Source: an uncultured archaeon
GTDB lineage: Archaea > Altiarchaeota > Altiarchaeia > IMC4 > QMZM01
Assembly (NCBI GenBank): GCA_965602195.1
Contig: CBFCYF010000002.1
Location: 1-62,295 of the forward strand
Direction of reading: 5' to 3'
DNA: 62,295 nucleotides
In this document: positions 1 to 62,295 of the stretch, one piece after another
How the letters are laid out: each line of letters begins with the position of its first letter
Numbering within the stretch: position 1 is the first letter of the stretch
Program-made: the position numbers and the translations under genes
The notes under the pieces: model-generated
The model's input: only the letters and a program-made list of their open reading frames with translations
What the model was told of the DNA's origin: nothing
Database searches by the model: none

Positions 1-171
1 CCACTATCCATAAATGATCCACAGACTGCTTACTCATCTCCCTTATCACTTCCCGTATGGGCTTATCACGCTTAACAACGGGGAAATCCTGGCTCATTAT
101 TTCCTTGGCAGGAGTCCGATAAAACCTCTTAATCTTCTCTGAAAACTCATCTTTTTCTTTTTCCATTTTGA
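1..171 (-). CDS. CBS-domain protein, N-terminal fragment; the gene runs off the window start
   Basis: ATG at 171-169 on the minus strand; translation MEKEKDEFSEKIKRFYRTPAKEIMSQDFPVVKRDKPIREVIREMSKQ... has the CBS-domain signature (hydrophobic-PVV ... I.EV...M). Partial. Confidence 0.4.
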
Positions 172-317
172 TGCACATTAATCCATAATGATTAATTATT
201 ATAAATGGCCCATATATAAATTAATATTTTTTGTGATTAACTACAGTCTTTTCTCTACTTGAAAAAGAGATAAACTAATATATAATCATATTTATTTAGT
301 CTAAAGGAGATATTCTA

Positions 318-1493
318 TTGATGGCGTTAATTCCGCTTGATGGAAAGGAGACTCCGGAAGAAGCCGGGGGGGAGGTAATTACAAAGAAGAAAGAGCTGGG
401 ATTTGACTTGAATACAGTAGCCATTATCCTAGTCTCCATGATCCTCTTGTTTTCATTACTGTTTTTCCCCCAAACCGTTGAGGGTTATAAGACGCCCATC
501 AACCAGTGGATGTTGATTTTATTATGCATACTTGCTTTAATTGCCTTGATGGTACCGAGAGTTATCGTAAAGTTTCTGGAGTATGAAAGGGGGGTGGTAT
601 TTAGGATAGGCAAGTTCGATAGGATCGCAGGTCCCGGGTGGGCTATAATATTCCCTTTCATGGAGACGTATGCGAGAGTTGATTTAAGGCTGCATGTGTA
701 CACCATAGACCCCCAGGAGGTGGTGACCAAGGATAAGGTGAGATTCCTGATTTCCCCTGAGGTATTTATGTACATATCAAATCCCACAGATGCTGTATTG
801 AATGTTGAGAACGCTAAGGCTGCGACCTTAGGATATATCACTTCTTCTCTGAGACATGTTGGCGGCAACTCAACATCAGACTATATCATATCTCACATGG
901 ATGAGGTATCTCATATGCTTGAGGAGTCAATCCATCACATATCCACTCATCCAGGAAGGGGGTGGGGGGTAAGCGTGCCCCGAGTCAAGCTGACCTTGGT
1001 GAGGTTCCCAGATAGGGTGCAGGATGCTATGCATGAGAAGGTAGCCTCTGAACAGCTAAAGCTTGCTGCTCACGAAAAGGCGGCTGCAACCAAAATAGAG
1101 ATCGATGCCATAAGAGAAGCGGGCGGCAAACTCACTGATCCTGCAATAACCTATATGTATCTGGAGGCCTTGGATAAGATAGCAAGAGGCAGAGCAACCA
1201 AGATTATACTTCCCCTTGAGGTATCTAAGCTTGCAGAAACCATAACAAAAAGAACAGGACAGACCACAGCCCCCCCTGGTTTGCCTCTGGAAACGATAAA
1301 CGAGTATAAGGGCATCATAGACAGCTATGAGAAAAGGCTGAGCAGTATAGAGCATGGGCTGGTCAGGGAAGGAAAAACAGAAGAAAAAAGAGAAAGTGAG
1401 GAACAGAAAGACGTGGGCGCTGAAGAAGAGCGGGATGAGGAATACGATAGAAAGATAAGGCGCATCAAAAAAAGACTTGGGATGGACAGCTGA
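318..1493 (+). CDS. SPFH/band-7 (stomatin/prohibitin-like) membrane protein
   Basis: N-terminal TM helix followed by YERGVVFRIGKF...GPG...IDLR, typical of stomatin/HflK/C; charged coiled-coil C-terminus. Confidence 0.8.
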   Translation: MMALIPLDGKETPEEAGGEVITKKKELGFDLNTVAIILVSMILLFSLLFFPQTVEGYKTPINQWMLILLCILALIALMVPRVIVKFLEYERGVVFRIGKFDRIAGPGWAIIFPFMETYARVDLRLHVYTIDPQEVVTKDKVRFLISPEVFMYISNPTDAVLNVENAKAATLGYITSSLRHVGGNSTSDYIISHMDEVSHMLEESIHHISTHPGRGWGVSVPRVKLTLVRFPDRVQDAMHEKVASEQLKLAAHEKAAATKIEIDAIREAGGKLTDPAITYMYLEALDKIARGRATKIILPLEVSKLAETITKRTGQTTAPPGLPLETINEYKGIIDSYEKRLSSIEHGLVREGKTEEKRESEEQKDVGAEEERDEEYDRKIRRIKKRLGMDS

Positions 1494-1513
1494 GGGTTTA
1501 GAATGCATTATGT

Positions 1514-2155
1514 CTAGCAGGAACCTATGCTAACCCCACAGCTTCCACTTGCGGCGGGGGGGCAAGCTGCACATTCCACACAATAATCCCAGAAATTCTG
1601 GTCGCATTCTAGACTTACATCGAACTTGTTTCCGTCTGCGCAAAAGTTATCGTGGCTGTATACCTCACTTCCTGCGGCAATTATATCTGGGAGAGGTTTT
1701 GAGTCAGATAAGTCATCCTCAAGACATAAGCTGTAGTTGAGGGTAAATACCTTTACCTTGATGTTGCTTAACGTATAATTCAGGGAGTTATCTACTGTAA
1801 GCTCCAGACTCATCTGGTCATCTGGAAGTATACTCTGCCAGTTACGGGCTGTTATGGTTGGGTGAGGCTGAGCTGCAGGTAGCTTATATATCATCGTAAC
1901 TATGGTGCCTGCTATAATTATTATCAACAGCGCTAGTATAACCATTATAATGCCTTTCTTTGCCTCCTCTCTTGCGGCAGGGTTGGTTGCGGTTTTCCAT
2001 TTTACCCCATGCACCACTATCAGGAGCACAGCAAATCCTGCTGCAATTCCATACAGCAGGGATATCATATCTGCTACTGTTTCGCCCATGACTCCTGCCG
2101 TAACCAGATTCGGGATCAATAATATCACCGAAATTTTTATTAATTCTTTTTTCAT
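1514..2155 (-). CDS. Hairpin-motif membrane protein paralog 1 with a Cys-rich C-terminal ectodomain
   Basis: N-terminal leader/TM followed by LYGIAAGFAVLLIVVHGVKWKTATNPAAREEAKKGIIMVILALLIIIIAG (a two-TM hairpin shared with three other proteins); C-terminal region with 8 Cys. Confidence 0.65.
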   Translation of the reverse strand: MKKELIKISVILLIPNLVTAGVMGETVADMISLLYGIAAGFAVLLIVVHGVKWKTATNPAAREEAKKGIIMVILALLIIIIAGTIVTMIYKLPAAQPHPTITARNWQSILPDDQMSLELTVDNSLNYTLSNIKVKVFTLNYSLCLEDDLSDSKPLPDIIAAGSEVYSHDNFCADGNKFDVSLECDQNFWDYCVECAACPPAASGSCGVSIGSC

Positions 2156-2173
2156 TGTTTTTCTTTCAGGGAA

Positions 2174-2476
2174 TCAGAACATCATAGAAACCAGTGCTGC
2201 TGCTATTATTATTATCGCTAGGCCGATGACGACGTTGATTATGCCTCGTTTTGCGTTTTCCCTTACATCAGGGTTGTCTGTTGTTTTATATTTGATTCCG
2301 TGTATTGCTATCAGGAGGATGGCGATCCCGGCTGCGATTCCATATAATATGTAGTTGATGTCTCCTATAGTCTCACTGAATGTCTGTGAAGTCGCAGTTG
2401 TGCTGCCTGCCACCATCTGGGTTGACACTACCGTTAGTATCCTGGTTGTCTGTAGGGGGTGTCTTTTACTTGCCAT
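2174..2476 (-). CDS. Hairpin-motif membrane protein paralog 2 (minimal form)
   Basis: C-terminal YGIAAGIAILLIAIHGIKYKTTDNPDVRENAKRGIINVVIGLAIIIIAAALV; 100 aa; separated from its neighbours by 18 and 5 nt. Confidence 0.65.
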   Translation of the reverse strand: MASKRHPLQTTRILTVVSTQMVAGSTTATSQTFSETIGDINYILYGIAAGIAILLIAIHGIKYKTTDNPDVRENAKRGIINVVIGLAIIIIAAALVSMMF

Positions 2477-2481
2477 GGGTT

Positions 2482-3003
2482 TTAGCCTAGGATGTATTTC
2501 ACAAATTCTACGGCTGTTATTATGAGGATTAATGCGATTATTATGTAGACTATTGATTTTTTTGCATTATCCCGGACCTCGGGGTCTTGGGATGTTAGTA
2601 TGTATATTCCGTTGACGATGAGCATGAGTATTGCGAGTCCGGCGGCGATCCCGTATACTGCTGTTTCGATGTCTTTCAGGAATTTCTTTAGTTCACAGTC
2701 GCCTTGACACTGCCTGCATAATAGTTTTGTTGCTTTTTCAATATCTGTTGTATCTGTTAGGTTTTCGCATTTCTCGCCTAGGATGTTGCAGGCTTCCGGG
2801 TCTGTGATGTTATATAGAAATCCGATGCTATGGCAGTATTCCTCAACTGACAGTGCGGTGCAGCAGCTGTCGCCCATGCATCTTTGGCCTGTGGGGCAGC
2901 CTTTTATCTTGCAGTCGTCGCATATAGCATCTACTGTTGGGACTCCGGACAGGATTACTACTATGAGTAAGAAAATGATCCTATTTTTCGTTGTCTCTGG
3001 CAT
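2482..3003 (-). CDS. Hairpin-motif membrane protein paralog 3 with a signal peptide and Cys-rich N-terminal ectodomain
   Basis: Signal peptide MPETTKNRIIFLLIVVILSGVPTVDA; CxxC-rich domain; C-terminal VYGIAAGLAILMLIVNGIYILTSQDPEVRDNAKKSIVYIIIALILIITA. Confidence 0.65.
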   Translation of the reverse strand: MPETTKNRIIFLLIVVILSGVPTVDAICDDCKIKGCPTGQRCMGDSCCTALSVEEYCHSIGFLYNITDPEACNILGEKCENLTDTTDIEKATKLLCRQCQGDCELKKFLKDIETAVYGIAAGLAILMLIVNGIYILTSQDPEVRDNAKKSIVYIIIALILIITAVEFVKYILG

Positions 3004-3057
3004 TTTAGAGTGGTGATACCATTTCCTGGGTGTCTATAGCATCCAAGAAGTTCCTCT

Positions 3058-3444
3058 TCAGTAAATAGATATGTGACAACTACTATAAAAGTTTATTGGA
3101 GGTAGTAATCGTATCATGATCATTGTCTTGCAATCATTGCTCTCACTCTGTCGCCGGTGTTTTCGGTATGATCTGCTACCGGGGAGACCATAGATAAGAA
3201 GATTTTTTTTGGCGGACTTGAAGGGGTTTACAATATCCTTGCTTATTGCTTGGGTGACGTGGGTGCCTATGAGAACAGCTCTCACTATGTTCCGGATGGC
3301 GGCAAGAAATACAGTTCCACTAACGGTTATCACACCACTATCCACTGAGGTGCCCATGGAATTTGCAACATCATTTACCCTGATGTTCCACGCCATATAG
3401 AAGCCTACGACCCCTGTGAGTATAATGATAAAGATTAATTCCAT
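3058..3444 (-). pseudogene. Truncated PiT-family inorganic phosphate transporter remnant
   Basis: The first ~75 aa (WNIRVNDVANSMGTSVDSGVITV...IGTHVTQAISKDIV) align to the PiT/PHO-4 N-terminal signature [20 protein letters not shown]...GAKVGETIRKGIIDV, but two signature Gly are replaced by R and D. Homology is then lost, and a full transporter would be 330-400 aa. Confidence 0.6.
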
Positions 3445-3621
3445 TGAATAGTAAGGGGATTAACATACCTTAATTCAGGTGTGCTCCAGTGCTTTGTCTA
3501 CTGCCTCTGGGTTATATCCTTCTTCCTTCAATATCTGCTTCAACACTGTTGGGTCCTCTCCCTCCTTCACTTCTTCTTTCACCCAATCTATCATTTCGTC
3601 TTTTTCTTTCTTCTTATCTGC

Positions 3622-4269
3622 TTATTTCTTTCCTTCCAGTCTTTTATAAACCAGAAACAGGATGATGCAGAGGGCTATGATAAATAGAACCACGTATAGG
3701 GTGTAGTCGGTATTCTGGGGGGTGTATGTTCTTCCGCAATCTGTGTCTTCCTCAACCGCACAGTCGGGGTCGCATCTGCCGTCTTCTATTCCATCGCAGT
3801 AGTTGTCCTGCCCTCCAGAGGGACAGTCTAGGGGGCAGTTAATGTAGTTTTCCTTTCTATCTGACTCACATATGGTGTTGTTGTTACAAACCAGAATCGT
3901 TGTCGTATTAGTAGTCGGCCTCACACTAGTCGTACTCGTTGATATGGTTGTTGTGGGTGGACTTTTGACTTTAACGGAGACGCAGTCGGATTTTCCTCCT
4001 TCATCGCATAACACTTTCAGGTAGTATGTTCCTTCTTTTGGGGGTGACCATTTTACTTCGCTACTGGAGATGGTAAATCCGTAGAGGGGTGAGCCCTCAC
4101 ATCGTGTTTCGAATACATCCAGTGATCCGGCTCCGTGTGGGCAATCTGAGGTACACCTGCAGTTGCCTACGTAGCATTCGGGACATGATATTGTGATCCC
4201 GTGTGCTGTTCCCATCAACATCAGTAGTATTATCCCTCCTGTTATCTTGTTCATGGTTTCACCGGGCAT
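3622..4269 (-). CDS. Membrane-anchored Cys-rich surface protein
   Basis: Signal peptide; two Cys-rich modules separated by a Thr-rich linker (SPPTTTISTSTTSVRPTTNTTT); C-terminal TM plus KRLEGKK anchor. Confidence 0.6.
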   Translation of the reverse strand: MPGETMNKITGGIILLMLMGTAHGITISCPECYVGNCRCTSDCPHGAGSLDVFETRCEGSPLYGFTISSSEVKWSPPKEGTYYLKVLCDEGGKSDCVSVKVKSPPTTTISTSTTSVRPTTNTTTILVCNNNTICESDRKENYINCPLDCPSGGQDNYCDGIEDGRCDPDCAVEEDTDCGRTYTPQNTDYTLYVVLFIIALCIILFLVYKRLEGKK

Positions 4270-7200
4270 GTTATGTCTATTACTTCGGTTGATTTAGACC
4301 ACGCGATTGGGTCTTCTAGTTTCGGGTCGGATTCCAGATATGCTCTCCATGATACTTCATAGTCGCCGGGTTCTACGGTAGAACAATAAATGATTCCTGA
4401 GGCGGTCCCTGTTCCTTCTGGGGCTACTGATGTCGAGACGGTTACAATTTTCCCTGTTTTAGTGTTCTTGAACAGGAATAATATGATAATGTCTTCTCCG
4501 GCACTGTTTTCATAATCTAGGTTGCATCTATATCCGCCTTCTATTGGACTACTGACGAAACTGTTGAATGAGTATTTGCCTGGAGTAATTGTGGTTGTTG
4601 TTGTGTCGGAGATGGTTGTTGTGGTGGTATCTGGTGGTGTGGTTGTTGTTGTGTCTGAGGTGGTGGTTGTGGTGTCGGAGATGGTTGTTGTGGTGGTTGT
4701 GGGGCATTCTGGGCATGGGTCAAGTTCTTCCATCAGGTATCTTATGACGTGTCCGCAGTCTGCTCCGTATAGGGTTGTGAATATATGGGCTTCGTAGCAG
4801 GATCCTGTGTTGGGTGTGTTTGGGGTCATTTCCAGGTCTATCCATATCCAGAATTGTTCTCCGCAGTGGGGGCCTTCCCTGATTTCTATCAGGGCCTCCT
4901 GTGATTCTCCGCCGCCTTCTGCACAACCTGTTTGCGTGCATCCTAAGTCTATGATCTTTATGTTATATTTGCTGTCCGTCACCCATGTGGGGTTGCTGTG
5001 GCTGTGGCAATCTGCTGGGATGGTGGTTGTTGTTGTGGTGTCTGATGTGGTTGTTGTTGTGGTGTCGGAGATGGTTGTTGTGGTGTCGGAGATGGTTGTT
5101 GTGGTGGTTGTTGGCGGCGTTCCCGGACAATCCACTGGATCTGTTATGCATGAGCCAAGGGCACAATTTGTAATGGTGCTACACCCCCCATCCATACAAT
5201 AACTCTCAAGAACATCAAGAGGCCAGGGGAGTTCTCGGTCACACCATTCGCAGCTGTTATCCAGGCATTCGTGGCAGTTGTCAAGATCTCCGCATTCTGT
5301 AGGTATCACACAAGCTCCGTTTTTGCATCCGTAGCCGGTTGGGCACGTGATGTCGATGGTTTCTATATAGTATGTGTCGACGCAGTAGTGTTCCCTTAGT
5401 TTATCACCTATGCAGGCGTCTTTTCCTCCTGTTCTGATTCGTGCGTCTCTTTCATTGGCGGCGTGTTTTCTGAAACCATATGTGTGTGCTTGTGTATAAT
5501 AGTCTTTTCCATTATCCGGGTCTGAGCATGGTTGTTTGGTGGAGTCAAATACTCTGCAACTGTCGGTTTCTTGATCCCAGTAGCATGTTGTGATGTCAAG
5601 GCAATTATCCATTGTTTTTTTATCTAAGCATTCACTTGTGTTTATCGTTGTAGTGGTGGTTGTATCTCCCGTTGTAGTAGTGGTTGTATCTCCCGTTGTA
5701 GTAGTGGTTGTATCTCCCGTTGTAGTAGTGGTTGTATCTCCGCAGCATATGTCTCCGCAGCAGCCGCTGGTGCAGTCTTTCACGTATACCCAGTGATAAA
5801 TTGCTGTGGTTGTTGTGGTGTCTGATGTGGTTGTTGTTGTGGTGTCTGATATGGTTGTTGTTGTGTCGGAGATGGTTGTTGTTGTGTCTGATGTGGTTGT
5901 TGTTGTGTCTGATGTGGTTGTTGTGGATGAGCTTGTGGATGATGTGGTGGATGAGCTTGTGGATGATGTGGTGGATGAACTTGTGGATGATGTGGTGGAT
6001 GAACTTGTGGATGATGTGGTGGATGAGGTTGTGGTTGTGTCACAGTCTACAACCTTGAAGCTGTTTTCCTCTTCTGCTTCACACCCGTTTATTATTGCCT
6101 CTACGACAAACCTTCTGGTCCCAGGGATACCAAGATCGTCACTCCACTCATAGACGCCAGTAGTGACCCGTTCAAAGCCGTTCGTAACTAAAATACCATC
6201 TGGGTAGGGGTGGTATGGGTTGTAGAGTATTACCCGATACCAGGATGGGTCTGTCAACTTTCCATCATATCTAAATCTTAGGGTTGCAGTGAATGTATCA
6301 CCTTCACAGTATTCATCCTTATCGAATTTAATTTCTACGGAACAGTCTCCGCCACAGTATACAACCTCAACGCTGTTTTCCTCTTCTGCTTCACATCCCT
6401 CTATTGTTGCTTCTGCATCCACCTCCAGGGTTCCTGTTGCCACCATCGTGAATCTCGCTTCCTGTATACCTTCTGACTTTTTTGTAAAACGATCTGAGTA
6501 ATCGCCTCCATCTACCAGCACCCTCCTCCAGGATGGATCCGTCAAGTCTCCATCATGTTTGAATTTTAGAGTTATTACTACTTCGTCTCCCACACAGTAT
6601 TCTGCTTTGTCAAATTCAATGTCTATGGAACAGTCTGGGGGTGTGCCACACTCACCAATCCAAAAACTTGTGGATGCAGGACTTGTATACGCCATTTGGT
6701 CTGCACTATCATATACCTTCCCAGAGAAGTGGTATGTGCCCTCTGTGGGTGGTACGTACGTCCAAGTATTGGAGCATGTAGTACTAGTCCCAGTGCACTG
6801 ATGGCTGTGCCACAAACCCCCATATTCGGCCTCGAGTTTAGCCATATCTATGTCGTCATACCCATTTATAGTGATATACATTGGCTGCCCGACACAAGGT
6901 GTAGCTGGGGTGTAGCTGAGGGTGCCAGACGGAGGATTATCCTGTGATGCTACGCATACTCCGTCCTCGCATGTTTTTCCTGCGTTACAGTCAGAGTCAA
7001 TGCGGCATTCTACTACATTAACATATACGCATTGTGGGTCTGTCCAACTCTCCTGGGAGCTACTATCAAGTACATAGCCACAGTACTCATATGTGCCTGT
7101 GGTCGACTCTGAGAAATCCCAAAATTTTATGCATTCAGTCTGAGTTCCAGAGCAAGATTGATGGTGCCAGGTGTTACCATACCATGCACTGACTTTAGCT

Positions 7201-7775
7201 ACATCTATATCATCCCTCCCATTTACAGTGATTTCTATCTGCTCCCCAATAAGGGCGGGACCGCCAGATGGCCAGACAGCCAGGAAACCCCAGGGAGGAT
7301 TATCCTGTGATGCTACGCATACTCCGTTTTCGCATGTTTTTCCTGCGTTACAGTCAGAGTCAATGCGGCATTCTACTACATTAACATATACGCATTGTGG
7401 GTCTGTCCAACTCTCCTGGGAGCTACTATCAAGTACATAGCCACAGTACTCATATGTGCCTGTGGTCGACTCTGAGAAATCCCAAAATTTTATGCATTCA
7501 GTCTGAGTTCCAGAGCAAGATTGATGGTGCCAGGTGTTACCATACCATGCACTGACTTTAGCTACATCTATATCATCCCTCCCATTTACAGTGATTTCTA
7601 TCTGCTCCCCAATAAGGGCGGGACCGCCAGATGGCCAGACAGCCAGGAAACCCCAGGGAGGATTATCTCCTGCAACAGAGCCTGCCAGAATAACCGTAAT
7701 CAAAACCAAACATAGGAGTAAACTCTTCCATCTCATTTTACTTCCCTTCCCGTGGCTGATACTATATGACCTCAT
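4251..7775 (-). CDS. Giant secreted adhesin-like surface protein (1174 aa) with a tandemly duplicated domain and Thr/Ser-rich linkers
   Basis: N-terminal signal peptide (a more likely start is M14 at 7736). It carries two identical 121-aa domains (DNPPWGF...CVASQ) plus a divergent third copy, multiple Cys-rich modules, and DTTTTT(S/I), GDTTTTTT and STSSSTTSS linkers. Confidence 0.75.
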   Translation of the reverse strand: MRSYSISHGKGSKMRWKSLLLCLVLITVILAGSVAGDNPPWGFLAVWPSGGPALIGEQIEITVNGRDDIDVAKVSAWYGNTWHHQSCSGTQTECIKFWDFSESTTGTYEYCGYVLDSSSQESWTDPQCVYVNVVECRIDSDCNAGKTCENGVCVASQDNPPWGFLAVWPSGGPALIGEQIEITVNGRDDIDVAKVSAWYGNTWHHQSCSGTQTECIKFWDFSESTTGTYEYCGYVLDSSSQESWTDPQCVYVNVVECRIDSDCNAGKTCEDGVCVASQDNPPSGTLSYTPATPCVGQPMYITINGYDDIDMAKLEAEYGGLWHSHQCTGTSTTCSNTWTYVPPTEGTYHFSGKVYDSADQMAYTSPASTSFWIGECGTPPDCSIDIEFDKAEYCVGDEVVITLKFKHDGDLTDPSWRRVLVDGGDYSDRFTKKSEGIQEARFTMVATGTLEVDAEATIEGCEAEEENSVEVVYCGGDCSVEIKFDKDEYCEGDTFTATLRFRYDGKLTDPSWYRVILYNPYHPYPDGILVTNGFERVTTGVYEWSDDLGIPGTRRFVVEAIINGCEAEEENSFKVVDCDTTTTSSTTSSTSSSTTSSTSSSTTSSTSSSTTSSTSSSTTTTSDTTTTTSDTTTTISDTTTTISDTTTTTTSDTTTTTAIYHWVYVKDCTSGCCGDICCGDTTTTTTGDTTTTTTGDTTTTTTGDTTTTTTINTSECLDKKTMDNCLDITTCYWDQETDSCRVFDSTKQPCSDPDNGKDYYTQAHTYGFRKHAANERDARIRTGGKDACIGDKLREHYCVDTYYIETIDITCPTGYGCKNGACVIPTECGDLDNCHECLDNSCEWCDRELPWPLDVLESYCMDGGCSTITNCALGSCITDPVDCPGTPPTTTTTTISDTTTTISDTTTTTTSDTTTTTTIPADCHSHSNPTWVTDSKYNIKIIDLGCTQTGCAEGGGESQEALIEIREGPHCGEQFWIWIDLEMTPNTPNTGSCYEAHIFTTLYGADCGHVIRYLMEELDPCPECPTTTTTTISDTTTTTSDTTTTTPPDTTTTTISDTTTTTITPGKYSFNSFVSSPIEGGYRCNLDYENSAGEDIIILFLFKNTKTGKIVTVSTSVAPEGTGTASGIIYCSTVEPGDYEVSWRAYLESDPKLEDPIAWSKSTEVIDITCPVKP
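5647..5741. repeat. 24-bp coding tandem repeat x4 (GDTTTTTT)
   Basis: gttgtagtagtggttgtatctccc is repeated four times. Confidence 0.85.
5921..6030. repeat. 27-bp coding tandem repeat x4 (STSSSTTSS)
   Basis: The unit gatgatgtggtggatga(g/a)cttgtg is repeated; similar imperfect ggttgttgttgtggtgtcggagatg repeats occur at about 4596-4720, 5021-5115 and 5806-5900. Confidence 0.8.
6931..7656. repeat. Perfect 2 x 363-bp tandem duplication inside the giant gene
   Basis: Sequence 6931-7293 is repeated at 7294-7656 with no visible mismatches; it encodes the duplicated 121-aa domain. Confidence 0.9.
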
Positions 7776-7777
7776 TT

Positions 7778-8596
7778 TTATTCACACCTATATAACTTAG
7801 AATCGGCACAGCATGTGGCGCCGAAGGTCGGGCACTCACCTCCCTCAACGCATTGTGTTATCGTCGTAGTGGTTGCTGGAGTAGTTGAGGTAGTGGTTGT
7901 ATCCGTCGTCGTAGTGGTTGATGGAGTAGTTGAGGTAGTGGTTGTATCCGTCGTCGTAGTGGTTGCTGGAGCAGTTGTTGTCGTGACTACAGCTTCACAG
8001 TCCAGCAGGCATAACTCATAATAAACCTCGGCGGCCTCATAACATGCCTCTTTAAGTCCACTGCATACGCTGCTGGGATACCCTGCCCTAGTGCAGAGCT
8101 CGTATCTCCCATCACATGTTTCATGACGGTACTCTTTTGTGAGATCACATATCTCCGTGCATGAGGATGTCGCTTGGAGGATATTCACAATCGGCTCCCC
8201 GGAGTAGACTCCGGCATAAGAGCAGTCGGCTTCACCCATATCCTTATGTCCAAGATAGAATATAATGATGTCACTCACCTGCTCCCTGCTGAACCTGCTG
8301 GTGCCCACCGGTTTAGTAGTGTAGTCTCCCACCACCTCATGCACCATAGACCTGAAATCAGCATCTGAGGGGCAGGGAAACGGTTGGTCAGGAGGGCATA
8401 ACCCGACAAGCTCCTCGATTTCGCCGTCACTGAGGGAGGTGTATGTCTTCAGGTAATCCCTCATCTTGTCCTCCACCTCCCTATCAAAGCTCTGGTCAAA
8501 ATCAAAAGCCAAGGAGTTTGAGATCAGGAGCAATAGAGACAACAATATAGACATCAAAATAATTTTATTTCCTATGTTCTTCGTTATATTTAACAT
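7778..8596 (-). CDS. Secreted protein with a Thr-rich C-terminal linker and terminal Cys knot
   Basis: Signal peptide MLNITKNIGNKIILMSILLSLLLLISNSLA; a C-terminal 15-aa repeat TTTTTDTTTTSTTPS; it sits 2 nt upstream of the giant gene. Confidence 0.6.
   Translation of the reverse strand: MLNITKNIGNKIILMSILLSLLLLISNSLAFDFDQSFDREVEDKMRDYLKTYTSLSDGEIEELVGLCPPDQPFPCPSDADFRSMVHEVVGDYTTKPVGTSRFSREQVSDIIIFYLGHKDMGEADCSYAGVYSGEPIVNILQATSSCTEICDLTKEYRHETCDGRYELCTRAGYPSSVCSGLKEACYEAAEVYYELCLLDCEAVVTTTTAPATTTTTDTTTTSTTPSTTTTTDTTTTSTTPATTTTITQCVEGGECPTFGATCCADSKLYRCE
7861..7980. repeat. 45-bp coding tandem repeat of about 2.7 copies
   Basis: tcgtcgtagtggttg(c/a)tggagtagttgaggtagtggttgtatccg is repeated. 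Confidence 0.8.
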
Positions 8597-8663
8597 TTTT
8601 TTTCAGGTTAATGGGATGAGTAATCCTTTTAGGTGGTTAAGCTGCCTCCTCTGGTTCCATGAT

Positions 8664-8978
8664 CTAGCTTACAGTGAGACAGCATTTCTTCAGGTGTTTG
8701 CAGCACTCTTGTGGCGTCACCATGTTGAGTTCCCGGAGTTTTGTGTAGCATGTTCCGGCTTCGTCTGCGGCATTACATGCATCCACCTGGATGTCTGAGA
8801 GGGCTTCGGCTGGTGTCCCAGCTGGTAGCGTTGTTGTTTCCGCTGGCGGTTGCTCCGATGTCTCAGACGAGATAAGAACATATGCAAGTATACAGAGAAC
8901 TGCTATTCCGGTCACAGTAAATATCGTTTTACTCTCCATTCCACTACCTACTGTATTCTTTATTAATATATTATGCAC
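8664..8978 (-). CDS. Small secreted Cys-containing protein
   Basis: TM/signal segment IFTVTGIAVLCILAYVLISS followed by a Thr/Pro linker and 6 Cys; the start is probably the internal MESK. Confidence 0.45.
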   Translation of the reverse strand: MHNILIKNTVGSGMESKTIFTVTGIAVLCILAYVLISSETSEQPPAETTTLPAGTPAEALSDIQVDACNAADEAGTCYTKLRELNMVTPQECCKHLKKCCLTVS

Positions 8979-9017
8979 TAGACTACTATAAAAACATTTC
9001 GTTTGTTTAAGTTACAT

Positions 9018-9587
9018 CTAGATGGTAGTTGTGATGCAACAGTCACCGTAGGTTATGCAGCAGCATTCTACATAATCTACTCCGCAGAAATTATCCAGGC
9101 CGGCGGGAAAGCCGGCAAAGCATGTCCCCCAACCATCATGATCTTTGCATTTAGTTTCTGAATCTGGGCATGATGCCGCAAATACTGCCTCACAGTATTG
9201 GAGTGGCGGCACCCATCCCCCCTCATCACATCCAAAGGGAAGTATGTCTGTATTATCAATTAAATAATTAATCACTGGCAGCGCAACCAAAACTATGATC
9301 ACCCCTATGAAGATATGTGAAATCCTGCCCCGTATATCATTCCTCTGCTCTATATCTTCAGTCGTCATATACTCTATGCCGTACACGATCAAAGCCAGGG
9401 TGGCTAAAAGGCCTATGATCAACCAGATAGTGTCCAGGAGAAAGCAGACTATGTCATTAATTCGGCGTATAATCATATCCACATCAGAGAGTGTTGTGGT
9501 TGGCGTCTGTGCCCAGACTGGGGAAATCAAGGCTGACACCATCAATAATATGAGTACACTCTTCCATAATCTAATCTGTAATCCCAT
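9018..9587 (-). CDS. Hairpin-motif membrane protein paralog 4 with a Cys-rich C-terminal ectodomain
   Basis: Signal peptide; hairpin LIVYGIEYMTTEDIEQRNDIRGRISHIFIGVIIVLVAL aligns with the hairpins of 1514-3003; C-terminus CCCITYGDCCITTTI. Confidence 0.6.
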   Translation of the reverse strand: MGLQIRLWKSVLILLMVSALISPVWAQTPTTTLSDVDMIIRRINDIVCFLLDTIWLIIGLLATLALIVYGIEYMTTEDIEQRNDIRGRISHIFIGVIIVLVALPVINYLIDNTDILPFGCDEGGWVPPLQYCEAVFAASCPDSETKCKDHDGWGTCFAGFPAGLDNFCGVDYVECCCITYGDCCITTTI

Positions 9588-9699
9588 CCTAATAAATTAT
9601 ATGTGACTAGAGAATATAAACGTTTCGCATTATATCCCCCCCTTTTTTTTGCTGTCCAGATTTAAGTAACTATTCCCATAAATTCTTTGGTTTCTAAAA

Positions 9700-11730
9700 A
9701 TGAGCACCCTCATCATCACCGAAAAGCCAAGTGTGGCGGCCAGAATCGCCAGCTCCATCGGAAACGCCGACAAGAAAAGCAAAAACGGAGTCCCCTACTA
9801 TGAAGTCAACGGCGACTATGTTGCCCCAGCAGTAGGACACATACTCTCCCTGGATGAAAAGAAGAAAGCCGGGTGGAGGTATCCTGTATTTGACATAGAG
9901 TGGAAGCCCTCCTACACAGTAAATAAGGGCTCTAAATTCACCAAACAATACTTTAACAACATAAAATCTCTCGCAAAAAAATGTGATTCATATATAAACG
10001 CCTGCGATTATGACCTCGAGGGAGAGGTGATAGGATTTAATGTTATAAAACACATCTGCGAGGTGGACCCCACATCCCCTAAGGTTTTAAGGATGAAGTA
10101 CTCCACCCTTACAAAGGAATCCATAACCCGGGCATATGAAAACCTGGAGTCCCCCAATAAAGGGATGGCGGATGCGGGATTAACAAGACATATCCTTGAC
10201 TGGTACTGGGGCATAAACCTCTCCCGGGCCTTAACCCTGGCTGTCAGACGGGCACGGGGTTACACCACACTGAGTATCGGGAGAGTTCAGGGTCCTGCCC
10301 TGAAGATTCTGGCTGTGAGAGACAGGGAGATAAAGAAATTTAAGCCAACGCCTTACTGGGAGATAGAGATGCTGGCGGTTAAAGACAAAAAAAAGATATC
10401 TGCTATGCATTCAGGAGGCAGGTTCCTGGAGAAAGAGAAGGCGGAGTCTGTTAAGAAGAGATGTGGGAAAACAACTGTCGTGGAAAGCACACGCAGAAGT
10501 AAAATCCAACAAAAACCTCCCTCCCCCTTCGACCTCACCACACTCCAGACAGAGGCATATAAACACCTTAATATCGCCCCCAGGGATACCCTGCAGATCG
10601 CCCAGGAGCTATATACTAACGCATACATCAGCTACCCGAGAACCTCATCCCAGCAGTTACCCAGGGAAATAGATTTCAGAGAGATAATCAGGAAACTCTC
10701 AGGGATATACGGGAAGGAAACAGGCATCCTACTGTCAAAGAAGAAGCTTACCCCCTGTAATGGGAAGAAGAAGGATCCCGCTCACCCAGCCATCCACCCT
10801 ACCGGTGAGACTCCCACGAGCATAGCAGGAGGTAGAAAGAAAATATATGACCTGATATGCCGGAGGTTCTTCGCCACCTTCGGAGACATTGCAGTCAGAG
10901 AAACCATGACCATAAAATTAGATAATAACTCTGAGATATTCATAGCTAAAGGCACCCTAACTGTTGAGAAGGGATGGCATACCCTCTACGGCAGATATGC
11001 TAGATTCAAGGAGGAAGAGTTACCGGAACTCAGAAAAGGCGACAAGCTGAAGGTGGAGAAAATAACCGTATATGGGAAGGAAACCCAGCCACCTAAGAGA
11101 TACACGCCCTCATCCATTATCCGGGAAATGGAGAAGAGAGACCTGGGAACTAAAGCCACACGCTCCCATATCCTGGACATTCTGTTTAAGAGAGGCTATT
11201 TGAAGGGTAAATCCATAGAAGTCACTCCTTTAGGGATGAAGGTGGTTGATACCATGGACAAGTATTGTCCTGAGGTAGTCAGTGTGAAACTAACCCGGAA
11301 ATTCGAGGATGAGATGAAACAGATAGAGTCCGGGAAACTCCCTATGGCGGAAGTTGTTAAGGAGGGGGAGGAAATGCTGATAAAGATATCCAAAGAGTTC
11401 ACGGGGAATGAGAAAGAAATCGGGGAATCCCTGGCGTCCTCTCTGATAAGTACCCGGGAAGAGAAAAAAGAGGGTCTAGGTAAATGCATGAAATGTGATG
11501 GAAACCTTGTCCTTAGAAAATCAAAATTCGGCGGCTATTTCGTCGGATGCGACAGCTACCCCCAATGCAGGTTCACTATTTCTATGCCTAAAGGTAATTT
11601 GAAGGAATCAGGTAAATGTAAGGAATGCGGCTACTCAAAGATAACTGTGTTCAGGGGTAAGGGTAAAAAACCCTGGTCATTCTGCATTAACCCTAAGTGC
11701 CCTACAAAGAAGAGATTCAATGCCCGGTAA
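9700..11730 (+). CDS. topA: DNA topoisomerase I (type IA) with C-terminal zinc ribbons
   Basis: Toprim N-terminus; active-site Tyr context ELYTNAYISYPRTSS; C-terminal CMKCDG...CDSYPQCRF and CKECG...C zinc ribbons. Confidence 0.85.
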   Translation: MSTLIITEKPSVAARIASSIGNADKKSKNGVPYYEVNGDYVAPAVGHILSLDEKKKAGWRYPVFDIEWKPSYTVNKGSKFTKQYFNNIKSLAKKCDSYINACDYDLEGEVIGFNVIKHICEVDPTSPKVLRMKYSTLTKESITRAYENLESPNKGMADAGLTRHILDWYWGINLSRALTLAVRRARGYTTLSIGRVQGPALKILAVRDREIKKFKPTPYWEIEMLAVKDKKKISAMHSGGRFLEKEKAESVKKRCGKTTVVESTRRSKIQQKPPSPFDLTTLQTEAYKHLNIAPRDTLQIAQELYTNAYISYPRTSSQQLPREIDFREIIRKLSGIYGKETGILLSKKKLTPCNGKKKDPAHPAIHPTGETPTSIAGGRKKIYDLICRRFFATFGDIAVRETMTIKLDNNSEIFIAKGTLTVEKGWHTLYGRYARFKEEELPELRKGDKLKVEKITVYGKETQPPKRYTPSSIIREMEKRDLGTKATRSHILDILFKRGYLKGKSIEVTPLGMKVVDTMDKYCPEVVSVKLTRKFEDEMKQIESGKLPMAEVVKEGEEMLIKISKEFTGNEKEIGESLASSLISTREEKKEGLGKCMKCDGNLVLRKSKFGGYFVGCDSYPQCRFTISMPKGNLKESGKCKECGYSKITVFRGKGKKPWSFCINPKCPTKKRFNAR

Positions 11731-12913
11731 TTTCTTCCATAGTGGATATAAACTTCTCCACCTCCCCTAAAGTATTATATAAATAAAGGGATGCCCTGAC
11801 AGAGCCATCTATCCCCAGTATATCCCTCATCAAGGGCATAGCGCAGTGGTCTCCCGATCTAACATCTATATCTCCTTTCACCTCCAGGAGCCTTGCAACC
11901 TCCTCAGGTTCTAAACCATCCACATTAAAGGGCACTATACCTACTCTACTATCTGAGGTTCTGGCTCCATAGAATTCCACCCCCTCACCCGCAATATCCT
12001 CTAATCCAGCTACTAGTTTCTTAACCAATCTCCTCTCATGGCTCTCTATTTCATCCATACCCACATCCTTAAGGTAATTAACTGCTCTTTCAAATCCTAT
12101 GGCTCCTGCGATATTCGGGGTTCCTGCCTCCCACCTATCTGCTGTTTTCTTTAGTTCATATCCCTCCATTGATACGTCTGCGACGGTTCCTCCCCCTAAA
12201 ACGCCCGGCTCCATGTCATCTACCAGATCCTCCCTTATATATAATCCGCCGACTCCTGTGGGCCCAAGCATTTTATGGGCTGAGAAGGCGAAGAAATCAC
12301 ACCTAATTTTTTTTACATCCACCTTTATGTGGGGGGCTGATTGAGCCCCGTCAACCAGGAACAGGCAGCTGTTATCCTGGCAGATCCTCCCTATATCCTC
12401 TACTGGTGCTATGGAGCCCAATACATTGGAGATATGGCCTACAGCAACCAGCTTTGTTTTGTCGTCGATCACCTCCCTGAAGTCCTCAACGTCAAGGACA
12501 CCCTCATAGCTGGGCTTGATTGTGGTTAACTCAACACCCTTCTTCCTCAGCCTTAACCATGGGAGTAGATTGCTGTGATGTTCCAGCAGGGTTGTGACTA
12601 TCCTGTCTCCCTTCTCCCAACCTAAACTTAATGCAACTAAATTTATACCTTCGGTTGTATTTTTGGTGAACGCCAGTTCCCTCTCATCTGCGTTGATGAA
12701 TCCTGCTACAGTACTCCGTGCTCTTTCATATCTATCGGATGCAGTTTGGGATATACGGTAACTACCCCTGTGTATATTCGCCCTATACCCTCTATAGTAT
12801 CCCATGATGGAGTCAAGAACAGGCTCCGGAGTTAATGTGGAGGCTGCACTATCCATGTATATCATGCCCTGCTTAAGTATAGGGAAGTCCTCCCTGATTC
12901 CCTCCACATCCAT
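11717..12913 (-). CDS. sufS: Cysteine desulfurase (class V aminotransferase, SufS/CsdA-like)
   Basis: PLP-Lys motif FSAHKMLGPTGVGGLYI; conserved HHSN and catalytic-Cys region RSGDHCA. Confidence 0.8.
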   Translation of the reverse strand: MDVEGIREDFPILKQGMIYMDSAASTLTPEPVLDSIMGYYRGYRANIHRGSYRISQTASDRYERARSTVAGFINADERELAFTKNTTEGINLVALSLGWEKGDRIVTTLLEHHSNLLPWLRLRKKGVELTTIKPSYEGVLDVEDFREVIDDKTKLVAVGHISNVLGSIAPVEDIGRICQDNSCLFLVDGAQSAPHIKVDVKKIRCDFFAFSAHKMLGPTGVGGLYIREDLVDDMEPGVLGGGTVADVSMEGYELKKTADRWEAGTPNIAGAIGFERAVNYLKDVGMDEIESHERRLVKKLVAGLEDIAGEGVEFYGARTSDSRVGIVPFNVDGLEPEEVARLLEVKGDIDVRSGDHCAMPLMRDILGIDGSVRASLYLYNTLGEVEKFISTMEEITGH

Positions 12914-12973
12914 ATTATTTAATTGTTACTTCACAAGTATTATATTAGTCTATCAGGGCCCGTGAGCTCAGCT

Positions 12974-13029
12974 CTCGGAGTTAGCCGAGGACTAAGGTGT
13001 GTTTCGCCCTTCAGGGGCTCAAGCACACT
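12974..13029 (+). repeat. Partial copy (5' half) of the ~123-bp structured repeat family
   Basis: ctcggagttagccgaggactaaggtgtgtttcgccc...ctcaagcacact matches the units at 29880-30127. Confidence 0.7.
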
Positions 13030-13107
13030 TATTTAACATAAAAATCACAACCTTAATCGTTCAGCAGACTCAACAAATAAAAAAAAAAATTCAGGGGCGT
13101 CCTCTCA

Positions 13108-13283
13108 GGGCCCGTGGCTCAGCATGGTTAGAGCGCTCGACTGATAATCCCGATGCAGTCATAAGACACCCTAAGGAACCCTCCTTTTTGTCTGTGAACT
13201 GTCCACAGGGAATACCTAGTGTTCCTTGTACCCTCCAGGGATTAGTAATCGAGAAGTCCGGAGTTCAAATCTCCGCGGGCCCA
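13108..13283 (+). tRNA. tRNA-Ile(GAT) with a ~101-nt intron at the canonical 37/38 position
   Basis: Exon 1 GGGCCCGTGGCTCAGCATGGTTAGAGCGCTCGACTGATA; exon 2 ATCGAGAAGTCCGGAGTTCAAATCTCCGCGGGCCCA. The 7-bp acceptor, D, anticodon (CTCGA/TCGAG, loop CTGATAA) and T arms all pair. The intron is about 13147-13247. Confidence 0.8.
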
Positions 13284-13347
13284 CCTTTCTTTTAGGAAAA
13301 GAAACGTGGACGAAAGAAAAAGGAATTCGCTTCGCGAATTCAATATT

Positions 13348-13686
13348 TTAACTTAAATACTTTTCCCTGGTTTTTTTGACTGTTCCGGAGACTCCGAGAA
13401 CATGGGGTATTACCCTGATTTCATTGATTTCCTTCATCAAAGCAAGAGCTGCCCTAACATCATCCACACATCGATTATTAACTTTAAGGATGCCTCTCTG
13501 GTTTTCCTTATCCCACTCCATCATCCAGAGGCTGGTTTCACTAACGCCTCTCTCCCCTAGAAACCTAAGGGAGCTCCGCCAGACAGCCTTCGTAACATCC
13601 TCCCGGCAGAACCTGTGACCTGATATTAACTCAAATGCCAGGTATCGGTTCCTCTCCCGCATCGTGGAAGGTATAGGCTTAAGCAT
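13348..13686 (-). CDS. rnp2: RNase P protein component 2 (Pop5/Rpp14 family)
   Basis: ERNRYLAFELI...VWRS...LGVSGTVKK matches the archaeal Pop5 pattern (RYIAFEV...GVSGTIKR). Confidence 0.7.
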   Translation of the reverse strand: MLKPIPSTMRERNRYLAFELISGHRFCREDVTKAVWRSSLRFLGERGVSETSLWMMEWDKENQRGILKVNNRCVDDVRAALALMKEINEIRVIPHVLGVSGTVKKTREKYLS

Positions 13687-13776
13687 TTTTCATCCCTCAG
13701 ATAGAATAATTATTTACGATTAGTATCTAATATAACTCTCTGTGAGATATATGAATGCCCACATAGGGTGGCACAG

Positions 13777-13888
13777 CAACTGCCACAGCCAGTTGACATC
13801 TGGGTGCTACATTCGCTACGCTCAGCAGCACTCAACTGCCACAGCCAGTTGACATCTGGGTGCTACATTCGCTACGCTCAGTAGCACT
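13777..13888. repeat. 2 x 56-bp tandem direct repeat upstream of tRNA-Arg
   Basis: caactgccacagccagttgacatctgggtgctacattcgctacgctcag(c/t)agcact is repeated with 1 mismatch. Confidence 0.85.
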
Positions 13889-13917
13889 TAACAAACAAAA
13901 AAAACAACGTAACGCCC

Positions 13918-13991
13918 GCATAGGGTAGCATGGATATCCTGGGGGATTGCGGATCCCCTGACTCGGGTTCAAATCCCGGTGCGGGCAAACA
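13918..13991 (+). tRNA. tRNA-Arg(GCG)
   Basis: GCCCGCA acceptor pairs with TGCGGGC; anticodon arm GGGGA-TTGCGGA-TCCCC gives anticodon GCG; T arm TCGGG-TTCAAAT-CCCGG; discriminator A. Confidence 0.8.
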
Positions 13992-14147
13992 CTTGTGGGC
14001 TCGTTTCCCAACGACACACTGCGGTTTCAATACTTAAGCTTCGTTGAAAACCGTTGATCCCTGTTTAGGCTAATTTTTTCCGGCAACAAATCCCGGCACA
14101 TGTCCAGCTGATCTACCAGTTAATTCATCAGATAATCCCTTTAAAAG

Positions 14148-14900
14148 TTATTCATCGTTATCGCAGATGTTGTTAACATTTTTATCCAAGCAGCAGCCTC
14201 TGCCGTGGCGGATGTAAGGTGGATTGCAGACGACTTTCTTCGCTTCCGGTTCCTCTCTGCTAAACCCAATGAGACGCTTCATCTCCCCCACCACCGACTT
14301 GACGATGTTGACAACCTCGCCGACGGCCTCCTTCACAAACCCAGTTGCTCTCTCAATGATTCCCCGCTCTTTTTCCGGCGACTCACCGGCTCCCGCCAAC
14401 AACCCCTCCACCTGCACAAACTCTCCCTCCAGCTTCATAGACTCCAAGACTGGCTGAGCCTCCCAAGCATATCCGATGAGGTCCTCCTCCTGAGCGGAGA
14501 CAGTCGCCAGATACAACCGACCCCCAGCTGTGAAGACGTCATTGATGACGTAGACGTCAGGGTCGTTGGGGAGGTTAGACATGAAACGCATTGTTTTCTG
14601 GCCCGCAACATCCCCTGAGGGCATGTCCCTCAACAGGGCTCCAAACGTCTCAAGTTGCTTGCGGTACAAACGAATGGCGTCGCTGCCGCTTCCATTAAGA
14701 GGCACCCACGTCGCTGACAAGAGGACATCTCCAGGTTTTTCTGTGTGGGTGAGGGAGAGCATGTTATCTGTTTTGCCGCTGATACGCCAGCGGTTGCTGT
14801 ACTCCAAGGTGATGCCGTTGGTTTCGGCGGTGTGGGTTGCGGCACCTGATGTGAACAACAACACAAACACCACCCCCAAAATCATCTTCTTTAAGTTCAT
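14148..14900 (-). CDS. Secreted hypothetical protein in the GC-rich island
   Basis: Signal peptide MNLKKMILGVVFVLLFTSGAATHTA; C-terminal Cys cluster; a 4-nt ATGA overlap with the upstream gene. Confidence 0.6.
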   Translation of the reverse strand: MNLKKMILGVVFVLLFTSGAATHTAETNGITLEYSNRWRISGKTDNMLSLTHTEKPGDVLLSATWVPLNGSGSDAIRLYRKQLETFGALLRDMPSGDVAGQKTMRFMSNLPNDPDVYVINDVFTAGGRLYLATVSAQEEDLIGYAWEAQPVLESMKLEGEFVQVEGLLAGAGESPEKERGIIERATGFVKEAVGEVVNIVKSVVGEMKRLIGFSREEPEAKKVVCNPPYIRHGRGCCLDKNVNNICDNDE

Positions 14901-17647
14901 TTTGATGTTGGAATAAATGTTTGAATAACACTATTTGCGACATTGTGAACATCACGGCTTCCCTCACGAGTCTTGACGTCGCCGGGTCTCCCGTTCAAGT
15001 ATCCCACCCATGTGTTGACGACTGCCGTATCCCCCCCGGGTGATGTGCGCAACATGCCGATGTGCTGAAGCTTGTCGTTGTAGTCTGCGATGTGGCGAAG
15101 CATGTGGCCCTGGGACTGGGCGAGCGTTTGCTGGCTCTGAAGCATCTGGTTGAAGGCCCTACGTGCGCCGGCATCGTCGCCGTCCCTAATGGCTTGGGCT
15201 GCCTGTTGCTCGTATCTTAGTGTCTGGTCGGCTTGGGACAGCACATTACGCCTGCGGGGGACGTTCTCCTGGCTGAAGGCGCCGACTCGGCTCCTGCTGC
15301 TCTGGACTTCACTCACATAGTTGGTGTTGCCCTTTACGTTCCCCTTAAAGTCGTTGAAGTTGCGGGTTGTGCTGGAGGCGCGGGCTACGCCGACGTTGTT
15401 GGCTACGTTGTTGTCGCGGTTTTTCTGCCCCCTGATCGTGTTCTCCAGGCGGTCGAGGTTGTCCATGCCGTAGGCGCCGCGCATCAAAGCCTGCTGGTTG
15501 AGGCCGATGAACTTGAAGACGCCGCTCATCGCGTTCATGGTTCCCTCAATAGCGCCGGTTGCCTCGTAGCCGAGGAAGTGGTCGCTTATCTTGATGATTT
15601 CGTTGTACATCTTATTCTTCATGGGGCCTGTCATCTTCTGGGCGATGTATTGTTTGATTGCTGTGGTCCCCGCCACGTAGACTGAGTTCGGGACGTAGTT
15701 TTTGATGGCGTCGGTCACTATCTTCTCATATCCCTGGATTGCGTAGAGGCTGTCGATGACTGCGGCTCCGGAGCGGGTCCGGTAGATGGACTTACCTATC
15801 TTGTCTACTCTAAACGCAGCCGAAAGTCCCCCTTGGAGCGTCGACTGTGAGGTCAAGCCGAGGCGCTGGGCCAAGCCCAGGTTTGCGGCGCGGCCGAGCT
15901 GCGCCGACGGCCCGAACGTGAGAAAGGTGTCCCAAGCGGAAAACTGGCGTGAAACAAAGTCTGCTTCGTTGTACTTAAGAATCTCTGTGTCGAAGTAGTC
16001 GCGTCCGATGTCGATGTTATACTGGGTCTTGTCGCCGTTGCGTATTGCGTTGACGTCTACGTTTCTGAAGGCGTCCCAGATGCGCTGTCTGAGCTTCTGG
16101 GCTTGGTCGTCTGTTAAGTCCTTCCCGTAGTGTTCCTTGATCACCTCCTTCAGTCTGTCCTTGCTGAACTTGTTCATTTCCTCAAAGGTGACCCCCTGGC
16201 GACGCAGGTCTTCTACCAGCTTGATGCCTGCTATCTGGCGGGTGGCCTCGTCCACCTGGAGGTCGGCCATGTCCCCGAGTATGTCGTAGTAGCCAGCTAG
16301 TGCCCCTATACTCTCTCCTACGCCTGTGGTGGCGACGTCGATGAGGATGTTGCCGATGCCCGCCTCGCCGTGGCTGTTGAGTTTGTCGTTGAATAACCTA
16401 GCGGTTTTGCTCATGTCCACTGAGAGGTGGTCACGGATGCGCTGCAGGTATTCGAGTTCGACGTTTTGGATGATGCGATTGGCAAAGAGGTTGTCTGGCT
16501 CTTCCTCAAGGATCTTGCGTGCGCTGTGGAGGGCCATGCGGGTGTCGCCTTCCATCTGCTGGCGGAAGACGTTTAGGGTGAGGGCGTCGACTCGGGCGCG
16601 TGGGTTGGCTGTGAGCTTGGGGAGCATCTCGTCGAACTTGTGGGTGGCTCCGCAGCGGAGCGTTAAACTCAGGTGGGTCATGTCGAGCTCTGTGCGGAGG
16701 AGGTTCAGGTAGTTAGAGTATTCATCACGGTGTTTGTAGTCGAAGAAGCCTCCATCCATGTTGTCGAGGATTTCATAGAGCTTTGAGGCTTGTCGCTCGA
16801 ATTCTTCAAGCAACTTGTCCTGCTCCTCACGGAGACGTTCAAGGTCCTTTTTGGCTTCTTCTTTATCTTCCTCTGATCCGTGCTTGAGCATCCATTCAGC
16901 GTCCCTGATCTGGGAGAGGATGTAGTCTGCTTCAGCGTAGAGGTCTTTAATGTCTTTGAGGAATCGGTTCTTCAAGGCTAGGTAGTCGACGACGTTGCGG
17001 GTGATGGCCCGTACTATCTTCTGTTGCTCGGTTTCCTCGGTCTCGACGCAGACGCATTCGTTGGGTTCGCTGTCTTCCTGCGAGAACTCGGTGCCTGGTT
17101 CCCGCTTGCAGACGTCCTCACATGATTCGCAGCCGTCGGCTGTCATCTGCCAGCCTACTTCGCAGATGCCTGTGCAGTCCCCTGAGTCGTCGATGACGCC
17201 TATCATATGTTCGCCTTTCTTCCGCCAATATTTGTCACATTCATCCTCTTCTTCGCTGTCGTATTCGCGGGCGGTGGATGTGGTCGGCGGCGAGGTCAAG
17301 GTCGTCGTCTCGCCGGGGCAGGGTTCATCGGGGAGGACGCATTTAATGAGGTAGCTGCCTGGACAAAAGTTGCCGCACTTCTTGCGGTCGAAGCTCTCGT
17401 AGTCTACAGGTCTTCTACAAGCTTTTGAGTACTTGTCCTCTTCCGGGTCGTCGATGTTGTCATTGGCAGCGCAGATGCAGGCCCGAGTGTAGCTCCAGTG
17501 GGCGTGGGGGCGGTTGTTGCAGTCCTCCTGTACACATCCCACACCGCTCATACGCTGCCAAGTAAAATCGGGAGGGCATTCGACTGCAGTAACACAGTTG
17601 GCCAACAAAAACAGGGAGAGCACGGTTACATAAAGCCTTTCTGTCAC
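14897..17647 (-). CDS. Large secreted protein (916 aa) with a Cys-rich N-terminal domain and long alpha-helical/coiled-coil region; GC-rich island
   Basis: Signal peptide MTERLYVTVLSLFLLANCVTA; 20+ Cys in the first 200 aa; the rest is helical. Local GC is about 55-58%, against about 40% elsewhere. Confidence 0.65.
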   Translation of the reverse strand: MTERLYVTVLSLFLLANCVTAVECPPDFTWQRMSGVGCVQEDCNNRPHAHWSYTRACICAANDNIDDPEEDKYSKACRRPVDYESFDRKKCGNFCPGSYLIKCVLPDEPCPGETTTLTSPPTTSTAREYDSEEEDECDKYWRKKGEHMIGVIDDSGDCTGICEVGWQMTADGCESCEDVCKREPGTEFSQEDSEPNECVCVETEETEQQKIVRAITRNVVDYLALKNRFLKDIKDLYAEADYILSQIRDAEWMLKHGSEEDKEEAKKDLERLREEQDKLLEEFERQASKLYEILDNMDGGFFDYKHRDEYSNYLNLLRTELDMTHLSLTLRCGATHKFDEMLPKLTANPRARVDALTLNVFRQQMEGDTRMALHSARKILEEEPDNLFANRIIQNVELEYLQRIRDHLSVDMSKTARLFNDKLNSHGEAGIGNILIDVATTGVGESIGALAGYYDILGDMADLQVDEATRQIAGIKLVEDLRRQGVTFEEMNKFSKDRLKEVIKEHYGKDLTDDQAQKLRQRIWDAFRNVDVNAIRNGDKTQYNIDIGRDYFDTEILKYNEADFVSRQFSAWDTFLTFGPSAQLGRAANLGLAQRLGLTSQSTLQGGLSAAFRVDKIGKSIYRTRSGAAVIDSLYAIQGYEKIVTDAIKNYVPNSVYVAGTTAIKQYIAQKMTGPMKNKMYNEIIKISDHFLGYEATGAIEGTMNAMSGVFKFIGLNQQALMRGAYGMDNLDRLENTIRGQKNRDNNVANNVGVARASSTTRNFNDFKGNVKGNTNYVSEVQSSRSRVGAFSQENVPRRRNVLSQADQTLRYEQQAAQAIRDGDDAGARRAFNQMLQSQQTLAQSQGHMLRHIADYNDKLQHIGMLRTSPGGDTAVVNTWVGYLNGRPGDVKTREGSRDVHNVANSVIQTFIPTSK

Positions 17648-17969
17648 ATCACACCACCTCGTTTAAAATATTTATTTTCTTTCCCTCCTTAAATAGCTGA
17701 AAGTAGTGTCCAGCCTTCACACCAGCTCATCATCTGATTTTTTGAAATCTCCATCATCATACCTATTATCTATTATTATTTAAAGAAAAAAAATCGAGTT
17801 TACAGCAGAGCAAGAATATGAGGTTTGAAAATCACTTGTTTCTCATCCTCCGGCTCCAGATTACCTCACCTATTAAGTCCTAAAGTGGTAGCTATCAAAC
17901 AAACAAAAGGTTTTTATAGAAGCGGGTCTAATTATTTACAGTTGTAAAAAAGTTAAACGACAATCTTAA

Positions 17970-18548
17970 ATGAAAAGATTCAGACTTATTGTTGACGGGG
18001 ATGTAACTGGTGTTAGATATAGAGATTATGTGCAAAAAACAGCGTTAAAGCACAAACTTCACGGATCTGTTGAAAACATGAAGGACCGAACAGTGGAGAT
18101 AATCTGTGAGGGGGGAGACAAGAACATTCACAACTTCATCGAAGAACTAAAGGATGCTGAGGGGGAAGGGAGATGGCATATTGAAGGCTATCCTAATGCT
18201 GAGGTGAATAAAGTCCAGGCCATAGAAGAGAAGTCAACAGGTAAATTCACAACATTTGAAATAAAACATGGCAGCATGGAAGAGGAACTAGGTGACCAGA
18301 TGGGTGCGTCATACAATATTCTGCTCGATTACGCTTCATCTATAAGAAAAATAGATGAAAAATATGGCGTCATATCTGTAAACATGGAGGCGTCAGCCAA
18401 GGCAATAACATTACTCAGTGGGACATTAACAAAACTTAACACCACTCTTGAGGATGATAGGAAAGCTATGAAGTCTGACCGGGAGATGATGAAAAACCTA
18501 GCTGAGAAGATAGAGAAAAGCATAGCGGCCCTTTCTAGTAGAAAGTAA
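17970..18548 (+). CDS. Acylphosphatase-like domain protein with a coiled-coil C-terminus
   Basis: N-terminal RLIVDGDVTGVRYRDYVQKTALKHKLHGSVENMKDRTVEIICEG resembles the acylphosphatase fold motif (V.G.VQGV.FR...A..LGL.G.V.N..DG.VE). Confidence 0.5.
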   Translation: MKRFRLIVDGDVTGVRYRDYVQKTALKHKLHGSVENMKDRTVEIICEGGDKNIHNFIEELKDAEGEGRWHIEGYPNAEVNKVQAIEEKSTGKFTTFEIKHGSMEEELGDQMGASYNILLDYASSIRKIDEKYGVISVNMEASAKAITLLSGTLTKLNTTLEDDRKAMKSDREMMKNLAEKIEKSIAALSSRK

Positions 18549-18614
18549 TATCGTATTTCTCCTCCTCCAGCTCCAAGATTGCCTCCTTTCAGTCAGAAGT
18601 ATCCGCTGAATCAA

Positions 18615-19556
18615 TGTACTATCCCCCCACATATGTTACACTTTTGATTTTGAGTGTAAATAAGTATGAGGTGGGTTAGTATGAAGCTTTCAGTAAAACA
18701 GAGGTTTTGGATTGTTAAGCGGCGCTTGCAGGGGGTGAGTGTCGTTTTTATCTGCCGGCAGGCAGGGATTAGTAGGCGTACCTTTTATTATTACTGGCTT
18801 AGGTTCCAGCGTGAGGGGTGGAAGGGTCTTGGAATAAAGTCCCGCAGGCCTCATACGATCCATCGGACACCCCAGGAGACGGTTGATTTAGTAATTGAGT
18901 TGCGTGAAACCAAGGGGTGGGGCCCTTCAAGGATTGAAGGATACTTACATCAGAACAAACCGGAAGGGGTTAAGTTGGTTGGCCACAACACGATATATAG
19001 AATCATCAAGCAGGCAGGTCTTAACAACCCACTTGATAAGCCCCGGAAGACTTGGGGTAAAAAACGTTTCCAGAGAAGCAAACCAAACGAGATGTGGCAG
19101 GCAGACTGGAAGCTTACAAGAGAAGATGAATGGATGATTACCTATCTAGATGACTATAGTCGGTTCATACCCTCAAGCCAGGTGTTTGAAAATGCAAACA
19201 CAGAGAATGCACTAGCTGTGCTGGAGGAAGCAATGGATGAACACGGCACACCCAAGCAGATACTAACCGATCAGGGAGCTCAGTTCTACACCTGGCAGGA
19301 AGATGGAAAAACCAAATTCACAAAATACCTGGAACGCAAGGATATACAGCACATAGTAGCAAGCAAGAGAAGACCAACAACGATAGGTAAAGTGGAGCGC
19401 TTCCACAGATCTTATGAAGAAGAAGCTTGGCGATACTCTAACCATGGGATGTACATACAACATTACAACTACGAACGTCCACATCAGGCGTTAGATTATT
19501 TAACGCCTGCAGGCGTATATTTTAAAGAAGTGTAACATATCTCAGGGGATAGTACA
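18615..19556 (+). mobile_element. IS481-family insertion sequence (942 bp)
   Basis: 12-bp perfect terminal inverted repeats TGTACTATCCCC (18615-18626 and 19545-19556) starting with TGT; a single HTH+rve transposase ORF; flanked by a 16-bp direct duplication gtatccgctgaatcaa (18599-18614 and 19557-19572). Confidence 0.8.
18666..19535 (+). CDS. IS481-family transposase (HTH plus DDE integrase core)
   Basis: N-terminal HTH (GISRRTFYYYWLRF); DDE residues in WQADW, YLDDYSR and KVERFHRS. Confidence 0.8.
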   Translation: MRWVSMKLSVKQRFWIVKRRLQGVSVVFICRQAGISRRTFYYYWLRFQREGWKGLGIKSRRPHTIHRTPQETVDLVIELRETKGWGPSRIEGYLHQNKPEGVKLVGHNTIYRIIKQAGLNNPLDKPRKTWGKKRFQRSKPNEMWQADWKLTREDEWMITYLDDYSRFIPSSQVFENANTENALAVLEEAMDEHGTPKQILTDQGAQFYTWQEDGKTKFTKYLERKDIQHIVASKRRPTTIGKVERFHRSYEEEAWRYSNHGMYIQHYNYERPHQALDYLTPAGVYFKEV

Positions 19557-19635
19557 GTATCCGCTGAATCAAATCAAATATTTATATATCTGTCGCCCCA
19601 TTATTCTATGGACATAATTAATTTTCAGAATAGAG

Positions 19636-20331
19636 GTGATTAAAAAAAAAATGGAGTATAAGATAAGAGGAACAACCCTACAGGTTGCGGACATCGAATT
19701 AGAAGAAGGAGAATCAGTATACACTGAATCCGGAGGCATGGCATGGATGTCCCCCAACATCAACATGGAAACCAACACCAAAGGAGGACTCATGAAAGGC
19801 CTGGGAAGAATGTTTGCAGGAGAATCACTATTCATGACCACCTACACCTGCAACAGCGGCACCGCTATGATCTCCTTCGCCAACGAATTCCCAGGAAAAA
19901 TAATCCCTATGGAACTAGCTGAAGGAGAAACCATCATCGCCCAAAGAGACGCCTTCATGTGCGCCCAATCATCCGTAAACCTCGCCGTACACTTCAGAAA
20001 AAAAATAGGGGCAGGACTATTCGGAGGAGAAGGCTTCATCATGCAGAAACTAACCGGGCCCGGAATGGTGTTCATCGAACTAGCAGGAGAAGTCACAAAA
20101 TACAACCTCGAAGAAGGCCAAGTACTGAAAGTAGACCCCGGACACATAGGAGTATTCCAGCCCACAGTAGAATTCGACATAACAAGAGTGAAAGGAATGA
20201 AAAACATCCTATTCGGAGGAGAAGGACTATTCCTTGCAACACTCAAAGGCCCCGGCAACGTATGGCTACAATCCATGCCCATCCCCAACCTAGCAGCAAG
20301 AATAGCTAGATTCATACCCGCAAAAGGATAA
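19636..20331 (+). CDS. AIM24/DUF124 (TIGR00266) family protein
   Basis: Repeated GEGLF/GPG...V.L motifs and a length of about 230 aa are typical of DUF124. Confidence 0.45.
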   Translation: MIKKKMEYKIRGTTLQVADIELEEGESVYTESGGMAWMSPNINMETNTKGGLMKGLGRMFAGESLFMTTYTCNSGTAMISFANEFPGKIIPMELAEGETIIAQRDAFMCAQSSVNLAVHFRKKIGAGLFGGEGFIMQKLTGPGMVFIELAGEVTKYNLEEGQVLKVDPGHIGVFQPTVEFDITRVKGMKNILFGGEGLFLATLKGPGNVWLQSMPIPNLAARIARFIPAKG

Positions 20332-20340
20332 AACATAGAC

Positions 20341-20583
20341 ATGGATATCCTAAGCACAGCGGCGGCGATACTGGCCGCCCTATTCCTTCTTATATTCCTG
20401 CTGGGAATCCTCGCCGCCCTATTCACGCCGGTGATGAGCCTAATAACCCTCCTACTAGATCTCATACTGCCCCCAATAGCATCACTCTACTACAAAATCT
20501 TTAAGAAAGAAGATGATACAGGAAAAAAGCAAGGACCTAAAGCAACAAATTACTCAATAAAACAGGGAGAGGAAATCAAATAA
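20341..20583 (+). CDS. Small membrane protein
   Basis: Two hydrophobic helices; begins 10 nt after the AIM24-like gene. Confidence 0.4.
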   Translation: MDILSTAAAILAALFLLIFLLGILAALFTPVMSLITLLLDLILPPIASLYYKIFKKEDDTGKKQGPKATNYSIKQGEEIK

Positions 20584-21522
20584 TTACTCCCCACTCAACC
20601 TCTTCCACAACGCAGATGCCATGAAGGGCAGAATTAATGTAGCATCACCGTCCACTGTTACGAATTTAGCATCCTCCTTCAGTTTACCCCAGGAAATGGC
20701 CTCACTCATCCTGGCCCCCGATAAACTACCGTCATACTCGGATGCTGTAGTAACATACACGGAGTAATCCAGGCCTTCATTAAACTGATTCCACCAGATG
20801 GTGTGGTGCTTGGAGATCCCGCCCCCCACCATAAGGGCGCCCGTCTTATCCGCCCCGAACACGATATCTGCAAGCCTCTGCTCATCAAGGAACAGGTTAA
20901 TCTTGAAATCCCTGTGGGTCTGCCAGAAAAGCCACAGCTGGAAGCCAACCGACCCATCAAACATCCCCGGAATAAACACTGGAATCTGATTCTTCCACGA
21001 CCAGTATATTATCGATTCCTCCCGCCTCTCCACATCCCCAAGCATCCTGCCAATCTCCCATACAAGCTCATACCCTGAAACCTCCTTTCTCTTAGAGTAG
21101 ATATCCAACAACATAGGCTGTATCTTCTCCTCAAGGATGATGCCGTAGGACTCATTCGGGATCAGGACGTTGCCAAGCCTGTTAATCCCCCTCCCATGCA
21201 GGTCCCGGTCATCCATAGAAAAGCTTCCATGATAATAATCCTTCCACAACCTAGCCAGATCATGATCAAGTGTCCCTGCGGTTGTTACCACCACATCAAA
21301 CAGTTTCTCCTTCACAAGATCCCTGATAATCCCCCGGGTCCCTGTGGCTGTGATGCAGGCTGGGAAAGAAAGAAATTTCACGCACCCCTCCGCCTGCATT
21401 TTCTCAAGAATATCAACTCCCCGAGCCAGCTTCCTGGCAGTGAAGCCACCACAATAGCTCATATTCCTCACCAGGGCGTCTACCTCGTTCTCTTCCATGG
21501 AGAGGTCTTTAACTGGATCCAT
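20584..21522 (-). CDS. dys: Deoxyhypusine synthase
   Basis: YWSWKNQIPVFIPGMFDGSVG, GGGISKHHTIW and EYDGSLSGARMSEAISWGKLK match eukaryotic/archaeal DHS. Confidence 0.85.
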   Translation of the reverse strand: MDPVKDLSMEENEVDALVRNMSYCGGFTARKLARGVDILEKMQAEGCVKFLSFPACITATGTRGIIRDLVKEKLFDVVVTTAGTLDHDLARLWKDYYHGSFSMDDRDLHGRGINRLGNVLIPNESYGIILEEKIQPMLLDIYSKRKEVSGYELVWEIGRMLGDVERREESIIYWSWKNQIPVFIPGMFDGSVGFQLWLFWQTHRDFKINLFLDEQRLADIVFGADKTGALMVGGGISKHHTIWWNQFNEGLDYSVYVTTASEYDGSLSGARMSEAISWGKLKEDAKFVTVDGDATLILPFMASALWKRLSGE

Positions 21523-22786
21523 TATCAGAGTTCTCTATCGCTACCTCATCCACCACAGGCTGAAACATGAAATATTTCTCCACATACTTTTTCATCTCAT
21601 CATCTGAGATACAGGATGTTCTCCCCTCCTTATCATAGAGTTTATGGATGTCTCTGTGTATGGCAGTAATCCTCGAGTCTCTCTTATCTATGCTCACCTT
21701 TATCCCCATCAATTTCTCTGCCACCTCCTCCACCCTCTTCATTATAACCGCCGTTCCAGATGAATCCCCCACCATCAATTTCCTCTCACCCCCCACCAAT
21801 TCCGGGGGAAATGACTCGTAGGTGAAGGGGTTTTTAATCACGCCTGCCGTATGGATTCCGGATTCATGAGCGAAAATGAAGTCACCAACAACAGCCTTAT
21901 TTCTGGGGACATGGACTCTCACCTCCTTCTCCATATATCTTGCGAATTCCACCAGATACTCGAGATTGTATCTCCTGAAACCCTTAACTCTCTGAGCGAA
22001 AAACAATAGTATCTTCTCCAGTTCAGCGTTCCCCGCCCGCTCCCCTATCCCGAGAAAGGTTAGGTTAGACCAGTTGGCTCCATGCCAGTAAGCAGAAAGT
22101 GAATTAGCAATCCCCAGACCAAAGTCGTCGTGGACATGGGTTTCTATATTCCTGACATTGATTTTCTTCAGTTCCTGCACAATCCGTGGAATCCCATAGG
22201 GGAGGCCGGCTTCATTAAATGGGACGCCCAGGCCCAGTGTATCACATAATCTGATAACCGCATCAGGGGATCTCTCCATGATTTTCTCGGTGAATGGAAG
22301 GAGAAAATCAAAGTCTGCTCTTGTCATATCCTCAAGATGGCATCTCACCCTTAAACCATGGTCTAAGGCGTAATCCAGTGCCTTCAGGTATCTGCTTTCT
22401 GCTTCCTCTGCGTTTTTGAAGCCTATTTTGTCGAACATATGGGAGTCTGATACCGACATAAGTATTCCGGTTTCCTCCATCCCGTCCATCGCAAGCACCA
22501 AGTCGATGTCTTCCTCCCTGGCTCTGGCCCACCCAGTTACCTCAGGGAACTCATATCCTCTATCCAGCATCTCCCTAGCCACCAGCTTGTCTCTGTCGTT
22601 GTAGAGAAAGCACTCCATCTTCTCGATCCCTATCTTACTCAGGTATTCATAGATCTCCAGTTTGTTTCTCCTGGTCATCACAATACCTGGCATCTGGGCT
22701 CCATCCCTGATGGTGCTGTCTGATACCTTTATCTTTTGACCCTGTGGCAATTCCAGCTTCGGCATCTCCTCATAGCTTCGATACAT
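21509..22786 (-). CDS. HMGL-like (DRE-TIM metallolyase) enzyme; isopropylmalate/homocitrate/citramalate synthase family
   Basis: DSTIRDGAQ (compare DTTLRDGEQ), HxH metal motif HVHDDFGLGIANSL, and GERAGNA. Confidence 0.6.
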   Translation of the reverse strand: MYRSYEEMPKLELPQGQKIKVSDSTIRDGAQMPGIVMTRRNKLEIYEYLSKIGIEKMECFLYNDRDKLVAREMLDRGYEFPEVTGWARAREEDIDLVLAMDGMEETGILMSVSDSHMFDKIGFKNAEEAESRYLKALDYALDHGLRVRCHLEDMTRADFDFLLPFTEKIMERSPDAVIRLCDTLGLGVPFNEAGLPYGIPRIVQELKKINVRNIETHVHDDFGLGIANSLSAYWHGANWSNLTFLGIGERAGNAELEKILLFFAQRVKGFRRYNLEYLVEFARYMEKEVRVHVPRNKAVVGDFIFAHESGIHTAGVIKNPFTYESFPPELVGGERKLMVGDSSGTAVIMKRVEEVAEKLMGIKVSIDKRDSRITAIHRDIHKLYDKEGRTSCISDDEMKKYVEKYFMFQPVVDEVAIENSDNGSS

Positions 22787-22835
22787 TTTCAGTTAAACCA
22801 ATATATATTCGAATCCAAGTTGAAAAATGAGTTGA

Positions 22836-23714
22836 TCATCTCCTCATCCTGCCGCCTATGATGTCGACGAAGGAATCGAAGAGGGGGGCGTCGGTTCTCA
22901 CAGAAAAAAAATCCACTCCCGCTTCGTTACAGATTCCCTGGATACTGGAGATGTGATCCTCCAGCCTCCTCCTGTATTCCCTCTTGAAAGCAGGGCTCAG
23001 GTAGGTTCTCCTGGAATCAAGGCTCTCCATATCCTCAAAATCTATGTCATCCCCCCACATCAAATCAATCTCGCCCGGATCAAGAACCTGAATAAGAACC
23101 GCCTCCTCCGAGTATCTTGCCACCCTATAAATACCCTCCCTAAGGGAATCAATAGGCTCTATGAAATCAGATATTATCACAATAAATGATCTTGATTTAA
23201 TCATCTTCGTGTACTCCTCAATACACACTGCAAGATTTGTATGGCCTTCCTGCTCTGATCCGTTAAGTACCTCAATCATCCTGAAGAAGTGATTCTTCCC
23301 CTTCCTTGCCGGCATCACCTCCATCACCTTATCTGAATAGAGAGCTGAAGAGAATTTCTCGTAATTATTCAATGCTATATAAGCAAATCCTGCCGCAATA
23401 CTCCCACCGTAATCAAATTTCCTCATCCCCGACGCATAAAAATCCATACTGGCACTGGAATCAATCAGAATCCTTAATATCATATCTTTCTCCTCCTCAA
23501 ATCTCCTGATATAAAGCTTTTCCGTCCTCCCATAAAGCCGCCAGTCAATAGTCTTAAAGTCATCTCCCGGATAGTATCCCCTGTGATCTGATAAATCCGT
23601 GCCCCTTCCCTGCTTTATCGATCTTCTGCTGCCCATATATATGTCTGAAACCCTACGTTTCACCAGGAAATTTAATCTCTTCAACGCTTCCAAGAAGCTG
23701 GAATCAATAGCCAT
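22836..23714 (-). CDS. DUF58 (vWA-like) protein, MoxR partner
   Basis: Immediately downstream of MoxR with a 2-nt gap; typical length and ILIDSSASM vWA-like motif. Confidence 0.6.
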   Translation of the reverse strand: MAIDSSFLEALKRLNFLVKRRVSDIYMGSRRSIKQGRGTDLSDHRGYYPGDDFKTIDWRLYGRTEKLYIRRFEEEKDMILRILIDSSASMDFYASGMRKFDYGGSIAAGFAYIALNNYEKFSSALYSDKVMEVMPARKGKNHFFRMIEVLNGSEQEGHTNLAVCIEEYTKMIKSRSFIVIISDFIEPIDSLREGIYRVARYSEEAVLIQVLDPGEIDLMWGDDIDFEDMESLDSRRTYLSPAFKREYRRRLEDHISSIQGICNEAGVDFFSVRTDAPLFDSFVDIIGGRMRR

Positions 23715-23715
23715 C

Positions 23716-24741
23716 CTATTTCTTCTTTATGATTCTCTCAATAACCTCGTCAGCAGAAATCCCCCTCCTCTCAGACTCAAAGTTCAGGATAATCCTATGT
23801 CTCAGGACCGGGAAAGACATCGCATTTATGTCCTCCTTCGTCACATAATTCCTTCCGTTGATTAACGCCCTGGCCTTACTTGCCATAACAAGACCTATGG
23901 ATGCTCTGGGTGAAGCACCGTAATCCAGATACATTTTAGCAATTTTACTATTTTTGGGTCTGGTTTTGGTTATTATATCTATGGCATAATTCTTGTTATC
24001 ATTGGATATGGGCATCTTCCTTATCAATTCCTGGATTGCGAGCAGATCATCCCTGCCCATGATTTCCTCAGTATCCGGAAATTTTTCTCCGGTGTAGAGA
24101 TCAACGATCTTATATTCATCATCCCTTGTGGGGTAATTAATGATGATCTTCAGGAGGAACCTATCTAACTGTGCCTCCGGCAGCGGATATGTTCCCTCCA
24201 TCTCAATTGGATTCTGGGTAGCTAGGACAAAGAATGGTTTATCCAGTTGATGAGTGGATGTTCCTATCGAGACCTGTCTTTCCTGCATGGCCTCCAATAA
24301 AGCTGATTGGGTTTTGGGTGTCGCCCTGTTGATCTCGTCTGCAAGAAGGATGTTGGTGAATACAGGACCCTTCTCAAACTTGAAGAACTTCTTCCCGTCT
24401 TTCTCCTCAACGATGTATGTTCCGGTAATATCCGAGGGCATCAGGTCTGGTGTGCATTGTATCCTCTTAAACCTGAGATCCATTATACCTGCCAGGGTAC
24501 TTACCATAAGGGTTTTTCCAAGACCCGGGAATCCCTCCAATAGGATATGGTTTCCAGTGAACACGGCGACGAGAATCTGCTCAATAACATCATCCTGTCC
24601 CACAACCACTTTACCTATCTCATGGACGATACCTCTGTAGATATCCTTCATCTTAGGATAGATATCTTTCAAATCTTTATCCGCCTCATCATCTTTTTTT
24701 ATCTTCTCTATATGACCCCAAATACTTTCCCCTATTTTCAT
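23716..24741 (-). CDS. MoxR-family AAA+ ATPase
   Basis: Walker A LLEGFPGLGKT; Walker B LLADEINRA. Confidence 0.85.
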   Translation of the reverse strand: MKIGESIWGHIEKIKKDDEADKDLKDIYPKMKDIYRGIVHEIGKVVVGQDDVIEQILVAVFTGNHILLEGFPGLGKTLMVSTLAGIMDLRFKRIQCTPDLMPSDITGTYIVEEKDGKKFFKFEKGPVFTNILLADEINRATPKTQSALLEAMQERQVSIGTSTHQLDKPFFVLATQNPIEMEGTYPLPEAQLDRFLLKIIINYPTRDDEYKIVDLYTGEKFPDTEEIMGRDDLLAIQELIRKMPISNDNKNYAIDIITKTRPKNSKIAKMYLDYGASPRASIGLVMASKARALINGRNYVTKEDINAMSFPVLRHRIILNFESERRGISADEVIERIIKKK

Positions 24742-24746
24742 TTTTT

Positions 24747-25652
24747 TTACTTCTCCAATACCTTCTGTAGCGATTCAAAATATGTTCTTATTAACTCCCG
24801 GTACTCCACAGGTTCTTGTTCGGGAGTCTCATAACCTTTACCCTCAACCTGCGGAAATTCCTTATCTACCTTCTTAAAGGTGGACTCCTTTATGTCGATC
24901 CTGCCTCCATACTCCGGGTGCATCTCCATCTTAATATCCTGCCCGGATATCTTTGCAGAAGATGGTTCCCCGAATATCTCAGGATCTGGGGAAGCTCCGG
25001 CTCCACCTCCTTTATCTGTTTGTGGCCCCTCGTTCATCCCAGGCTCCTCACCCCCCCCCTCACCGCCTACTTTCTCCTCCTCCTCTCCGGTGCTATAATT
25101 TCCCACATCAAACTCCTCCGTCCCCCACTTATCTCCGTTTGTAATTGTGGGAATACGTTCCTTGATGGAATCCCAGATATTACCGTCCAACTCTAAACCA
25201 AGAATAAATCCCTCAAAAGCTAGGATGTCCATGCCCACAATAGTGAATGTGAGAAAAACAATTATGAAGCTTTTCACCACAAATCTCTTAGTAGCTAAGA
25301 ATGAGGAGTATCTAATCTTATCTATACGTTTGCCCACATCAGAGGTTAAATCCTTGATTATTACATTCGTCCTCCCCCTGTTGTCGTAGGCTGTCTGAAG
25401 TCTCTCATCCAGGGAGGGATATTCCTTCACTACTATCTCTATCACCTGTCTGTTATGAACCCTGTAAAGCGCGTGAGCGATGAGATACAAAACGGAGGGG
25501 GCAAGTGAGTAGTATGCGGGGACTTCAAGGAGTTCCAGGACTATGAATAAGGCAAGGAAGACTATTATAGCATTCACAATCACCTCAAATACATGTATCT
25601 CCCAGCAGGCCTTCCCTATCTCTGTAAGTTTCCTGGTCACCGAATTTTTCAC
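24747..25652 (-). CDS. Membrane protein with a Gly/Glu-rich C-terminal tail (MoxR operon)
   Basis: Four TM helices and an acidic low-complexity tail. Confidence 0.5.
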   Translation of the reverse strand: MKNSVTRKLTEIGKACWEIHVFEVIVNAIIVFLALFIVLELLEVPAYYSLAPSVLYLIAHALYRVHNRQVIEIVVKEYPSLDERLQTAYDNRGRTNVIIKDLTSDVGKRIDKIRYSSFLATKRFVVKSFIIVFLTFTIVGMDILAFEGFILGLELDGNIWDSIKERIPTITNGDKWGTEEFDVGNYSTGEEEEKVGGEGGGEEPGMNEGPQTDKGGGAGASPDPEIFGEPSSAKISGQDIKMEMHPEYGGRIDIKESTFKKVDKEFPQVEGKGYETPEQEPVEYRELIRTYFESLQKVLEK

Positions 25653-25653
25653 A

Positions 25654-26382
25654 TCACACCTTCCTCAACTCACTTATTTTTTCGATTATGGAGTCTATTA
25701 TTGCCTCCAGAGCATCAACATTATCTTTTAAATCACCAAACTCTTCCTCCAACTCCTCCAAGTTATCTAGAGCGCTGGAGGAGCGATTTTGATTGATGCA
25801 CTCTTCTATCTCACTGATACTATCATTGCAGTTTTCTATATTCTCATATATCCCGTCTTTATCATCATGTAATCTATCGTGTGCGGAGTCAGAATACGTG
25901 CGCAGTTTACCCCCAATATTCTTCAATTTCACGACGTCGTTCTTGACCTCTTTCAGCTCAATCTCCTTCAGTTCTTTATCCTTTTCGCACACCCCCAACT
26001 CTTGTTCGCTATTGGAATATTTCAGCTCATATTCATCTCTCTCATCTCTCGTTTTTGAGAGACTCTCACCTAAAGCTTCCTTCTCCCCCCTCACATCCTC
26101 ATAGTAATCCCCTAAAGAGGAGGCCTTCTGCTTAGAGAGGTTCAGTTCATTAATAATATCCAGTAAAATCTGCTCTTTTTTCTGTAATTCCGCACTCTTG
26201 GTTTCTACTTCACTGATGGTATTGTTTAATCTATCTCTTGTCTCCTCCATCTCATCCAACACTGTGCGGTGCTTCAGACCTAAATTCTCATAGGTTTCCT
26301 GGTAGTAAAATGCCATCCCCACCATACTCATCAGGAGGGTGATCAACAAACCCAGGAGTATGAAATTCACATCCCTTTTCAT
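25654..26382 (-). CDS. N-terminally anchored coiled-coil protein (MoxR operon)
   Basis: One TM helix followed by about 200 aa of heptad-rich sequence. Confidence 0.5.
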   Translation of the reverse strand: MKRDVNFILLGLLITLLMSMVGMAFYYQETYENLGLKHRTVLDEMEETRDRLNNTISEVETKSAELQKKEQILLDIINELNLSKQKASSLGDYYEDVRGEKEALGESLSKTRDERDEYELKYSNSEQELGVCEKDKELKEIELKEVKNDVVKLKNIGGKLRTYSDSAHDRLHDDKDGIYENIENCNDSISEIEECINQNRSSSALDNLEELEEEFGDLKDNVDALEAIIDSIIEKISELRKV

Positions 26383-26427
26383 TTTAGTATACCATTACTT
26401 ATTTTGTAGTTCATCTAATTATTTATT

Positions 26428-27231
26428 ATGCCCTCAAAAGCCAAGGTTGGGGATTATATGACTGAGAAGGTCCACTCCATCAGCTATAATGCCACCATCG
26501 AGGAGGCTATAACTGGTTTCCTTGACTCCACCCACCAGAATTTTCCTGTGGTAAGGAGCGGCAATCTGGTTGGAATAATCACGGCAAAGGATTTACTCAG
26601 GAATTATAATAACCCTAAAAAGAGGGTGAAGGATATCCTGAAAAGAAAACTGGCGGTTGCAAGACCCGATCTCGGCTTAGATGATGCGGCCAGAATCCTC
26701 TTCAGATACGGGTATAATAAATTGCCGGTGGTTAACGGAAACGGTAAATTGGTGGGGATTATCTCCAACGCCGATATCCTGAGATCACACATAGAGAGGG
26801 TAACCCCCCGGAAGGTAAAGACGGTTAGGCGTCTAATTGAGTCCGAGCACGGGGTGAGGATTGAGGTAATGAGATACTCTGTTCCTGTAAGCAAATTACA
26901 TCCAACCCAGGATAAGATATACGCTGATGAGCTCGAGGGCAGGGAATATGAATTAAAGAGGGGGTTGGCTGAGCCAATCATAGTAGTGAAGAGAAGAAAC
27001 CGCTACATATTAGTTGATGGGCATCATAGGGCGGTTGCAGCGAAAAATCTTGGTATTGATGAGTTAATGGCTCATGTACTTAAGTTCGACGGTGCAGGGG
27101 AGTTGGGGATGGAAAAATCTGCCAGAGAAAAAAACCTCATAACCTTAGATGATATAAAGATAATAGATTATGCCCAGCATCCTCTGGTTGAGATAACCAC
27201 AAAGTTGATTAAGAGAAGAGATCTGGAGTAG
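26428..27231 (+). CDS. CBS-pair plus ParB/Srx-like nuclease domain fusion protein
   Basis: Two CBS motifs (NFPVV, KLPVV) followed by a ParB-type YILVDGHHRAVAAKNLG. Confidence 0.65.
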   Translation: MPSKAKVGDYMTEKVHSISYNATIEEAITGFLDSTHQNFPVVRSGNLVGIITAKDLLRNYNNPKKRVKDILKRKLAVARPDLGLDDAARILFRYGYNKLPVVNGNGKLVGIISNADILRSHIERVTPRKVKTVRRLIESEHGVRIEVMRYSVPVSKLHPTQDKIYADELEGREYELKRGLAEPIIVVKRRNRYILVDGHHRAVAAKNLGIDELMAHVLKFDGAGELGMEKSAREKNLITLDDIKIIDYAQHPLVEITTKLIKRRDLE

Positions 27232-27290
27232 ACAAGAAATCCGCTTTTAAAACAAAAAATCTAAGATATTAACCCTCATTTTTTCAGAAG

Positions 27291-27668
27291 ATGAATCTAC
27301 TAAAATTTAGGCAGGGATATAAGGAGTGGGAGATATCCTATAATGTTGAACTTGATTTTGAATACACCGCTGATCTGGAAAAAAAGATAACCCACATAGT
27401 ACTGCATCAACTATCCCCCAAAAGGAGTGTCAGGATTCCCTGGGGGATATTCCAACCTTATCTATGTGGAAAGGAGGGGGTTTATGTTGATGCCTCCGGT
27501 CTGAGGATTAAGTCGGCTGCCGGGAAAATAGAGGTCTCTGATTCCAGGTTTCTTAATATAAAAATACATGAGGATCAGAGAAAAGCTATTATGGTGGCTG
27601 AGAAGAGGGCAGTGGAGAATATCTCCACATCCGTGGAGAATATACTGACGAGATTTACGGGGAGGTAG
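27291..27668 (+). CDS. Hypothetical protein
   Basis: ORF only; abuts the next gene. Confidence 0.35.
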   Translation: MNLLKFRQGYKEWEISYNVELDFEYTADLEKKITHIVLHQLSPKRSVRIPWGIFQPYLCGKEGVYVDASGLRIKSAAGKIEVSDSRFLNIKIHEDQRKAIMVAEKRAVENISTSVENILTRFTGR

Positions 27669-27669
27669 T

Positions 27670-28062
27670 ATGGGTGGGTTTCTTGAGTGGTCTGAAAGGA
27701 ATTCTAGGGTAGTATGGTCTGCTACTGCCCTCTATATGCTGTTAATATTCCTCATATCATCCGTATCCTATCCTCCTCAGCCGTTGCCTCTGAAGGGATA
27801 TGCTCCGATCATAGAGCACATGTTTGAGTTTGGAATCCTTGGTTTCCTGCTTTATACATCATTCAAGATTAATAAAAACACGCAAAGGAATGCTTTTATT
27901 CTGGCTGTATCTGCTGCCATCCTGTATGGGATCTCTGACGAGATTCATCAGGCGTTCGTTCCAGGCAGAGTTCCGGATTTAGCTGACGTGCTGGCAGATT
28001 CTATTGGGGCAATCATTGCCATAACAATAGTGAACTCAAAGATGAGAGTAAGAAGTCAATGA
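27670..28062 (+). CDS. VanZ-like membrane protein
   Basis: GISDEIHQAFVPGRVPDLADVLADSIGA matches the VanZ motif. Confidence 0.5.
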   Translation: MGGFLEWSERNSRVVWSATALYMLLIFLISSVSYPPQPLPLKGYAPIIEHMFEFGILGFLLYTSFKINKNTQRNAFILAVSAAILYGISDEIHQAFVPGRVPDLADVLADSIGAIIAITIVNSKMRVRSQ

Positions 28063-28937
28063 GTTAGATCCAGGCCGAGGTCTCTGGCTGCATTCAGGGC
28101 CTCATTGTATTGCCCGAAATCAAGCCTCCCTCTTAATTCCGGGTAGTCCATCGCCCTGTACATTGGCCTGTATTGTGCCATGATATTCACCTTAGCTGAT
28201 TCGGTATTCTCTGCTATCCATTCTAATATGGGGATCGTGCAACACTCAAGGTGACCTGGCAACATCAGATGCCTGATGAGTAATTCAGCTTGTTTTGCAG
28301 CTATTCCATGGTTTCTCTCTGTTATCCTCATATAATCCCTGACATCAGATAGTCTTTCGGCGCATTCATCATTTCCGTATTTGAAGTCTGTGAGATAGAC
28401 GTCAACTACACCATCCAGTAGGTTCATGGCGTCTTCTGTCAGATACATGTTGGAGTTCCATACCTGGGGGGTGTTCTTATCCAGAGCCTCCAACACCTTA
28501 AGGATGTAGGCGATGTTGGGTGTTGGGTCTCCCCCAACCCAGTTCACGTTCCTCGCCGTTCTGCTTTCGATTAATCTTGCCAGGCCACCGGGTTTGATGT
28601 AGGATCCCCTGTCCGGGTGTTGGCTTATATCCCAGTTCTGGCAGTAAACGCATCTGAATGTACAGCCTGCAAAGAATATTGTGTGGGAGGGAACCAGCTC
28701 CGGCTCCTCACCTATGTGGATGAACTCAGAGGATATCCTGGGTTCCAGAACCCTGCAGTAGCCTACGTCTCCTATGAGTCGGTTAACCTTGCATCTTCTT
28801 TCGCAGAAGTGGCAACATTCCATAATATTCTTTGCCTCCTCAACCTTATCCTGGAGATTCCCGCACAGTAGATAACGTGCTTTTTCCTTTCCTTCAAGGA
28901 TGGAGAAATACCTACTGAGTGGTTTTTTATCTTTCAT
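28056..28937 (-). CDS. Radical SAM enzyme, AmmeMemoRadiSam-type (PFL-activase-like)
   Basis: N-terminal CHFCERRCKVNRLIGDVGYC (C-x2-C-x3-C...G-x2-G-x-C); CX3CX2C cluster CTFRCVYC. Confidence 0.6.
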   Translation of the reverse strand: MKDKKPLSRYFSILEGKEKARYLLCGNLQDKVEEAKNIMECCHFCERRCKVNRLIGDVGYCRVLEPRISSEFIHIGEEPELVPSHTIFFAGCTFRCVYCQNWDISQHPDRGSYIKPGGLARLIESRTARNVNWVGGDPTPNIAYILKVLEALDKNTPQVWNSNMYLTEDAMNLLDGVVDVYLTDFKYGNDECAERLSDVRDYMRITERNHGIAAKQAELLIRHLMLPGHLECCTIPILEWIAENTESAKVNIMAQYRPMYRAMDYPELRGRLDFGQYNEALNAARDLGLDLTH

Positions 28938-28968
28938 ATTGAATAATTAGGTATATATTTTACATAAA

Positions 28969-29736
28969 ATGGATGATGTTATGATAAGAATACTGGAGAG
29001 ACCCCAGTTGGAGAATACCATTATGGTGGAGGGGTTGCCGGGGATAGGTTTGGTTGGGAAGCTGGCAGCAGACCATATGCTGGATGAATTAAATGCCAAG
29101 AAGTTTGCTGAATTATATTCCTATTACCTGCCTCCCCAGATCAACATCAAGCAGGACAATACGGTTGATCTGGTGAACATGAGCTTTTACTATAAAAAAG
29201 GAGACAAAAACGATTTAATCATCCTGTTGGGTGATTTCCAGGGGATAACCCCTGACAGCCAGTATCTTATCGCAGATAGGACCCTGGATTTTGCAGAAGA
29301 GTTTAATGTAGGGAGGCTATTCACTTTAGGGGGTCTGGGAACTGGTGCTATAACTAAAACACCTAAGGTTTTTGGAGCGGCCACGAGCCGTGAGTTGGTG
29401 GAGGAACTAGGCAGGAATGGGGTGGTATTCAGGGGGAATGGCGCTATTTTCGGGGCCTCGGGTTTATTGCTTGGCCTTGGAATGCTTAGGGGGATGGAGG
29501 CTGCATGCCTTATGGGTGAAACCCACGGGCAGATAATTGATGCCAAGTCTGCGGAGTCTGTTCTCATAGTCCTTACCAAGATTCTTGGAATCGAGGTCGA
29601 TATGGCTGCCTTAGAGGAGAAAGCAAAGAAGACGGAGGAGCAGATGAAGCAGGTGAGTAGCATGATGGAGGAACAGAAGAAGGCAGTGGATAGAGCTCAG
29701 AAGTTCGCGGACGAGATCCCTTCTTACATCAGGTAG
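28969..29736 (+). CDS. PAC2-family protein (proteasome assembly chaperone-like)
   Basis: VEGLPGIGLVGKLAADHMLDEL is typical of PAC2/COG1938. Confidence 0.5.
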   Translation: MDDVMIRILERPQLENTIMVEGLPGIGLVGKLAADHMLDELNAKKFAELYSYYLPPQINIKQDNTVDLVNMSFYYKKGDKNDLIILLGDFQGITPDSQYLIADRTLDFAEEFNVGRLFTLGGLGTGAITKTPKVFGAATSRELVEELGRNGVVFRGNGAIFGASGLLLGLGMLRGMEAACLMGETHGQIIDAKSAESVLIVLTKILGIEVDMAALEEKAKKTEEQMKQVSSMMEEQKKAVDRAQKFADEIPSYIR

Positions 29737-29845
29737 AACTGGCAACTCGGTCAGTGGGACCAATCGTAGCGCACGTTCCACCTTTCGCTAACGAAAAAAA
29801 TCTTCGATTTTTGAGTTCCTAAAATCGGCAAAGCTGATTTTCCAG

Positions 29846-30127
29846 AGCCTTTGAAAAAGGCTGCTCGGACTTAGCCGAGCTCGGAGTTAGCCGAGGACTA
29901 AGGTGTGTTTCGCTTTTGCTCAAGCACACTGAATGAGTTTAGTTCAGGGGGGTTGAACAAAGTGAATGCCCCCCCTTTCGCCAGCCTTTCTTAAAGGCTG
30001 TTCGGAGTTTGCCGAGGACAAAGGTGTGTTTCGCCCCTCCGGGGGCTCAAGCACACTGAATGAGTTTAGTTCAGGGGGGTTGAACGAAGTGAATGCCCCC
30101 CCTTTCGCCAGCCTTTCTTAAAGGCTG
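29846..30127 (+). repeat. Tandem array of about 2.3 copies of a ~123-bp structured repeat (possible ncRNA or MITE-like element)
   Basis: Unit A 29880-30000 and unit B 30001-30127 are about 93% identical. Each ends in the hairpin cagcctttcttaaaggctg and contains a G7/C7 stem. A T-tract follows at 30141-30150. Confidence 0.75.
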
Positions 30128-30765
30128 CTTTTGAGGTATATTTTTTTATAGTAGTTGTAGTTCAGTAAACTTGCCAGGAGTAGATAGAGAAGCCATCTCC
30201 AGGGAGGCATGAGGTTGAAGTAGGTCTGGATTTTCCCCAGAGGAGAGAAGTGTTCCCTGAACTCGTCGTCTGTCATCTTCCAGCCGTAGGTTTCTGTTTT
30301 GTTCTTTATGGTGTCGTTTCTCATCACGTAAACATGAGCTTCTTGTCTGATGATCTCCTCCCTGTAGCATCTGCCGTATTTCTCCTTGGTGTATCTATAA
30401 ACTGCTTTAGTCAGTATCGCCAGATCCTCGCAGTCGCCGGCTCCTTTATCTATTGTCTCATGGGGGTACGCCCAATACTCTACATTCCAGTAGATTTCAT
30501 GATCATGCATCTCCTGTATTCTTTCATGAACATAGCTTTCCGGTCTCTCACGGCTGTAGTTGTAGGCCTCTTCTGCAAACTCTATGAACCGGGGGTCGTC
30601 GACAACCACCATAGCCTCGATTCCATGAGACTGCCTGCATAGTTGCTCAAGGAATAACAGGGGGTTGGGGAATGATATCAGAAGGAACAAAAACAGGTTC
30701 ATGGAAACTATAACTGCAATCCTCAGGTACCATGTCCTACCTACAAGTCTCACCCACCCACTCAT
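30118..30765 (-). CDS. Membrane protein, possibly transglutaminase-like cysteine peptidase
   Basis: GAGDCEDLAILTKAVYRY...EAHVYV...ND gives a weak Cys-His-Asp core; N-terminal TM. The start was moved to the internal Met to avoid a 53-nt overlap with lig. Confidence 0.3.
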   Translation of the reverse strand: MSGWVRLVGRTWYLRIAVIVSMNLFLFLLISFPNPLLFLEQLCRQSHGIEAMVVVDDPRFIEFAEEAYNYSRERPESYVHERIQEMHDHEIYWNVEYWAYPHETIDKGAGDCEDLAILTKAVYRYTKEKYGRCYREEIIRQEAHVYVMRNDTIKNKTETYGWKMTDDEFREHFSPLGKIQTYFNLMPPWRWLLYLLLASLLNYNYYKKIYLKSSL

Positions 30766-30778
30766 CTTTTCAATACCT

Positions 30779-32470
30779 TTATGCTTTGAAGATATCCTCC
30801 ACTCTCGCGATCGTCTCCGCATCACCCACACCCTTGTCCTGCCTGATTCTCACCAGTCTAGGGAACCTTAGCGCATATCCTGAGGTGTATGTGGGGGATT
30901 TCTGGATTTCCTCATATGCGACCTCCACAACAATCCTTGGTTTCAGTGTTACCTCCGTGCCCTCCTGCCTCACAACATCATCTCCCAGAAGTTGAGTCAT
31001 ATCTTTCAGTTGCTCATCGGTAAATCCGGTGCCCATCCTTCCGATCGTGAGCAGTTCTCCGGTATCCGGGTCCAGTGTCGCAAGAAGAAATGAGCCCAGC
31101 CAGTGAGCCCGCCTACCCTCACCCCAGGTGGCTCCCACAATCACCAGATCCAGAGTCTCCATTACTGGCTTGATTTTATACATGTAGCCAACCCTTGAAC
31201 CAGGCTGATAGGGGGCATCAAGGTTCTTGGCTATAACCCCCTCATGCCCCTTCTCAATAGCGAGTGAATAGAATCCCTCAGCCTCCTTGGGATTATCTGT
31301 GAGTAGATGCTCAGCCAGTCTAAAATCAGGGCTTTCCTCTACTATGCTCTCCAGGATATTTCTTCTCTTTGCGAATTTCTCATCTATTATGTTATGTCCC
31401 CTGTAATAAACAATATCAAATAAATTGATTTCAACCGGAATCTTATCCACCATCTCCCTGATATGATATTTTCTCTTAATCCGCCTGGATAGATCCTGGA
31501 AAGGCCGGGGTCTCCTATTTCCTTTGGATTTTATGGCCACCAACTCACCTTCAACGATCACATCATCCTCCCTTAGATTCTCTTTGGCGGATTTTACTAT
31601 CTCAGGGAACTGCTTGGTTACGTTCTCCAGTCTCCGGGTGAACAGGAGGACCCCATCATCCGTCTTATGGATCTGGAGTCGTACACCATCATATTTAATC
31701 TCAAAGGCTGCGGGGGAGAACTTATCTAGGGCTTCCTTGATGCCGCCTACTTTCTTAGCCAGCATCACCTCTATAGGCCTTCCGCAGGTGATATCCACCT
31801 TCCCTAAACCCGTGTTTCCCTCTGATTTCGCAATCCTTGTCACCTCTCCAAGATCAGATGTAAGGGCATAAGCTCTATCCACCAGTTTCGAATCCGCCTT
31901 AAATGCCTGGGATATGGCATCTTTCACAATACCATCGCCCACCCCCAGCCTCAACTCCTGAAGTATCAACCTTACGATGTATCTGCTCTCCATGGGCTCG
32001 GCAAAGGATAGTAGTTCCTTGATGTAGCCTATTTTTTTCTCCTGACTCTTCATCCCTGTTAGTCCAGCTAGTTTATCCAGATTACTATAAACCTTGCCTA
32101 GGGTTAATTTCTCCACAAAAAGAGTGGTCTGGGTCTTCCTGATGAGAACTTCCTCCGCCACCAAACCAATATCCCCCTTAACCCTCAGCTTATCTTCCAC
32201 ATCCTGCTGGGAGATACCTGCGATATCGGCAATTGCTTTGATCATCAGTTTACTTCCTATCCCCAGCTCTTTTCCACTCCACCCGGGGAACACCTTCCCT
32301 CTCAGAAATAATAGAACAATGGGTAGGGAATCCTCCGGAACATCACCCAGGAATCTGGAGATTATGTCTGTCATCTCCAGTCTTCCTGCGACATTCTCCA
32401 GTTCCCTAAATACCTTGGCGAGAACAAAAAAATCCATCTTGGGGGGGGATACATCAAACAGATTCCACAC
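30779..32470 (-). CDS. lig: ATP-dependent DNA ligase
   Basis: KxDG adenylation motif EIKYDGVRLQIHK; OB-fold region; about 560 aa. Confidence 0.9.
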   Translation of the reverse strand: MWNLFDVSPPKMDFFVLAKVFRELENVAGRLEMTDIISRFLGDVPEDSLPIVLLFLRGKVFPGWSGKELGIGSKLMIKAIADIAGISQQDVEDKLRVKGDIGLVAEEVLIRKTQTTLFVEKLTLGKVYSNLDKLAGLTGMKSQEKKIGYIKELLSFAEPMESRYIVRLILQELRLGVGDGIVKDAISQAFKADSKLVDRAYALTSDLGEVTRIAKSEGNTGLGKVDITCGRPIEVMLAKKVGGIKEALDKFSPAAFEIKYDGVRLQIHKTDDGVLLFTRRLENVTKQFPEIVKSAKENLREDDVIVEGELVAIKSKGNRRPRPFQDLSRRIKRKYHIREMVDKIPVEINLFDIVYYRGHNIIDEKFAKRRNILESIVEESPDFRLAEHLLTDNPKEAEGFYSLAIEKGHEGVIAKNLDAPYQPGSRVGYMYKIKPVMETLDLVIVGATWGEGRRAHWLGSFLLATLDPDTGELLTIGRMGTGFTDEQLKDMTQLLGDDVVRQEGTEVTLKPRIVVEVAYEEIQKSPTYTSGYALRFPRLVRIRQDKGVGDAETIARVEDIFKA

Positions 32471-32684
32471 TCTTTATCTCAGGGATTTCCTTCTTTAATG
32501 TGGCTTCCACAAAGGCTTTGAGGGTCATCTGGGAGATGGGACAACCAGCGCACGCACCCTTCAGCCGCACCTTCACAACCCCATCATCTACATTCACAAG
32601 TTCGATGTCTCCTCCATGATCCTGTAATGCGGGCCTTATTTTTTCCAGAGCCTCATCCACACACTTTTTGATATCCTTAGCCAT
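32454..32684 (-). CDS. NifU-like (Nfu C-terminal domain) Fe-S assembly protein
   Basis: GGDIELVNVDDGVVKVRLKGACAGCP. Confidence 0.75.
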   Translation of the reverse strand: MAKDIKKCVDEALEKIRPALQDHGGDIELVNVDDGVVKVRLKGACAGCPISQMTLKAFVEATLKKEIPEIKSVESV

Positions 32685-32759
32685 TTACTTTCTTTATTAA
32701 ATTGGATATGCATCTATTTAAACACATGCTGTGTTTACCTCCCCGGTTATGGTTTGCAA

Positions 32760-33308
32760 TCACCATGGTGTCTTCTTTAATTTTCTCAGCCATGCCGTGA
32801 AATTAGCTGCCACATGGATTACTGGCGTTATAACAATCAGGACATAGAATCTGTCGTAGTTGATTTCTCCCAGGAGAAGCCAGGAGAAGAAGATTGCGCC
32901 GAAGAAAAAATCCAGTTGATCCAGCAGGGGGGCGGGGTCTCCTCTTCCCAACCCACTCATCCTCTTCACAAAGGACGCAGCCATATCCCCCACCAAGGCT
33001 CCTGTGGATAGCATGAAGGCAAGAGGCACCGTCATGGTATAGAGTTCAAGATTCTCTATATGAATTCCTGGATGAATGATCTGCTGGATTAAACCCGCCA
33101 GGGTTCCGAGAGTGATTCCGGCAATCAGACCCCTCCATGTCTTCCCGTCACCAAGGATCCTCACACCCCACAGGCGTTTCCCTCCGTCCACTGGTTTGCC
33201 GTATTTCGCAAGTACCCTGACTTTTGACACCTCAACGGGGGCTGAATTAGCCACATAAGCTGGCAGGATAAACCACAGTGCATCGATGAGTCTCAGCCAC
33301 AAATCCAT
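32760..33308 (-). CDS. carS: CDP-archaeol synthase (DUF46)
   Basis: LPAYVANSAPV and DGGK...GDGKTWRG motifs; 5 TM. Confidence 0.55.
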   Translation of the reverse strand: MDLWLRLIDALWFILPAYVANSAPVEVSKVRVLAKYGKPVDGGKRLWGVRILGDGKTWRGLIAGITLGTLAGLIQQIIHPGIHIENLELYTMTVPLAFMLSTGALVGDMAASFVKRMSGLGRGDPAPLLDQLDFFFGAIFFSWLLLGEINYDRFYVLIVITPVIHVAANFTAWLRKLKKTPW

Positions 33309-33363
33309 AATATTTAATCGTCTTGGATATTAATAAGCTACAGCAAATAATTAATGACCTACG

Positions 33364-34575
33364 ATGAAAATCCTGCTCATATTATGTGACGGAATCGGCG
33401 ACAGGCTGACTGACGGGAAGACACCCCTTGAGGTTGCCCGAACCCCCTACATGGATAAGATGGCGGCAAGTGGGGTAGCTGGGATAATGGATACTGTGAG
33501 GGCGGGTGTGAGACCCGGAAGCGACACAGCCCACCTGTCACTGTTTGGCTATGACCCGTTCAGGGTGTACACGGGGAGAGGCCCTTTTGAGGCTGCGGGT
33601 GTCGGCCTGAAGCTGGATGCGGGAGATGTAGCAATCCGCTGCAATTTCGCTACCTTAGAGGATGGAAGGGTAGTGGACAGGAGGGCTGGTAGGCAGGAGG
33701 AAGGTCTTGCGGACCTGGCGGGGGAGCTTCATAATCTAAAGATCAGTGATGCAGAAATTATCTTCAAAAAGTGTGCAGGTCACAGAGCCGTCTTGGTCCT
33801 CAGGGGGGAACACCTATCATCTGCTGTAACGGACACAGATCCTGAGGGATCTAATGTTCCGTGGAACAGGTCAAGGTCAACAGACGGAGGAGAGGAATCC
33901 AAGAGAACAGCGCAGATACTGAATGAATTCACCCAGAAGAGCATAGATGTTTTCCAGAACCACACCCTAAACCGGGAGAGAGTGAGGAGGGGGAGTTTAC
34001 CTGCTAACATAATCCTTTCCCGGGGGGCTGGAATAAAGCCGGAGCTTGAAAGTTTTGAGGAGAGATATGGGGTTAAGGGAGCATGCATATCAGCTACCAC
34101 GCTCATAAGGGGGGTATGCTCTAGCATCGGGATGGATATAATAGATGTCCCCGGAGCTACAGGTCATGTGGACTCCAACATAGCGGGGAAGGCTCAGGCG
34201 GCGATCAACGCACTGAAAAAACATGATTTTGTTTTTCTGCATCTGAAGGGAACCGATGAGGCCAGCCATGATGGAAGTTTCCAGAAGAAGAAGGAGATGA
34301 TAGAGAGAATCGACGGGGAGGTGATAAAGTCGATTCTGGAGGATGTAGGTGACACTACTATTGCGTTGACAGGGGACCACTCTACGCCTGTGGGTATAGG
34401 GCAGCATTCTGCGGATCCGGTGCCTTTAGTGATTACAGGTGATGTGAGAGTCGATTCCGTAAAGAGATTCGATGAGAGAAGCTGCTCTAGTGGAGGTATG
34501 AACAGAATCTGTGGGAGGGATTTGATGGCTATTCTCCTGGATTTAAGTGATAATGCCCGTCTCTTCGGAGCCTAA
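33364..34575 (+). CDS. apgM: 2,3-bisphosphoglycerate-independent phosphoglycerate mutase, archaeal type
   Basis: [14 protein letters not shown] and LTGDHSTP are metalloenzyme motifs. Confidence 0.85.
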
Positions 34576-34973
34576 TTAATCTCATTGGATACTGCCTTCA
34601 ATATGTCGCTGTTGGAGATGACACCCACTATGTTGCCGTTCTCAACCACTGGAAATCTCCTGATGTTTGCTCTTTGCATGATCCTGGCAACGTCTCCAAT
34701 GCGCATATCAGGGGTGACTGAAAGCAGAGGGTAGGACATTATATCAAGTGCCTTGGTTTTGTCGATATCCTCTTTATCGAGCAATATCCTGATTAGCACA
34801 TCTTTCCTGGTTACCATCCCATATTTTCCTTCCGGCTTGGAGATCTCCACTATAACACTGGTTACATGCTTATCTCTCATCTCCTTCATAATGCCGGATA
34901 GTGACGTGTCTGTGGGAACAGTTGCTACGTCCCTAGCCATAATGTCTTCAACATTAATCCTAAATTTTTTCAT
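34572..34973 (-). CDS. CBS-pair domain protein
   Basis: Two CBS motifs (VTSVIV, RRFPVV). Confidence 0.7.
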   Translation of the reverse strand: MKKFRINVEDIMARDVATVPTDTSLSGIMKEMRDKHVTSVIVEISKPEGKYGMVTRKDVLIRILLDKEDIDKTKALDIMSYPLLSVTPDMRIGDVARIMQRANIRRFPVVENGNIVGVISNSDILKAVSNEIN

Positions 34974-35024
34974 TGTAATTATATGTGGGAAATGCTATAA
35001 ATATCATTCCTTCAATATAGTATC

Positions 35025-35996
35025 ATGGAGAAGTACAGGGCTCAGCAGCTGGCAAAGTGGCTGGACATCACAGATCAACAGTTAGACATACTGATGTCTA
35101 TCTACAGGCTGCAGGTGGATGGGGTGGAGACCTCCCCGAAACACATAGCCGGGCAATATATAGCTGATTACGGTGGGGGCCTCCAGAAATCCAATCTCTT
35201 TGCTCAGATCAGAAATCTTATAGCTGAAGGCCTTGTGATTAAGGAAAAAAAGGGAGTTTACTGCGTAAATCTGGATACAATGGATCATATCCTTGGCACC
35301 AGGAGATCGGAGCTGGAAGGAGAACTACATGAGTTCGATCAGATATCAAGCGAAGCCAGAGAGTATTTCAAAAAAACGGTTCTTTCAACCATAAAACACT
35401 CCGCGGATTTTCTCACCTATAGTGATCTCTACAAGGCGATAACAATGTCCATCAAAAACGCCACAACCCTATATCTGACCTGTGATTTCCCCACCATCGC
35501 GTACCCTTATTCAACAGCAAAGGGCATAGGCAGAGATAACTATACCAAGGCTATATGGGATAGATGCTTCGACAAAAACGAGTTAGAGGTGAAATACCTG
35601 ACCAATCTCGATGTGGACCTTCCCTTCAACCACGCCCTTAGGATATGCGGCGACCGCCAGACAGCATGCTCTGAGACGAAATTAATAATAGAGCAGCTTG
35701 CAAACCAGTCACGGATATATTCAATGCTGGACATCCGCTATACTGAGGATCTCCACTGCCTGGATGTTGTCATTCCCGAGAAAAACGAACCCAGGGAATT
35801 CTTCCTTTATGCTAAAGACGAGCACAAAAATATCCTCGGAGGATTCCATATCCGCTCAGCGGAGACCTCAATAAGCGCGAAGAATATGTTCCTCCATGGG
35901 TTCGAATACGCAGAACCGTTGAGGGGTCTTAAAGGGGGGGAAATCCTTAAGGGCGTGAGAGAGCGCCTTGAAAAGAAGTACATGGTTACCGGTTGA
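35025..35996 (+). CDS. Hypothetical protein, possible N-terminal winged-helix
   Basis: ORF only; no recognised catalytic motifs. Confidence 0.4.
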   Translation: MEKYRAQQLAKWLDITDQQLDILMSIYRLQVDGVETSPKHIAGQYIADYGGGLQKSNLFAQIRNLIAEGLVIKEKKGVYCVNLDTMDHILGTRRSELEGELHEFDQISSEAREYFKKTVLSTIKHSADFLTYSDLYKAITMSIKNATTLYLTCDFPTIAYPYSTAKGIGRDNYTKAIWDRCFDKNELEVKYLTNLDVDLPFNHALRICGDRQTACSETKLIIEQLANQSRIYSMLDIRYTEDLHCLDVVIPEKNEPREFFLYAKDEHKNILGGFHIRSAETSISAKNMFLHGFEYAEPLRGLKGGEILKGVRERLEKKYMVTG

Positions 35997-36008
35997 TTTT
36001 ACTGTCTC

Positions 36009-37271
36009 CTACCTATCCTGCCCTTTCAATAATTCTCTGGCTCTATCTACTCTGATATTGCCTTCCTCAACCAGGATTCCGGCGATTTCATCTATCTTCT
36101 TACCTTGTGCCCCGGCCATCACGGCAATATTCCTTGCATGCAGTGACATATGACCTCTCTGAATTCCCTCTCCCGCCAATGCCTTCAGTGCTGCAAGGTT
36201 TTGAGCCATACCAACTGCTGCTGCCACCTCACATAGTTCCCGGGCCGTCTTAACCCCTAGGATCCTGAGGGATGCTTTTGCTATGGAGTTCATTGTGGCC
36301 CCCCCCACTATACCGAGAGCTAATGGCATCTCAATCACGCCTTTCAGGTTTCCCTCATCATCTCTTTCCCAGCGGGTTAGTGGGCAATAGACTCCATCCC
36401 GGCAGGCGTATGAATGAGCCCCGGCCTCAACTGCCCGTGTGTCGTTTCCGGTGGCCACAGCAATCGAGGTGACCCCGTTCATCACCCCCTTATTGTGGGT
36501 TACGGCCCTGTATGGGTCGAATCTTGCAAATTCATACGCCATAAGAATTCCTTCCATCAACTCCTCCCCCAATATTTTCTCGGGTATGGTGGCTTCTGCT
36601 TTTGTAATTCTTTCCACGCAGTAATTCGACAGAATCTTTAAATATATTCTTCCCCCAGTAACATCCTCTATGTATGGGGCTGCTGCCTCGCACATGGTGT
36701 TCACGACATTTGCCCCCATGGCGTCTTTCACATCCACCAGCAGGTGGACGATAACCATAAATCCCTTGTCTGTGGATATAATCCGCACCTTAAGGTCCTC
36801 TGCTCCACCCCCCAGTTTGATAAGGATTGGGTCTTTTTTATTCGCTATCTCAAGAATCTCCTGCTTATTCCTGAGTATTTTTTCAGCTGCCTCATCAGGG
36901 TTCCCTGCGATGAGCTGGATCTGGCCTATCATCACTGCTTTACTGCTGTGGGTTTTGAAGCCGCCTCCTGCTCTAACCATTTTCGCTCCATTGCTTGCTG
37001 CTGCCACCACCGATGATTCCTCGGTTGCCATCGGAATCAAATAATCTCTTCCGTTAATCAGGAAGTTCACTGCTATCCCTAAAGGGATCTCGATCTTGCC
37101 TATGACGTTCTCTATCATCCCCTCTGCTTCTTCCATCGGGATGCCTTCCTCTATCGCTTCTATATCCGCATCCTCAAGTCCTGAGAATTCACTCACCGCT
37201 TTGAGTCTTTCCTTCCTGCTTAACTTGTAGAAGCCCGGTATACGTGAGGTTCTCTCATCTGTCATCTTCAA
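36009..37271 (-). CDS. hmgA: HMG-CoA reductase
   Basis: ENVIG, DAMGAN and GIVGG motifs. Confidence 0.85.
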   Translation of the reverse strand: MKMTDERTSRIPGFYKLSRKERLKAVSEFSGLEDADIEAIEEGIPMEEAEGMIENVIGKIEIPLGIAVNFLINGRDYLIPMATEESSVVAAASNGAKMVRAGGGFKTHSSKAVMIGQIQLIAGNPDEAAEKILRNKQEILEIANKKDPILIKLGGGAEDLKVRIISTDKGFMVIVHLLVDVKDAMGANVVNTMCEAAAPYIEDVTGGRIYLKILSNYCVERITKAEATIPEKILGEELMEGILMAYEFARFDPYRAVTHNKGVMNGVTSIAVATGNDTRAVEAGAHSYACRDGVYCPLTRWERDDEGNLKGVIEMPLALGIVGGATMNSIAKASLRILGVKTARELCEVAAAVGMAQNLAALKALAGEGIQRGHMSLHARNIAVMAGAQGKKIDEIAGILVEEGNIRVDRARELLKGQDR

Positions 37272-37310
37272 TATGATAATTAAGAAGGAGTAAAAATAAG
37301 GGAGGGGGCT

Positions 37311-40300
37311 TCATTCATAAACTGTTATGTTAACTGGTTTACTCTTATCCGATATGTCTGGATTATAATATTCATACACCTTCGACTCGGGCGTCTTTGC
37401 TTTTATGGGGTAAAGTGCTTTTAGCCTGTAGGTGAATTCCAGAGGCTTATTTGAACTTATACCGCTCACATACAATATAAGTTGTCTGCCTGTGATCTCA
37501 TATCTATCTACTGCCTCCATGCTCTTAAGCTCTTCCAGGTCTCCTGCAACAACAGAGAATCCAGGTGGAATGCCTAAATCAATTATCACCAGATTAGCTG
37601 CTCCCACCCCGTTGTATGAGGCCTTGACTTTTACTTCAGCCATATCGTTGATCCTGATGTCTGTCGTATCGTATTCCACGTCGATCTTGATTATCTTATC
37701 TGTTGATTCTGTTTTCTCCCAGGGGACATAATATTTTCCAGCTATCTGATAAAATAGGAGTCCTTCACCTTCGTATTCTATCCTGACCTTATTTAATCCC
37801 TCCCGTGTATAGCTTTCCAGATCGATTAGCTGCAGTACCTCGTTGTTTGATTCATCTATGTTGATTCTTGATGCCTTTGCATCATTGATAAACACATCTA
37901 CTACCCCCTTACTACCTGCTTGTTGTAGATGCTCTGCCGCGTAAATTAAGGCCTTTAATGAGAGAACTGTTGCTTGAGTTGAACTATAAGTGCCGAAACT
38001 ATCCTTCTGCTTGATGAGGTAGTTCAACATTTTAACTGCTTTCCCGGGGTTTTTCCCAGCCTTCATATGTGCTAAGGCTGTGAGGGCGGTGATCTCAATG
38101 TCTCTGATACTGCCCTTCGACCCCATTATCGTTCTATCCGTGCTTTCTCCACCACTACTCCAGTGTATCGTATCATTATCCTCTATTTTTGTTTCATCTA
38201 ATTTACTTAGTATGGACTCTACTACCTTTCCGTCTCTGCCATACTCAACCAAGGCGTTTGCGCATAGTGCCAGAGTGTATTCGTCACTGGTTCCTGAGTT
38301 AATATTTTCTTTAATGTAGGATACTGCGTTATCTATCTTATTGCCCCTGTAGTCGCTATTAACCAGGCTCCATGTTATGAGACATGTTGCCGTTAATTTA
38401 GAGCGGGCCATATCCCGGGAGAAATCCACTAGATGACCTTTGGCCTCCCATGAACCGTCACTATTCTGCTGCTCTAGAATCCAGTTCTGTGTTCTTGGGA
38501 TCAGCTCCTCATCTATGTTATAGACCTCAGACATATCCTGAAATTCCATCAGACCGTATGCAGTTAAAATCAGTTTAGGTGGAGGGCTCCCAAACAGGGA
38601 GAACCCACCTGGGGTGTCTGTCTCAAAAGTGAGTAGTCTCTGGTAACCTGTCGCAACATATCCCTCAGCCTTCATCTGCAGTTCCGGGGTTATCTGTTCC
38701 GTCCTTTTCATGTAGTCCAATATCAATACATTCGGGTAGGTTATGGAGGTGGTCTGTTCAAAACACCCGTGAGGTACCCTGAATATATTATCAAGTCCAT
38801 CAACAACCTGGCTGAAGTATCCTGGATAAATCTTCACAAGAATCTTTGATGCATCATCTACGCTGTACTCTGGGATGTATACCTCCTCCTCTATAATACC
38901 CTCAAGCCGGCCATTTGTTGTTGCATAGGTTTCCTCCCCATCCGGAACAACCTCTATCTGCCGTGAAATAGCATCGCTTTTCTCTGTTCCATACGCGTAG
39001 ACCGTGAATTTATGCGGTCCATGCTTCAGTACTTTAATGTGATAGTATGTAACTGTGACCTCACTTGGGTTTAATCTGACTGTCTTCTCTTTCTCATCCA
39101 TTAACTCAAACCAGTATCCCTCCATTAGCTCCAAGCGTATATCCTGGGGCTTATCCAGGTAGTTGTATAGTGCTACTGGAACCCATACCTCATCTCCCTG
39201 GGTCAGGGTTCGGGGCAGATCAACATCAATAAAGAAATCCTGGAATACCAGAATCCCTTTATCTGTGCCGCCTAATCTACCGTCTAATGTGGAGGCTATG
39301 GCACTAAGCCTCCATGAGGTTATGGAGTCAGCCATCTTCAACTCTATGGTTGCTTTACCCTCCTCATCTGTTATCAATGACGGGTTGCTGTACAGGGTTT
39401 CAGGGAAAAACTGTCGGAGGTAAGGCGTGGCTCCCCCCACAGTATCTGCCTCCTCCGTGTCAGGGTACTGCTTGGAAGCCCCATCATATGTCTCTGACCA
39501 GAAGCCAGCGGAACCGCTGCCTGAGGTTCCCAGCTTGAATACCCCCAGCTGCCATATCACTATTGCCCCAAAGAAGACTATAGACAGGATGATGATGAGC
39601 AAAGCCACGGAAAAGAACACAGCCAAAAATTTCTTTCCTATGGCTTTCTCCTTCGTCTTTCCCTTAACGCCTCTCTTTCTGTTTCTAATCCACTTGCAGA
39701 TACCATATATGCCATATAATGGAGTAACTATGAGAACAAGCAGTAAAGCTATGCCTATCACCATAAAATACAGTTGGAGGATGCCAAAGATCATGGTTGA
39801 TGTCGTGTGATCAACATTTATCTGGAGGAATACAACCAGGATAATGAGTATAAACATCAGGAATATCCCCAGGATAAAACCCAGCATAGGGGCAAGAATC
39901 AATAATTGAATTATCCTGTTTTTACCTGATGCGATCTCAACCAGACCGTATATGAGGAGAACTGGATACGCTAGGAGAATTAATATCAGGATTATAATGC
40001 CCACAAGATACAGTTTCCCTGTGTAATCCTTCTTCTGGTCCTCTATCCTGTTTTTCTTTGATATGAATGTGTCTTCCATTATATCGAAGTCGGTTACCTC
40101 CTCAATGGATGCCATATAGGCTCTTGCAACGTCTTCCTCCTCCACCTCTATCTCCGGTCTGATTACTGGGGTTTCCCCTGGTTCTTCTTTCCTTGGCTTG
40201 ATTATCTCTGTGAGTTGAACGTTTTTTATCTGGAATCGCGGCTCAAGAATTTCTTTTTCGAAAAGAAAGTATATCTTCTCAAAGCCGGGCTGTATTTCCT

Positions 40301-42602
40301 TTAGGGCATAAACTGATTCATCAACTATATTAACTCCTAGGGCCGACTGAACCCCGCCGTCCTCATCGCTGACCCTGAAGGATATCTCAGCTTCTTCCCC
40401 TGGAAGATAAACCTCCTTGTCTGTTTCAACATCAATATCCAGATCCCTTGGCATATAAACAATGACTTTCTTAACGTCCCTTACTATGTCCGTGGACCTT
40501 AAAATTTTGTATGTGTGGATCTCAAGGTTTCCTATCATATCAGGTGTTATCTCCAGGTTAACTACGCCTCTGCCACCCTCCAGCTCCAATGCCTTCGTCA
40601 ATATCGTCTGCTTGTTCTTTATCACATCCACGTATGCTGTTTTTGTTCCAACAGAACCGGATGAATAAACGTTAAGGATTGATGTATCCCCAACATAGTA
40701 TATTGGCTTATCCGTATGGAAGATTATCTGCTCTCCTCCCGCTTCTGTAGAGAGATGTTCTGTCTTGGATGATGCTCTCCCTGACTTGTCTCTTGCTGTA
40801 ACACTGATTTTATAGTTTCCTCCCTCAGATGGAGTGAATTTAAATGAACCCACCCCAAGAGTGTTTGTCTCTCCCTTCTTGCTGTTTACAGTTAATGTGG
40901 TTTTAGCCGGTGATTGATCCGGGTAGGTTGTTACCACATATACTGTGTTCTCCATCCCCACCTTCAGCTTGTTTCTCTCAGGTATTATGTGGATGTTTAT
41001 GGGATGTTTTGATACAGGCACTGTTTCAACGATGGTTTCCCTGTGATTTGTGCTGTCTGTGACTGAGACATTTAAAAGAAGTAAAGCGTTGCCTTTCTCC
41101 AGGGGCAGGCCAACGAGGTACTCTGGGAGCTTTACCTCGAAATCAAAGTTTCCGAATTCATCTGTTTTTCCGGTGACGTGGGCGTGTTTCTTCACATCTA
41201 TTTCATACGCGGATACGGTGACATCAACGTTCGCGTTGGAAACCGCTTTGCCGAAGAAGTATTGTGCCGAGAGAAAGCCTTTCAGTGTCTCAGATGGTAG
41301 ATAAAAGTCGCTGTCTGTCTCGAAATCTATCCTGTATTTAGGCAGCACATATTTCTCGACTTTGATCTTCTTCTCCTGTTCATCCAGGGATGTCAGGGCC
41401 CTTACAGTGTATCTTCCCGTAAGTACTTCATCTGCCAGGGTAAACTCTGCTGATGAGATGCCGTAGTCGTTGGTTTGGGTGATGAGCTTGAATACTTTAT
41501 TGGATTTGGAGTCTTCAACCTCCAATGTGATGTTTTCGTTGGCATAGGGTTTCAGGTTAAATGGATTTAATACAAGGGCTCTTATGTGTATCTCCTGCGT
41601 CGGTTGATAGATTGGTTTATCTGTGGTGAGAAGTATCTTAGCCTTTCGCCTTATCTCCACATTTTTCTCTATTAAGTCCGGGCCAGCCTTTATTATTAAC
41701 CTGTATTCCCCGGGAGCTATATCCTCCGGGACATTAAACTTTACATCCACAGTCCCAGTATCTGAGGTTTTCCCTTGGTAGAGTATCTTCTCGTATCTGT
41801 TCAATAAATCCCCTTTAGTTATCTTCACCTCAATATCTGTGTTTTCTATTGGGTTACCGTTCACAGATTCCCTGGCAATGACTCTCAGTGAGGCTGTTGA
41901 GCCTGAGATGAATTTACTGTGAGCGAATACGAGTGTCTGCTGTTCGCTTGTGAAATGCTCAAGGTTGTAGATGTAGAATGTATATGAAAGAAAGGATATC
42001 AGGAAGATGACGACAGCGTATCCAATATATTTTCTGTTGAGTTTTGGTTTCCCGTGTCTTTTAAGGTAAAAAAATACTGTGGCGAGGCAGATAATAGTGA
42101 TCATCACATATACGGGGGTTAAATCAACACCTGCTTCCTTTTCTGCTTTTCCCTGGGGTTTCAGGGTGGTTGTTATTTTATTTGCTGCTGCTCCTGAGCT
42201 ATCCATGGGACCCCATATTCTGCCGGTACTGCTGCGGATTATGCCTGTAATCTGGTTTTCATGAACTAATGTAACTTTGAAATCATAGCTGTCTACTCCG
42301 GGCATAGCGCAGTTTGGATGGGCGGCCACATTTAAGGTGAATGTGTCTCCTGCGGCAACAACTGTTTCTGTGGCGGTGATTCTTCCGCAACGGAGGCCAT
42401 TGTTTTCCACATAGCTGTCTTTGGGATATACTTTTATGTTTGACCCTGCGGCATTCATAAATACAATCGCCCCTGAACCATCATCGCTGAAGGCGTGGTC
42501 TATGGGCCTCTGTGCGGATACTAAAACAGAAAACGGAAAGATCAGGATACATAACATGAGAATAAGTTTATAACTGATTTTTGGTTTTCCCCTATTCATC
42601 AT
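37311..42602 (-). CDS. Alpha-2-macroglobulin-like giant protein (1763 aa) with internal membrane-spanning segments
   Basis: N-terminal signal/TM; MG-like beta-rich regions; a cluster of 4-6 TM helices at about aa 875-1010; C-terminal thioester-domain-like region with HGCFEQT (compare the GCGEQ thioester) and an A2M receptor-domain-like tail. Confidence 0.65.
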   Translation of the reverse strand: MMNRGKPKISYKLILMLCILIFPFSVLVSAQRPIDHAFSDDGSGAIVFMNAAGSNIKVYPKDSYVENNGLRCGRITATETVVAAGDTFTLNVAAHPNCAMPGVDSYDFKVTLVHENQITGIIRSSTGRIWGPMDSSGAAANKITTTLKPQGKAEKEAGVDLTPVYVMITIICLATVFFYLKRHGKPKLNRKYIGYAVVIFLISFLSYTFYIYNLEHFTSEQQTLVFAHSKFISGSTASLRVIARESVNGNPIENTDIEVKITKGDLLNRYEKILYQGKTSDTGTVDVKFNVPEDIAPGEYRLIIKAGPDLIEKNVEIRRKAKILLTTDKPIYQPTQEIHIRALVLNPFNLKPYANENITLEVEDSKSNKVFKLITQTNDYGISSAEFTLADEVLTGRYTVRALTSLDEQEKKIKVEKYVLPKYRIDFETDSDFYLPSETLKGFLSAQYFFGKAVSNANVDVTVSAYEIDVKKHAHVTGKTDEFGNFDFEVKLPEYLVGLPLEKGNALLLLNVSVTDSTNHRETIVETVPVSKHPINIHIIPERNKLKVGMENTVYVVTTYPDQSPAKTTLTVNSKKGETNTLGVGSFKFTPSEGGNYKISVTARDKSGRASSKTEHLSTEAGGEQIIFHTDKPIYYVGDTSILNVYSSGSVGTKTAYVDVIKNKQTILTKALELEGGRGVVNLEITPDMIGNLEIHTYKILRSTDIVRDVKKVIVYMPRDLDIDVETDKEVYLPGEEAEISFRVSDEDGGVQSALGVNIVDESVYALKEIQPGFEKIYFLFEKEILEPRFQIKNVQLTEIIKPRKEEPGETPVIRPEIEVEEEDVARAYMASIEEVTDFDIMEDTFISKKNRIEDQKKDYTGKLYLVGIIILILILLAYPVLLIYGLVEIASGKNRIIQLLILAPMLGFILGIFLMFILIILVVFLQINVDHTTSTMIFGILQLYFMVIGIALLLVLIVTPLYGIYGICKWIRNRKRGVKGKTKEKAIGKKFLAVFFSVALLIIILSIVFFGAIVIWQLGVFKLGTSGSGSAGFWSETYDGASKQYPDTEEADTVGGATPYLRQFFPETLYSNPSLITDEEGKATIELKMADSITSWRLSAIASTLDGRLGGTDKGILVFQDFFIDVDLPRTLTQGDEVWVPVALYNYLDKPQDIRLELMEGYWFELMDEKEKTVRLNPSEVTVTYYHIKVLKHGPHKFTVYAYGTEKSDAISRQIEVVPDGEETYATTNGRLEGIIEEEVYIPEYSVDDASKILVKIYPGYFSQVVDGLDNIFRVPHGCFEQTTSITYPNVLILDYMKRTEQITPELQMKAEGYVATGYQRLLTFETDTPGGFSLFGSPPPKLILTAYGLMEFQDMSEVYNIDEELIPRTQNWILEQQNSDGSWEAKGHLVDFSRDMARSKLTATCLITWSLVNSDYRGNKIDNAVSYIKENINSGTSDEYTLALCANALVEYGRDGKVVESILSKLDETKIEDNDTIHWSSGGESTDRTIMGSKGSIRDIEITALTALAHMKAGKNPGKAVKMLNYLIKQKDSFGTYSSTQATVLSLKALIYAAEHLQQAGSKGVVDVFINDAKASRINIDESNNEVLQLIDLESYTREGLNKVRIEYEGEGLLFYQIAGKYYVPWEKTESTDKIIKIDVEYDTTDIRINDMAEVKVKASYNGVGAANLVIIDLGIPPGFSVVAGDLEELKSMEAVDRYEITGRQLILYVSGISSNKPLEFTYRLKALYPIKAKTPESKVYEYYNPDISDKSKPVNITVYE

Positions 42603-42647
42603 ATAATGTTAATGAGTATATTAGGATAAATATCTTTCGCTTTAAAA

Positions 42648-43430
42648 ATGAAGGGACAACATAAAAAACTGAGGGAGATTATTTCGGGGAAGATGGGGGT
42701 GGTTGTTGCTTTTTCTGGGGGGGTTGACAGCAGCGTTGTCGCCAGGCTGGCAAAAGACGTGCTTGGAGGTGATTCTGTTGCGGTCACCATCAACTCCGTT
42801 GTTTTATCCAGGGCTGATCTTGTGAACGCCAGGAAGATGGCGGATGAGATAGGGATAAAGCACAGGGTTGTGGAATATGATATCCTGAAAGATGAGGATT
42901 TCGCAAAAAATTCCTGTGACAGGTGTTATTTCTGTAAGAGGTATTTCTCAGGGATCCTGAATGAGATCGGAAAGGATATGGGTTTCGGCTGCGTTATGGA
43001 CGGAACCAACGCCGATGACTTACTTCAGAACCGACCTGGTTTGAGGGCGATAAAGGAGGCGGGGATTATATCGCCTCTGGCGGAGGCGGGAATAGGAAAA
43101 GAAGAGGTGAGGAAGATCGCAGAAAATCTGGGATTGAGCTGCTATAACAGGCCCTCAAACACCTGCCTTGCCACAAGAATCCCTGTTGGTGTAGTGATAA
43201 CTGTGGAGGAGCTGGGGAAAATAGAGAAAGCTGAGGAGTTCCTTGGGGATCTCGGGGTGAGGGATCTGAGGGTCAGATGTATGGGGGCTCTTGCGAGGAT
43301 AGAGGCAGATACTGAATATCTTCCTATTTTATCGGAAAAATATAATGAAATAGTGGATAGATTCCTGGAGCTGGGATTCAAACATGTAACTTGCCACCCC
43401 TACAGCCTGCGACGTGAACCTGACTTATAA
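42648..43430 (+). CDS. PP-loop ATP pyrophosphatase, LarE/TIGR00268-like
   Basis: SGGVDS PP-loop; internal CDRCYFCKRYF Cys cluster; about 260 aa. Confidence 0.5.
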   Translation: MKGQHKKLREIISGKMGVVVAFSGGVDSSVVARLAKDVLGGDSVAVTINSVVLSRADLVNARKMADEIGIKHRVVEYDILKDEDFAKNSCDRCYFCKRYFSGILNEIGKDMGFGCVMDGTNADDLLQNRPGLRAIKEAGIISPLAEAGIGKEEVRKIAENLGLSCYNRPSNTCLATRIPVGVVITVEELGKIEKAEEFLGDLGVRDLRVRCMGALARIEADTEYLPILSEKYNEIVDRFLELGFKHVTCHPYSLRREPDL

Positions 43431-43453
43431 TTCCACCCACCCTATAATCTTCT

Positions 43454-44251
43454 ATGGGCCAACTTAAGAGTTATGATTTTGTTCTGGATAGATACATTAG
43501 ATCCATCGAGTGGCTGAGGGAGGAATTCAGCGATATGGATGATTTGGCGGATGTGGTTATGGGAATACGGGACTGGGATGATGCGGTTTGTGTTGAGTTC
43601 GGAGGAAAGAGTTTATTGGTGAGTGTGGATGGTCCCTACAAGAAGAGACTTGTGATGAAGTCGGCCCTAATACATGCATCCACTGATGTGGTGGTTAAGG
43701 GGGGGGAACCCTTATTTGCCTTAGACACCCTGATTGGAGGTAAAGACGAGATAAGGGAAATGGCTCTCAGCCTTAAAAATCAGGCGTTGGCGATGGAGAT
43801 CCCTCTTTTAGGTGGAAACACCATGTTTGAGGATGATGCAGCCCCCAGAGCTAATATCACGGTTGTGGGTGAGCTGGTAACTGATGAGCCCATACGGGAC
43901 TCCGGGGCCCGGGAGGGAGATTTCCTTGTTGTTGTCGGGGAGCCGATCTGGGGAAGCCAGAAGCAGAGGATCGATAAAGCCAGCAACCTGTTTGAGACAT
44001 GGTTCGATATCCTACCTGCTATACGGGTGAATGCGGCAAAAGATGTGACCAAAGGTGGCTTGGCGGCAACCATCTACGAGATCTGTGAGAAATCAGGGGT
44101 TGAATTTAAACTCGAGGACAGTATCCCGTTTCCCATGACCAGAAACCTCGACAACTTCCTGATCTCCATCTCCCCCGATGATTACAGTAAGGCAAAGAGG
44201 ATATGTGGGAAAACAAGGTGTTGGATAGTAAAGATCGGGGAGGTTTTTTAA
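43454..44251 (+). CDS. AIR synthase-related (PurM-like fold) protein
   Basis: DWDDAVCVEF...LVSVDG matches the PurM N-domain pattern (GDDAA...D). Confidence 0.45.
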   Translation: MGQLKSYDFVLDRYIRSIEWLREEFSDMDDLADVVMGIRDWDDAVCVEFGGKSLLVSVDGPYKKRLVMKSALIHASTDVVVKGGEPLFALDTLIGGKDEIREMALSLKNQALAMEIPLLGGNTMFEDDAAPRANITVVGELVTDEPIRDSGAREGDFLVVVGEPIWGSQKQRIDKASNLFETWFDILPAIRVNAAKDVTKGGLAATIYEICEKSGVEFKLEDSIPFPMTRNLDNFLISISPDDYSKAKRICGKTRCWIVKIGEVF

Positions 44252-44302
44252 CGATTCTCGGAAAAAGCTCTATTTTATTACTGTTTTCCTTATTTAAGTA
44301 TA

Positions 44303-44626
44303 ATGGCAACAAAAAAAGTATCTAAGAAAGGAGTTTTTGTCAGGATACTGGTCTTGGATGTTCTTAAGCCCCACAAACCCAATATACTTGAATTCGGCAG
44401 GATTCTGGGCCAGGAGGAGTCTGTAGACAGCCTGAATATATCCGTCTATGCGGTGGATGAAAAAACGGAGTCGGTTAAGGTGGTTTTGGATGGATATAAC
44501 ATAGACTCTGACGCCATAGAGAAGCTTATTGAGAAAGAGGGGGCTGCTATCCATTCCATGGACAAAGTGGTGTTGGGTGAGAGGAAGGTAATTGAGGTGC
44601 CTTCCGTCGAAGTTGGCATTAGATAA
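44303..44626 (+). CDS. DUF211 (COG1888) archaeal small protein
   Basis: RILVLDVLKPHKPNILEF...SVKVVLDG...AIHSMDKVVLG matches the family pattern RLVLDVLKPH.P...TE..K..IEG...GG.IHSIDEVV.G. Confidence 0.6.
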   Translation: MATKKVSKKGVFVRILVLDVLKPHKPNILEFGRILGQEESVDSLNISVYAVDEKTESVKVVLDGYNIDSDAIEKLIEKEGAAIHSMDKVVLGERKVIEVPSVEVGIR

Positions 44627-44636
44627 TCATTGAGAG

Positions 44637-45221
44637 ATGAACTTACAGTATCTGATCAATATTCTCAGGGAGGAGGGAATAGCTCGTCGTTTCTTTGTTA
44701 TGAACTCCTTTGATGGTGTTTTAACTGTTTTAGGGGTTATTACGGCGATGTATCTCTCCGGCGAAAGCGATTCTCGTATTATATTGCTTTCCTGTTTCGC
44801 CCCTGCGGTGGCGTTGATGATCTCCGGTATCTGGAGCGCCTATGCCATTGAGAAAGCTGAGAGGGCGTTGGAGTTAAGGAGGTTGGAGAAGCAGATGCTT
44901 GTGGATCTGGGGGAGACCGCGATAGGCAAGAAGCTGGACACACTGGTTTTTATGGACAGCCTCATTAATGGATTGTCTCCCCTGATTGTTTCTCTTGTGA
45001 TAATCTTTCCTTTTATCCTCTCTCATATGGAAATAATTGATCTGGCTTCAGCCTTTCTATATGCCCTCCTACTGGTACTTATCTGTTTAACTCTCCTGGG
45101 TTTTTTTGTAGGTAAGGTTGGAGGAGAGAACATGCTTAAGAGCGGGATAAAAATGTTGATTGCAGGAGTATGTGTGGGTTTAATTCTTGTGGTGCTTAAT
45201 TCATATGTCCTGCCCATGTGA
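44637..45221 (+). CDS. Membrane protein (5-6 TM)
   Basis: Hydrophobic profile; 10 nt after the DUF211 gene. Confidence 0.45.
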   Translation: MNLQYLINILREEGIARRFFVMNSFDGVLTVLGVITAMYLSGESDSRIILLSCFAPAVALMISGIWSAYAIEKAERALELRRLEKQMLVDLGETAIGKKLDTLVFMDSLINGLSPLIVSLVIIFPFILSHMEIIDLASAFLYALLLVLICLTLLGFFVGKVGGENMLKSGIKMLIAGVCVGLILVVLNSYVLPM

Positions 45222-45251
45222 GATAAAAACGGAGGTAATCTGATATATCCT

Positions 45252-45851
45252 TCAGGAGTATCTCACTCTTTTTTCGATCGTGCTTATCCTGTCAATAATT
45301 TTTTTTCTTTCTGGGGGATTATAGCCTTCAATGATGTACTTCCATATATCCTCCGACATACTAGCATGCGCCGCATTCAGGGATTTCTTCAGGACCACGA
45401 GATCCATTGCCTTATCCTCCACCCTGGTTGACATAACCCCTAAACCAAAATCAATTAAATAGATTCCTCCCTCCCCCAGAATCATATTAGATGAGGTTAA
45501 ATCATTATGGATGATGTTGTGTTCATGTAATCTCGCCACTATTTCCCCCACCTCCTTTGCTATTTTAGATATCTCTTCTCTCCCGCAGGAGTCAAAGAAA
45601 TCCTTCAGCGACCTTCCCTTAATATAATCCATCTCAATACTCCTGTCTTTAACGTCAACATTATACACTGAGGGGACAGGAACCCCCACCCTCTTTGCCT
45701 TCTTAAGTAGCCTGAATTCTCTTTTTGTTCTCATGGCTCGCAGTTTCTCATCTAATTCCTTAACTCTATATTCCTTCCTTACCCTGCACTTAACGAGCTT
45801 TCCCTTATGACAGTAGAGGTCAGCCTCAGCGCCCTTATCTATTAAATCCAT
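45252..45851 (-). CDS. bud32: Kae1-associated kinase Bud32 (RIO-type)
   Basis: IIHNDLTSSNMIL and IDFGLG. Confidence 0.8.
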   Translation of the reverse strand: MDLIDKGAEADLYCHKGKLVKCRVRKEYRVKELDEKLRAMRTKREFRLLKKAKRVGVPVPSVYNVDVKDRSIEMDYIKGRSLKDFFDSCGREEISKIAKEVGEIVARLHEHNIIHNDLTSSNMILGEGGIYLIDFGLGVMSTRVEDKAMDLVVLKKSLNAAHASMSEDIWKYIIEGYNPPERKKIIDRISTIEKRVRYS

Positions 45852-45934
45852 CCCCCAACCACTATTTTTTTTGTTTAACTCTAAATATATTCTTCTATTG
45901 AATTATTCATTCAATCCATATATCTAACCTTAAT

Positions 45935-46192
45935 GTGCAGAAAATGGATCTAGATCAAGTTATAGAAAAGATGGGTGAGGCTTCGCAGGATTACTCCATG
46001 CCGGCGAGGGTAAGGCGGACATTAGATGAGGTGGCTGCAGAGCTTATGGCTGATGACCAGGACACAGCAGTTAAGGTAACCACAGCCATATACAATCTGG
46101 ATGATATCGTGGAGGATGTGAATATCTCCATGCACGCCAAGACTGTTCTCTGGGACATCATAAGCGATCTGGAATCCATAAGGGGGCAATAA
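45935..46192 (+). CDS. UPF0147-family small protein
   Basis: About 85 aa; MPARVRR...AIYNLDDI...MHAKTVLWDIISDLESI pattern. Confidence 0.45.
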   Translation: MQKMDLDQVIEKMGEASQDYSMPARVRRTLDEVAAELMADDQDTAVKVTTAIYNLDDIVEDVNISMHAKTVLWDIISDLESIRGQ

Positions 46193-46194
46193 AA

Positions 46195-47160
46195 TTGACA
46201 TCCATAGATCAACGACTTAATCTCATTGAAAGAAACACCGCTGAAATTGTTACCGGGCAGGAGCTAAGGGATCTCCTTAAGGAAAAGAAAACCCCTGTAA
46301 GCTATTGTGGATATGAGGTCTCCGGCCCCATACACATAGGAACCCTGATAGCAATTAATAAGCAACTGGATTTTCTTAATGCGGGTTGTAAGGTAATAGT
46401 GCTTCTTGCTGATCTACACACTCACCTGAACAGGAAGGGAGATGAGCAGTTCATAAAGGAGATGGTGGAATACTGGAGGAATTCACTTATGGCTCTGGGG
46501 TTGAAGAAGGCGGAATTTGTGTTAGGCACTGAATTTGAGCTGGGTGAGGACTATGTGTATGATGTCCTGGATTTGGGGTTGCTGACTAACGTGAAGAGAG
46601 CAGTTAGGAGTATGCAGGAGATTGCCAGGGATATCGAGCACGCCAGGGTTTCTCAGATGATTTATCCCCTGATGCAGATTGCGGACATAAAGGCGTTGGG
46701 GGTGGATATTGCTTGCGGGGGGATGGAGCAGAGGAAGATTCATATGCTGGCAAGGGAACTTCTGCCTTCCATAGGTTACAGGAAACCGGTTTGCGTGCAC
46801 ACCCCACTCTTATGTTCACTTCAGGGGCCCGGGTCGAAGATGTCCTCAAGTAAGCCGGAAACCATGGTGAGGATAGATGATTCCCCCGATGAAATAAGGA
46901 AAAAGGTAAATAATGCCTACTGCCCTCCCAAGGTGGAGGGAAATCCCATCCTCGAGATATGCAGGTATCTTATTTTCCCGAGGACGGGCAGTTTGGAGGT
47001 TAAGAGACCCGAGAAATTCGGAGGCGATATTGTTTTTGATTCCTATCCTGAACTGGAGAAGGCGTATATGGAAAAGAGACTGCATGCCATGGATTTAAAG
47101 AACTCGGTGGCCGGGAATCTGATGGAGATGCTTGAGCCTGTGAGGGATAACGTTGGCTGA
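46195..47160 (+). CDS. tyrS: Tyrosyl-tRNA synthetase (archaeal short form)
   Basis: HIGT (HIGH) and KMSSS (KMSKS) motifs; GGMEQRKIHMLARELLP is identical to M. jannaschii TyrRS. Confidence 0.9.
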   Translation: MTSIDQRLNLIERNTAEIVTGQELRDLLKEKKTPVSYCGYEVSGPIHIGTLIAINKQLDFLNAGCKVIVLLADLHTHLNRKGDEQFIKEMVEYWRNSLMALGLKKAEFVLGTEFELGEDYVYDVLDLGLLTNVKRAVRSMQEIARDIEHARVSQMIYPLMQIADIKALGVDIACGGMEQRKIHMLARELLPSIGYRKPVCVHTPLLCSLQGPGSKMSSSKPETMVRIDDSPDEIRKKVNNAYCPPKVEGNPILEICRYLIFPRTGSLEVKRPEKFGGDIVFDSYPELEKAYMEKRLHAMDLKNSVAGNLMEMLEPVRDNVG

Positions 47161-47165
47161 CTAAT

Positions 47166-47681
47166 ATGGAATCTAACATATGGCTTGGTGCTCTGATTCA
47201 TCCCGCTGAGACGTTCAGGGCTGAGAAGGAGAGGGCGTCTGTGGGGGATGCGCTGAATAACGTTGCAGTTGCTGGATTAATAGTCAGCGTAGTCTTCGGA
47301 CTCCTATTCTGGTCTCCGTTTGGACTTTTTGGACTTGCTATTGGCATCATATTACCCCCTATTTTCATCACCCTATCATTTCTATTTGAGTCCCTGGCCT
47401 TCTTCATCACAGCAAAAATTCTCGGAGGTAAAGGCGACTTCAGCACACAGACCTATCTGATGTCCTTATTCACAACCCCGTTGGTTGTACTATCCCTGGT
47501 AAGGCTTATTCCAAATGGGTGGATTCTTTACCTACCAATAGCACTTTATTGCCTCCAGCCTCTTACCCTAGCCTTAAGAGAAAGCCATGGGTTTAGTATA
47601 ATAAGGGCTGTATTAGCATGGCTAATGCCTAATATAATTCTGAGTCTGATACCTGTTCTGCTTAACATGCCGTTTTATTGA
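47166..47681 (+). CDS. Membrane protein, Yip1-like
   Basis: Four or five TM helices; 5 nt after tyrS. Confidence 0.35.
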   Translation: MESNIWLGALIHPAETFRAEKERASVGDALNNVAVAGLIVSVVFGLLFWSPFGLFGLAIGIILPPIFITLSFLFESLAFFITAKILGGKGDFSTQTYLMSLFTTPLVVLSLVRLIPNGWILYLPIALYCLQPLTLALRESHGFSIIRAVLAWLMPNIILSLIPVLLNMPFY

Positions 47682-47834
47682 TTTAATTAATTCCAGCCTG
47701 AAATCAGTACTCATCCTTAATCTGAACTGGAAAACGCGCGCCTGGAAGCTTCATCCTGCTAATCTAAAGAAAGCTGTGGCGAATAAAACTGGCGGAGGTG
47801 TTCGCTTATAACTAACACAGCCGTATATAGTAAT

Positions 47835-48170
47835 ATGGACCTGGACCTAGGATCAGAAACACTTATTTTTGCGTTCTTCATCATCCAGAGCCTGTTTTTC
47901 ACCCTATTCCTCCTCTATTTTGTACACTCTATGAGTCGTACTGGGAAAGGAGTTCTGCGGTGCAGGATATTTCGCAATGCAACTCCTGTGGTTAAGGCTT
48001 TCTATCAGCTCTTTATGGGGGCGTCGTTCTCATACATCCTCTTTCTGATCTACTTCATCAACCCTCTGTACATAGAACTCTTTATACTTGGGGAGGTGGT
48101 TCTGGGTCTTTCCCTGATTGGTTTCGCATACCTGACAGTCCCCCTGTTCACCTACAAGAAACCGAAATGA
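47835..48170 (+). CDS. Small membrane protein
   Basis: Three TM helices. Confidence 0.35.
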   Translation: MDLDLGSETLIFAFFIIQSLFFTLFLLYFVHSMSRTGKGVLRCRIFRNATPVVKAFYQLFMGASFSYILFLIYFINPLYIELFILGEVVLGLSLIGFAYLTVPLFTYKKPK

Positions 48171-48188
48171 GGAGATATATTTTTTTCC

Positions 48189-49388
48189 TCACATATACCT
48201 TCCAAGCCTGGTCTGAGAGAACTCAATATATCTTTCGGCGTTGAATCCCGCTAAATTAGGGAGTTTTTCCTTAGGGGTGTAGATCCCGAAGGTAATTTTC
48301 TCCCTCTCCGTTTTCTCTAATGTTCCTGCTAACTCAGAGACCTCATTAATAAGTTTCAGCTCCCCATCCCCCCCCTCCACAAGAATCTTGAACTCCGACA
48401 TCTTGGCTTCCGGTATGTCCAAAAGCAGGTATCCCTCATCTATTGCGTAATCCTGAGCTATCTTATCCTGGATCTTAACTCTCTCCCCCACGAGATCCTC
48501 TCTGAAGCCCTCATCCACCAGACTCAGTCTCTCACTGTAGGCTGTCTTAAATAATCTCCTATTATCTATTCTTTCCATCATATCCCCGGGGTAGCCTCCA
48601 GCATTTCTCAGCTTATACACTAAATCAATGTCGTCCATGCTTATAAATTCCCTATAAGTTAGTTGTTTATCCCTGATTAGTTTATTTAATGCCTCCTTAA
48701 ACATAGCTTCTACGATTCTCTTCGTATGGTGCCTGTAGACGGTCTCATACATCATGTTCCTGCTGATGAGAAGAGACTCCACAGCCTCCAGGCTGCCTCT
48801 CTTTATCACCACATCACCCTTCACCAGCTTTATTCCCTGGATTATCCTGTCCATATCAATAACTCCGTATGCTACTCCTGCGTAGTAGGAATCCCTGATC
48901 AGATAATCCATTTTATCGGCGTCTATCTCTGAGGAGATTATCTTCCCCAGCCTACCTCTTCCGTTGATTAACTCTGATATGGCTCTAGGGTCTATGCCAT
49001 GTTTTTTTAGAATATCTGAGATATTTGTTTCCCTGATGAGGTGGATACTCAGCTCCTCATGAGAGTGGCCCATCTCGATGAGGACATCATCTGATGTGTG
49101 TGAAAACGGGCAATGCCCTATGTCATGGAGTAAACCTGCTACCTCCAACTTTATTCTGTCGTCATCACTTAACTCCAGGTTTTCGGCGATTAATCCCGCT
49201 ATGTACATAACCCCCAGTGAATGCTCGAATCTCGTGGAATTCATTGCGGGATAAACCAGGAAGCACAGACCATTCTGTTTTATGTGCCGCATCCTCTGGA
49301 CTTGCGGGGTATCTAAAAGCTCAAGCTCCACCTCATTTAAGGGGATCGTCCCGTGGATGGGGTCGCGGATATGTTTTATGGGCTTCAT
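48189..49388 (-). CDS. HD-domain phosphohydrolase (dNTP triphosphohydrolase-like)
   Basis: FEHSLGV...AGLLHDIGHCPFSH HD motif. Confidence 0.75.
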   Translation of the reverse strand: MKPIKHIRDPIHGTIPLNEVELELLDTPQVQRMRHIKQNGLCFLVYPAMNSTRFEHSLGVMYIAGLIAENLELSDDDRIKLEVAGLLHDIGHCPFSHTSDDVLIEMGHSHEELSIHLIRETNISDILKKHGIDPRAISELINGRGRLGKIISSEIDADKMDYLIRDSYYAGVAYGVIDMDRIIQGIKLVKGDVVIKRGSLEAVESLLISRNMMYETVYRHHTKRIVEAMFKEALNKLIRDKQLTYREFISMDDIDLVYKLRNAGGYPGDMMERIDNRRLFKTAYSERLSLVDEGFREDLVGERVKIQDKIAQDYAIDEGYLLLDIPEAKMSEFKILVEGGDGELKLINEVSELAGTLEKTEREKITFGIYTPKEKLPNLAGFNAERYIEFSQTRLGRYM

Positions 49389-49544
49389 CTCTGCTAATTA
49401 ATCTGTTAAAATATGGGACTTACAGGGTAATATACCTACGTAAGCACACCAGTATCTTCTATGAACCTAGGATTTATTGTGTTAAACACCGCACACATGA
49501 TGGAGAATAACACTCATTGCTTTGGTGGATGGGAGCTCGTAGTC

Positions 49545-50954
49545 TCACCCAAGATACTCCTCTTCAACTATGATTTCATCAATAATCTTATCCACTTTCC
49601 CCTGTTCATCAGCAACAATTTTCTGTGCAGTTAACATGCCCATCTCCATAGAGTGATCCATGTTGTTGTAGCGGAATAGACCGTTTCTGCCTATGGTTTT
49701 CAGGTTCCTGATTTTGTTCAGGAAGTTTAGCACTCGCTCAAGGTTCTCTTTATAGTTCAGGTCATAGAGCGGGTATGTGTAATCTTCCCGCTCAACAAAC
49801 GCGTCCACCACACTATCTCTGTTGAATAAGCCGATTGCCTCAAAGTCCGATATGCATCTGTCGATCAGTTCCTCATCACTCATACACCATTTTTTATCTT
49901 TATAGTCGCAGGTGAGGTCTATACATAAAAGGGTGTTATCTGGGGGTGTGTTATTTACGCTGAATTTACTTACCTCATTTATTCTGTTGGCGAAAATATC
50001 GCCTTCCGGGAAGTATATCCAGGTGTTGTCACTTATCTCCTTCCTGTTGAGTGCTATGTACACGAAGATGCAGGCCTTAAACCTGAGTTTGGTTGCGCTG
50101 TCTGAGATAATATCCGGTACCGGGGATCTAAGTGACTTAACCAGGTTTGTTATTGGTATAGTGGAGATAAACATTTCGGCGTCTAGCTCATATTCTCTAC
50201 CGTCTCTGGAATAAACTACCTCCTTAACTAGGTTGTCTTTCATGTTGAGGCCGGTGATCTTGCAATTCAACATCACCTCCCCCCCATTTTTCTTTATTTC
50301 CTTCTCCAGTATCCTTGAGATTTCCCCTATCCCTCCGTGTTTGGGGTAACGGAACTCCAGTGCATACGTCCTGGGTCCGTTTTTTGACTTGAGGATGGTG
50401 TTTTTAACGGCGTTCCAGAGACTCACCACGCTTATCCTCTGGGCTGCCCAGTCTGCTGCTATGTTGGAGGGGTGGGTTCCCCATGTCTTTGCGGTATACG
50501 GCCCAAAGTATATGTCATAGAATGTTTTACCGAAACGGTTTTTGATCCAGCTTTCAAAGGAGGTGTCTTTTTTCCGCAGCATCCTGTGGGACACTGTCGC
50601 CTTGATATAATCTACCACTATACTCATGGATGTCTTCAGAGGCATCTTGGTGAGGGTGCTGAATATCTTTGGGGGATATTCAAAGAACCTCCCCTGCATG
50701 TATATGCTGCTCTTCCTTGGCATCACAAGCAGGTTATCCCCCAGTATCTCTTTAATTGCATCAACAAGCTGATTGTTTTTTGTGAAGAACCGGTGGCCTC
50801 CCAGGTCATATGTGTATCCTTTGCGGTTGAAGCTTCTTGCTAAACCCCCAACAGAATCCTCTTTCTCCAGGACTGTTACATCCACCCCGTTCTTTGACAA
50901 AACCCACCCAGCACTTAATCCCGCCACTCCCCCACCCAAGACAACAACTTTCAT
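49545..50954 (-). CDS. FAD-dependent oxidoreductase (amine oxidase/protoporphyrinogen oxidase-like fold)
   Basis: N-terminal Rossmann VVVLGGGVAGLSAG...EKEDSVGG. Confidence 0.6.
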   Translation of the reverse strand: MKVVVLGGGVAGLSAGWVLSKNGVDVTVLEKEDSVGGLARSFNRKGYTYDLGGHRFFTKNNQLVDAIKEILGDNLLVMPRKSSIYMQGRFFEYPPKIFSTLTKMPLKTSMSIVVDYIKATVSHRMLRKKDTSFESWIKNRFGKTFYDIYFGPYTAKTWGTHPSNIAADWAAQRISVVSLWNAVKNTILKSKNGPRTYALEFRYPKHGGIGEISRILEKEIKKNGGEVMLNCKITGLNMKDNLVKEVVYSRDGREYELDAEMFISTIPITNLVKSLRSPVPDIISDSATKLRFKACIFVYIALNRKEISDNTWIYFPEGDIFANRINEVSKFSVNNTPPDNTLLCIDLTCDYKDKKWCMSDEELIDRCISDFEAIGLFNRDSVVDAFVEREDYTYPLYDLNYKENLERVLNFLNKIRNLKTIGRNGLFRYNNMDHSMEMGMLTAQKIVADEQGKVDKIIDEIIVEEEYLG

Positions 50955-50959
50955 CTCTC

Positions 50960-51523
50960 TTATTCGTTCTGATAGCCTTCTTCTTTTTCCCTCATCTTGA
51001 CTATTAAACCTACTTTCCAGTATGTTTGGATATCCACAATCTTAAAGTATTTACTTAGAGTATTAATCCATTCATCCTGTCTCAGGTTTGTTTCATGTGT
51101 TTCTTTCCACATCCCCCCTACTGTTCTCTCCCAGAAAAACCATATTATTCTCCAAAGTAAACTATTGTCCGGTGTTGATATGATGAAGATGCCCTCATCC
51201 CTCAGTACCCTGTGAATATCCCTCAATGCCAGATCTAAATCAGTGATATGCTCAAGAACCTCCATTGCAACAATGATGTCAAAGCTTTTTTCCGCAAAAG
51301 GTATGCTATATATGTCTCCCTGTTTAAAATCAAATCCAGGTGCGCATTCTTTTATGTCCATCCCGGTTCCGTAACCCAAGTATTTTATGAAGGAACCGTC
51401 CTCCATTGAATCACAGGGCTTTCCGCAGCCAATATCCAGGAGATCCCCCCTCGTGTCTCCAATTAATTCCTTCACTCTTCCGTATCTGCCATAATGGTAT
51501 CTCTCCCTTAACCTATCAAGCAT
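50960..51523 (-). CDS. Class I SAM-dependent methyltransferase
   Basis: LDIGCGKPCDS motif I; DIIVAMEVLEH. Confidence 0.7.
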   Translation of the reverse strand: MLDRLRERYHYGRYGRVKELIGDTRGDLLDIGCGKPCDSMEDGSFIKYLGYGTGMDIKECAPGFDFKQGDIYSIPFAEKSFDIIVAMEVLEHITDLDLALRDIHRVLRDEGIFIISTPDNSLLWRIIWFFWERTVGGMWKETHETNLRQDEWINTLSKYFKIVDIQTYWKVGLIVKMREKEEGYQNE

Positions 51524-51537
51524 TTAAAAAAACCTCC

Positions 51538-52434
51538 TCATGGGACATAGTATATCTTAGTATCATAGCTGCCATAAAAACCAATATTTGATTCATTTAT
51601 TACCTTCACGAGATTCCAGTTTGGGGGGGGATTCCAGATAAATTCCGGCAATGTGTTTCTGAGCCTAGGTACCTCAACATACCCTCTGGATGCTCCAACA
51701 ACAACATATGAGTCTTTAATCGCCTTCGGATTTCTAATTTTTGCCACATCCTTCAAGTACTCTGTCCTCTCATATCCAAGAAAAAAATCCAGTTTTCCAA
51801 GGGTGTCTCGATCAGCGTATATATTCTTTTCCTCTTGTTTCTTGAGGTAGTCTGCTGTTAATCTGAAATCAGACATTGCTTCATTCATATACGTAGATAT
51901 TTTTTCTATGTAATAAATTGAGGTGAGCAGCAGGAATAAAACGCTCATGGTTAGTATTATCCTCCTGAATGGTAGTCTATTTTCCAGTAGGAGGAATGAC
52001 ACAATAAGGGATGCAGGAATCGTTATTATAGTCAGAAACCGCCATATTCTCTGAATCAGGGTGTACTCGAATGGATTCATGGTGCCGTATTGCATGTAAA
52101 GGAGCACGGGGATTAACCATACCAACAGGATAAATGCTTTCTTTTTCCATCTGACTATGATGTAGATGCTTGCAGCGACGACAAAGTAGAAGAAATACCC
52201 GAAGAAGTTGAAGTAGTCTGAGTTCTGATTCAAGAGGGTTTTAGGGTAATAGTTCAGGTCTCTGTTAACTCCAGCCAGTGTTGGGATGTAGTGTCCGGTT
52301 TCAGAATGGAGTCTTAGGAGCGGGTTGTTGTTTGTTATCAGATACAAGATGCCCTCTAAACAGAGGATTGTCACAAAACCCAGGGCAACCAAAAGATATG
52401 CTTTTCTTATCTCAAAGACATCTTTAATGTTCAT
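51538..52434 (-). CDS. Polytopic membrane protein
   Basis: About 8 TM helices; overlaps the next gene by 4 nt. Confidence 0.5.
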   Translation of the reverse strand: MNIKDVFEIRKAYLLVALGFVTILCLEGILYLITNNNPLLRLHSETGHYIPTLAGVNRDLNYYPKTLLNQNSDYFNFFGYFFYFVVAASIYIIVRWKKKAFILLVWLIPVLLYMQYGTMNPFEYTLIQRIWRFLTIITIPASLIVSFLLLENRLPFRRIILTMSVLFLLLTSIYYIEKISTYMNEAMSDFRLTADYLKKQEEKNIYADRDTLGKLDFFLGYERTEYLKDVAKIRNPKAIKDSYVVVGASRGYVEVPRLRNTLPEFIWNPPPNWNLVKVINESNIGFYGSYDTKIYYVP

Positions 52435-53618
52435 TTTTCCAGTTCATAGCTCATTTCAACGTATTCATCACTACCTTTAATTATCCTTAATTTCGCATAA
52501 CTGCCTTCTATTGTTCTGACGCAGACAACATTTGAGGGATTAGTTGATGCGTATGATCCCGTATAATCCACGTCGGAGCATTTTATGTCCTTAAAGGAAC
52601 CGTTGACCTCTGCGATTCTATCAACATCCTCGCTTAATGAATGCAGCCTCCTACCTCCATAGAGAGAGTATTCTAGATCCTCCACTATGCCGTTGTATCC
52701 CCTACTCCTCTTGTTAGTGTACAGGTTGCTCTCAATATCCCAGTATATATCCTTATCTAATCTGAAGGAATACAACCTTACAATCCCTGCACCATATAAT
52801 ACTGTGCCGTTATGGGTAATCGCTGGATTCCTGGCTTTCATCTTATCCCCTCCACTCAAGCCAGTTCCAGGAGGTTTTATGAAACTCAGGGTGTATGGAA
52901 AAAGCAGTATACCTAAAAAGACAAACACTATAAAAGAAAATACCAGAAACCTCCATATTTTATTGCTTATCCCATGCAAGGGTTCATCTTCCGGAGTTTC
53001 CTTGCCTGATACAATAAACCTGAAGTTAAATACCCTATCCAGCAAAAAATATGTGGGAAAGAATAACAGGATTAGTAACGCAAGGCCCTTAACCAACCAT
53101 GCTAATCCAATTGAGACTCCGCTGAGGTAGTAGTATATTGAATTACCGTATCTTTCCCCATAAAGGAATAAACAAACCGAGAGGCCCATAAAGAATGCAA
53201 CCGGGATATCAGGAACCAACGTAGTTGAATAAACCACATCAACCGGGAAGAATGACATAAAGAAGGCTGCTAGCAAAGCTACTTTTTCGTTGAATAATGT
53301 CTTTCCGATGTAAAATGCCACCAGGATCCCGCCGAGAGAGCACAGGAGGATGTATAGGGATGCCGAGAAATCACTAACACCGAATATCCAAAAGAAAAAC
53401 GCTATTGGATAATGCATCATGTGTCTAACAGCAAAAATCCATCCATTAAACCTGAATCTTCCCTCCACCACCTCATGGGCGAGGTTTACATAACAAAGAT
53501 CATCATTCAGATTTAAACCAATGAAATAATTGTATCTCAGCAAGACTGCAAAAACCACAATTAATATCAACCAAAACTCGGCTTTCACTTCCCCCAGCTT
53601 TTTCATAAAATTTCTCAT
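52431..53618 (-). CDS. GT-C glycosyltransferase (ArnT/PMT-like)
   Basis: Multi-TM N-terminus with an acidic DD loop motif; C-terminal soluble domain. Confidence 0.45.
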   Translation of the reverse strand: MRNFMKKLGEVKAEFWLILIVVFAVLLRYNYFIGLNLNDDLCYVNLAHEVVEGRFRFNGWIFAVRHMMHYPIAFFFWIFGVSDFSASLYILLCSLGGILVAFYIGKTLFNEKVALLAAFFMSFFPVDVVYSTTLVPDIPVAFFMGLSVCLFLYGERYGNSIYYYLSGVSIGLAWLVKGLALLILLFFPTYFLLDRVFNFRFIVSGKETPEDEPLHGISNKIWRFLVFSFIVFVFLGILLFPYTLSFIKPPGTGLSGGDKMKARNPAITHNGTVLYGAGIVRLYSFRLDKDIYWDIESNLYTNKRSRGYNGIVEDLEYSLYGGRRLHSLSEDVDRIAEVNGSFKDIKCSDVDYTGSYASTNPSNVVCVRTIEGSYAKLRIIKGSDEYVEMSYELEK

Positions 53619-54331
53619 CTCAACAAACCAATCCGTATCTTCAATGCCATTATGAAGAAATTTATTGCCTCAATCCTGGATAATTTAGATGTCCCCAGGT
53701 GTCTATCGTTGAAGACAATAGGGATCACGCCAATATTAAATCCCTCATACGTCGATTTCGCCAGCATCTCCAGCTGAAATCCATAGCCGTCTGACTCAAC
53801 CTTATCGAGATAGATCTTATCTAAAACCTCCCGCGTATACACCCTGTATCCTGATGTAAGATCATCCACATTTACGCCTGCAATATATCTGCCGATAAGG
53901 TTACCGCCCCACGAAATCATTTTCCGATACCAGCTCCAGCCAACAACCTTTCCCCCCTTAATCCTTCTGCTGCCTACAACCACCTCAAATCCCTCACCTA
54001 TCTTCTCTATAAATTCCGGGATATACCTGGGGTCATGACTTAAGTCAGCATCCATCTCAAATATAAGGTCTGCTCCATCCTCCAAGGCCTTCTTAAAGCC
54101 GGCAATATATGCGGAGCCGATGCCCAGCTTCCTCTCTCTCTTGATTAATGTTACTGGATATTCCCTGCCTAGTTCGTCCACCATCTCTGATGTGCCGTCC
54201 GGGGAGTTGTCATCAACCACAATCAAGCTGCCTTCCATCCCGTTGTCCCTAAACACGTTGAAGATTCTGGGAATCAATTTCCCAATATTCTCCCGTTCAT
54301 TATAGGTTGGCAGAACCACTATCGTCTTCAC
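53615..54331 (-). CDS. GT2 dolichol-phosphate sugar synthase (Dpm1-like)
   Basis: VVLPTYNERENI and DADLSHDP. Confidence 0.8.
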   Translation of the reverse strand: MKTIVVLPTYNERENIGKLIPRIFNVFRDNGMEGSLIVVDDNSPDGTSEMVDELGREYPVTLIKRERKLGIGSAYIAGFKKALEDGADLIFEMDADLSHDPRYIPEFIEKIGEGFEVVVGSRRIKGGKVVGWSWYRKMISWGGNLIGRYIAGVNVDDLTSGYRVYTREVLDKIYLDKVESDGYGFQLEMLAKSTYEGFNIGVIPIVFNDRHLGTSKLSRIEAINFFIMALKIRIGLLR

Positions 54332-54990
54332 TTCCTGAACACCTCAACCAGGATCCTCTTCATTATAGTGAATCCGTCATGGAATGTCCTTAGTTTACCC
54401 TCGCCAGAGGCTCTGGCTTTTTCATAACTGGGCACCTCTAAAACCCTGAGTTTGTTTTTTGCGGCCTTTATTGAAATCTCTGTTTCGATGCCGAAACCGT
54501 CAGACTCCAGCCCCAGCTTATCTATGCAATCCCTCCTAAAGGATCTGTAACCGTAACAGAGATCAGAGTAATTCATACCCCAGAATGTATTCACCAGAAA
54601 AACAAAGAACTTGTTCCCCAAGGTTCTTATTAACGTCATATCCTCTGTTCCACCTCCCTGGATGAATCTGGAGCCCATGCAGACATCAAATCCTGACTCA
54701 ATTCCGGTTACTAGGAGGGGGATCTCAGAGGGTACGTGTGAGCAGTCGGCGTCCATTATGATTACTATATCCCCCTTCGCTTCCGCCATCCCCCGCCTTA
54801 ATGCGGAGCCTTTCCCCACGTCATCATAAATAATTCTGACGTGGTATCTCTCTGCTATCTCCACCGTCTTGTCTTTGGAGTGGGCATCCACCACTATGAT
54901 TTCATCAATGTAGTCTGGGAGATCCTTAAGAACCGTGGAAATGTTATCTTCCTCATTTAATGTGGGGATTATCACAGAGATCGTGCTCAT
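54328..54990 (-). CDS. GT2 glycosyltransferase
   Basis: SVIIPTLNEE and DADCSH. Confidence 0.8.
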   Translation of the reverse strand: MSTISVIIPTLNEEDNISTVLKDLPDYIDEIIVVDAHSKDKTVEIAERYHVRIIYDDVGKGSALRRGMAEAKGDIVIIMDADCSHVPSEIPLLVTGIESGFDVCMGSRFIQGGGTEDMTLIRTLGNKFFVFLVNTFWGMNYSDLCYGYRSFRRDCIDKLGLESDGFGIETEISIKAAKNKLRVLEVPSYEKARASGEGKLRTFHDGFTIMKRILVEVFRK

Positions 54991-55823
54991 CTCTTTCGCC
55001 CCCTAAACTGGAAATAAACAAAAACAGATGATAGGATTAGGAGCATCCCCAGCAGAGATAACAATATCAAGTCCATGGAGGATGATTCAGGGAGGGTTTC
55101 ATCCGGGGGAGGTTCATCTGAAATCTTTATCGTTCCCATTGCAATGTGGGAGTAATGCATTTCCCCCTCATCATACTCAGCTGAAGCAAAAACAGCGTAT
55201 GTGCTTCCTGTAAGAGCACCGAAGGAGGCTATACTGAAATCTATTGAGGTATTGCCCTTTCCCTCTATTGTGACCGACTTAACATCCTCCGGTGTTTCCA
55301 CCTCTCTGGGCAGCATCAACCTGACGGTTATGTCATGGCTTTTTTCATCCATGTTTTTGATTTTCAGCGTTACCCGTCCTCTTCCGTTGGGGGTAATTGC
55401 TGTGGAGGAGAGTCTGGGGAAGATATCTGAGACATCCTCTTCTTTAATCACAAGATAGGTGGGGGATATGGAGGAAAACCCATACCCGTTAGCATCCTTA
55501 TAGTCTGTGAGAAGAGCAATGTAGTATCTTCCTGGTTTTACCCCCTCATCTATCGATACGGTGAAATTAATTGATTTGTTTTCATCAGGGCCCAACTCAT
55601 TTATGAAAACAGGATTTGAACTGAATCCTTCAGGGAGAATCAGGGATTGCTGCAGATCATATGCTGTCTCATCCCCTTGATTATAAATGATGACACTTAA
55701 TTTTGTTTCATCCCCTAAAATAGGATTCCCTACACCGACAGTTGAAGATATTGTTATGTAGGTTCCATCCACCAACCCCCCCGCAAACACAAGGATGATC
55801 AGAAAAAACATCAATTTTTTCAT
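54987..55823 (-). CDS. Cell-surface protein with a signal peptide and C-terminal TM anchor
   Basis: Signal peptide MKKLMFFLIILVFAGG; a beta-rich ectodomain; C-terminal LILLSLLGMLLILSSVFVYFQFRGRKR. Confidence 0.55.
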   Translation of the reverse strand: MKKLMFFLIILVFAGGLVDGTYITISSTVGVGNPILGDETKLSVIIYNQGDETAYDLQQSLILPEGFSSNPVFINELGPDENKSINFTVSIDEGVKPGRYYIALLTDYKDANGYGFSSISPTYLVIKEEDVSDIFPRLSSTAITPNGRGRVTLKIKNMDEKSHDITVRLMLPREVETPEDVKSVTIEGKGNTSIDFSIASFGALTGSTYAVFASAEYDEGEMHYSHIAMGTIKISDEPPPDETLPESSSMDLILLSLLGMLLILSSVFVYFQFRGRKR

Positions 55824-55925
55824 TTTTTTAGTATTCTCTTTAACACATTTATTCCCTGAATTATTAATTATAACTACTTACCTCAAATTTATTAATTATA
55901 ACTCATTATCCCAAATAAAGTCAAG

Positions 55926-57494
55926 ATGGTTAAAAAACCTAAAGGAGAGTCTGGATCGGTTCAAGATGCAGGGTATAATGCCGACTACTATGAAACAGAA
56001 GTGGAGTCTTATAATATCTCTGTAGGGAACATAACTCTGCAGGTCATCATCAAGGATGTGGGGGATTACGTGCCTCACTATCAGATCGTACTGCCGGAAA
56101 TAGATCATGTAACCAGCGCCTTGTTAGAGGAAACAAAACACAGTCTTGTGGGTGAGGTTAGGATGCCGGGGGGTCAGAAAGTAAGTGACTCCGAGGAGGC
56201 CACAGAACTCAGGGTGAAGTTCCTGAATAAAGCAAGGGAAAAGTTGAAGAACGTTCTGCGGAAGGCATCTGAGAACGACATCAACATGCTAAGCAGGAAA
56301 TTAGTGAATGATATGGTTGGTTTAGGGGACATCGAATATCTCCTGGAGGATGCCTTTCTGGAAGAAGTTGTGGTTAATAACAGCAGAGATATGGTCTGGA
56401 TTTTCCATAAAAGATACGGGTGGTTGAAGACAAACATAAGCATATCCTCGGAGGATAAGATAATGAACTATTCCTCCAGGGTCGCAAGACAGGTGGGCAG
56501 GGAGATAACCCACCTCGAACCTCTACTTGATGCTCATCTAACTACTGGAGACCGGGTGAATGCCACTCTATTCCCCATATCCACAGGGGGTAATACTCTC
56601 ACTATAAGACGATTCTCCAGGACTCCCTGGACTATAGTACATATGCTCCGTCCTGACTTCGGCACAATAAGTTTTGAAGCTGCTGCTTTCCTATGGCTCG
56701 CAGCAGAATATGAGCTGAGCATGCTAGTCACAGGAGGAACTGCATCAGGAAAGACATCTATGCTTAACGCAATGATGCCTTTTATGCCCGCAAATCAGAG
56801 AATAATATCGATTGAGGATACCCGGGAGTTGAATCTCCCAAACTTTCTTCACTGGATACCTCTGTCAACAAGAGCAGCAAACCCCCGGGGGGAAGGTGAG
56901 GTGTCAATGCTCGACTTGGTTGAGAACGCCCTCAGGATGAGACCCGACAGGATTATTGTAGGGGAAGTCAGAAGAAAGAGAGAAACGGAGGTAATGTTTG
57001 AGGCAATGCATACCGGCCACTCCGTTTACGGAACATTCCACGCTAATAGAGCCTATGAGGTTATAGAGAGGATCACGAGCCCGCCCATGAATATTCCCCC
57101 CGTGGTTACGGGTTCACTACAACTGATTGTTAGTCAGCATATAAACCGGAGGACTAAACAGAGAAGAACCTTCGAGATCGTGGAGTTGGTAAGGAAAGAG
57201 GGGGGCGGTATGCCAGAACTAAACACGGTGTATCAATGGAACTCCAAAACAGACGAGGTAGAGCCAGTAAACCCAAGTAAAAGACTCAACGAGGAATTAC
57301 GGTTGTTTACGGACATGAGCGATAGGGATATAGAAGAGGATCTGCAAGGAAAGCAGAGGATTCTGAAATGGCTCTTGGAGAGAGATATTACCGACGTTAA
57401 TGATGTAGGGAAGATAATCACCGAATACTATATCGACAAAAGCACAGTACTTGACCTTGTGGAGAGCGATAAAGATTTAGGTCTTGAGGTCTAA
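55926..57494 (+). CDS. Type IV pilus/archaellum-type secretion ATPase (FlaI/TadA-like)
   Basis: Walker A TGGTASGKTS; Walker B RIIVGEVR; His box. Confidence 0.85.
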   Translation: MVKKPKGESGSVQDAGYNADYYETEVESYNISVGNITLQVIIKDVGDYVPHYQIVLPEIDHVTSALLEETKHSLVGEVRMPGGQKVSDSEEATELRVKFLNKAREKLKNVLRKASENDINMLSRKLVNDMVGLGDIEYLLEDAFLEEVVVNNSRDMVWIFHKRYGWLKTNISISSEDKIMNYSSRVARQVGREITHLEPLLDAHLTTGDRVNATLFPISTGGNTLTIRRFSRTPWTIVHMLRPDFGTISFEAAAFLWLAAEYELSMLVTGGTASGKTSMLNAMMPFMPANQRIISIEDTRELNLPNFLHWIPLSTRAANPRGEGEVSMLDLVENALRMRPDRIIVGEVRRKRETEVMFEAMHTGHSVYGTFHANRAYEVIERITSPPMNIPPVVTGSLQLIVSQHINRRTKQRRTFEIVELVRKEGGGMPELNTVYQWNSKTDEVEPVNPSKRLNEELRLFTDMSDRDIEEDLQGKQRILKWLLERDITDVNDVGKIITEYYIDKSTVLDLVESDKDLGLEV

Positions 57495-58389
57495 ATTAAA
57501 TCAGATCGCTATATATATAAAAATGGAATCACCTTTTAATTCAGAAGAATTTCAAAAATCTGCAGCAGCCTTTAAACCCAGCGCAAAGCATATAGCGCTG
57601 GTTTTCCCGGAGCTGGAATGGGATCTGAGGAGATCTGAGTACAATATACATGCGGTTCCTTATCTGTCTATGGCTCTCCTCATATCATTCCTTGTTTTTG
57701 TTTTCTCTTTTGTGTTGCTAACAATGCCTTTACTGGCAACAAAAAGCCAAGCCGACACCTATCTGGTTGGTTCCATACCCTTTGCCCTGTCTATCTCTGC
57801 CTTCGTTTACCTCCTGTTACTACCTAAACTGAAGCTGATGAGAAGAGGTAGAGCTGTTGAGAGGGATCTTGAATTTATGCTTAAGGACATGCAGGTGCAA
57901 TTAACTGCCGGTGTCCCCTTATTTAATTGCCTTGCCAACATAGCGAATGGAGGTTATGGCGAATGCTCTGCTATAATAACAGAAATAGTTGGGGAGATTC
58001 AATCAGGAGCCTCCATGGCGGATGTTCTGAACGAGTACGGAATGTCCTCTCCCTCAGAGCATTTCAGAAGGGCTTTATGGCAAATATCTAACGCCATGAG
58101 AGTCGGCTCAGATATAAAAACGGCTATAGGGGCTATATCCAATGATATCCGTGAGGAGAAAGAAAACCAGATAAAAAGCTATGGGAAAGAACTCAGCCTG
58201 TGGGGTCTGGTTTATATGATGCTGACTATTGTTGCACCATCCATGGGGGTAACTCTACTGCTGATACTATCAAGTTTTTTAGGATCATCCTCCATTAATG
58301 AATTAACATTTTGGGGTGTTCTTGCCGGGATAATAGTCTTTCAGTTGCTGTTCATAACCATCATAAAAAGTAAAAGACCGTTTGTCTAA
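57484..58389 (+). CDS. TadB/FlaJ-like membrane protein (T2SS F domain)
   Basis: T2SSF-like helical domain between TM segments; the start is probably the internal MESP at 57523. Confidence 0.65.
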   Translation: MRSKLNQIAIYIKMESPFNSEEFQKSAAAFKPSAKHIALVFPELEWDLRRSEYNIHAVPYLSMALLISFLVFVFSFVLLTMPLLATKSQADTYLVGSIPFALSISAFVYLLLLPKLKLMRRGRAVERDLEFMLKDMQVQLTAGVPLFNCLANIANGGYGECSAIITEIVGEIQSGASMADVLNEYGMSSPSEHFRRALWQISNAMRVGSDIKTAIGAISNDIREEKENQIKSYGKELSLWGLVYMMLTIVAPSMGVTLLLILSSFLGSSSINELTFWGVLAGIIVFQLLFITIIKSKRPFV

Positions 58390-58394
58390 AAAAA

Positions 58395-59555
58395 ATGAAA
58401 AAAAAAGATATAACAAAAATTGTCTATGCAGTACCCATCATCCTACTGAAGGTGTTGTTATATCCCTTCACCTTAATTGCGAGATTTTTTAGATGGTTAA
58501 CTACTGCCATCATCAGTGTTCTGAGGCCCGCCATGGCTATTATCACAAAATTTATCCTTTCACTTCACCTAAAGCTGGGTTTCTTATTCCCCTCGAATAC
58601 CAGAAAATGGCTACACAACATTTTTATATACTCTGGGATTACTCAAAACCCTGAGGAGGCATTGGGTGTGACACTACTCTACAGCCTTATGTTCCCTATA
58701 GTCACTGCCTTGATTACTCTTTTTTTTATGGATTTTCCTATTGAGTTGGTTATTTCATCCTTTATTGCCGTATTTCTTGCGGTATGGGTGCTTATGTACA
58801 TAATACTCCAGGTTATGATTGACCGACGAACTACTAACATAGAACATGTGCTGCCTGATCTGTTGTCATTAATAAGCCAGAATATGAGGGCAGGGATGAC
58901 ACCATATAATGCATTATGGGCTGCTTCGAGACCAGAATTTGGGCCGCTGGCATTAGAACTGCAAATCGTTGCCCAAGATACTCTAGCCGGAGTCTCTCTA
59001 GAGGATGCATTGCTGAACGTCACTAAACGAGTAAAATCTGCAAAATTGGATAGATGTATCAGATTAATGGTTCAGGGGATGAGATCCGGAGGTGAACTCC
59101 CCTCAGTACTGCAGGAAATTGCAGAGGGCATCAGATCAGAACAAAACCTAAAAAAGAGGATGGCAGCCGAAACGACATCACAGGTATTATTCATTGTGTT
59201 TGCATTAGTAATCGGCGCACCCATGTTGTTTGCCGCCTCTCATCAATTCGTCACCGTATTCGCTCAAACGTTTTCTTCCATAGGTCTGTCGGAGGGCACA
59301 TCACGCGGAGATTCCTTAATACAGCTAGAGGGATTCGCTATTGAACCAGGATTTTTCTCTCTCTACGCCATCTGTGTGTTAATCGTCTCCTCTTTCTTTG
59401 GTTCATTAATAATAAACATCATGAAAAATGGCGAGATGCTTTCTGCCTCGGGAATAACCCTCATCCCCCTGCTCATGGTTCTCTCCGTAGCTGTCTTCTG
59501 TGTGCTGGATACTCTTCTCGGTTCCTTATTCCAGGGTATGATCTCAACCATCTGA
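58395..59555 (+). CDS. TadC/FlaJ-like membrane protein (T2SS F domain)
   Basis: Second T2SSF-like domain (LLSLISQNMRAGMTPYNALW...). Confidence 0.65.
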   Translation: MKKKDITKIVYAVPIILLKVLLYPFTLIARFFRWLTTAIISVLRPAMAIITKFILSLHLKLGFLFPSNTRKWLHNIFIYSGITQNPEEALGVTLLYSLMFPIVTALITLFFMDFPIELVISSFIAVFLAVWVLMYIILQVMIDRRTTNIEHVLPDLLSLISQNMRAGMTPYNALWAASRPEFGPLALELQIVAQDTLAGVSLEDALLNVTKRVKSAKLDRCIRLMVQGMRSGGELPSVLQEIAEGIRSEQNLKKRMAAETTSQVLFIVFALVIGAPMLFAASHQFVTVFAQTFSSIGLSEGTSRGDSLIQLEGFAIEPGFFSLYAICVLIVSSFFGSLIINIMKNGEMLSASGITLIPLLMVLSVAVFCVLDTLLGSLFQGMISTI

Positions 59556-59660
59556 CTTTGTAAAAGAAAGCGTTGGCGGAAAGAAAAGGAATCTGCTCAA
59601 CCCTTTCTTTGTAAAAGAAAGCGTTGGCGGAAAGAAAAGGAATCTGCTTCCAGCAGATTC
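59556..59660. repeat. 2 x 42-bp direct repeat (51-bp period) ending in a 9-bp-stem hairpin
   Basis: ctttgtaaaagaaagcgttggcggaaagaaaaggaatctgct occurs at 59556-59597 and 59607-59648, followed by the hairpin gaatctgct-tcc-agcagattc. Confidence 0.85.
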
Positions 59661-59687
59661 ACTGTTTGGTATTAACTCCGTCAAATC

Positions 59688-59790
59688 TACGTAATACCTA
59701 TAAAATTTGTGTAGTAGATACTGAAATATATTATATCTGTATTACGTAATAGTACCGAATGCTATCGAAAAGTGTGACGTATTACGTAAA
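59688..59790. promoter_or_regulatory. Array of three (T)TACGTA(A) palindromes
   Basis: TACGTA at 59688, ATTACGTAAT (a perfect 10-mer) at 59741-59750, and TTACGTAA at 59782-59789, all in a convergent 3'-3' intergenic region. Confidence 0.4.
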
Positions 59791-59843
59791 ACAGGCAGAG
59801 TTAGAGCTTTAGGCGTTCTATTTCTCCGGTGTTTCAGTCACAA

Positions 59844-60515
59844 TCATCCGAGTATCTCATGGGGGCTGTTTTCTCCAAACCTTAACTTAAATGATTCTGT
59901 GGCGAGAAAGCCGGAGCAGTGTCTCGGCAGGGCGTATTCAACGCCCAAGGCCTTAATTTGTGACACAACATCCCCTATCATCTCCTTGTTACTGCCTGTT
60001 AGGTGGAAGCCGCCCATCACCGTATCCACGTCCGGATTTAACTCCTTTGCCTTTCTTGTAATTTCGACGATGCCGGGATGCGCACATCCCGTAATCAATA
60101 AGTTCCCCGCAATAAGGGATTGCTCCCTGATCTGATCTCCTAGTTCACCGGTAGTTAACGTGTTCTCTGTGATATGGAAGGGTTCTGAGACCTCGATCAA
60201 TTCCGCCTTCTCTCTGATGGCTGATTTCAGTTCCTCTGAAAATGACTTTAGGGCGTATACCCTTAAGTTTGAGTTCTTTCCCAGGATAAAGGGTAAACCG
60301 CCTATGTGATCCCAGTGCTCATGGGACAAAAACACCATCCCGATATCCTCTGCCCTGATGTCTAAAGCATACATATTCCTTCCTAGAATATCCGGGTTGC
60401 CTCCAGTATCAAACAGAATATTTTCTCCGTTGATCTCCACAAGGCAGGAAAAGCCCCATGCTTTCTCCAGGTTTTTTATCATGTTGTCATAAAGAATCCT
60501 AACCCGCATTTCCAC
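59844..60515 (-). CDS. Metallo-beta-lactamase fold hydrolase
   Basis: HEHWDHIGG motif. Confidence 0.8.
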   Translation of the reverse strand: MEMRVRILYDNMIKNLEKAWGFSCLVEINGENILFDTGGNPDILGRNMYALDIRAEDIGMVFLSHEHWDHIGGLPFILGKNSNLRVYALKSFSEELKSAIREKAELIEVSEPFHITENTLTTGELGDQIREQSLIAGNLLITGCAHPGIVEITRKAKELNPDVDTVMGGFHLTGSNKEMIGDVVSQIKALGVEYALPRHCSGFLATESFKLRFGENSPHEILG

Positions 60516-60681
60516 ACCTCATACACTATTAGAGCTAATCCTTAAGTAAACAGCTTTGTTAAAGAGACATAGAAGAGCACGGAAATACTCACAGAGGGAT
60601 ATAGAGAACGCCCTGCGCCATGTTGTGTTAAACATCGACTAGTAAAAAAATAATCTGTGAACCCCTACTCACAGTTGTTCA

Positions 60682-61164
60682 TTACCTCTTATACCCTATC
60701 TTCGTCAGAAACTCCTGTCTCTCCTCTGTTTCTTTCTCGTCCTCAACACCTAATGGGGTTTCGCCGTCTATCACTCCGAGAATGCCTCTTCCTTTTTCTG
60801 TTTCTGCAACGAGAATCTGGAGGGGGTTGGCTGTTGCGCAGAATATCCTACATACCTCGGGACAGTTTTTTATCTGGTTCAATACGTTTATCGGGAAGCA
60901 GTCTTTCAGGAATATGATGAAGGAGTGTCCTGCCCCTATTTTTCTGGCGTTTCTGGTTGCCAGATCCACTAGTTGGGGGTCGGTACCTTCCTTCCTGATA
61001 AGTCTGTCGCCTGATGCCTCACAGAAAGCCAGCCCGAATTTAATCCCAGGCACTGCCGTAACCAGAATTTCATAGAGGTCCTCCACGCTTTTGATGAAAT
61101 GCGTCTGTCCTAAAATAAGATTCAGGGACTCTGGATTCTCTATATCTAATACCTCGGTTTCCAT
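60682..61164 (-). CDS. Conserved hypothetical protein (possibly the adenosine-specific kinase-like family)
   Basis: ORF only; the family assignment is tentative. Confidence 0.3.
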   Translation of the reverse strand: METEVLDIENPESLNLILGQTHFIKSVEDLYEILVTAVPGIKFGLAFCEASGDRLIRKEGTDPQLVDLATRNARKIGAGHSFIIFLKDCFPINVLNQIKNCPEVCRIFCATANPLQILVAETEKGRGILGVIDGETPLGVEDEKETEERQEFLTKIGYKR

Positions 61165-61279
61165 CTTGTTACCTTAATTCTTAAATTAGATATAGGAAAA
61201 TAAAACACAGTATCTGAGGTTAAAAAAAATTGCTTCGCAATTTTTAACTTGTATACTTTCGTATACAATAAAAAATCAG

Positions 61280-61735
61280 CTATCCCTTAATTCTCTCAAG
61301 TGCATTATCATCTATGCTGTGCTCGAATTTCACAACGTCGTGGACTGGGTAGGCTTCCATTGGCATAACCTCCAGCTTGGTTAGGAATTCCTCGAGGCCT
61401 TTATGGTTATCAGGGGTTAATACCTCGACTATGATCTTCCCATCAAATGTCCTGAATACTTTTCTCACTTCCTCGAATTCAGCTATGTGTCGTGCTATGC
61501 CTTTGGATCGTAGGGGGGGTGCTTCGATCAGGATGAAACCCATCTGCAGACCCAGCTCATGGGGGTGTAGGATTGCGGAGAATTTCTTTATTATGCCTTT
61601 TTTCACTAGTCTCTCCGCTCTTGTGAAAACGGTTGTGTGGGGTACACCCAGCTTTTGCCCGAGTTCACGGAAACTTAGTCTTGCGTCTTTCTGGAGGTGT
61701 TTTATTATGTTCAGGTCTAGATTATCGATTTTCAT
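61280..61735 (-). CDS. Lrp/AsnC-family transcription regulator
   Basis: HTH LDLNIIKHLQKDARLSFRELGQKLGVPHTTVFTRAERL; the start was moved to MKIDNL. Confidence 0.7.
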   Translation of the reverse strand: MKIDNLDLNIIKHLQKDARLSFRELGQKLGVPHTTVFTRAERLVKKGIIKKFSAILHPHELGLQMGFILIEAPPLRSKGIARHIAEFEEVRKVFRTFDGKIIVEVLTPDNHKGLEEFLTKLEVMPMEAYPVHDVVKFEHSIDDNALERIKG

Positions 61736-61834
61736 TATTGTATAATATATTGGGTTTATAGTATATAAATAGACAATATCTGGATGAAGAAACATAAATC
61801 CAAATAATATCTAAAAAATCCAGAAAGCAGAAAC

Positions 61835-62257
61835 TCAGCCGACAACACTATCCTTCACCTCATTAAGCACCCCCTCAACAACCCTATACAACCTTCTGAC
61901 ATCTCTCAAAGAAACATTATACGCCAGAGCCCTGTCACTCCTACCCACCCTATAAACAGCATAAAGTTTACTGAACTTACCTCTGCTTATCCCCCGCGCC
62001 ACCACATACTCCTCAAATCCCTGGCGGCTGTAGTCTTTGTTTCTAAGGATACAACGTATCATATACATTCCACGCAATCTGAGGATCAGGGAATAAACTG
62101 CTCCTGCAAGGTCGCCGTCCAGCTCCAGATCCCTGGCTACATCCAGCGTCATCTCCACATTCTCATAATACCTGCTTATCTCATCTGGGCCCAGCCTGTA
62201 ATCTCTTAGGCTTTCAAGCAGTGTTTCGTTCATGATCGGTATTGCTTCCCGTATCAT
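61835..62257 (-). CDS. Hypothetical protein
   Basis: ORF only. Confidence 0.35.
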   Translation of the reverse strand: MIREAIPIMNETLLESLRDYRLGPDEISRYYENVEMTLDVARDLELDGDLAGAVYSLILRLRGMYMIRCILRNKDYSRQGFEEYVVARGISRGKFSKLYAVYRVGRSDRALAYNVSLRDVRRLYRVVEGVLNEVKDSVVG

Positions 62258-62295
62258 GGTGTGGTATGTGGCGGGGTTTTCTTTGATGTATTTCT

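Follow-up and report, generated by a model that had tools for sequence, protein, structure and literature searches.

A GC-rich gene pair encoding putative exported proteins in a strain-variable segment beside tRNA-Arg of an uncultured Altiarchaeales archaeon

Introduction

Genes gained beside a tRNA gene are generally described as tRNA-associated genomic islands, which combine a foreign base composition, presence or absence among strains, an insertion point at the tRNA 3' end, exported cargo and nearby insertion sequences (IS) with an integrase and a far junction at which the tRNA 3' end is directly repeated. Among the systems in which a large exported protein is encoded together with a small partner, polymorphic toxin-immunity modules combine one N-terminal module with C-terminal parts that are unrelated from protein to protein, and their small downstream gene is translationally coupled and co-inherited within a horizontally mobile unit. 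Also, Eag chaperones of T6SS effectors bind hydrophobic helices of the large effector encoded alongside.

In this study, we have analyzed a stretch of 62,295 nt (hereafter, the window; contig CBFCYF010000002.1, assembly GCA_965602195.1), in which a preliminary description made from the sequence alone had proposed a horizontally acquired two-gene island beside tRNA-Arg. The host is a Candidatus Altiarchaeales archaeon, the name borne by its cluster mates at ≥90% identity. The locus shares with tRNA-associated islands all the features listed first, but the segment is only 4.6 kb, is compositionally mixed and has neither an integrase nor the tRNA 3'-end repeat at its far junction; the only att-like trace is a 14/16-nt tRNA-end fragment beside the cassette in another strain (L025). 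The gene pair furthermore resembles polymorphic modules in the respects named above.

Results

The core of the locus consists of two minus-strand genes next to the tRNA gene.

13914..13987, plus strand: tRNA-Arg (anticodon GCG; ARAGORN, Rfam 53.7 bits), left boundary of the variable segment
14148..14900, minus strand: partner gene, 250 aa (open reading frame; GC3 0.673), overlapping the large gene by 4 nt
14897..17647, minus strand: large gene, 916 aa (open reading frame), overlapping the partner gene by 4 nt (ATGA)

The 4-nt overlap noted earlier is indeed an ATGA on the minus strand, and the tRNA gene, previously placed 157 bp away, lies 160 bp from the partner stop codon, or 157 bp if the three bases that follow the tRNA are taken into account. 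The two-gene island (14148-17647) has a GC fraction of 0.552, compared with 0.449 in the remaining window; the GC enrichment (~55-58%) noted in the preliminary description hence holds, but its background of about 40% was too low, the rest of the window being 45%. When the island was compared with 104 control windows of 3.5 kb, it had a GC of 0.547 against 0.451 ± 0.017 (maximum elsewhere, 0.487), a tetranucleotide L1 distance of 0.468 (highest elsewhere, 0.376) and a tetranucleotide-usage correlation of 0.278 (lowest elsewhere, 0.471). It is the strongest compositional outlier of the window, extreme on GC and on both tetranucleotide measures. Also, GC3 was 0.720 in the large gene and 0.673 in the partner gene, corresponding to z-scores of 4.6 and 3.6, respectively, relative to the 53 other open reading frames of the window (0.506, s.d. 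0.046, maximum 0.617). None of these approaches the island in GC3, and native genes of similar GC, which would have spoken against acquisition, are hence not seen in the window.

The same values bear on whether the genes are simply native and owe their GC to expression-linked codon bias or amino-acid composition. Nothing specific favors this idea, apart from the host's own family with the same N-terminal module (N-module), which shows that the lineage has native proteins of a similar kind. The GC surplus is nonetheless concentrated at third codon positions, GC2 of the island genes (0.39) being similar to that of other genes; no other gene in the window exceeds a GC3 of 0.62, the other N-module genes have a GC3 of 0.49-0.60, and a 95.5%-identical relative lacks both genes. 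Indeed, the other N-module genes in Altiarchaeales-like genomes (46.6-46.7% GC) are near native GC. We hence consider a native origin very improbable.

The boundaries of the acquired DNA were delineated by comparison with related contigs, and the following features surround the gene pair.

13991..14147, no strand: left-hand intergenic DNA of the inserted segment, absent from L024 and present in L025 and L026 at 92.8% identity
17648..17969, no strand: AT-rich spacer (32-37% GC; composition and minus-strand reading), likely holding operon expression signals
17970..18548, plus strand: acylphosphatase-domain fusion gene, 192 aa, 0.41 GC (Pfam Acylphosphatase, E = 6e-17)
18549..18577, no strand: right-hand junction zone of the variable segment (L024 empty site aligned with both window junctions)
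18598..19572, plus strand: IS481-type insertion to the right of the segment (repeats; Pfam rve, HTH_32, LZ_Tnp_IS481)
18615-18643 and 19528-19556: 29-nt inverted ends of the IS481-type insertion (repeat search)
18666-19535, plus strand: IS481-type transposase gene (Pfam rve, HTH_32, LZ_Tnp_IS481)

The relative L024, which is 95.5% identical to the window over 6.5 kb, lacks window positions 13991 to ~18577, that is, both genes and the acylphosphatase-fusion gene, and also lacks the neighboring IS. Its tRNA-Arg is followed by "aac", a T-run and the AIM24 upstream region, the two being joined via ~40 nt; the empty-site junction lies 3 nt beyond the tRNA-Arg 3' end, and homology to the window picks up again at ~18575-18580. 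In L025 and L026, the left-hand intergenic DNA ends in a 14/16-nt copy of the tRNA 3' end and is then followed by unrelated DNA; the left junction, the same as in the window, is located there in the final 14-16 nt of the tRNA. Because L024 has the empty site, a recent gain is strongly supported, and we regard the segment ~13991-18577 as very likely to have been acquired recently by horizontal transfer. The proposal of horizontal acquisition is thus borne out by the compositional outlier, by the empty site in a relative of ~95.5% identity and by the occurrence of the gene pair in unrelated neighborhoods elsewhere; orthologs at the same position in all relatives, which would have spoken against it, are not seen, given their absence from this site in L024. 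In terms of extent, the two-gene core stands as first delimited, while the variable segment is larger than 14148-17647, because the AT-rich acylphosphatase-fusion gene (17970-18548) belongs to it. The segment is of mixed composition, namely 55% and 41% GC.

Not all hallmarks of a tRNA-associated island were found. The foreign composition and the tRNA-end junction are present, but no flanking direct repeat of the tRNA end (att) was detected, the tRNA end occurring once in the window even when 2-3 mismatches were allowed, and a survey of open reading frames and Pfam domains revealed no integrase or recombinase within the segment, only the cassette genes and the acylphosphatase-fusion gene. Also, the L025 flank had no exact match on viral contigs. 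This lack of an integrase and of flanking repeats would suit an alternative in which the segment is ancestral at the site and was deleted in L024, the GC contrast then reflecting an older transfer or gene-specific bias; the empty site is known from one contig alone (L024), and the strain represented by L025/L026 holds the cassette at just 92.8% identity, so that the cassette is not brand new. A deletion nonetheless appears improbable, given the unameliorated GC3 of 0.72 in a genome of GC3 0.51 with a foreign tetranucleotide signature, the L024 junction at the 3 nt beyond the tRNA end that an insertion point predicts, and the different left-hand context of the cassette in L025. Even less probable is an assembly chimera of Altiarchaeales DNA with DNA from a GC-richer organism. 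While the contig is metagenome-derived and related short contigs end near this region, Altiarchaeales sequence occurs on both flanks, the large gene itself contains an Altiarchaeota-type N-module, and two independent assemblies (ERZ23498622 and SRR13892599) both show the cassette end, the intergenic DNA and the same tRNA-end junction.

A 17-bp direct repeat flanks the IS481-type element, and L024 has a single copy of this 17-mer and no IS. The duplication brackets the IS only; therefore, the IS did not bring the cassette in, and it was rejected as the vehicle. The acylphosphatase-fusion gene, which is missing from L024 along with the cassette and stands beside the cassette at no other locus, is part of the strain-variable segment but lies outside the conserved cassette. 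On the minus strand of the spacer, an AT-rich box (AAATAAATATTTTAAA) and an SD-like motif (GAGGTGGTG) immediately upstream of the GTG start would represent functional expression signals.

The gene pair is a conserved operon, with the ATGA overlap in the window pointing to translational coupling. It was found in several bacteria, whose named hosts are Dehalococcoidia, as well as in archaea of four lineages, and the neighborhoods were always different (L001, L002/L003, L004/L006, L005, L010 and L011-L017). Wherever a locus had sufficient sequence, the partner gene came next downstream of the large gene, with a gap of 330 nt in L005. The GC of the cassette is near that of the host in GC-rich hosts (0.62 in L004, 0.60 in L005, 0.55 in L010 and 0.67 in L015) and is conspicuous in two low-GC hosts; in L001, the cassette once more stands out as GC-rich (0.59 against 0.38-0.46). 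In a neighbor-joining tree, the four archaeal-type sequences formed one clade with 100% bootstrap, and the tree gave no source direction between archaea and bacteria. In terms of a donor lineage, relatives were thus found in archaea and Dehalococcoidia, the nearest of those sampled having just 58% identity, too little to point to a donor. We infer that the GC-rich core most probably came from a GC-richer archaeon already carrying the Altiarchaeota-type N-module.

The large protein can be divided into the following regions.

17585..17647, minus strand: GTG start and putative signal peptide, residues 1-21 (hydropathy maximum 1.80 at residues 5-23, then VTA|VE)
17309..17584, minus strand: Cys-rich N-terminal head module, residues 22-113 (VECPPxFxWQRMSGVGCVQ...CPGE)
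17033..17257, minus strand: second Cys-rich module with seven Cys, residues 131-205, preceded by a Thr/Ser/Pro-rich linker
14900..17032, minus strand: conserved all-helical body, residues 206-916 (alignment to four full-length relatives)

The open reading frame matches a deposited 916-aa protein exactly; an exact-sequence lookup of the window's 916-aa protein returned no record. At the N terminus of both island proteins, a charged n-region is followed by a hydrophobic stretch and by small residues resembling a cleavage motif, all of which are kept in the homologs, and these signal-peptide-like N termini are consistent with the secretion proposed earlier. The Cys-dense N terminus and long helical body described previously were also recovered, as 19 of the 20 Cys residues fall within the first 200 residues and the protein is predicted to be all-helical from residue 207.

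The head module is common to about 25 proteins in total, nearly all of the named ones from Altiarchaeota, which differ strongly in their C-terminal parts and show at least four architectures; 11 of them, mostly fragments, were contributed by an extended search. One of these N-module proteins, P0007, is followed by a small gene for an exported, TM-anchored protein, likewise with a 4-nt overlap. The head module of the window protein is 80% identical to that of P0004 and 44-49% identical to those of P0002/P0003, while its body is nearest to P0002/P0003; the nearest relatives thus differ between head and body, which makes the large protein a mosaic. The second Cys-rich module is kept in P0002-P0004, with unrelated sequence in its place in P0005 and the bacterial relatives. 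Neither paralogs of the large protein or the partner nor further N-modules were found elsewhere in the window.

The body is 38-63% identical to the four full-length relatives, and a profile search among 1.84 billion proteins retrieved 76 cluster representatives. Distant relatives of the body are 1100-2100 aa long with HEAT/TPR N termini, and several have signal-peptide-like N termini and a PI3/PI4-kinase-like C terminus; in the one examined, P0040 (kinase-like C terminus), the next gene downstream encodes a PDZ protein and not the partner. An AF2 model from a 5-sequence alignment was poor (pLDDT 54), and that from 32 sequences (67.6) gave three well-defined helical regions, with pLDDT above 90 at residues 205-425, 455-560 and 730-865 and low values at 560-730. 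The body is best described as a coiled-coil hairpin combined with TPR-like helices and with amphipathic helices rich in Gly, Ala and Ser. Most positions conserved throughout the superfamily hold structural residues (Gly, Leu, Ala, Pro and Tyr).

The partner comprises a putative signal peptide, a conserved ~135-aa domain and an amphipathic-helix tail with a 4-Cys motif, and its family has about a dozen known members. The bacterial versions have a lipobox and a Pro/Thr linker, and those of L004/L006 have a C-terminal TM helix and a Zn ribbon. Three sub-threshold matches suggest that the partner probably has a PsbP/DcrB-like fold: Pfam PsbP_2 (best E = 0.007, in 3 of 12 members, with no match for the window protein itself), the PsbP-like protein PNSL1 in PDB (E = 0.01) and a DcrB-domain protein in hhalign (E = 0.005, probability 7%). 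The partner was seen only with the close family that has residues 655-916 of the large protein.

Searches for function were largely negative. With both proteins, nothing above noise was obtained in Pfam, NCBIfam, PADLOC and PHROGs, and domain, PDB and fold searches revealed no toxin, enzyme or pore-forming signature. For the body, no relative was found in Pfam, NCBIfam, PDB or by fold; its sequence profile gave only chance-level TPR, 14-3-3 and S20 matches in PDB, and fold searches with the large protein returned only generic helical bundles and TPR proteins. Neither the specific helical-bundle fold nor the hydrophobic insertion element of alpha-helical pore-forming toxins (ClyA and XaxAB/YaxAB type) was found, and no hydrophobic segment of the body exceeds 1.3 on the Kyte-Doolittle (KD) scale. 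A literature search also found nothing relevant.

The best BFVD fold matches were tape-measure proteins, and the cassette of Dehalococcoidia L010 is immediately preceded by a tail-sheath gene, which raises the idea that the large protein descends from a virus or a contractile tail-like particle and is a remnant of it. These fold matches are, however, not significant (E ≥ 4e-3, TM ≤ 0.13), no significant sequence similarity to tape-measure proteins or PHROG match was found, the large protein bears a signal peptide, no further tail genes occur at any locus, and a search of 2.9 million viral contigs retrieved no relatives of the two cassette proteins or of the acylphosphatase gene. A tail relic is hence the least credible of the alternatives considered.

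Discussion

Starting from what the sequences show, namely the deviating composition, the empty site, the conserved operon, the mosaic domain make-up and the sequence-based export signals, our best explanation is an acquired segment encoding an exported large protein and its binder partner, to which as a whole we assign a probability of roughly 0.55. The segment ~13991-18577 would have entered the Altiarchaeales chromosome right at the 3' end of tRNA-Arg. The first gene would give a Sec-exported protein of ~100 kDa with a disulfide-rich, lineage-specific head, a Thr/Ser linker and an all-helical body, and the second a small exported protein staying near the membrane; both might then assemble into a complex on the outside of the cytoplasmic membrane. 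In this complex, the large protein would act on an external target, for example another cell or the envelope, with the partner as its cognate binder, either an immunity-type protein or a holder. This effector-binder mechanism is put forward only tentatively. Of the earlier suggestion of an acquired effector or toxin-like factor, the acquisition stands, and the effector or toxin-like role is one candidate among others, the searches for a toxin domain, an enzyme signature or an informative fold match having been negative.

Nearly as likely, and likewise doubtful when taken singly, is a non-antagonistic cell-surface scaffold or adhesin with a helical stalk and a Cys-rich distal head, for which the partner would be the anchor. 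No anchor is present in the large protein itself, whereas partners are lipoproteins or TM-tethered, and TPR-like and coiled-coil elements suit protein binding. Also, the N-module heads cohesin-domain proteins (precomputed Pfam), proteins with a dockerin-like C-terminal motif (read by eye) and proteins with EGF-like Cys repeats or C-terminal TM anchors. Dehalococcoidia and archaea both have protein envelopes and no murein, and strain variability is common in surface adhesins. No adhesin or S-layer domains were found, however; the tail of the window partner shows no obvious membrane anchor, and conflict systems would account at least equally well for the sporadic presence and the transfer across domains.

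Extending the effector-binder reading, Altiarchaeota-type archaea might have a polymorphic exported-effector system made of an N-module head, swappable cargo and a cognate membrane-tethered partner, which we consider rather unlikely. The VECPPGFxWQRMSGVGCVQ...CPGE module would there be a shared head for export, attachment or targeting, and the window would hold a cargo and cognate pair from a family that has crossed the domain boundary to or from Dehalococcoidia and has lately been transferred among archaea.

At the sequence level, the locus offers a clean example of genes recently gained by an uncultured lineage of archaea, with an empty site in a close relative and with relatives of the cassette also in Bacteria. 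It defines two protein families without annotation, namely the large family and the partner family, and brings out a rare archaeal Cys-rich N-terminal module that has been recombined onto various extracellular proteins. If the effector-binder reading is true, Sec-dependent systems of inter-cell antagonism or adhesion may be common to archaea and wall-less Chloroflexota; a polymorphic system would furthermore be an archaeal, Sec-dependent analog of bacterial toxin-immunity cassettes, built from entirely uncharacterized families. A surface scaffold would bear on how such envelopes are constructed. On either reading, the two proteins offer a concrete target for expression and interaction tests.

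Compared with known systems, the large protein shares its central region (window residues ~255-655; E 1e-51 to 1e-4) with the long HEAT/TPR proteins described above, together with the motifs HGExG, TTG, DEA..Q.AGI, NxDV, DxG+xYF and GPSA. That family, which is equally uncharacterized, has other N- and C-terminal domains, and the single locus examined is without a PsbP-like partner. The partner resembles the Mog1-PsbP superfamily (PsbP/DcrB/DUF1795) in its small, putatively alpha/beta-type domain of ~135 aa, with weak collinear matches at both ends, although all matches are under the family thresholds; DcrB is furthermore a periplasmic lipoprotein, and the bacterial partner versions are lipoproteins as well. 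Eag chaperones differ in being cytoplasmic, whereas the partner is predicted to be exported. Unlike polymorphic toxin-immunity modules, the window pair has no recognizable toxin domain and only Sec signals with no dedicated secretion apparatus, the partner itself appears to be exported, and the body of the large protein is well conserved rather than hypervariable. The pair is nonetheless like those modules in that the partner has so far accompanied only one type of C-terminal region.

Gene pair and its base composition

Two overlapping genes are indeed located beside a tRNA gene in the window, as the preliminary description had claimed; both open reading frames are present, they share the sequence ATGA, and the end of the small gene is 160 bp away from tRNA-Arg(GCG). 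The features of this region are as follows.

13914..13987, plus strand: tRNA-Arg(GCG)
14148..14900, minus strand: partner gene, an ORF of 250 aa
14897..17647, minus strand: large gene, an ORF of 916 aa
17970-18548, plus strand: acylphosphatase-domain fusion gene with a helical tail, 192 aa, 0.41 GC
18598-19572: IS481-type element with 29-nt inverted ends and a flanking 17-bp duplication

The compositional contrast of this island is real (GC of 0.552 against 0.449 in the remaining window), although the background of ~40% first given for it was too low. Sliding-window analysis of GC and tetranucleotides, which had been proposed as a check, furthermore places the island at the extreme: among 3.5-kb windows, it has the most deviant GC, a tetranucleotide L1 distance of 0.468 (maximum elsewhere, 0.376), and a tetranucleotide-usage correlation of 0.278 (minimum elsewhere, 0.471). 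The excess resides in the third codon positions, with ordinary GC2; GC3 of the two genes is 0.720 and 0.673, and the 53 other ORFs of the window have a mean of 0.506 (sd 0.046, max 0.617). A local dip in GC at 16700-16999 corresponds to a Lys/Glu-rich coiled-coil stretch of the large protein. Native codon bias as the source of the high GC is contradicted by GC3 values beyond those of all 53 other ORFs and also by other genes encoding the Cys-rich N-terminal module (N-module) of the large protein; in Altiarchaeales-like genomes of 46.6-46.7% GC, these genes have a near-native composition, and the GC excess is therefore a feature of the cassette alone. Several housekeeping proteins of the window, including topoisomerase and deoxyhypusine synthase, share 90%-identity clusters with a Candidatus Altiarchaeales archaeon MAG, and the small island protein likewise clusters at 90% identity with a protein of such a MAG.

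Elsewhere in the window, a 1763-aa protein (37311-42602, minus strand) has the full alpha-2-macroglobulin architecture (MG2, MG3, bait region, A2M, thioester TED, and receptor-binding), and its gene is of native GC in this Altiarchaeales genome. Also, at 3622-9587 (minus strand), a 189-aa protein matches TrbC/VirB2, a T4SS pilin family (33.6 bits; cut-off, 26.6), and adjoins three ORFs that could not be annotated (272, 1174, and 215 aa); the longest is unusual in its GC2 (0.53) and is strongly AT-skewed.

An empty site in a close relative

Window 19556-29773 has counterparts of 95.5-96% identity in two contigs of other samples, L023 and L024. Going upstream from the AIM24 gene, L024 has one copy of the 17-mer, ~31 nt, a T run, 'aac', and then tRNA-Arg itself, and therefore lacks window 13991-~18577; namely, both GC-rich genes, a spacer rich in AT, and the acylphosphatase-fusion gene. 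Horizontal acquisition, as originally suggested, is thus well supported by the outlying composition together with the absence of the segment from the 95.5%-identical L024. We regard a recent horizontal gain of the segment as highly probable (roughly 0.85) and the island as genuinely acquired DNA, of a general type already known.

Another pair of contigs, L025 and L026, matches the window at 92.8% identity. Both contain the end of the large gene, then the partner and the same intergenic DNA; they retain 14/16 nt of the tRNA 3' end, followed by unrelated DNA with no tRNA. The tRNA 3' end thus contains the left junction in two distinct contexts, which hints that this end may be a site of site-specific recombination. 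An assembly chimera is contradicted by the same contigs, in which the cassette end, the intergenic DNA, and the tRNA-end junction recur. In the window, we found neither another copy of the tRNA end, nor any other repeat flanking the segment, nor an integrase gene. Near the junction, a 56-bp unit immediately before tRNA-Arg on its upstream side occurs in two tandem copies (98% identical; 13777-13888), at least one of which L024 shares; a 176-nt match to a tRNA model (13108-13283, plus strand; 51.9 bits), presumably an archaeal tRNA with an intron, is not among the ARAGORN calls.

On the other side of the segment, the IS481-type element (18615-19555) is also missing from L024 (95.5% identical). 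The 17-bp sequence, unusually long as a flanking duplication, is single in L024 and duplicated around the element in the window; the element is thus a separate simple insertion, and this rules it out as the vehicle of the cassette. Related short contigs break at this element. The 192-aa acylphosphatase-fusion protein matches a PHROG of unknown function (E = 3e-10), and its gene is in the segment absent from the relative but unlinked to the cassette at other loci.

The pair at other loci

Relatives of the large protein over its full length are very rare (4 in a search of 5.8 billion proteins), and a homologue of the small protein follows each of them, with a 4-nt overlap in the archaeal versions. 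Genome and metagenome scans gave more loci, from Dehalococcoidia bacteria and others, again paired. Each lineage has its own neighbours (ArsP and rhodanese; HMGL and Rnf; DJ-1 with ParE, PIN, and rve fragments), and a tail-sheath gene adjoins the cassette in one Dehalococcoidia genome. The gene pair is a conserved, mobile operon, a module of two proteins of uncharacterised families with a cross-domain distribution.

In that Dehalococcoidia MAG (L010; CBDEVT010000001.1, 3952-6397), the tail-sheath gene is a lone phage gene directly upstream of the large-gene homologue on the same strand, just preceded by a Ras-family small GTPase gene. The cassette of a GC-rich archaeon (L006; uncultured archaeon SRP141376_co4_203) is in surroundings rich in mobile elements: an RHH/ParE toxin-antitoxin pair, rve transposase fragments, and a PIN-domain gene are directly downstream (6237-8004). 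A viral tape-measure relic is contradicted, with no relatives of the cassette found in 2.9 million viral contigs.

Cassette GC tracks that of GC-rich hosts (L004, 0.62; L005, 0.60; L010, 0.55; L015, 0.67) and equals that of the host in L002 (~0.47), and the cassette of L001 is a GC-rich island again (0.59 vs 0.38-0.46). Of the four archaeal cassettes, three are GC-rich. A neighbour-joining tree built on the shared region groups all four archaeal-type sequences in one clade (100% bootstrap) beside the bacterial-type sequences and gives no direction for transfer between the domains. The simplest reading is that the source was a GC-rich archaeon and that the cassette arrived recently in the lineage of the window.

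Architecture of the large protein

The large protein is organised as follows.

Residues 1-21: signal peptide
Residues 22-113: first Cys-rich module (N-module), VECPPxFxWQRMSGVGCVQ...CPGE
Between the two Cys-rich modules: Thr/Ser/Pro linker
Residues 131-205: second Cys-rich module
Residues 206-916: helical body

Its described Cys-dense N-terminus and helical remainder were both recovered, with 19 of the 20 cysteines in the first 200 residues and a wholly helical predicted structure from residue 207 onward; the N-termini of both proteins are signal-peptide-like, again as described.

The N-module is known in only ~25 database proteins, the named ones nearly all from Altiarchaeota, and is joined to C-terminal regions of very different kinds: EGF-like Cys repeats, a cohesin domain (precomputed Pfam) accompanied by a dockerin-like motif at the C-terminus (read by eye), TM anchors, or a ~515-aa type that has a small exported gene of its own downstream. 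The gene of one such protein (P0007, 516 aa; L018, an Altiarchaeales-like contig, 10001-12180) overlaps by 4 nt a downstream gene for an unrelated protein of 210 aa, which bears a signal peptide and, at its C-terminus, a TM helix; an N-module protein plus a small exported partner may thus be a recurring arrangement, as these sequences suggest. In bacterial relatives, a beta-rich domain with a Pro/Thr linker or a TPR-like region replaces the Cys-rich head. The N-module of the window protein is 80% identical to that of P0004 and 44-49% to those of P0002/P0003, whereas its body is closest to P0002/P0003; the gene is therefore a recombinant mosaic.

A profile search with the body hit 76 cluster representatives among 1.84 billion proteins, ~10 of which are close and full-length and ~60 of which are 1100-2100-aa proteins matching only residues ~255-655. 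Several distant relatives examined have signal-peptide-like N-termini, and some have N-terminal HEAT repeats or a C-terminal PI3/PI4-kinase-like domain, the match to which (25.3 bits) is just under the Pfam cut-off. Three of them (P0040, P0041, and P0049; 1180-1366 aa), which appear uncharacterised, combine such an N-terminus, the central region of the body, and a PI3/PI4-kinase-like end (DRHxxN ... IDHG). At the single kinase-type locus examined (that of P0040, which occurs at L021 and L022), a PDZ protein and not the small partner follows. Conservation across the superfamily falls mostly on structural residues. In an AF2 model (32-sequence alignment), pLDDT exceeds 90 for residues 205-425 (a coiled-coil hairpin and TPR-like helices), 455-560, and 730-865, and is low at 560-730, rich in Gly/Ala/Ser amphipathic helices.

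The partner and possible functions

A domain of ~135 aa is kept in all 12 partners, with various additions: a lipobox and a Pro/Thr linker in the bacterial ones, a C-terminal TM helix and a Zn ribbon in L004/L006, and an amphipathic helix with a short 4-Cys tail in the window and L001. Its matches to PNSL1 in PDB (E = 0.01), to Pfam PsbP_2 (3/12 partners; best E = 0.007), and to a DcrB-domain protein in hhalign (E = 0.005, probability of only 7%) are each weak but collinear, and all point to the PsbP/DcrB superfamily, which we take as a lead and not as demonstrated membership.

By its sequence signals, the large protein is exported with a lineage-specific head, and the small one, co-translated and near-membrane, always accompanies it. 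Given these export signals and the constant pairing, both proteins would form an extracytoplasmic complex. A scaffold or adhesin on the cell surface, anchored by the partner, is nearly as likely a role as that of an effector with its cognate binder, each being less probable than not. We tentatively favour the effector and binder, because the module is accessory and mobile, the architecture around the N-module is polymorphic, and all partners seen so far go with the C-terminal region 655-916; also, a parallel is available in PsbP-fold Eag proteins, which hold the hydrophobic helices of neighbouring effectors.

Follow-up and report, generated by a model that had tools for sequence, protein, structure and literature searches.

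We conclude, at a probability of roughly 0.6, that the repeats found in this stretch of archaeal DNA (the window, 62,295 nt in length, from an Altiarchaeota genome) are small, non-coding, non-autonomous mobile elements that match no described family. These double-hairpin elements (DHEs) have a core of 52–57 nt made up of hairpin A, a linker of 7–10 nt, and hairpin B, followed in some copies by an A/T-rich tail (0–75 nt). Insertion of a DHE duplicates local target sequence. The insertions that survive are concentrated at the ends of highly expressed structured-RNA genes, where the duplication reconstitutes the end of the gene and a decaying pseudo-copy remains on the hairpin-A side. As judged by sequence matches, the same element appears in metagenome-assembled genomes (MAGs) labelled as several archaeal phyla.

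Composition of the repeats in the window

Tandem Repeats Finder reported a repeat at 29881–30127 with a period of 127 nt, 2.0 copies, 90% matches, and 4% indels. The initial annotation had described this region as two tandem units of about 123 bp, about 93% identical, with a distant partial copy; both the units and the partial copy are real, but the period is 127 nt, and the identity is unevenly spread, with 99% over the last 83 nt (29918–30000 vs. 30045–30127) and 81–91% over the first ∼43 nt, where the hairpin loops of units 1 and 2 are wholly unlike. The partial copy beside tRNA-Ile (12975–13029) is 91% identical to the first 56 nt of unit 2 and shares 34 nt at 100% with unit 1, and an 18-nt probe taken from it gave 4 matches as compared to 0.01 expected. 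The hairpins that had been noticed were likewise found: the terminal 8-bp hairpin (CAGCCTTT-CTT-AAAGGCTG) at 29982–30000 and 30109–30127, the G7/C7 stem (as G6–7/C7) at 29945–29975 and 30072–30102, the long hairpin (GTGTGTTTCGC..GCTCAAGCACAC), and the supposed upstream relic at 29846–29862, which is a homologue of the terminal hairpin. A T-tract, said to follow each unit, follows the second (30128–30150) but not the first.

The 127-nt stretch is not, however, the unit of the family, because only its first 52–57 nt (hairpin A, linker, and the hairpin B that we term H2) recur elsewhere, and the remaining 71 nt, previously taken for the second half of the unit, make up a double-hairpin element of another kind, oriented the opposite way. 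The unit is a composite of a plus-strand H2-class DHE set tail-to-tail with a minus-strand DHE of a second class, and the intergenic region 3′ of PAC2 is therefore an array of at least five alternating DHEs, in the order E2′(−), E1a(+), E2(−), E1b(+), E2(−) over 29754–30127. The features of the window are as follows.

12954–12972, plus strand: left copy of a target duplication, a pseudo-5′ end of tRNA-Ile (CAGGGCCCGTGAGCTCAGC vs. CAGGGCCCGTG-GCTCAGC at 13106–13123)
12974–13028, plus strand: DHE of the H2 class, with hairpin A CTCGGAGTTAGCCGAG (12974–12989), linker GACTAAG, and H2 (12997–13028)
13029–13105, plus strand: A/T-rich tail or spacer with an A11 run, between the DHE and the intact tRNA-Ile
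13108–13283, plus strand: intact tRNA-Ile(GAT) with an intron of ∼100 nt (Rfam tRNA, 51.9 bits), the host gene with the duplicated 5′ end
13757–13776, plus strand: pseudo-5′ end of tRNA-Arg (GCCCACATAGGGTGGCACAG vs. GCCCGCATAGGGTAGCATGG at 13914–13933)
13777–13888, plus strand: two tandem 56-nt DHEs, with hairpin A CAACTGCCACAGCCAGTTG, linker ACATCTGG, and a variant hairpin B (GTGCTACATTCGC-TAC-GCTCAG(C/T)AGCAC)
13889–13913, plus strand: A-rich tail TAACAAACAAAAAAAACAACGTAAC (A at 17 of 25 bases) between these DHEs and tRNA-Arg (13914–13987)
29754–29862, minus strand: older, disrupted DHE of the second class (E2′), reading on the minus strand hairpin A (29846–29862), ∼57 nt of extra hairpins, GCGAAAG, and hairpin B GTGGAAC..GTCCCAC (29754–29781)
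29864–29929, plus strand: DHE E1a, H2 class, with an extra hairpin A (29864–29879), hairpin A (29880–29895), linker, and H2 (29903–29929, loop TTTT)
29930–30000, minus strand: DHE E2 copy 1, with hairpin A CAGCCTTTAAGAAAGGCTG, linker GCGAAA, hairpin B G7..C6 (29945–29975), and a 15-nt tail
30001–30056, plus strand: DHE E1b, H2 class, with hairpin A TTCGGAGTTTGCCGAG, linker GACAAAG, and H2 loop CCCTCCGGGG
30057–30127, minus strand: DHE E2 copy 2, 99% identical to copy 1
30128–30150, plus strand: T-rich tract CTTTTGAGGTATATTTTTTTATA after the array, overlapping the 3′ end of the convergent ORF

E2 copy 2 may represent the right copy in a target duplication of 71 nt left by the insertion of E1b, or it may have arisen by tandem duplication; the stop codon of the convergent ORF (30118–30831) lies inside the loop of its hairpin A. 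Only hairpin A and the linker of the second class recur elsewhere, in Nanohalarchaeota, where they match the element CAGCCTTGTAAAAGGCTGGCGA. The tail at 13029–13105 may act as the tRNA-Ile promoter. Elsewhere in the window, a repeat at 59556–59660 breaks in a hairpin loop.

H2, the commonest hairpin B, has the form GTGTGTTTCGC-loop-GCTCAAGCACAC. Its 8-bp stem includes a fixed U-G wobble and is followed by a C/UC internal loop, 2–5 bp, and a free loop that varies from 2 to 14 nt. All 240 of 240 pair cells were paired, with compensatory changes at 2 pairs, an apparent invariance that is partly an artefact of searching with the exact pattern. Group II intron domain V, a k-turn, a bulge-helix-bulge (BHB) motif, a recombinase core site, and a split-tRNA leader were each considered for H2 and rejected by eye on the pairing scheme and the 2–14-nt loop. 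Hairpin A is perfectly paired, whereas its sequence is variable and exists in many versions, with a paired stem of 4–9 bp in all but one distinct copy examined; locus L019 is without hairpin A. The window holds five elements of the hairpin-B class, including the 56-nt tandem upstream of tRNA-Arg, as compared to 0.16 expected by chance, and all five either adjoin tRNA-Ile or tRNA-Arg or lie in the PAC2 3′ region.

Compared with shuffled sequence, the folding of one unit gave z = −2.4 and that of the 306-nt array z = −4.6. This foldability was the sole support for the suggestion that the repeats are a small ncRNA family, a reading that we regard as improbable. There is no Rfam match, copies are present in both orientations to host genes, and the wider family has no consistent strand asymmetry. 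When the fold energies of the two strands were compared, no consistent asymmetry persisted once variant hairpins were added, as elements with a variant hairpin B gave the better fold on the opposite strand; fold energies therefore do not settle whether the element acts as RNA or DNA.

Occurrence elsewhere and target duplications

The exact H2 pattern was found at 29 loci in at least 12 MAGs (2–4 or more copies per MAG), whereas simple arithmetic for its 23 fixed bases in 596 Gb predicts ∼0.2 chance matches. These MAGs carry six lineage labels (Woesearchaeota, Nanohalarchaeota, Micrarchaeota, Nanoarchaeia, Altiarchaeota, and Methanosarcinales), which are taken from record titles and may in some cases be wrong, the “Methanosarcinales” contigs being suspect at 22–35% G+C. 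The window's own subfamily yielded one extra locus in 241 million metagenome records, upstream of a tRNA and again with a short pseudo-5′ end. About one third of the copies elsewhere lie inside or at most 200 nt from a tRNA, RNase P RNA, or rRNA gene. Copies face either way relative to neighbouring genes, and DHEs are also nested in the loops of other DHEs, including H2 loops, with differing subfamilies. ORF maps of seven copies showed ordinary housekeeping neighbours. Spurious ORF segments of the “VLERKRNT” type in Nanohalarchaeota are translated DHE sequence.

Flanking direct repeats are enriched at these sites, with a score of at least 14 at 10 of 32 H2 sites vs. 11 of 596 random sites, and about two thirds of the H2 copies have no recognisable duplication. 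The duplications measure about 8–10, 15, 19, 20, 22, 23, 31, ∼70, and 96 nt (mostly ∼15–25 nt), and the duplicated sequence is always local and different at each site. Among the targets are five different tRNAs, genes for RNase P RNA, RNase J, and rRNA, and also non-genic sequence. Copies are concentrated at the termini of genes for tRNA, RNase P RNA, and RNase J. The 3′ ends of tRNAs are duplicated at L013 and L012 (20–23 nt), the last 19 nt of RNase P RNA at L022, and 96 nt of the RNase J 3′ end, stop codon included, at L014; 5′ ends are duplicated for tRNA-Ile and tRNA-Arg of the window and for tRNAs at L030, L010, and L004. In 9 of 9 such gene-end cases, the intact gene is on the H2/tail side and the pseudo-copy on the hairpin-A side. 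Away from gene ends, L007 has a 15-nt duplication and an uninterrupted copy of the same local sequence ∼80 nt off, a 92-nt insert with a DHE occupies the apical loop of a 23S rRNA helix at L020, and the copy at L010 lies in a canonical tRNA-Gln intron (position 37/38). Of the 9 well-defined cases, ∼5 have an A-rich tail; L007, L016, and L014 lack one. Because tandem duplications (16, 51, 56, and 127 nt) are frequent around the hairpins, some of the apparent target duplications could be slippage products.

In the close strain L038 (protein identity 96–98%), the tRNA-Ile pseudo-5′ copy is present with a tail or spacer 11 nt shorter than that at 13029–13105, the tRNA-Arg pseudo-copy has only 2 mismatches, and a copy downstream of tRNA-Arg lacks the 5′ arm of hairpin A. 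Hairpin-A copy number and tail length differ from those of the window, and the 16-nt hairpin-A doublets arose independently in the two. Empty tRNA-Ile sites, with no pseudo-copy upstream, were found in L041 and L043, which are relatives at ∼66% protein identity in which the gene order differs; between near-identical genomes, no clean presence/absence polymorphism was seen. For the 29.8-kb array, there is no orthologous empty site because the contigs of a strain with a 98%-identical PAC2 break in the repeat region, at E2′, 47 nt past PAC2. Relatives at ∼70% identity have another gene downstream of PAC2, and an exact PAC2 protein look-up returned no record.

Explanations for the insertion pattern

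Searches for a dedicated enzyme were negative within their scope. The 40 proteins of the window include no reverse transcriptase, Y1/HUH transposase, tyrosine recombinase, or Cas1, although one unrelated rve-type transposase is encoded there. The window and the 8-kb flanks of copies yielded no reverse transcriptase; there was no integrase near copies or in the window, and no insertion sequence with DHE ends near any copy; an all-against-all BLASTP of 918 ORFs identified no protein family recurring near H2 copies in more than three genomes. Rfam returned only two tRNAs for the whole window at gathering score and, for 29740–30200 at E up to 10, only a chance snoR12 match (16.9 bits vs. a gathering score of 39). 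Neither exact H2 nor two variant patterns matched any of 2.9 million viral contigs in IMG/VR; a relaxed half-pattern gave 40 matches, approximately the chance number, mostly in one phage gene family and none with the 5′ arm. Literature searches with the hairpin sequence (both orientations, DNA and RNA) retrieved only chance primer matches, and the literature on archaeal MITEs, tRNA duplications, double-hairpin elements, and intron transposition provided analogies and no account of the DHE.

The pattern is best explained if an enzyme acting in trans inserts the DHE at the DNA level. Such an enzyme would recognise the hairpins and nick the target at a variable stagger, and fill-in would then leave a target duplication of variable length; hairpin loops are possibly preferred targets. 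The elements would have spread horizontally among co-occurring DPANN and Altiarchaeota lineages, and, once inserted, the A/T-rich tail and hairpins could be used as a portable promoter or terminator by the adjacent gene. To our knowledge, no described transposition chemistry combines hairpin termini, a lack of inverted repeats, and duplication of 8–96 nt of target, and an unrecognised enzyme or repair pathway may therefore be involved.

Variable-length target duplications are a hallmark of target-primed reverse transcription, and their occurrence at DHE copies raises the alternative of SINE-like retroposition, in which a transcribed element, often in a tRNA leader or 3′ UTR, gains an A-rich tail and is inserted by such a reaction. 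A variably placed second nick would account for the range of lengths, and the 3′ H2 would be the recognition hairpin of the reverse transcriptase, consistent with its conserved U-G wobble on the forward strand. A-rich or heteropolymeric tails do separate H2 from the right duplication at tRNA-Arg and tRNA-Ile (A11) of the window and at L013 (GATAAAAAA), L004 (CCTAAAAAAAAACAGG), and L022, and L019 and the L038 copy downstream of tRNA-Arg have a 5′-truncated look. However, L007, L016, L014, L012, L030, and L010 have either no tail or one that is not rich in A, the hairpin-A-only duplications do not resemble 5′ truncation products, the opposite strand gives the better fold for elements with a variant hairpin B, and neither the window nor the 8-kb flanks of the copies yielded a reverse transcriptase. 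We also know of no LINE-like partner in archaea. We consider this route unlikely.

The lack of an enzyme near copies would, on the other hand, be expected if no dedicated machinery existed and a nascent strand stalled at a hairpin copied another hairpin locus by microhomology-mediated template switching before returning upstream; RNA genes would then be hotspots because replication and transcription collide there. This would also accommodate the variable duplication lengths and tails and the frequent local tandem duplications (16-nt doublets and those of 51, 56, and 127 nt), as well as junctions in or near hairpin loops (H2 loops, tRNA D-/T-loop regions, the rRNA apical loop, and 59556–59660). 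Nevertheless, unrelated genomes share the same boundaries, the left one at the foot of hairpin A and the right one at that of H2, which random switch points would not give, and the nesting of different subfamilies in each other is not the outcome of local re-copying. Conservation of a 25-nt hairpin across phyla, with compensatory changes, a fixed wobble, and an internal loop, argues for a specific recognition factor or recent horizontal spread rather than a passive by-product. We judge template switching to be slightly less likely than retroposition.

More improbable than either is a host-functional structured module (a termination signal, an RNA-processing or stability hairpin, or a small ncRNA) whose flanking duplications are incidental. 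Bacterial REP/BIME arrays stabilise mRNA, and the arrays described here resemble them; the strong conservation of H2, with its wobble and internal loop fixed, the location of copies in tRNA leaders, at the 3′ ends of genes, and in the gaps where genes converge, and the A/T-rich tail always toward the intact gene, as would fit a TATA-like promoter or an oligo-T terminator, could likewise reflect selection for such a function. Yet copies also reside in a 23S rRNA gene, a tRNA intron, and each other, in either orientation to neighbours; they are flanked by duplicated target, two relatives have empty tRNA-Ile sites, and no Rfam family matches them. An effect in cis following insertion is moreover compatible with a mobile element and no substitute for mobility.

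Integration into tRNA genes is common in archaea. A 1.8-kb recombinase-encoding element of Caldiarchaeum shows the same layout, with a tRNA 5′ fragment upstream of the intact tRNA and the inserted DNA between them (PMC3293823). That the repeats are scars of plasmid or virus integration at tRNA att sites, each hairpin segment being a remnant after deletion, is nonetheless largely refuted and very improbable: the same 52–57-nt core occurs at many unrelated targets when an attP would match only one, no integrase is nearby, and H2 is missing from the 2.9 million viral contigs.

There is, in addition, a small chance that DHEs are a source of archaeal BHB introns. Following insertion into a tRNA or rRNA loop, the two target copies would form two identical bulges that pairing within the DHE would draw together around a short helix, and the splicing endonuclease would cut out the DHE and one target copy, restoring the RNA. 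The L020 23S insert agrees with this idea: in its predicted fold, AUA(C) and AUA bulges lie on either side of a 4-bp GCUC/GAGU helix; cuts at equivalent points of both would restore the consensus ...GAGCUCAUAUCGACGG, with GAGCUCAU|AUCGACGG as the expected spliced junction. If true, this would show concretely how archaeal RNA genes could gain introns and how introns could “transpose” among them.

If DHEs are mobile, they represent a class of archaeal repeat that is widespread, has not been described until now, moves between lineages as deeply divergent as DPANN and Altiarchaeota, and reshapes the ends of genes for tRNA, RNase P RNA, and rRNA, where metagenome assemblies break. They would also account for pseudo-fragments of tRNA ends beside intact tRNAs (at both tRNAs of the window and at several elsewhere). 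With a covariance model of H2, DHEs could be recognised during annotation, which would guard against misannotation as ncRNAs or as “VLERKRNT”-type ORFs.

Comparison with known systems

The initial annotation had proposed a MITE-like repeat family that targets tRNA-proximal sites; the family and its habit are upheld, but these are not classical MITEs. Like MITEs, DHEs are small (52–57 nt), non-coding, multi-copy (5 in the 62-kb window), mostly intergenic, flanked by duplicated target, and presumably mobilised in trans. They differ in having no terminal inverted repeats, their ends being two different self-complementary hairpins (the left end, a CAG..CTG or CTCGG..CCGAG hairpin A, is not the reverse complement of the right end, ..GCTCAAGCACAC), in duplications that vary from 8 to 96 nt rather than being fixed at 2–10 bp, and in having no related insertion sequence that we could find. 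In a generic census, Ca. Altiarchaeum and a Woesearchaeon were the archaea of highest MITE density (PMC11602168).

DHEs share variable duplications, a non-autonomous nature, a conserved 3′ hairpin, and, in some copies, an A-rich 3′ tail with SINEs, but their tails are inconsistent, they have neither an internal promoter nor a tRNA-derived head, and the search for a partner reverse transcriptase was negative. We know of no SINE-type retroposons in archaea.

Among autonomous elements, the IS1634/IS1549 group of the IS4 family generates long, variable target repeats of tens to hundreds of bp, but its members are DDE elements of 1.5–2 kb with terminal inverted repeats. Casposons have a fixed 14–15-bp duplication, terminal inverted repeats, and Cas1 with a polymerase. 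With these and other tRNA-integrating elements DHEs share insertion at the ends of tRNA and housekeeping genes and the rebuilding of the gene end, and 14–15 bp is near the modal length of their duplications; these are variable, however, without inverted repeats, and Cas1 was not seen in the window. Elements with integrases duplicate one specific att site, whereas the 55-nt DHEs enter many targets.

A likeness to BHB introns is present or plausible only at L010, in its tRNA-Gln intron, and at L020, where the predicted pairing of the ends of the 23S insert is a 4-bp helix with an AUA bulge at each side. In the window, all copies are outside genes and have no BHB motif, and DHEs are defined by their hairpins rather than by a splice-site structure.

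Bacterial REP/BIME/REPIN sequences are mobilised by RAYT transposases, have a conserved GTAG-type head, and show no target duplications. DHEs resemble them as extragenic imperfect palindromes in alternating arrays at gene 3′ ends or between convergent genes (29754–30127), possibly acting on termination or mRNA stability, but they duplicate their target, are found also in tRNA leaders, introns, and rRNA, and are accompanied by no Y1_Tnp among the 40 proteins of the window.

The double-hairpin elements and GC clusters of fungal mitochondria and the hairpin repeats of sponge mitochondria, of ∼30–80 nt, are inferred to be mobile by a mechanism that is unknown. They are organellar and unrelated in sequence, and long variable duplications and tRNA-end targeting are not part of their description, so that the relationship is one of analogy only; like DHEs, they consist of two adjacent hairpins and are scattered in intergenic regions, introns, and variable regions of rRNA.

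Double-hairpin units and the PAC2 3' array

The recurring entity in the window is a double hairpin of 52-57 nt and not a 127-nt unit. The initial annotation had read the locus as two tandem units of about 123 bp with a partial third copy; Tandem Repeats Finder did return 2.0 copies at 29881-30127 (90% matches, 4% indels), though with a period of 127 nt, and the third copy stands, 12975-13029 aligning with the first 56 nt of the unit (short probes from these 56 nt gave 3-4 matches vs 0.01-0.3 expected). The hairpins named there are present and the 306-nt array folds more stably than shuffled sequence (z = -4.6), but the T-tract described after each unit follows only the second, and the identity, put there at ~93%, is 99% over the last 83 nt and 81-91% over the first ~43 nt, with unrelated hairpin loops in the two units (TTTT vs CCCTCCGGGG).

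In an alignment of three window copies, one copy from a close strain, and a single metagenome match, all five share hairpin A (CTCGGAGTTAGCCGAG), the linker GACTAAG, and H2 (GTGTGTTTCGC-loop-GCTCAAGCACAC), the commonest second hairpin (hairpin B); outside this block all sequence differs, the tandem units alone excepted. Nearly all H2 copies have a hairpin A of variable sequence 7-10 nt upstream, its stem paired over 4-9 bp (mostly Watson-Crick, with a few G-T pairs) and often of the form CA-stem-loop-stem-TG. The unit's remaining 71 nt (module 2, or E2) form on the minus strand a double hairpin of a second class, CAGCCTTTAAGAAAGGCTG followed by GCGAAA and a G7/C6 hairpin, and its hairpin A and linker match those of Nanohalarchaeota H2 elements, CAGCCTTGTAAAAGGCTGGCGA. 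Scanning the window for the hairpin-B core (TTCGC-loop-GCTCA, closing stem of at least 5 bp) yielded five copies, all on the plus strand, vs 0.16 in shuffled sequence. Two further stretches of the window belong here:

29754-29862, minus strand: older, interrupted second-class element (E2'), just upstream of the tandem units
13777-13888, plus strand: 56-nt tandem repeat holding two of the five core copies (hairpin A CAACTGCCACAGCCAGTTG, linker ACATCTGG, variant hairpin B), directly upstream of tRNA-Arg

The first of these includes the upstream hairpin once suspected of being a relic. Because both halves of the unit and this segment are double hairpins, the PAC2 3' region is an array of alternating orientation: E2'(-), E1a(+), E2(-), E1b(+), E2(-), where E1a and E1b are the H2-class members. 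Between the two tandem units the H2 parts are far more diverged than the E2 parts, as would be expected if E1b inserted separately and duplicated 71 nt of target; alternatively, the 127-nt tandem may have arisen by tandem duplication and subsequent loop replacement. The stop codon of a convergent transglutaminase-like ORF (30118-30831, no Pfam match) lies in the loop of the array's terminal hairpin (30118-30127), so an element may have replaced the original 3' end of that gene. In a strain with 98%-identical PAC2, contigs terminate inside the array, a further sign of insertion. The earlier MITE-like, tRNA-proximal reading was partly right; its unit needs redefining as the 52-57-nt double hairpin, and the small-ncRNA reading is without support.

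Distribution of H2 and neighboring repeats

The window is assigned to Altiarchaeota by its PAC2 and Pop5 homologues. Exact H2 with a loop of 2-14 nt was found at 29 loci in a 596-Gb set holding one genome per species, with ~0.2 chance matches estimated, and H2 was absent from 2.9 million viral contigs. Labeled by the record titles of their MAGs, which often carry several loci each, the hosts are Woesearchaeota, Nanohalarchaeota, Micrarchaeota, Nanoarchaeia, Altiarchaeota/Altiarchaeales, and Methanosarcinales, the last of which (contigs of 22-35% G+C) may be mis-binned. Compensatory changes appear in variants picked up by chance at these loci (GTGCG../..CGCAC; GC to AU in the upper helix), and a U-G wobble and a C/UC internal loop are constant in all of them, an invariance of H2 that partly reflects how copies were found, because the search pattern was exact.

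Other repeats and genes were noticed alongside. A C-rich motif, (C/G)AGCCCCCRCCYWCCC, recurs 0-60 nt downstream of Nanohalarchaeota H2 (L006, L009, L011, L015, L024, L025, L028), often within a CTCGAG..CTTGAGG-type hairpin loop and followed by a T-run; module 2 has a similar GCCCCCCCTTTCGCC, and composite repeats may include this motif as one more module. A second double-hairpin family (TTTCTTT-loop-AAAGAAA, then ..GAAAGAAAAAG, then GAATYYGC-loop-GCRRATTC) lies directly 3' of tRNA-Ile and after a T2SSF-like gene, and is kept in other Altiarchaeota contigs:

13286-13341: window copy
40250-40268: window copy
59556-59660: window copy, a 42-nt stretch repeated exactly 51 nt apart, the first copy stopping in the loop of its second hairpin
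L042 and L043: copies downstream of tRNA-Ile

The tRNA-Ile(GAT) gene itself (13108-13283), missed by ARAGORN and detected by Rfam, has an intron of ~100 nt; among relatives, L041 has none and L043 a different long intron in the same place. Elsewhere, a highly repetitive coding region (4251-8596, minus strand; repeats at 4565-6035, 6931-7667, and 7861-7995) contains repeats of 21/24/45 nt as well as a 363-nt unit that is repeated twice with 99% identity. Its ORFs (1174 and 272 aa), neither with a Pfam match, are flanked by two T4SS_pilin-like ORFs (1514-2155 and 9018-9587) and possibly encode surface or appendage proteins. In this archaeal genome, 37311-42602 (minus strand) encodes a 1763-aa alpha-2-macroglobulin-like protein with MG2, A2M bait-region, TED, and receptor-binding domains.

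Target duplications at gene ends and within genes

Several observations point to insertion. Flanking direct repeats scoring at least 14 were found at 10 of 32 H2 sites; of 596 positions drawn at random from these sequences, 11 reached that score. At L007 the element lies between two copies of AAGATGTTCAAATCA, and an uninterrupted copy of the same local sequence is found ~80 nt away. In Altiarchaeales (L014), the final 96 nt of an RNase J gene, with its stop codon, flank an element on either side, and the reading frame is intact; at L022 a 125-nt insert ending in H2 lies between two copies of the final 19 nt of RNase P RNA; and 20-23 nt of tRNA 3' ends, from the T-loop region onward, are duplicated at L012 and L013. 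Five tRNA genes share one 5'-end layout of pseudo-copy (about -3 to +8..+22), element, tail, and intact tRNA:

Window: tRNA-Ile and tRNA-Arg
L030: tRNA-Ser-like
L010: tRNA-Gln
L004: tRNA-Met

In all gene-end cases (9 of 9) the intact gene is at the H2/tail side and the diverged pseudo-copy at the hairpin-A side. In the relatives L041 and L043 (~66% Pop5 identity) the tRNA-Ile site is empty, its upstream region short and ordinary, with neither pseudo-5' end nor element. The closer strain L038 (96-98% protein identity) carries the same elements, with hairpin A doubled and the tail 11 nt shorter at tRNA-Ile, a less diverged tRNA-Arg pseudo-copy, and, downstream of tRNA-Arg, different sequence that includes another variant element. 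Nanohalarchaeota elements of one subfamily are nested in the H2 hairpin loops of another. In Woesearchaeota RIFCSPHIGHO2_02_FULL_36_9 (L016, L018, L023, L001), H2 elements occupy differing positions in a ~100-nt repeat with terminal inverted repeats (GATCATTGCC...GCAATGATC), which looks like a conventional MITE serving as target.

Elements also lie inside genes. In a Micrarchaeota LSU gene (L020), the apical loop of one domain V helix holds a reversed element, a 92-nt insert at a point to which the archaeal model gives 2 nt. In the predicted fold both insert ends meet in a 4-bp helix (GCUC/GAGU) between AUA(C) and AUA bulges, both from the duplicated target (AGAGCUCAUA and AGAGUAUA); cuts at equivalent bulge points would give back the consensus sequence. 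Elsewhere in this operon, a different LSU hairpin loop (about 6100-6151) contains a second, unrelated insert of 51 nt, and the SSU gene (901-2711) is ~330 nt longer than its model. By eye and fold, an H2 element lies within the canonical 37/38 intron of the L010 tRNA-Gln; no target duplication is visible around it, so it may have entered an intron already there. ORFs traverse reverse-oriented elements at L006 (5404-6141), L008 (3248-4147), and L009 (5702-6265), which then appear in translation as ..CVLERKRNT..DQPFRRL..; the gene starts were probably called too far upstream there, a likely origin of annotation errors.

Insertion mechanism and comparison with known systems

The elements end at the feet of two unlike hairpins, without inverted repeats; target duplications run from 8 to 96 nt with a mode near 20, the tail is optional, variable, and often A-rich, and junctions are frequently in or near hairpin loops. 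Copies are strongly overrepresented at the termini of highly expressed genes for structured RNAs, and H2 is conserved across phyla. A mechanism must account for all of these features. Much of the clustering ~20 nt from gene ends can be attributed to selection, since an essential RNA gene tolerates an insertion only when the duplicated stretch extends to the end of the gene. Selection of this sort may also lie behind the orientation rule: upstream of a gene, an A-rich tail can provide a TATA-like promoter, and downstream its complement can provide an oligo-T terminator.

We favor, at a probability of about 0.6, DNA-level insertion by a putative trans-acting enzyme that would recognize the element's hairpins and nick the target at variable stagger. 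SINE-like retroposition, which would account for the variable duplications and the A-rich character of some tails, is unlikely: tails are inconsistent, and no reverse transcriptase was found among window proteins or in the flanks of copies. Slightly less likely still is template switching provoked by hairpins without dedicated machinery, to which the many local tandem duplications point but against which the exact element ends and the conservation of H2 argue. A purely host-functional RNA or terminator module is improbable, and integrase scars are the most improbable of all. Fold-energy asymmetry between strands does not separate RNA from DNA. Window proteins included no Y1 transposase or tyrosine recombinase, and comparison of the ORFs flanking H2 copies found no recurring protein family. 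A single mobile-element gene was found in the window (18666-19535, plus strand). It encodes an rve-type DDE transposase, apparently IS481-like or IS3-like, that carries HTH_32/HTH_29 domains and shows no visible link to the elements; perfect hairpins lie near it at 18335-18359 and 19485-19509.

A generic MITE census ranked Ca. Altiarchaeum and a Woesearchaeon highest in MITE density among archaea (PMC11602168), so the repeat richness of these lineages was already known. We found neither the element nor its conserved hairpin, cross-phylum spread, or gene-end duplication signature described in the literature. The elements behave like MITEs and, in arrays, like REP/BIMEs, yet fail the defining tests of both: unlike MITEs they have neither inverted repeats nor a fixed short duplication, and unlike REP/BIMEs they make target duplications and have no RAYT gene among window proteins. 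Fungal mitochondrial double-hairpin elements and GC clusters look closest, by analogy alone. For long, variable target repeats the IS1634/IS1549 group offers a precedent, as do casposons and integrase elements for duplications that restore gene ends, but these are large and autonomous, with other hallmarks. We consider the kind, small non-autonomous structured repeats, to be already known, but there is a real chance that insertion proceeds by a new chemistry.

Follow-up and report, generated by a model that had tools for sequence, protein, structure and literature searches.

The 62,295-nt window analysed here, from a Candidatus Altiarchaeales archaeon, encodes a 1763-aa protein that is, by sequence and predicted fold, a genuine full-length member of the alpha-2-macroglobulin (A2M)/TEP family and that carries a block of four hydrophobic helices in the middle of its chain. 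According to the alignments, this block fills exactly the slot in which A2M has its protease bait and C3 and C5 have the anaphylatoxin (ANA) domain; its probable role is to fix a covalent protease trap on the cell surface. The A2M/TEP family is already known, and what is new is the layout with an even number of helices in mid-slot; we did not find a mid-chain transmembrane (TM) layout in the open literature searched. A preliminary description of this DNA had noticed the helices, but had not made the mechanistically important point, namely their placement in the bait/ANA slot. The even helix number and the wide occurrence of the layout among Chloroflexota and DPANN archaea were likewise not part of it.

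Domain content and fold

The reading frame of the 1763-aa ORF is free of interruption (Table 1). In the N-terminal half, Pfam matches were obtained for MG2 (aa 323-410, 2.9e-26), MG3 (417-492, 1.4e-8) and A2M_BRD (628-767, 7.4e-16), and in the C-terminal half for A2M (1074-1159, 2.8e-19), TED_complement (1264-1552, 7.8e-47) and A2M_recep (1669-1750, 1.2e-14); NCBIfam holds no family-level model matching the protein. The domain order is MG1-MG6/BRD, MG7, CUB, the thioester domain (TED) with CFEQ, and MG8/RBD, with the putative CUB placed by beta-rich segments on both sides of the TED in the AF2 model. An additional all-beta domain near the N-terminus is common only to the closest relatives (P0002, P0131, P0132).

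Among proteins of solved structure, native CD109 and human A2M are the closest relatives, with HMMER E-values of 1.1e-66 for CD109, the best sequence match, and 2e-62 for human A2M. The AF2 models, with a pLDDT of about 90 over MG7-RBD and above 90 over MG1-MG4, gave Foldseek TM values of about 0.55 to native CD109, A2ML1, A2M, TEP1 and C5, compared with about 0.30 to activated forms. Human CD109 in its native form (PDB 8s3o) was also the best fold match (E 4.8e-56, TM 0.55), the global alignment covering 1192 columns, and the N-terminal half matched C3/C5 beta-chains at E ~1e-21. The MG array, the split MG6 with its slot, the CxEQ-bearing TED and the MG8/RBD all place the protein in the A2M/TEP superfamily. 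The A2M-like character proposed in the preliminary description is therefore borne out by Pfam, by the sequence matches to CD109 and A2M, by the predicted fold and by Foldseek, where comparison with A2M, C3 and TEP structures revealed similarity to both MG and TED domains. It is one member of a very large clade of prokaryotes, to which ECAM is a more distant relative than CD109, A2M and TEP of metazoans are.

Table 1. Features of the A2M/TEP-family ORF; nucleotide positions refer to the 62,295-nt window.
Feature	Residues (aa)	Position (nt)	Strand	Remarks
Complete ORF	1763 aa	37311..42602	minus	ATG start; predicted membrane-integrated A2M/TEP-family protein
N-terminal hydrophobic segment	8-34	42501..42581	minus	positively charged n-region; putative signal peptide or N-in anchor
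Additional all-beta N-terminal domain	43-121	42240..42476	minus	pLDDT ~70-80
Disordered linker after all-beta domain	123-162		minus	
TM hairpin	157-214	41961..42134	minus	helices 163-182 and 190-212; hydropathy, AF2
MG1-MG6 including bait-region domain	221-792	40227..41942	minus	A2M_BRD 628-767
Pre-TM linker	793-862	40017..40226	minus	partly helical, low model confidence
Four TM helices in bait/ANA slot	863-1021	39540..40016	minus	~863-889, 896-927, 936-968, 991-1021
Post-TM linker	1022-1059	39426..39539	minus	38 aa, G/S/T/D/E-rich; candidate membrane-tethered bait
PYLRQFFPETLY	1060-1071	39390..39425	minus	conserved latch motif / alpha'NT equivalent
A2M (MG7) domain	1074-1159	39126..39383	minus	Pfam, AF2 model
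Thioester domain (TED)	1264-1552	37947..38813	minus	Pfam, AF2 model, Foldseek
CFEQ thioester motif	1280-1283	38754..38765	minus	Cys codon TGT; invariant in clade
C-terminal MG8/receptor-binding-type domain	1669-1750	37353..37598	minus	invariant VYEYYNP motif

Membrane helices and the bait/ANA slot

The predicted topology is based on hydropathy, the positive-inside rule and the AF2 secondary structure. Hydropathy segments at aa 8-34, 157-182 and 192-214 and a block at 859-1026 resolve into seven hydrophobic helices: an N-terminal one (8-34), which the preliminary description did not contain, a hairpin (163-182 and 190-212) and four long ones (863-1021). The AF2 model of the block has exactly four long helices (aa 845-891, 896-928, 936-975 and 987-1018), with a pLDDT of only 50-65. 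A K/R-rich loop (KRHGKPKLNRK) joins the two hairpin helices, the second of which aligns with the single N-terminal anchor of relatives, and loop 3 of the block, KWIRNRKRGVKGKTKEKAIGKK, is predicted to be cytoplasmic. In the TM-bearing homologs, K+R density amounts to 226/792 in odd loops versus 48/422 in even loops. The preliminary description had put four to six helices at about aa 875-1010; the mid-chain block is real, but is now refined to four helices at 863-1021. Its two further helices at about aa 165-215 were correctly placed, and the separation of an MG-like N-terminal region from the TED region is seen in the position of the block between the A2M_BRD and the A2M/MG7 matches.

The slot comprises aa 793-1059, as conservation in the family stops at about aa 792 (...PRFQI) and resumes at about aa 1061. 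HMMER aligns aa 1059 to position 728 of human A2M and to position 84 of the C5 alpha-chain, and aa 1057 to A2Moo 713; in A2Moo a flexible bait (694-717) precedes the latch (718-726), and C3 has ANA and alpha'NT at the equivalent position. Within the slot, the pre-TM linker is of constant length across the family (55-77 aa). The post-TM linker is hypervariable (36-82 aa) and disordered, with the lowest pLDDT of the model (26-39), which makes it a candidate bait. Behind it, the putative latch PYLRQFFPETLY, with invariant R1063, F1066, P1067 and E1068, aligns to the segment that directly follows the A2M bait or the C5 convertase site. Besides, an exit motif, (V/I)WQLG(V/I)F(N/K)(L/M)G, is kept within the subclade.

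Thioester motif and candidate selenocysteine relatives

The change from Gly to Phe in the CxEQ motif (GCFEQ, aa 1279-1283) had been regarded in the preliminary description as a variant that may alter thioester chemistry. Alignment of the thioester region revealed GCFEQ as the norm of the clade, with CFEQ in 120/120 database homologs and in every Cys-type genome locus, and the experimentally characterised, functional ECAM of E. coli uses CLEQ (PMC4498604). On these grounds, a motif variant with altered chemistry was rejected; as the x residue lies outside the Cys-Gln bond, there is no reason to expect a change of chemistry specific to this protein. The invariance of CFEQ and of VYEYYNP, together with the functional CLEQ of ECAM, suggests that the protein is thioester-competent and would form the bond. 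In the HMMER alignment to CD109, in which the alignment of this loop is uncertain, Asp takes the place of the C3-type catalytic His, and hydroxyl targeting is therefore not indicated.

A separate observation concerns 14 homologs from Chloroflexota, which have an in-frame TGA at the position of the thioester Cys together with a SECIS-like hairpin and are therefore candidate selenocysteine A2Ms. The hairpin was called by published bSECIS constraints and is supported by conservation at synonymous sites; for the 63 nt that follow the TGA, whole-segment MFE z-scores did not reach significance, the hairpin being short, and for one locus (L008) an Rfam search downstream of the TGA gave no SECIS family, as expected from the variability of bacterial SECIS elements. 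If real, these homologs would constitute a new selenoprotein family with non-redox selenoester chemistry.

Distribution, origin and gene context of the TM block

The layout occurs repeatedly in uncultured microbes: about 40 independent homologs from several phyla carry 2, 4, 6 or 8 helices at the same slot position, a recurrence beyond chance, and the number is even in 32/37 TM-bearing homologs. The block is present in 24/24 loci from Chloroflexota and DPANN archaea, where it appears to be the sole form among the sampled loci, versus 6/38 loci of other phyla. A slot-only phmmer search against 1.84 billion representative proteins gave matches confined to the same subclade, and hhalign comparisons between the TM blocks of different clades gave no signal above reversed controls. 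These two results led us to reject the capture of a known membrane-protein family as the origin of the block. The NJ tree is compatible with a single as well as with a multiple origin. Blocks without sequence homology between clades fit the role of an anchor. Together with the lack of homologs outside the A2Ms and the helix number varying from 2 to 8, this suggests that the block serves as an anchor and not as an enzyme.

The neighbours of the ORF, among them HMG-CoA reductase and a PP-loop ATPase, are housekeeping genes; protease and defence genes are absent. Nothing is common to the neighbourhoods of this gene and those of P0002, P0035 and P0038, which are without pbpC, mag genes or a fixed protease partner. 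A scan for sigma-70 promoters and terminators was uninformative, with counts equal to the shuffled expectation and an archaeal host.

A probable membrane-integrated protease trap and its alternatives

The best reading of these data, with a probability of roughly 0.6, is a membrane-integrated protease trap with its bait tethered to the membrane. A2M, TEP and complement proteins are textbook "spring-loaded" traps, soluble or lipid-tethered, whose trigger is a free bait loop; since the trigger slot here holds membrane helices, the bait would be tethered to the bilayer. A single chain would be built into the cytoplasmic membrane, with an N-terminal signal/anchor helix and a two-helix hairpin followed by MG1-MG6 outside, and would then cross the membrane four times and re-emerge, so that MG7-CUB-TED-MG8 would lie outside too. 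The block would act as membrane anchor and the exposed 1022-1059 linker beside it as bait. Once an attacking protease in the extracellular or a periplasm-like space cuts this linker, the latch PYLRQFFPETLY would be set free, the spring-loaded MG/TED arrangement would rearrange, and the Cys1280-Gln1283 thioester would bind the protease covalently, trapping it at the surface of the membrane. Since strands from both sides of the slot make up MG6, the two halves would not come apart. A retention role is in line with the distribution of the block over Chloroflexota and DPANN archaea, and the characterised bacterial A2Ms are likewise held at the inner membrane, ECAM by a lipid (PMC4498604) and MagD by partners (PMC3735191). 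A protease trap or a cell-surface shield was already proposed in the preliminary description; of the functions considered, a membrane-integrated trap or surface guard is the most plausible.

Some observations speak against the protease trap. An anchor alone leaves unexplained why the helices lie within the bait slot rather than at one end of the chain, and given the N-terminal anchor helix of the relatives, a second anchor seems superfluous, which hints at an extra role for the block. The gene context consists of housekeeping genes only. Besides the six diderm-phylum loci with the block, the host itself is affected, since a double membrane is reported for Altiarchaeales (PMC4500143, PMC4460559) and retention in a monoderm envelope is thus not fully applicable to it.

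A complement- or TEP-like covalent tagger or adhesin, in place of a protease inhibitor, is possible but unlikely. Here, the activated TED would link the cell to a surface, a neighbouring cell, a virus or the biofilm matrix, or would mark an invader retained at the membrane. The cell-surface CD109, TEP1 and C3 are among the closest solved relatives, C3/C5 have ANA in this very slot, and the protein seems to be monomer-like and permanently cell-bound. In addition, a role in immunity or conflict is proposed by Makarova et al. for other archaeal A2M homologs, and Altiarchaeales are biofilm formers. However, a convertase-like partner, a conserved neighbourhood and adjacent surface or conflict genes are missing, the Asp at the catalytic His position, uncertain as its loop alignment is, does not indicate hydroxyl targeting, and the hypervariable, disordered linker resembles a broad-spectrum bait.

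It is more doubtful still whether the helix bundle is a trigger or transducer and not only an anchor. A short linker ties the latch to the last helix, so that the thioester could be fired by damage to the membrane, by extraction of helices or by proteolysis within the membrane; in the opposite direction, cleavage of the bait could be signalled to the cytoplasm via the K/R-rich loop. The insert is always found in the bait slot and never at a terminus, despite the existing N-terminal anchor, the exit motif is conserved in the subclade, and in A2M the tethering of the bait controls the latch. Such a function is difficult to combine with a block that is not conserved in sequence between clades, lacks homologs outside the A2Ms, has short and domain-free cytoplasmic loops and varies from 2 to 8 helices. 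With similarly little weight, we consider the helices as a functional replacement of the bait, beyond anchoring, in a self-surface guard that couples envelope breach mechanically to covalent capture. With the latch tied to the bilayer by the helices, an intact membrane of the cell itself would keep the thioester warhead armed, and proteolysis close to the membrane, extraction of helices or damage to the envelope would set it off. As the clade of the protein is related more closely to CD109, A2M and TEP of metazoans than to ECAM, such a membrane-coupled form could inform on the origins of complement-like systems.

Finally, an assembly, frameshift or fusion artefact, or a hydrophobic low-complexity stretch outside the membrane, is effectively refuted: the exact protein is present on one metagenome-derived contig only, but its frame is intact, its two flanks make up a single A2M chain, which is contiguous in soluble homologs, helix counts are even, loop charges obey the positive-inside rule, the GC content of the block (0.41) is near that of the rest of the gene (0.44), and the same layout in about 40 independent assemblies from several phyla also removes the concern about a fusion or frameshift raised in the preliminary description.

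If confirmed, the membrane-tethered protease trap would provide a natural system for studying how bait tethering controls the latch and would extend thioester-based defence to archaea with unusual envelopes.

Comparison with known systems

Human CD109 shares with the present protein the A2M-family architecture with bait region and thioester, and is monomeric and attached to the cell surface. It differs in having a soluble bait loop and GCGEQ, compared with slot helices, N-terminal helices, CFEQ and an archaeal host in our case. CD109 is attached via a C-terminal GPI lipid; a signal of this type is missing here, since hydropathy gave no C-terminal hydrophobic segment and the last one ends at about aa 1024. 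The lipobox consensus has a small residue at -1 of the Cys; the N-terminus MMNRGKPKISYKLILMLCILIFPFSVLVSAQ does not fit it, as its sole Cys lies in L-M-L-C without a small residue at -1.

In C3/C5, the helical ANA lies between the MG6 halves and is followed by alpha'NT; the slot of the present protein is the same, with aa 1059 just past the end of C5a. ANA is a soluble four-helix domain released by convertase, whereas the slot here holds four membrane helices. No Pfam matches to ANATO or NTR/C345C were found, the RBD closes the chain at aa 1763, and in contrast to C3/C4/C5 it has neither a C345C domain nor a two-chain processing site.

Like the proposed trap, ECAM (YfhM) and SaA2M are monomeric prokaryotic traps at the cytoplasmic membrane that face outward, and they are activated once the disordered bait is untethered (PMC4498604, PMC3735191). 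ECAM and the present protein both have a hydrophobic x residue in CxEQ (CLEQ and CFEQ), but their sequences are distant (E 1e-7 to 1e-9 to ECAM/SaA2M). The lipoprotein ECAM has additional MG domains at its N-terminus and is encoded next to pbpC, whereas our protein has a polytopic mid-chain anchor and eukaryote-type Pfam domains, without bMG matches or an adjacent pbpC. MagD lacks CxEQ, is encoded in the magABCDEF operon and associates with the membrane through partners (PMC3735191); the present protein has CFEQ and no mag-like operon. The archaeal A2M homologs of Makarova et al. 2021 from Halobacteria and Methanomicrobia have a signal peptide, Ig/MG domains and a TED with intact CxEQ; no mid-chain TM block is reported for them, Altiarchaeales and DPANN being outside the coverage of that study, and they stand in surface-protein or conflict neighbourhoods, in contrast to the housekeeping context described above.

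The soluble A2Ms of the CFEQ clade (Acidobacteriota, Armatimonadota, Planctomycetota and others) are 40-50% identical over MG7-RBD, with identical CFEQ and domain order, but have only a signal peptide at the N-terminus. Their slot, with a median of 221 aa, holds inserts with a T2SS-G/pseudopilin-like DPWG motif and/or a CarboxypepD_reg domain. If the membrane block is confirmed, the bait/ANA slot would be a general hotspot of insertion.

Domain architecture and fold

The query protein is a member of the A2M/TEP superfamily, since its Pfam domain set, its sequence matches and its predicted fold agree, and every feature that can be checked in silico is present. The uninterrupted reading frame encodes every domain of the eukaryote-type A2M set, arranged in the canonical order, with macroglobulin (MG), bait-region (BRD), thioester (TED) and receptor-binding-type (RBD) domains, and no family-level model for it was found in NCBIfam. 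The solved structures nearest to it by sequence are metazoan, namely CD109 (1.1e-66), human A2M (1.8e-62), A2ML1, TEP1 and C3, whereas the bacterial ECAM and SaA2M are much further away (1e-7 to 1e-9). AF2 models reached a mean pLDDT of 81.5 for aa 1-620 (MG1-MG4 above 90) and of 77.8 for aa 600-1763 (MG7 to RBD about 90). Foldseek matched the query model to native CD109 (E 4.8e-56), native A2ML1, native A2M, TEP1, C5, ECAM and SaA2M, with TM-scores of ~0.55 against native and ~0.30 against protease- or methylamine-activated conformers. The N-terminal half of the query matches the beta-chains of C3, C5 and C4. The A2M-like identity claimed in the preliminary description is thus borne out by Pfam and sequence matches as well as by the fold comparison with CD109, A2M, TEP1 and C5.

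Coordinates of features in the query protein, the window and related genome loci (L-numbers)
Feature	Position	Strand	Details
Query ORF	37311-42602	minus	ATG start, 1763 aa
N-terminal signal or anchor helix	aa 8-34		Kyte-Doolittle
Beta domain	aa 43-121
Early helix pair	aa 157-182, 192-214		Kyte-Doolittle
MG2	aa 323-410		Pfam
MG3	aa 417-492		Pfam
A2M_BRD	aa 628-767		Pfam
Mid-chain hydrophobic block	aa 859-1026		Kyte-Doolittle
Mid-chain helices	aa 845-891, 896-928, 936-975, 987-1018		AF2
Post-TM linker	aa 1022-1059		38 residues
PYLRQFFPETLY	aa 1060-1071		alignment
A2M/MG7	aa 1074-1159		Pfam
TED_complement	aa 1264-1552		Pfam, E 7.8e-47
CFEQ	aa 1280-1283	minus	Cys codon TGT
A2M_recep	aa 1669-1750		Pfam
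1174-aa ORF	window 4251-7775	minus
tRNA with long intron	window 13108-13283	plus	Rfam, spans 176 nt
916-aa ORF	window 14897-17647	minus
T2SSE/T2SSF-type genes	window 55926-59555	plus
In-frame TGA, Chloroflexota/Anaerolineae	L008 nt 9391; L007 nt 4102 (examples)		L005, L006, L007, L008, L010, L015, L018, L031, L037, L052, L058, L070, L074, L075

A helix bundle in the bait slot

The two earlier helices that had been noticed at about aa 165-215 were recovered as hydrophobic segments, and the mid-chain bundle is present and correctly placed, but it comprises four long helices in the AF2 model (pLDDT 50-65) rather than 4-6; the N-terminal helix is an addition to that description. In the alignment, the second helix of the early hairpin matches the one anchor helix that relatives have at their N-terminus, so that the beta domain and one helix form an N-terminal add-on restricted to the query subclade (database homologs P0002, P0131 and P0132).

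In an alignment of soluble and TM-bearing homologs, conservation runs to the end of the BRD (...VDESVYALKEIQPGFEKIYF...PRFQI, aa ~792) and restarts at PYLRQFFPETLY, where R1063, F1066, P1067 and E1068 are invariant, and the query segment in between is wholly lineage-specific. HMMER alignments equate aa 1059 with residue 728 of human A2M and residue 84 of the C5 alpha-chain, and aa 1057 with residue 713 of Xenopus A2Moo, whose flexible bait spans aa 694-717 and whose aa 718-726 pass through a 'latch hole' among MG2, MG3 and MG6, C3 having ANA plus alpha'NT at this place (Arimura and Funabiki, bioRxiv 10.1101/2021.09.22.461418). The four helices therefore occupy the slot that holds the bait in A2M and ANA in C3/C5. 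Judged by alignment, the post-TM linker, the least confidently modelled part of the protein (pLDDT 26-39), stands at the bait position, and PYLRQFFPETLY is the latch/alpha'NT equivalent.

A mid-chain hydrophobic block was found in 6 of the best 120 database homologs and, in a scan of species-representative genomes that yielded 80 A2M loci, in 31 of the 75 with the slot covered; a slot-only search added two further members of the query subclade. The number of helices is even in 32 of 37 TM-bearing proteins (27 with six, two with eight, two with four, one with two), and the five odd counts were attributed to crude hydropathy segmentation. Only with an even number do both A2M halves stay on one membrane side. 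Outside these 37, P0131 and P0132 have four and two helices, respectively, as judged by eye. Lys and Arg density is 226/792 in odd, predicted cytoplasmic loops versus 48/422 in even loops; in the query, loop 3 reads KWIRNRKRGVKGKTKEKAIGKK and the hairpin loop KRHGKPKLNRK.

The layout of the slot is constant family-wide: 55-77 aa of pre-TM linker lead into the TM block, which takes up 121-256 aa, and the post-TM linker that follows (36-82 aa) is hypervariable, with an abundance of A, P, M, E, D, G, S and T. A search of the query slot against 1.84 billion representative proteins gave no homologs beyond its A2M subclade, and in profile-profile comparison of the TM blocks of the Chloroflexota, archaeal, Vulcanimicrobiota, PVC and Undinarchaeota groups none scored above reversed-sequence controls. 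Since position and parity are conserved and sequence is not, the block has the signature of an anchor and not of a catalytic or transport module. In an NJ tree built from the conserved C-terminal region, TM-bearing groups form a basal grade, which is compatible with one or several origins.

Soluble bacterial proteins of the CFEQ clade, e.g. the database homologs P0007 and P0005 (alignment columns ~1000-1060), carry in the slot a motif resembling pseudopilin G of type II secretion (DPWG...GPDG..DD; PF08334 is precomputed on several of them), a CarboxypepD_reg domain (PF13620), or both. Given these varied contents, the slot is a general insertion hotspot.

Thioester motif and candidate selenocysteine homologs

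The GCFEQ sequence had been taken for a variant motif that may alter thioester chemistry, a view that does not hold: CFEQ is the norm in the clade, occurring in 120/120 best database homologs and in all Cys-type genome loci, and E. coli ECAM is a working thioester trap with CLEQ (PMC4498604). Phe at the x position of CxEQ is thus a clade trait rather than specific to this gene, with no ground for expecting unusual chemistry. The C-terminal domain retains the invariant VYEYYNP, which pairs with SIVDYYEP in the alignment to CD109.

An in-frame TGA takes the place of the thioester cysteine codon (...P-H-G-*-F-E-Q-S/T...) in 14 of the 80 genome loci, each of them belonging to the Chloroflexota 6-TM clade. 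It is the only one per gene of about 1630 codons, and the A2M frame runs ~478 codons beyond it with a dN/dS of 0.13-0.26, not above the upstream value. TGA is the stop of three of these genes and of 46/131 further long ORFs from these loci, so the code is standard. Common to the 14 is a hairpin, (G)UACGUC-GGC/GGU/GUC-GACGUA(C), with a loop that begins 17 nt after the UGA; it is made of fixed synonymous codon choices and is absent from Cys orthologs, although part of it persists in L017, a Cys-type sequence that falls inside the Sec clade. The hairpin fits the published bacterial SECIS constraints of a 3-9 nt loop, a 4-16 bp stem, a G in the first two loop positions and a spacing of 16-37 nt (PMC13188914). 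These homologs are therefore candidate selenocysteine ('selenoester') A2Ms; macroglobulin or thioester proteins are not mentioned in the main text of this 2026 review (PMC13188914) or of the deep-Sep and BSepDB papers.

Host and gene context

Five window proteins (DNA ligase, HD-domain protein, radical SAM protein, CDP-archaeol synthase and others) cluster at ≥90% identity with 'Candidatus Altiarchaeales archaeon' proteins, and the window encodes HMG-CoA reductase besides CDP-archaeol synthase. The intron-containing tRNA is missed by ARAGORN with bacterial settings, consistent with an archaeal host. The A2M gene has housekeeping neighbours (HMG-CoA reductase, PP-loop ATPase, AIR-synthase-like protein, phosphoglycerate mutase), with no pbpC, mag-type operon or adjacent protease in its neighbourhood, and the gene contexts of three TM-bearing relatives have nothing in common with it or with one another.

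Some 13 kb away from the A2M gene, the window encodes a T2SSE-type ATPase together with a T2SSF-type membrane protein, as in archaeal type IV pilus or archaellum-like assembly. P0002, the closest homolog, likewise has genes for a T2SSE ATPase and for an S8 peptidase on its contig, a few kb downstream of its A2M gene (L001 14231-15721). Two further ORFs have a signal-like N-terminus and no Pfam match. The 1174-aa product contains near-identical internal repeats (DNPPWGFLAVWPSGGPALIGEQIEITVNGRDDIDVAKVSAWYG at least twice) and has 5.5% Cys and 17% Thr, some of the latter in TTTTT(I/P)SD tracts; it is probably a surface protein that is glycosylated. The 916-aa ORF, Cys-rich in its N-terminal part, lies within the sole stretch of raised GC in the window (0.51-0.54 vs ~0.45) and may therefore have been acquired recently.

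Probable retention role and proposed trapping mechanism

The taxonomic distribution supports a retention role of the TM block, which is present in 24/24 loci labelled Chloroflexota or DPANN archaea (Woesearchaeota, Undinarchaeota) in contrast to 6/38 of other labelled phyla (Fisher p = 6e-12, uncorrected for phylogeny). Soluble homologs have a signal peptide only, and the phyla with soluble forms are generally diderm. Characterised bacterial A2Ms are held at the inner membrane, ECAM by lipid (PMC4498604) and MagD by partner proteins (PMC3735191).

The query is most likely a membrane-integrated A2M-type trap. Following the 'untethering' mechanism of ECAM (PMC4498604) and the A2M latch model (bioRxiv 10.1101/2021.09.22.461418), the ectodomain, in its predicted orientation, would sit in a native, spring-loaded conformation, with the disordered linker beside the last helix as putative membrane-tethered bait. 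Cleavage of this bait would release the latch and expose the TED, and the thioester, if formed, could then capture the attacking protease, either on the cell surface or within a periplasm-like space.

It is possible, if unlikely, that the protein serves instead as a C3/TEP-like covalent tagger or adhesin. Less probable still is a helix bundle acting as trigger or transducer. A simple anchor does not fully explain why relatives already possess an N-terminal anchor helix or why the insert is in the slot and never at a terminus, and retention does not fully explain its presence in Altiarchaeales, which are reported to be double-membraned (PMC4500143, PMC4460559); these points keep a trigger-setting role in play. 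An artefact, raised earlier as a possible fusion or frameshift, is refuted to near certainty by the same block in many homologs, the even helix counts and the loop charge bias.

Comparison with known A2M subtypes

Full-text searches of the open literature, of incomplete coverage, turned up neither an A2M-family protein whose bait slot holds transmembrane helices nor an A2M in Altiarchaeales. Makarova et al. 2021 (PMC8416519), the sole paper on archaeal A2M homologs in this literature, list them as signal-peptide proteins of Halobacteria and Methanomicrobia, with no mention of mid-chain TM segments, DPANN or Altiarchaeales. The query differs from ECAM, whose lipobox and pbpC were not found in the protein or its neighbourhood, from MagD, which is defined by the absence of CxEQ and by the mag operon, neither of which applies, from C3/C5, whose ANA and C345C were not found in it, and from CD109, whose GPI signal was not found, and it thus belongs to none of these subtypes. 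Its prokaryotic CFEQ clade is very large, at least 557 loci having been confirmed among species-representative genomes; it matches eukaryote-type Pfam models and reaches metazoan CD109, A2M and TEP at E ~1e-66, as compared with ~1e-8 for ECAM and SaA2M. This clade is far nearer to metazoan than to ECAM-type A2Ms, a finding relevant to the debate over which way A2Ms were transferred between metazoa and prokaryotes.
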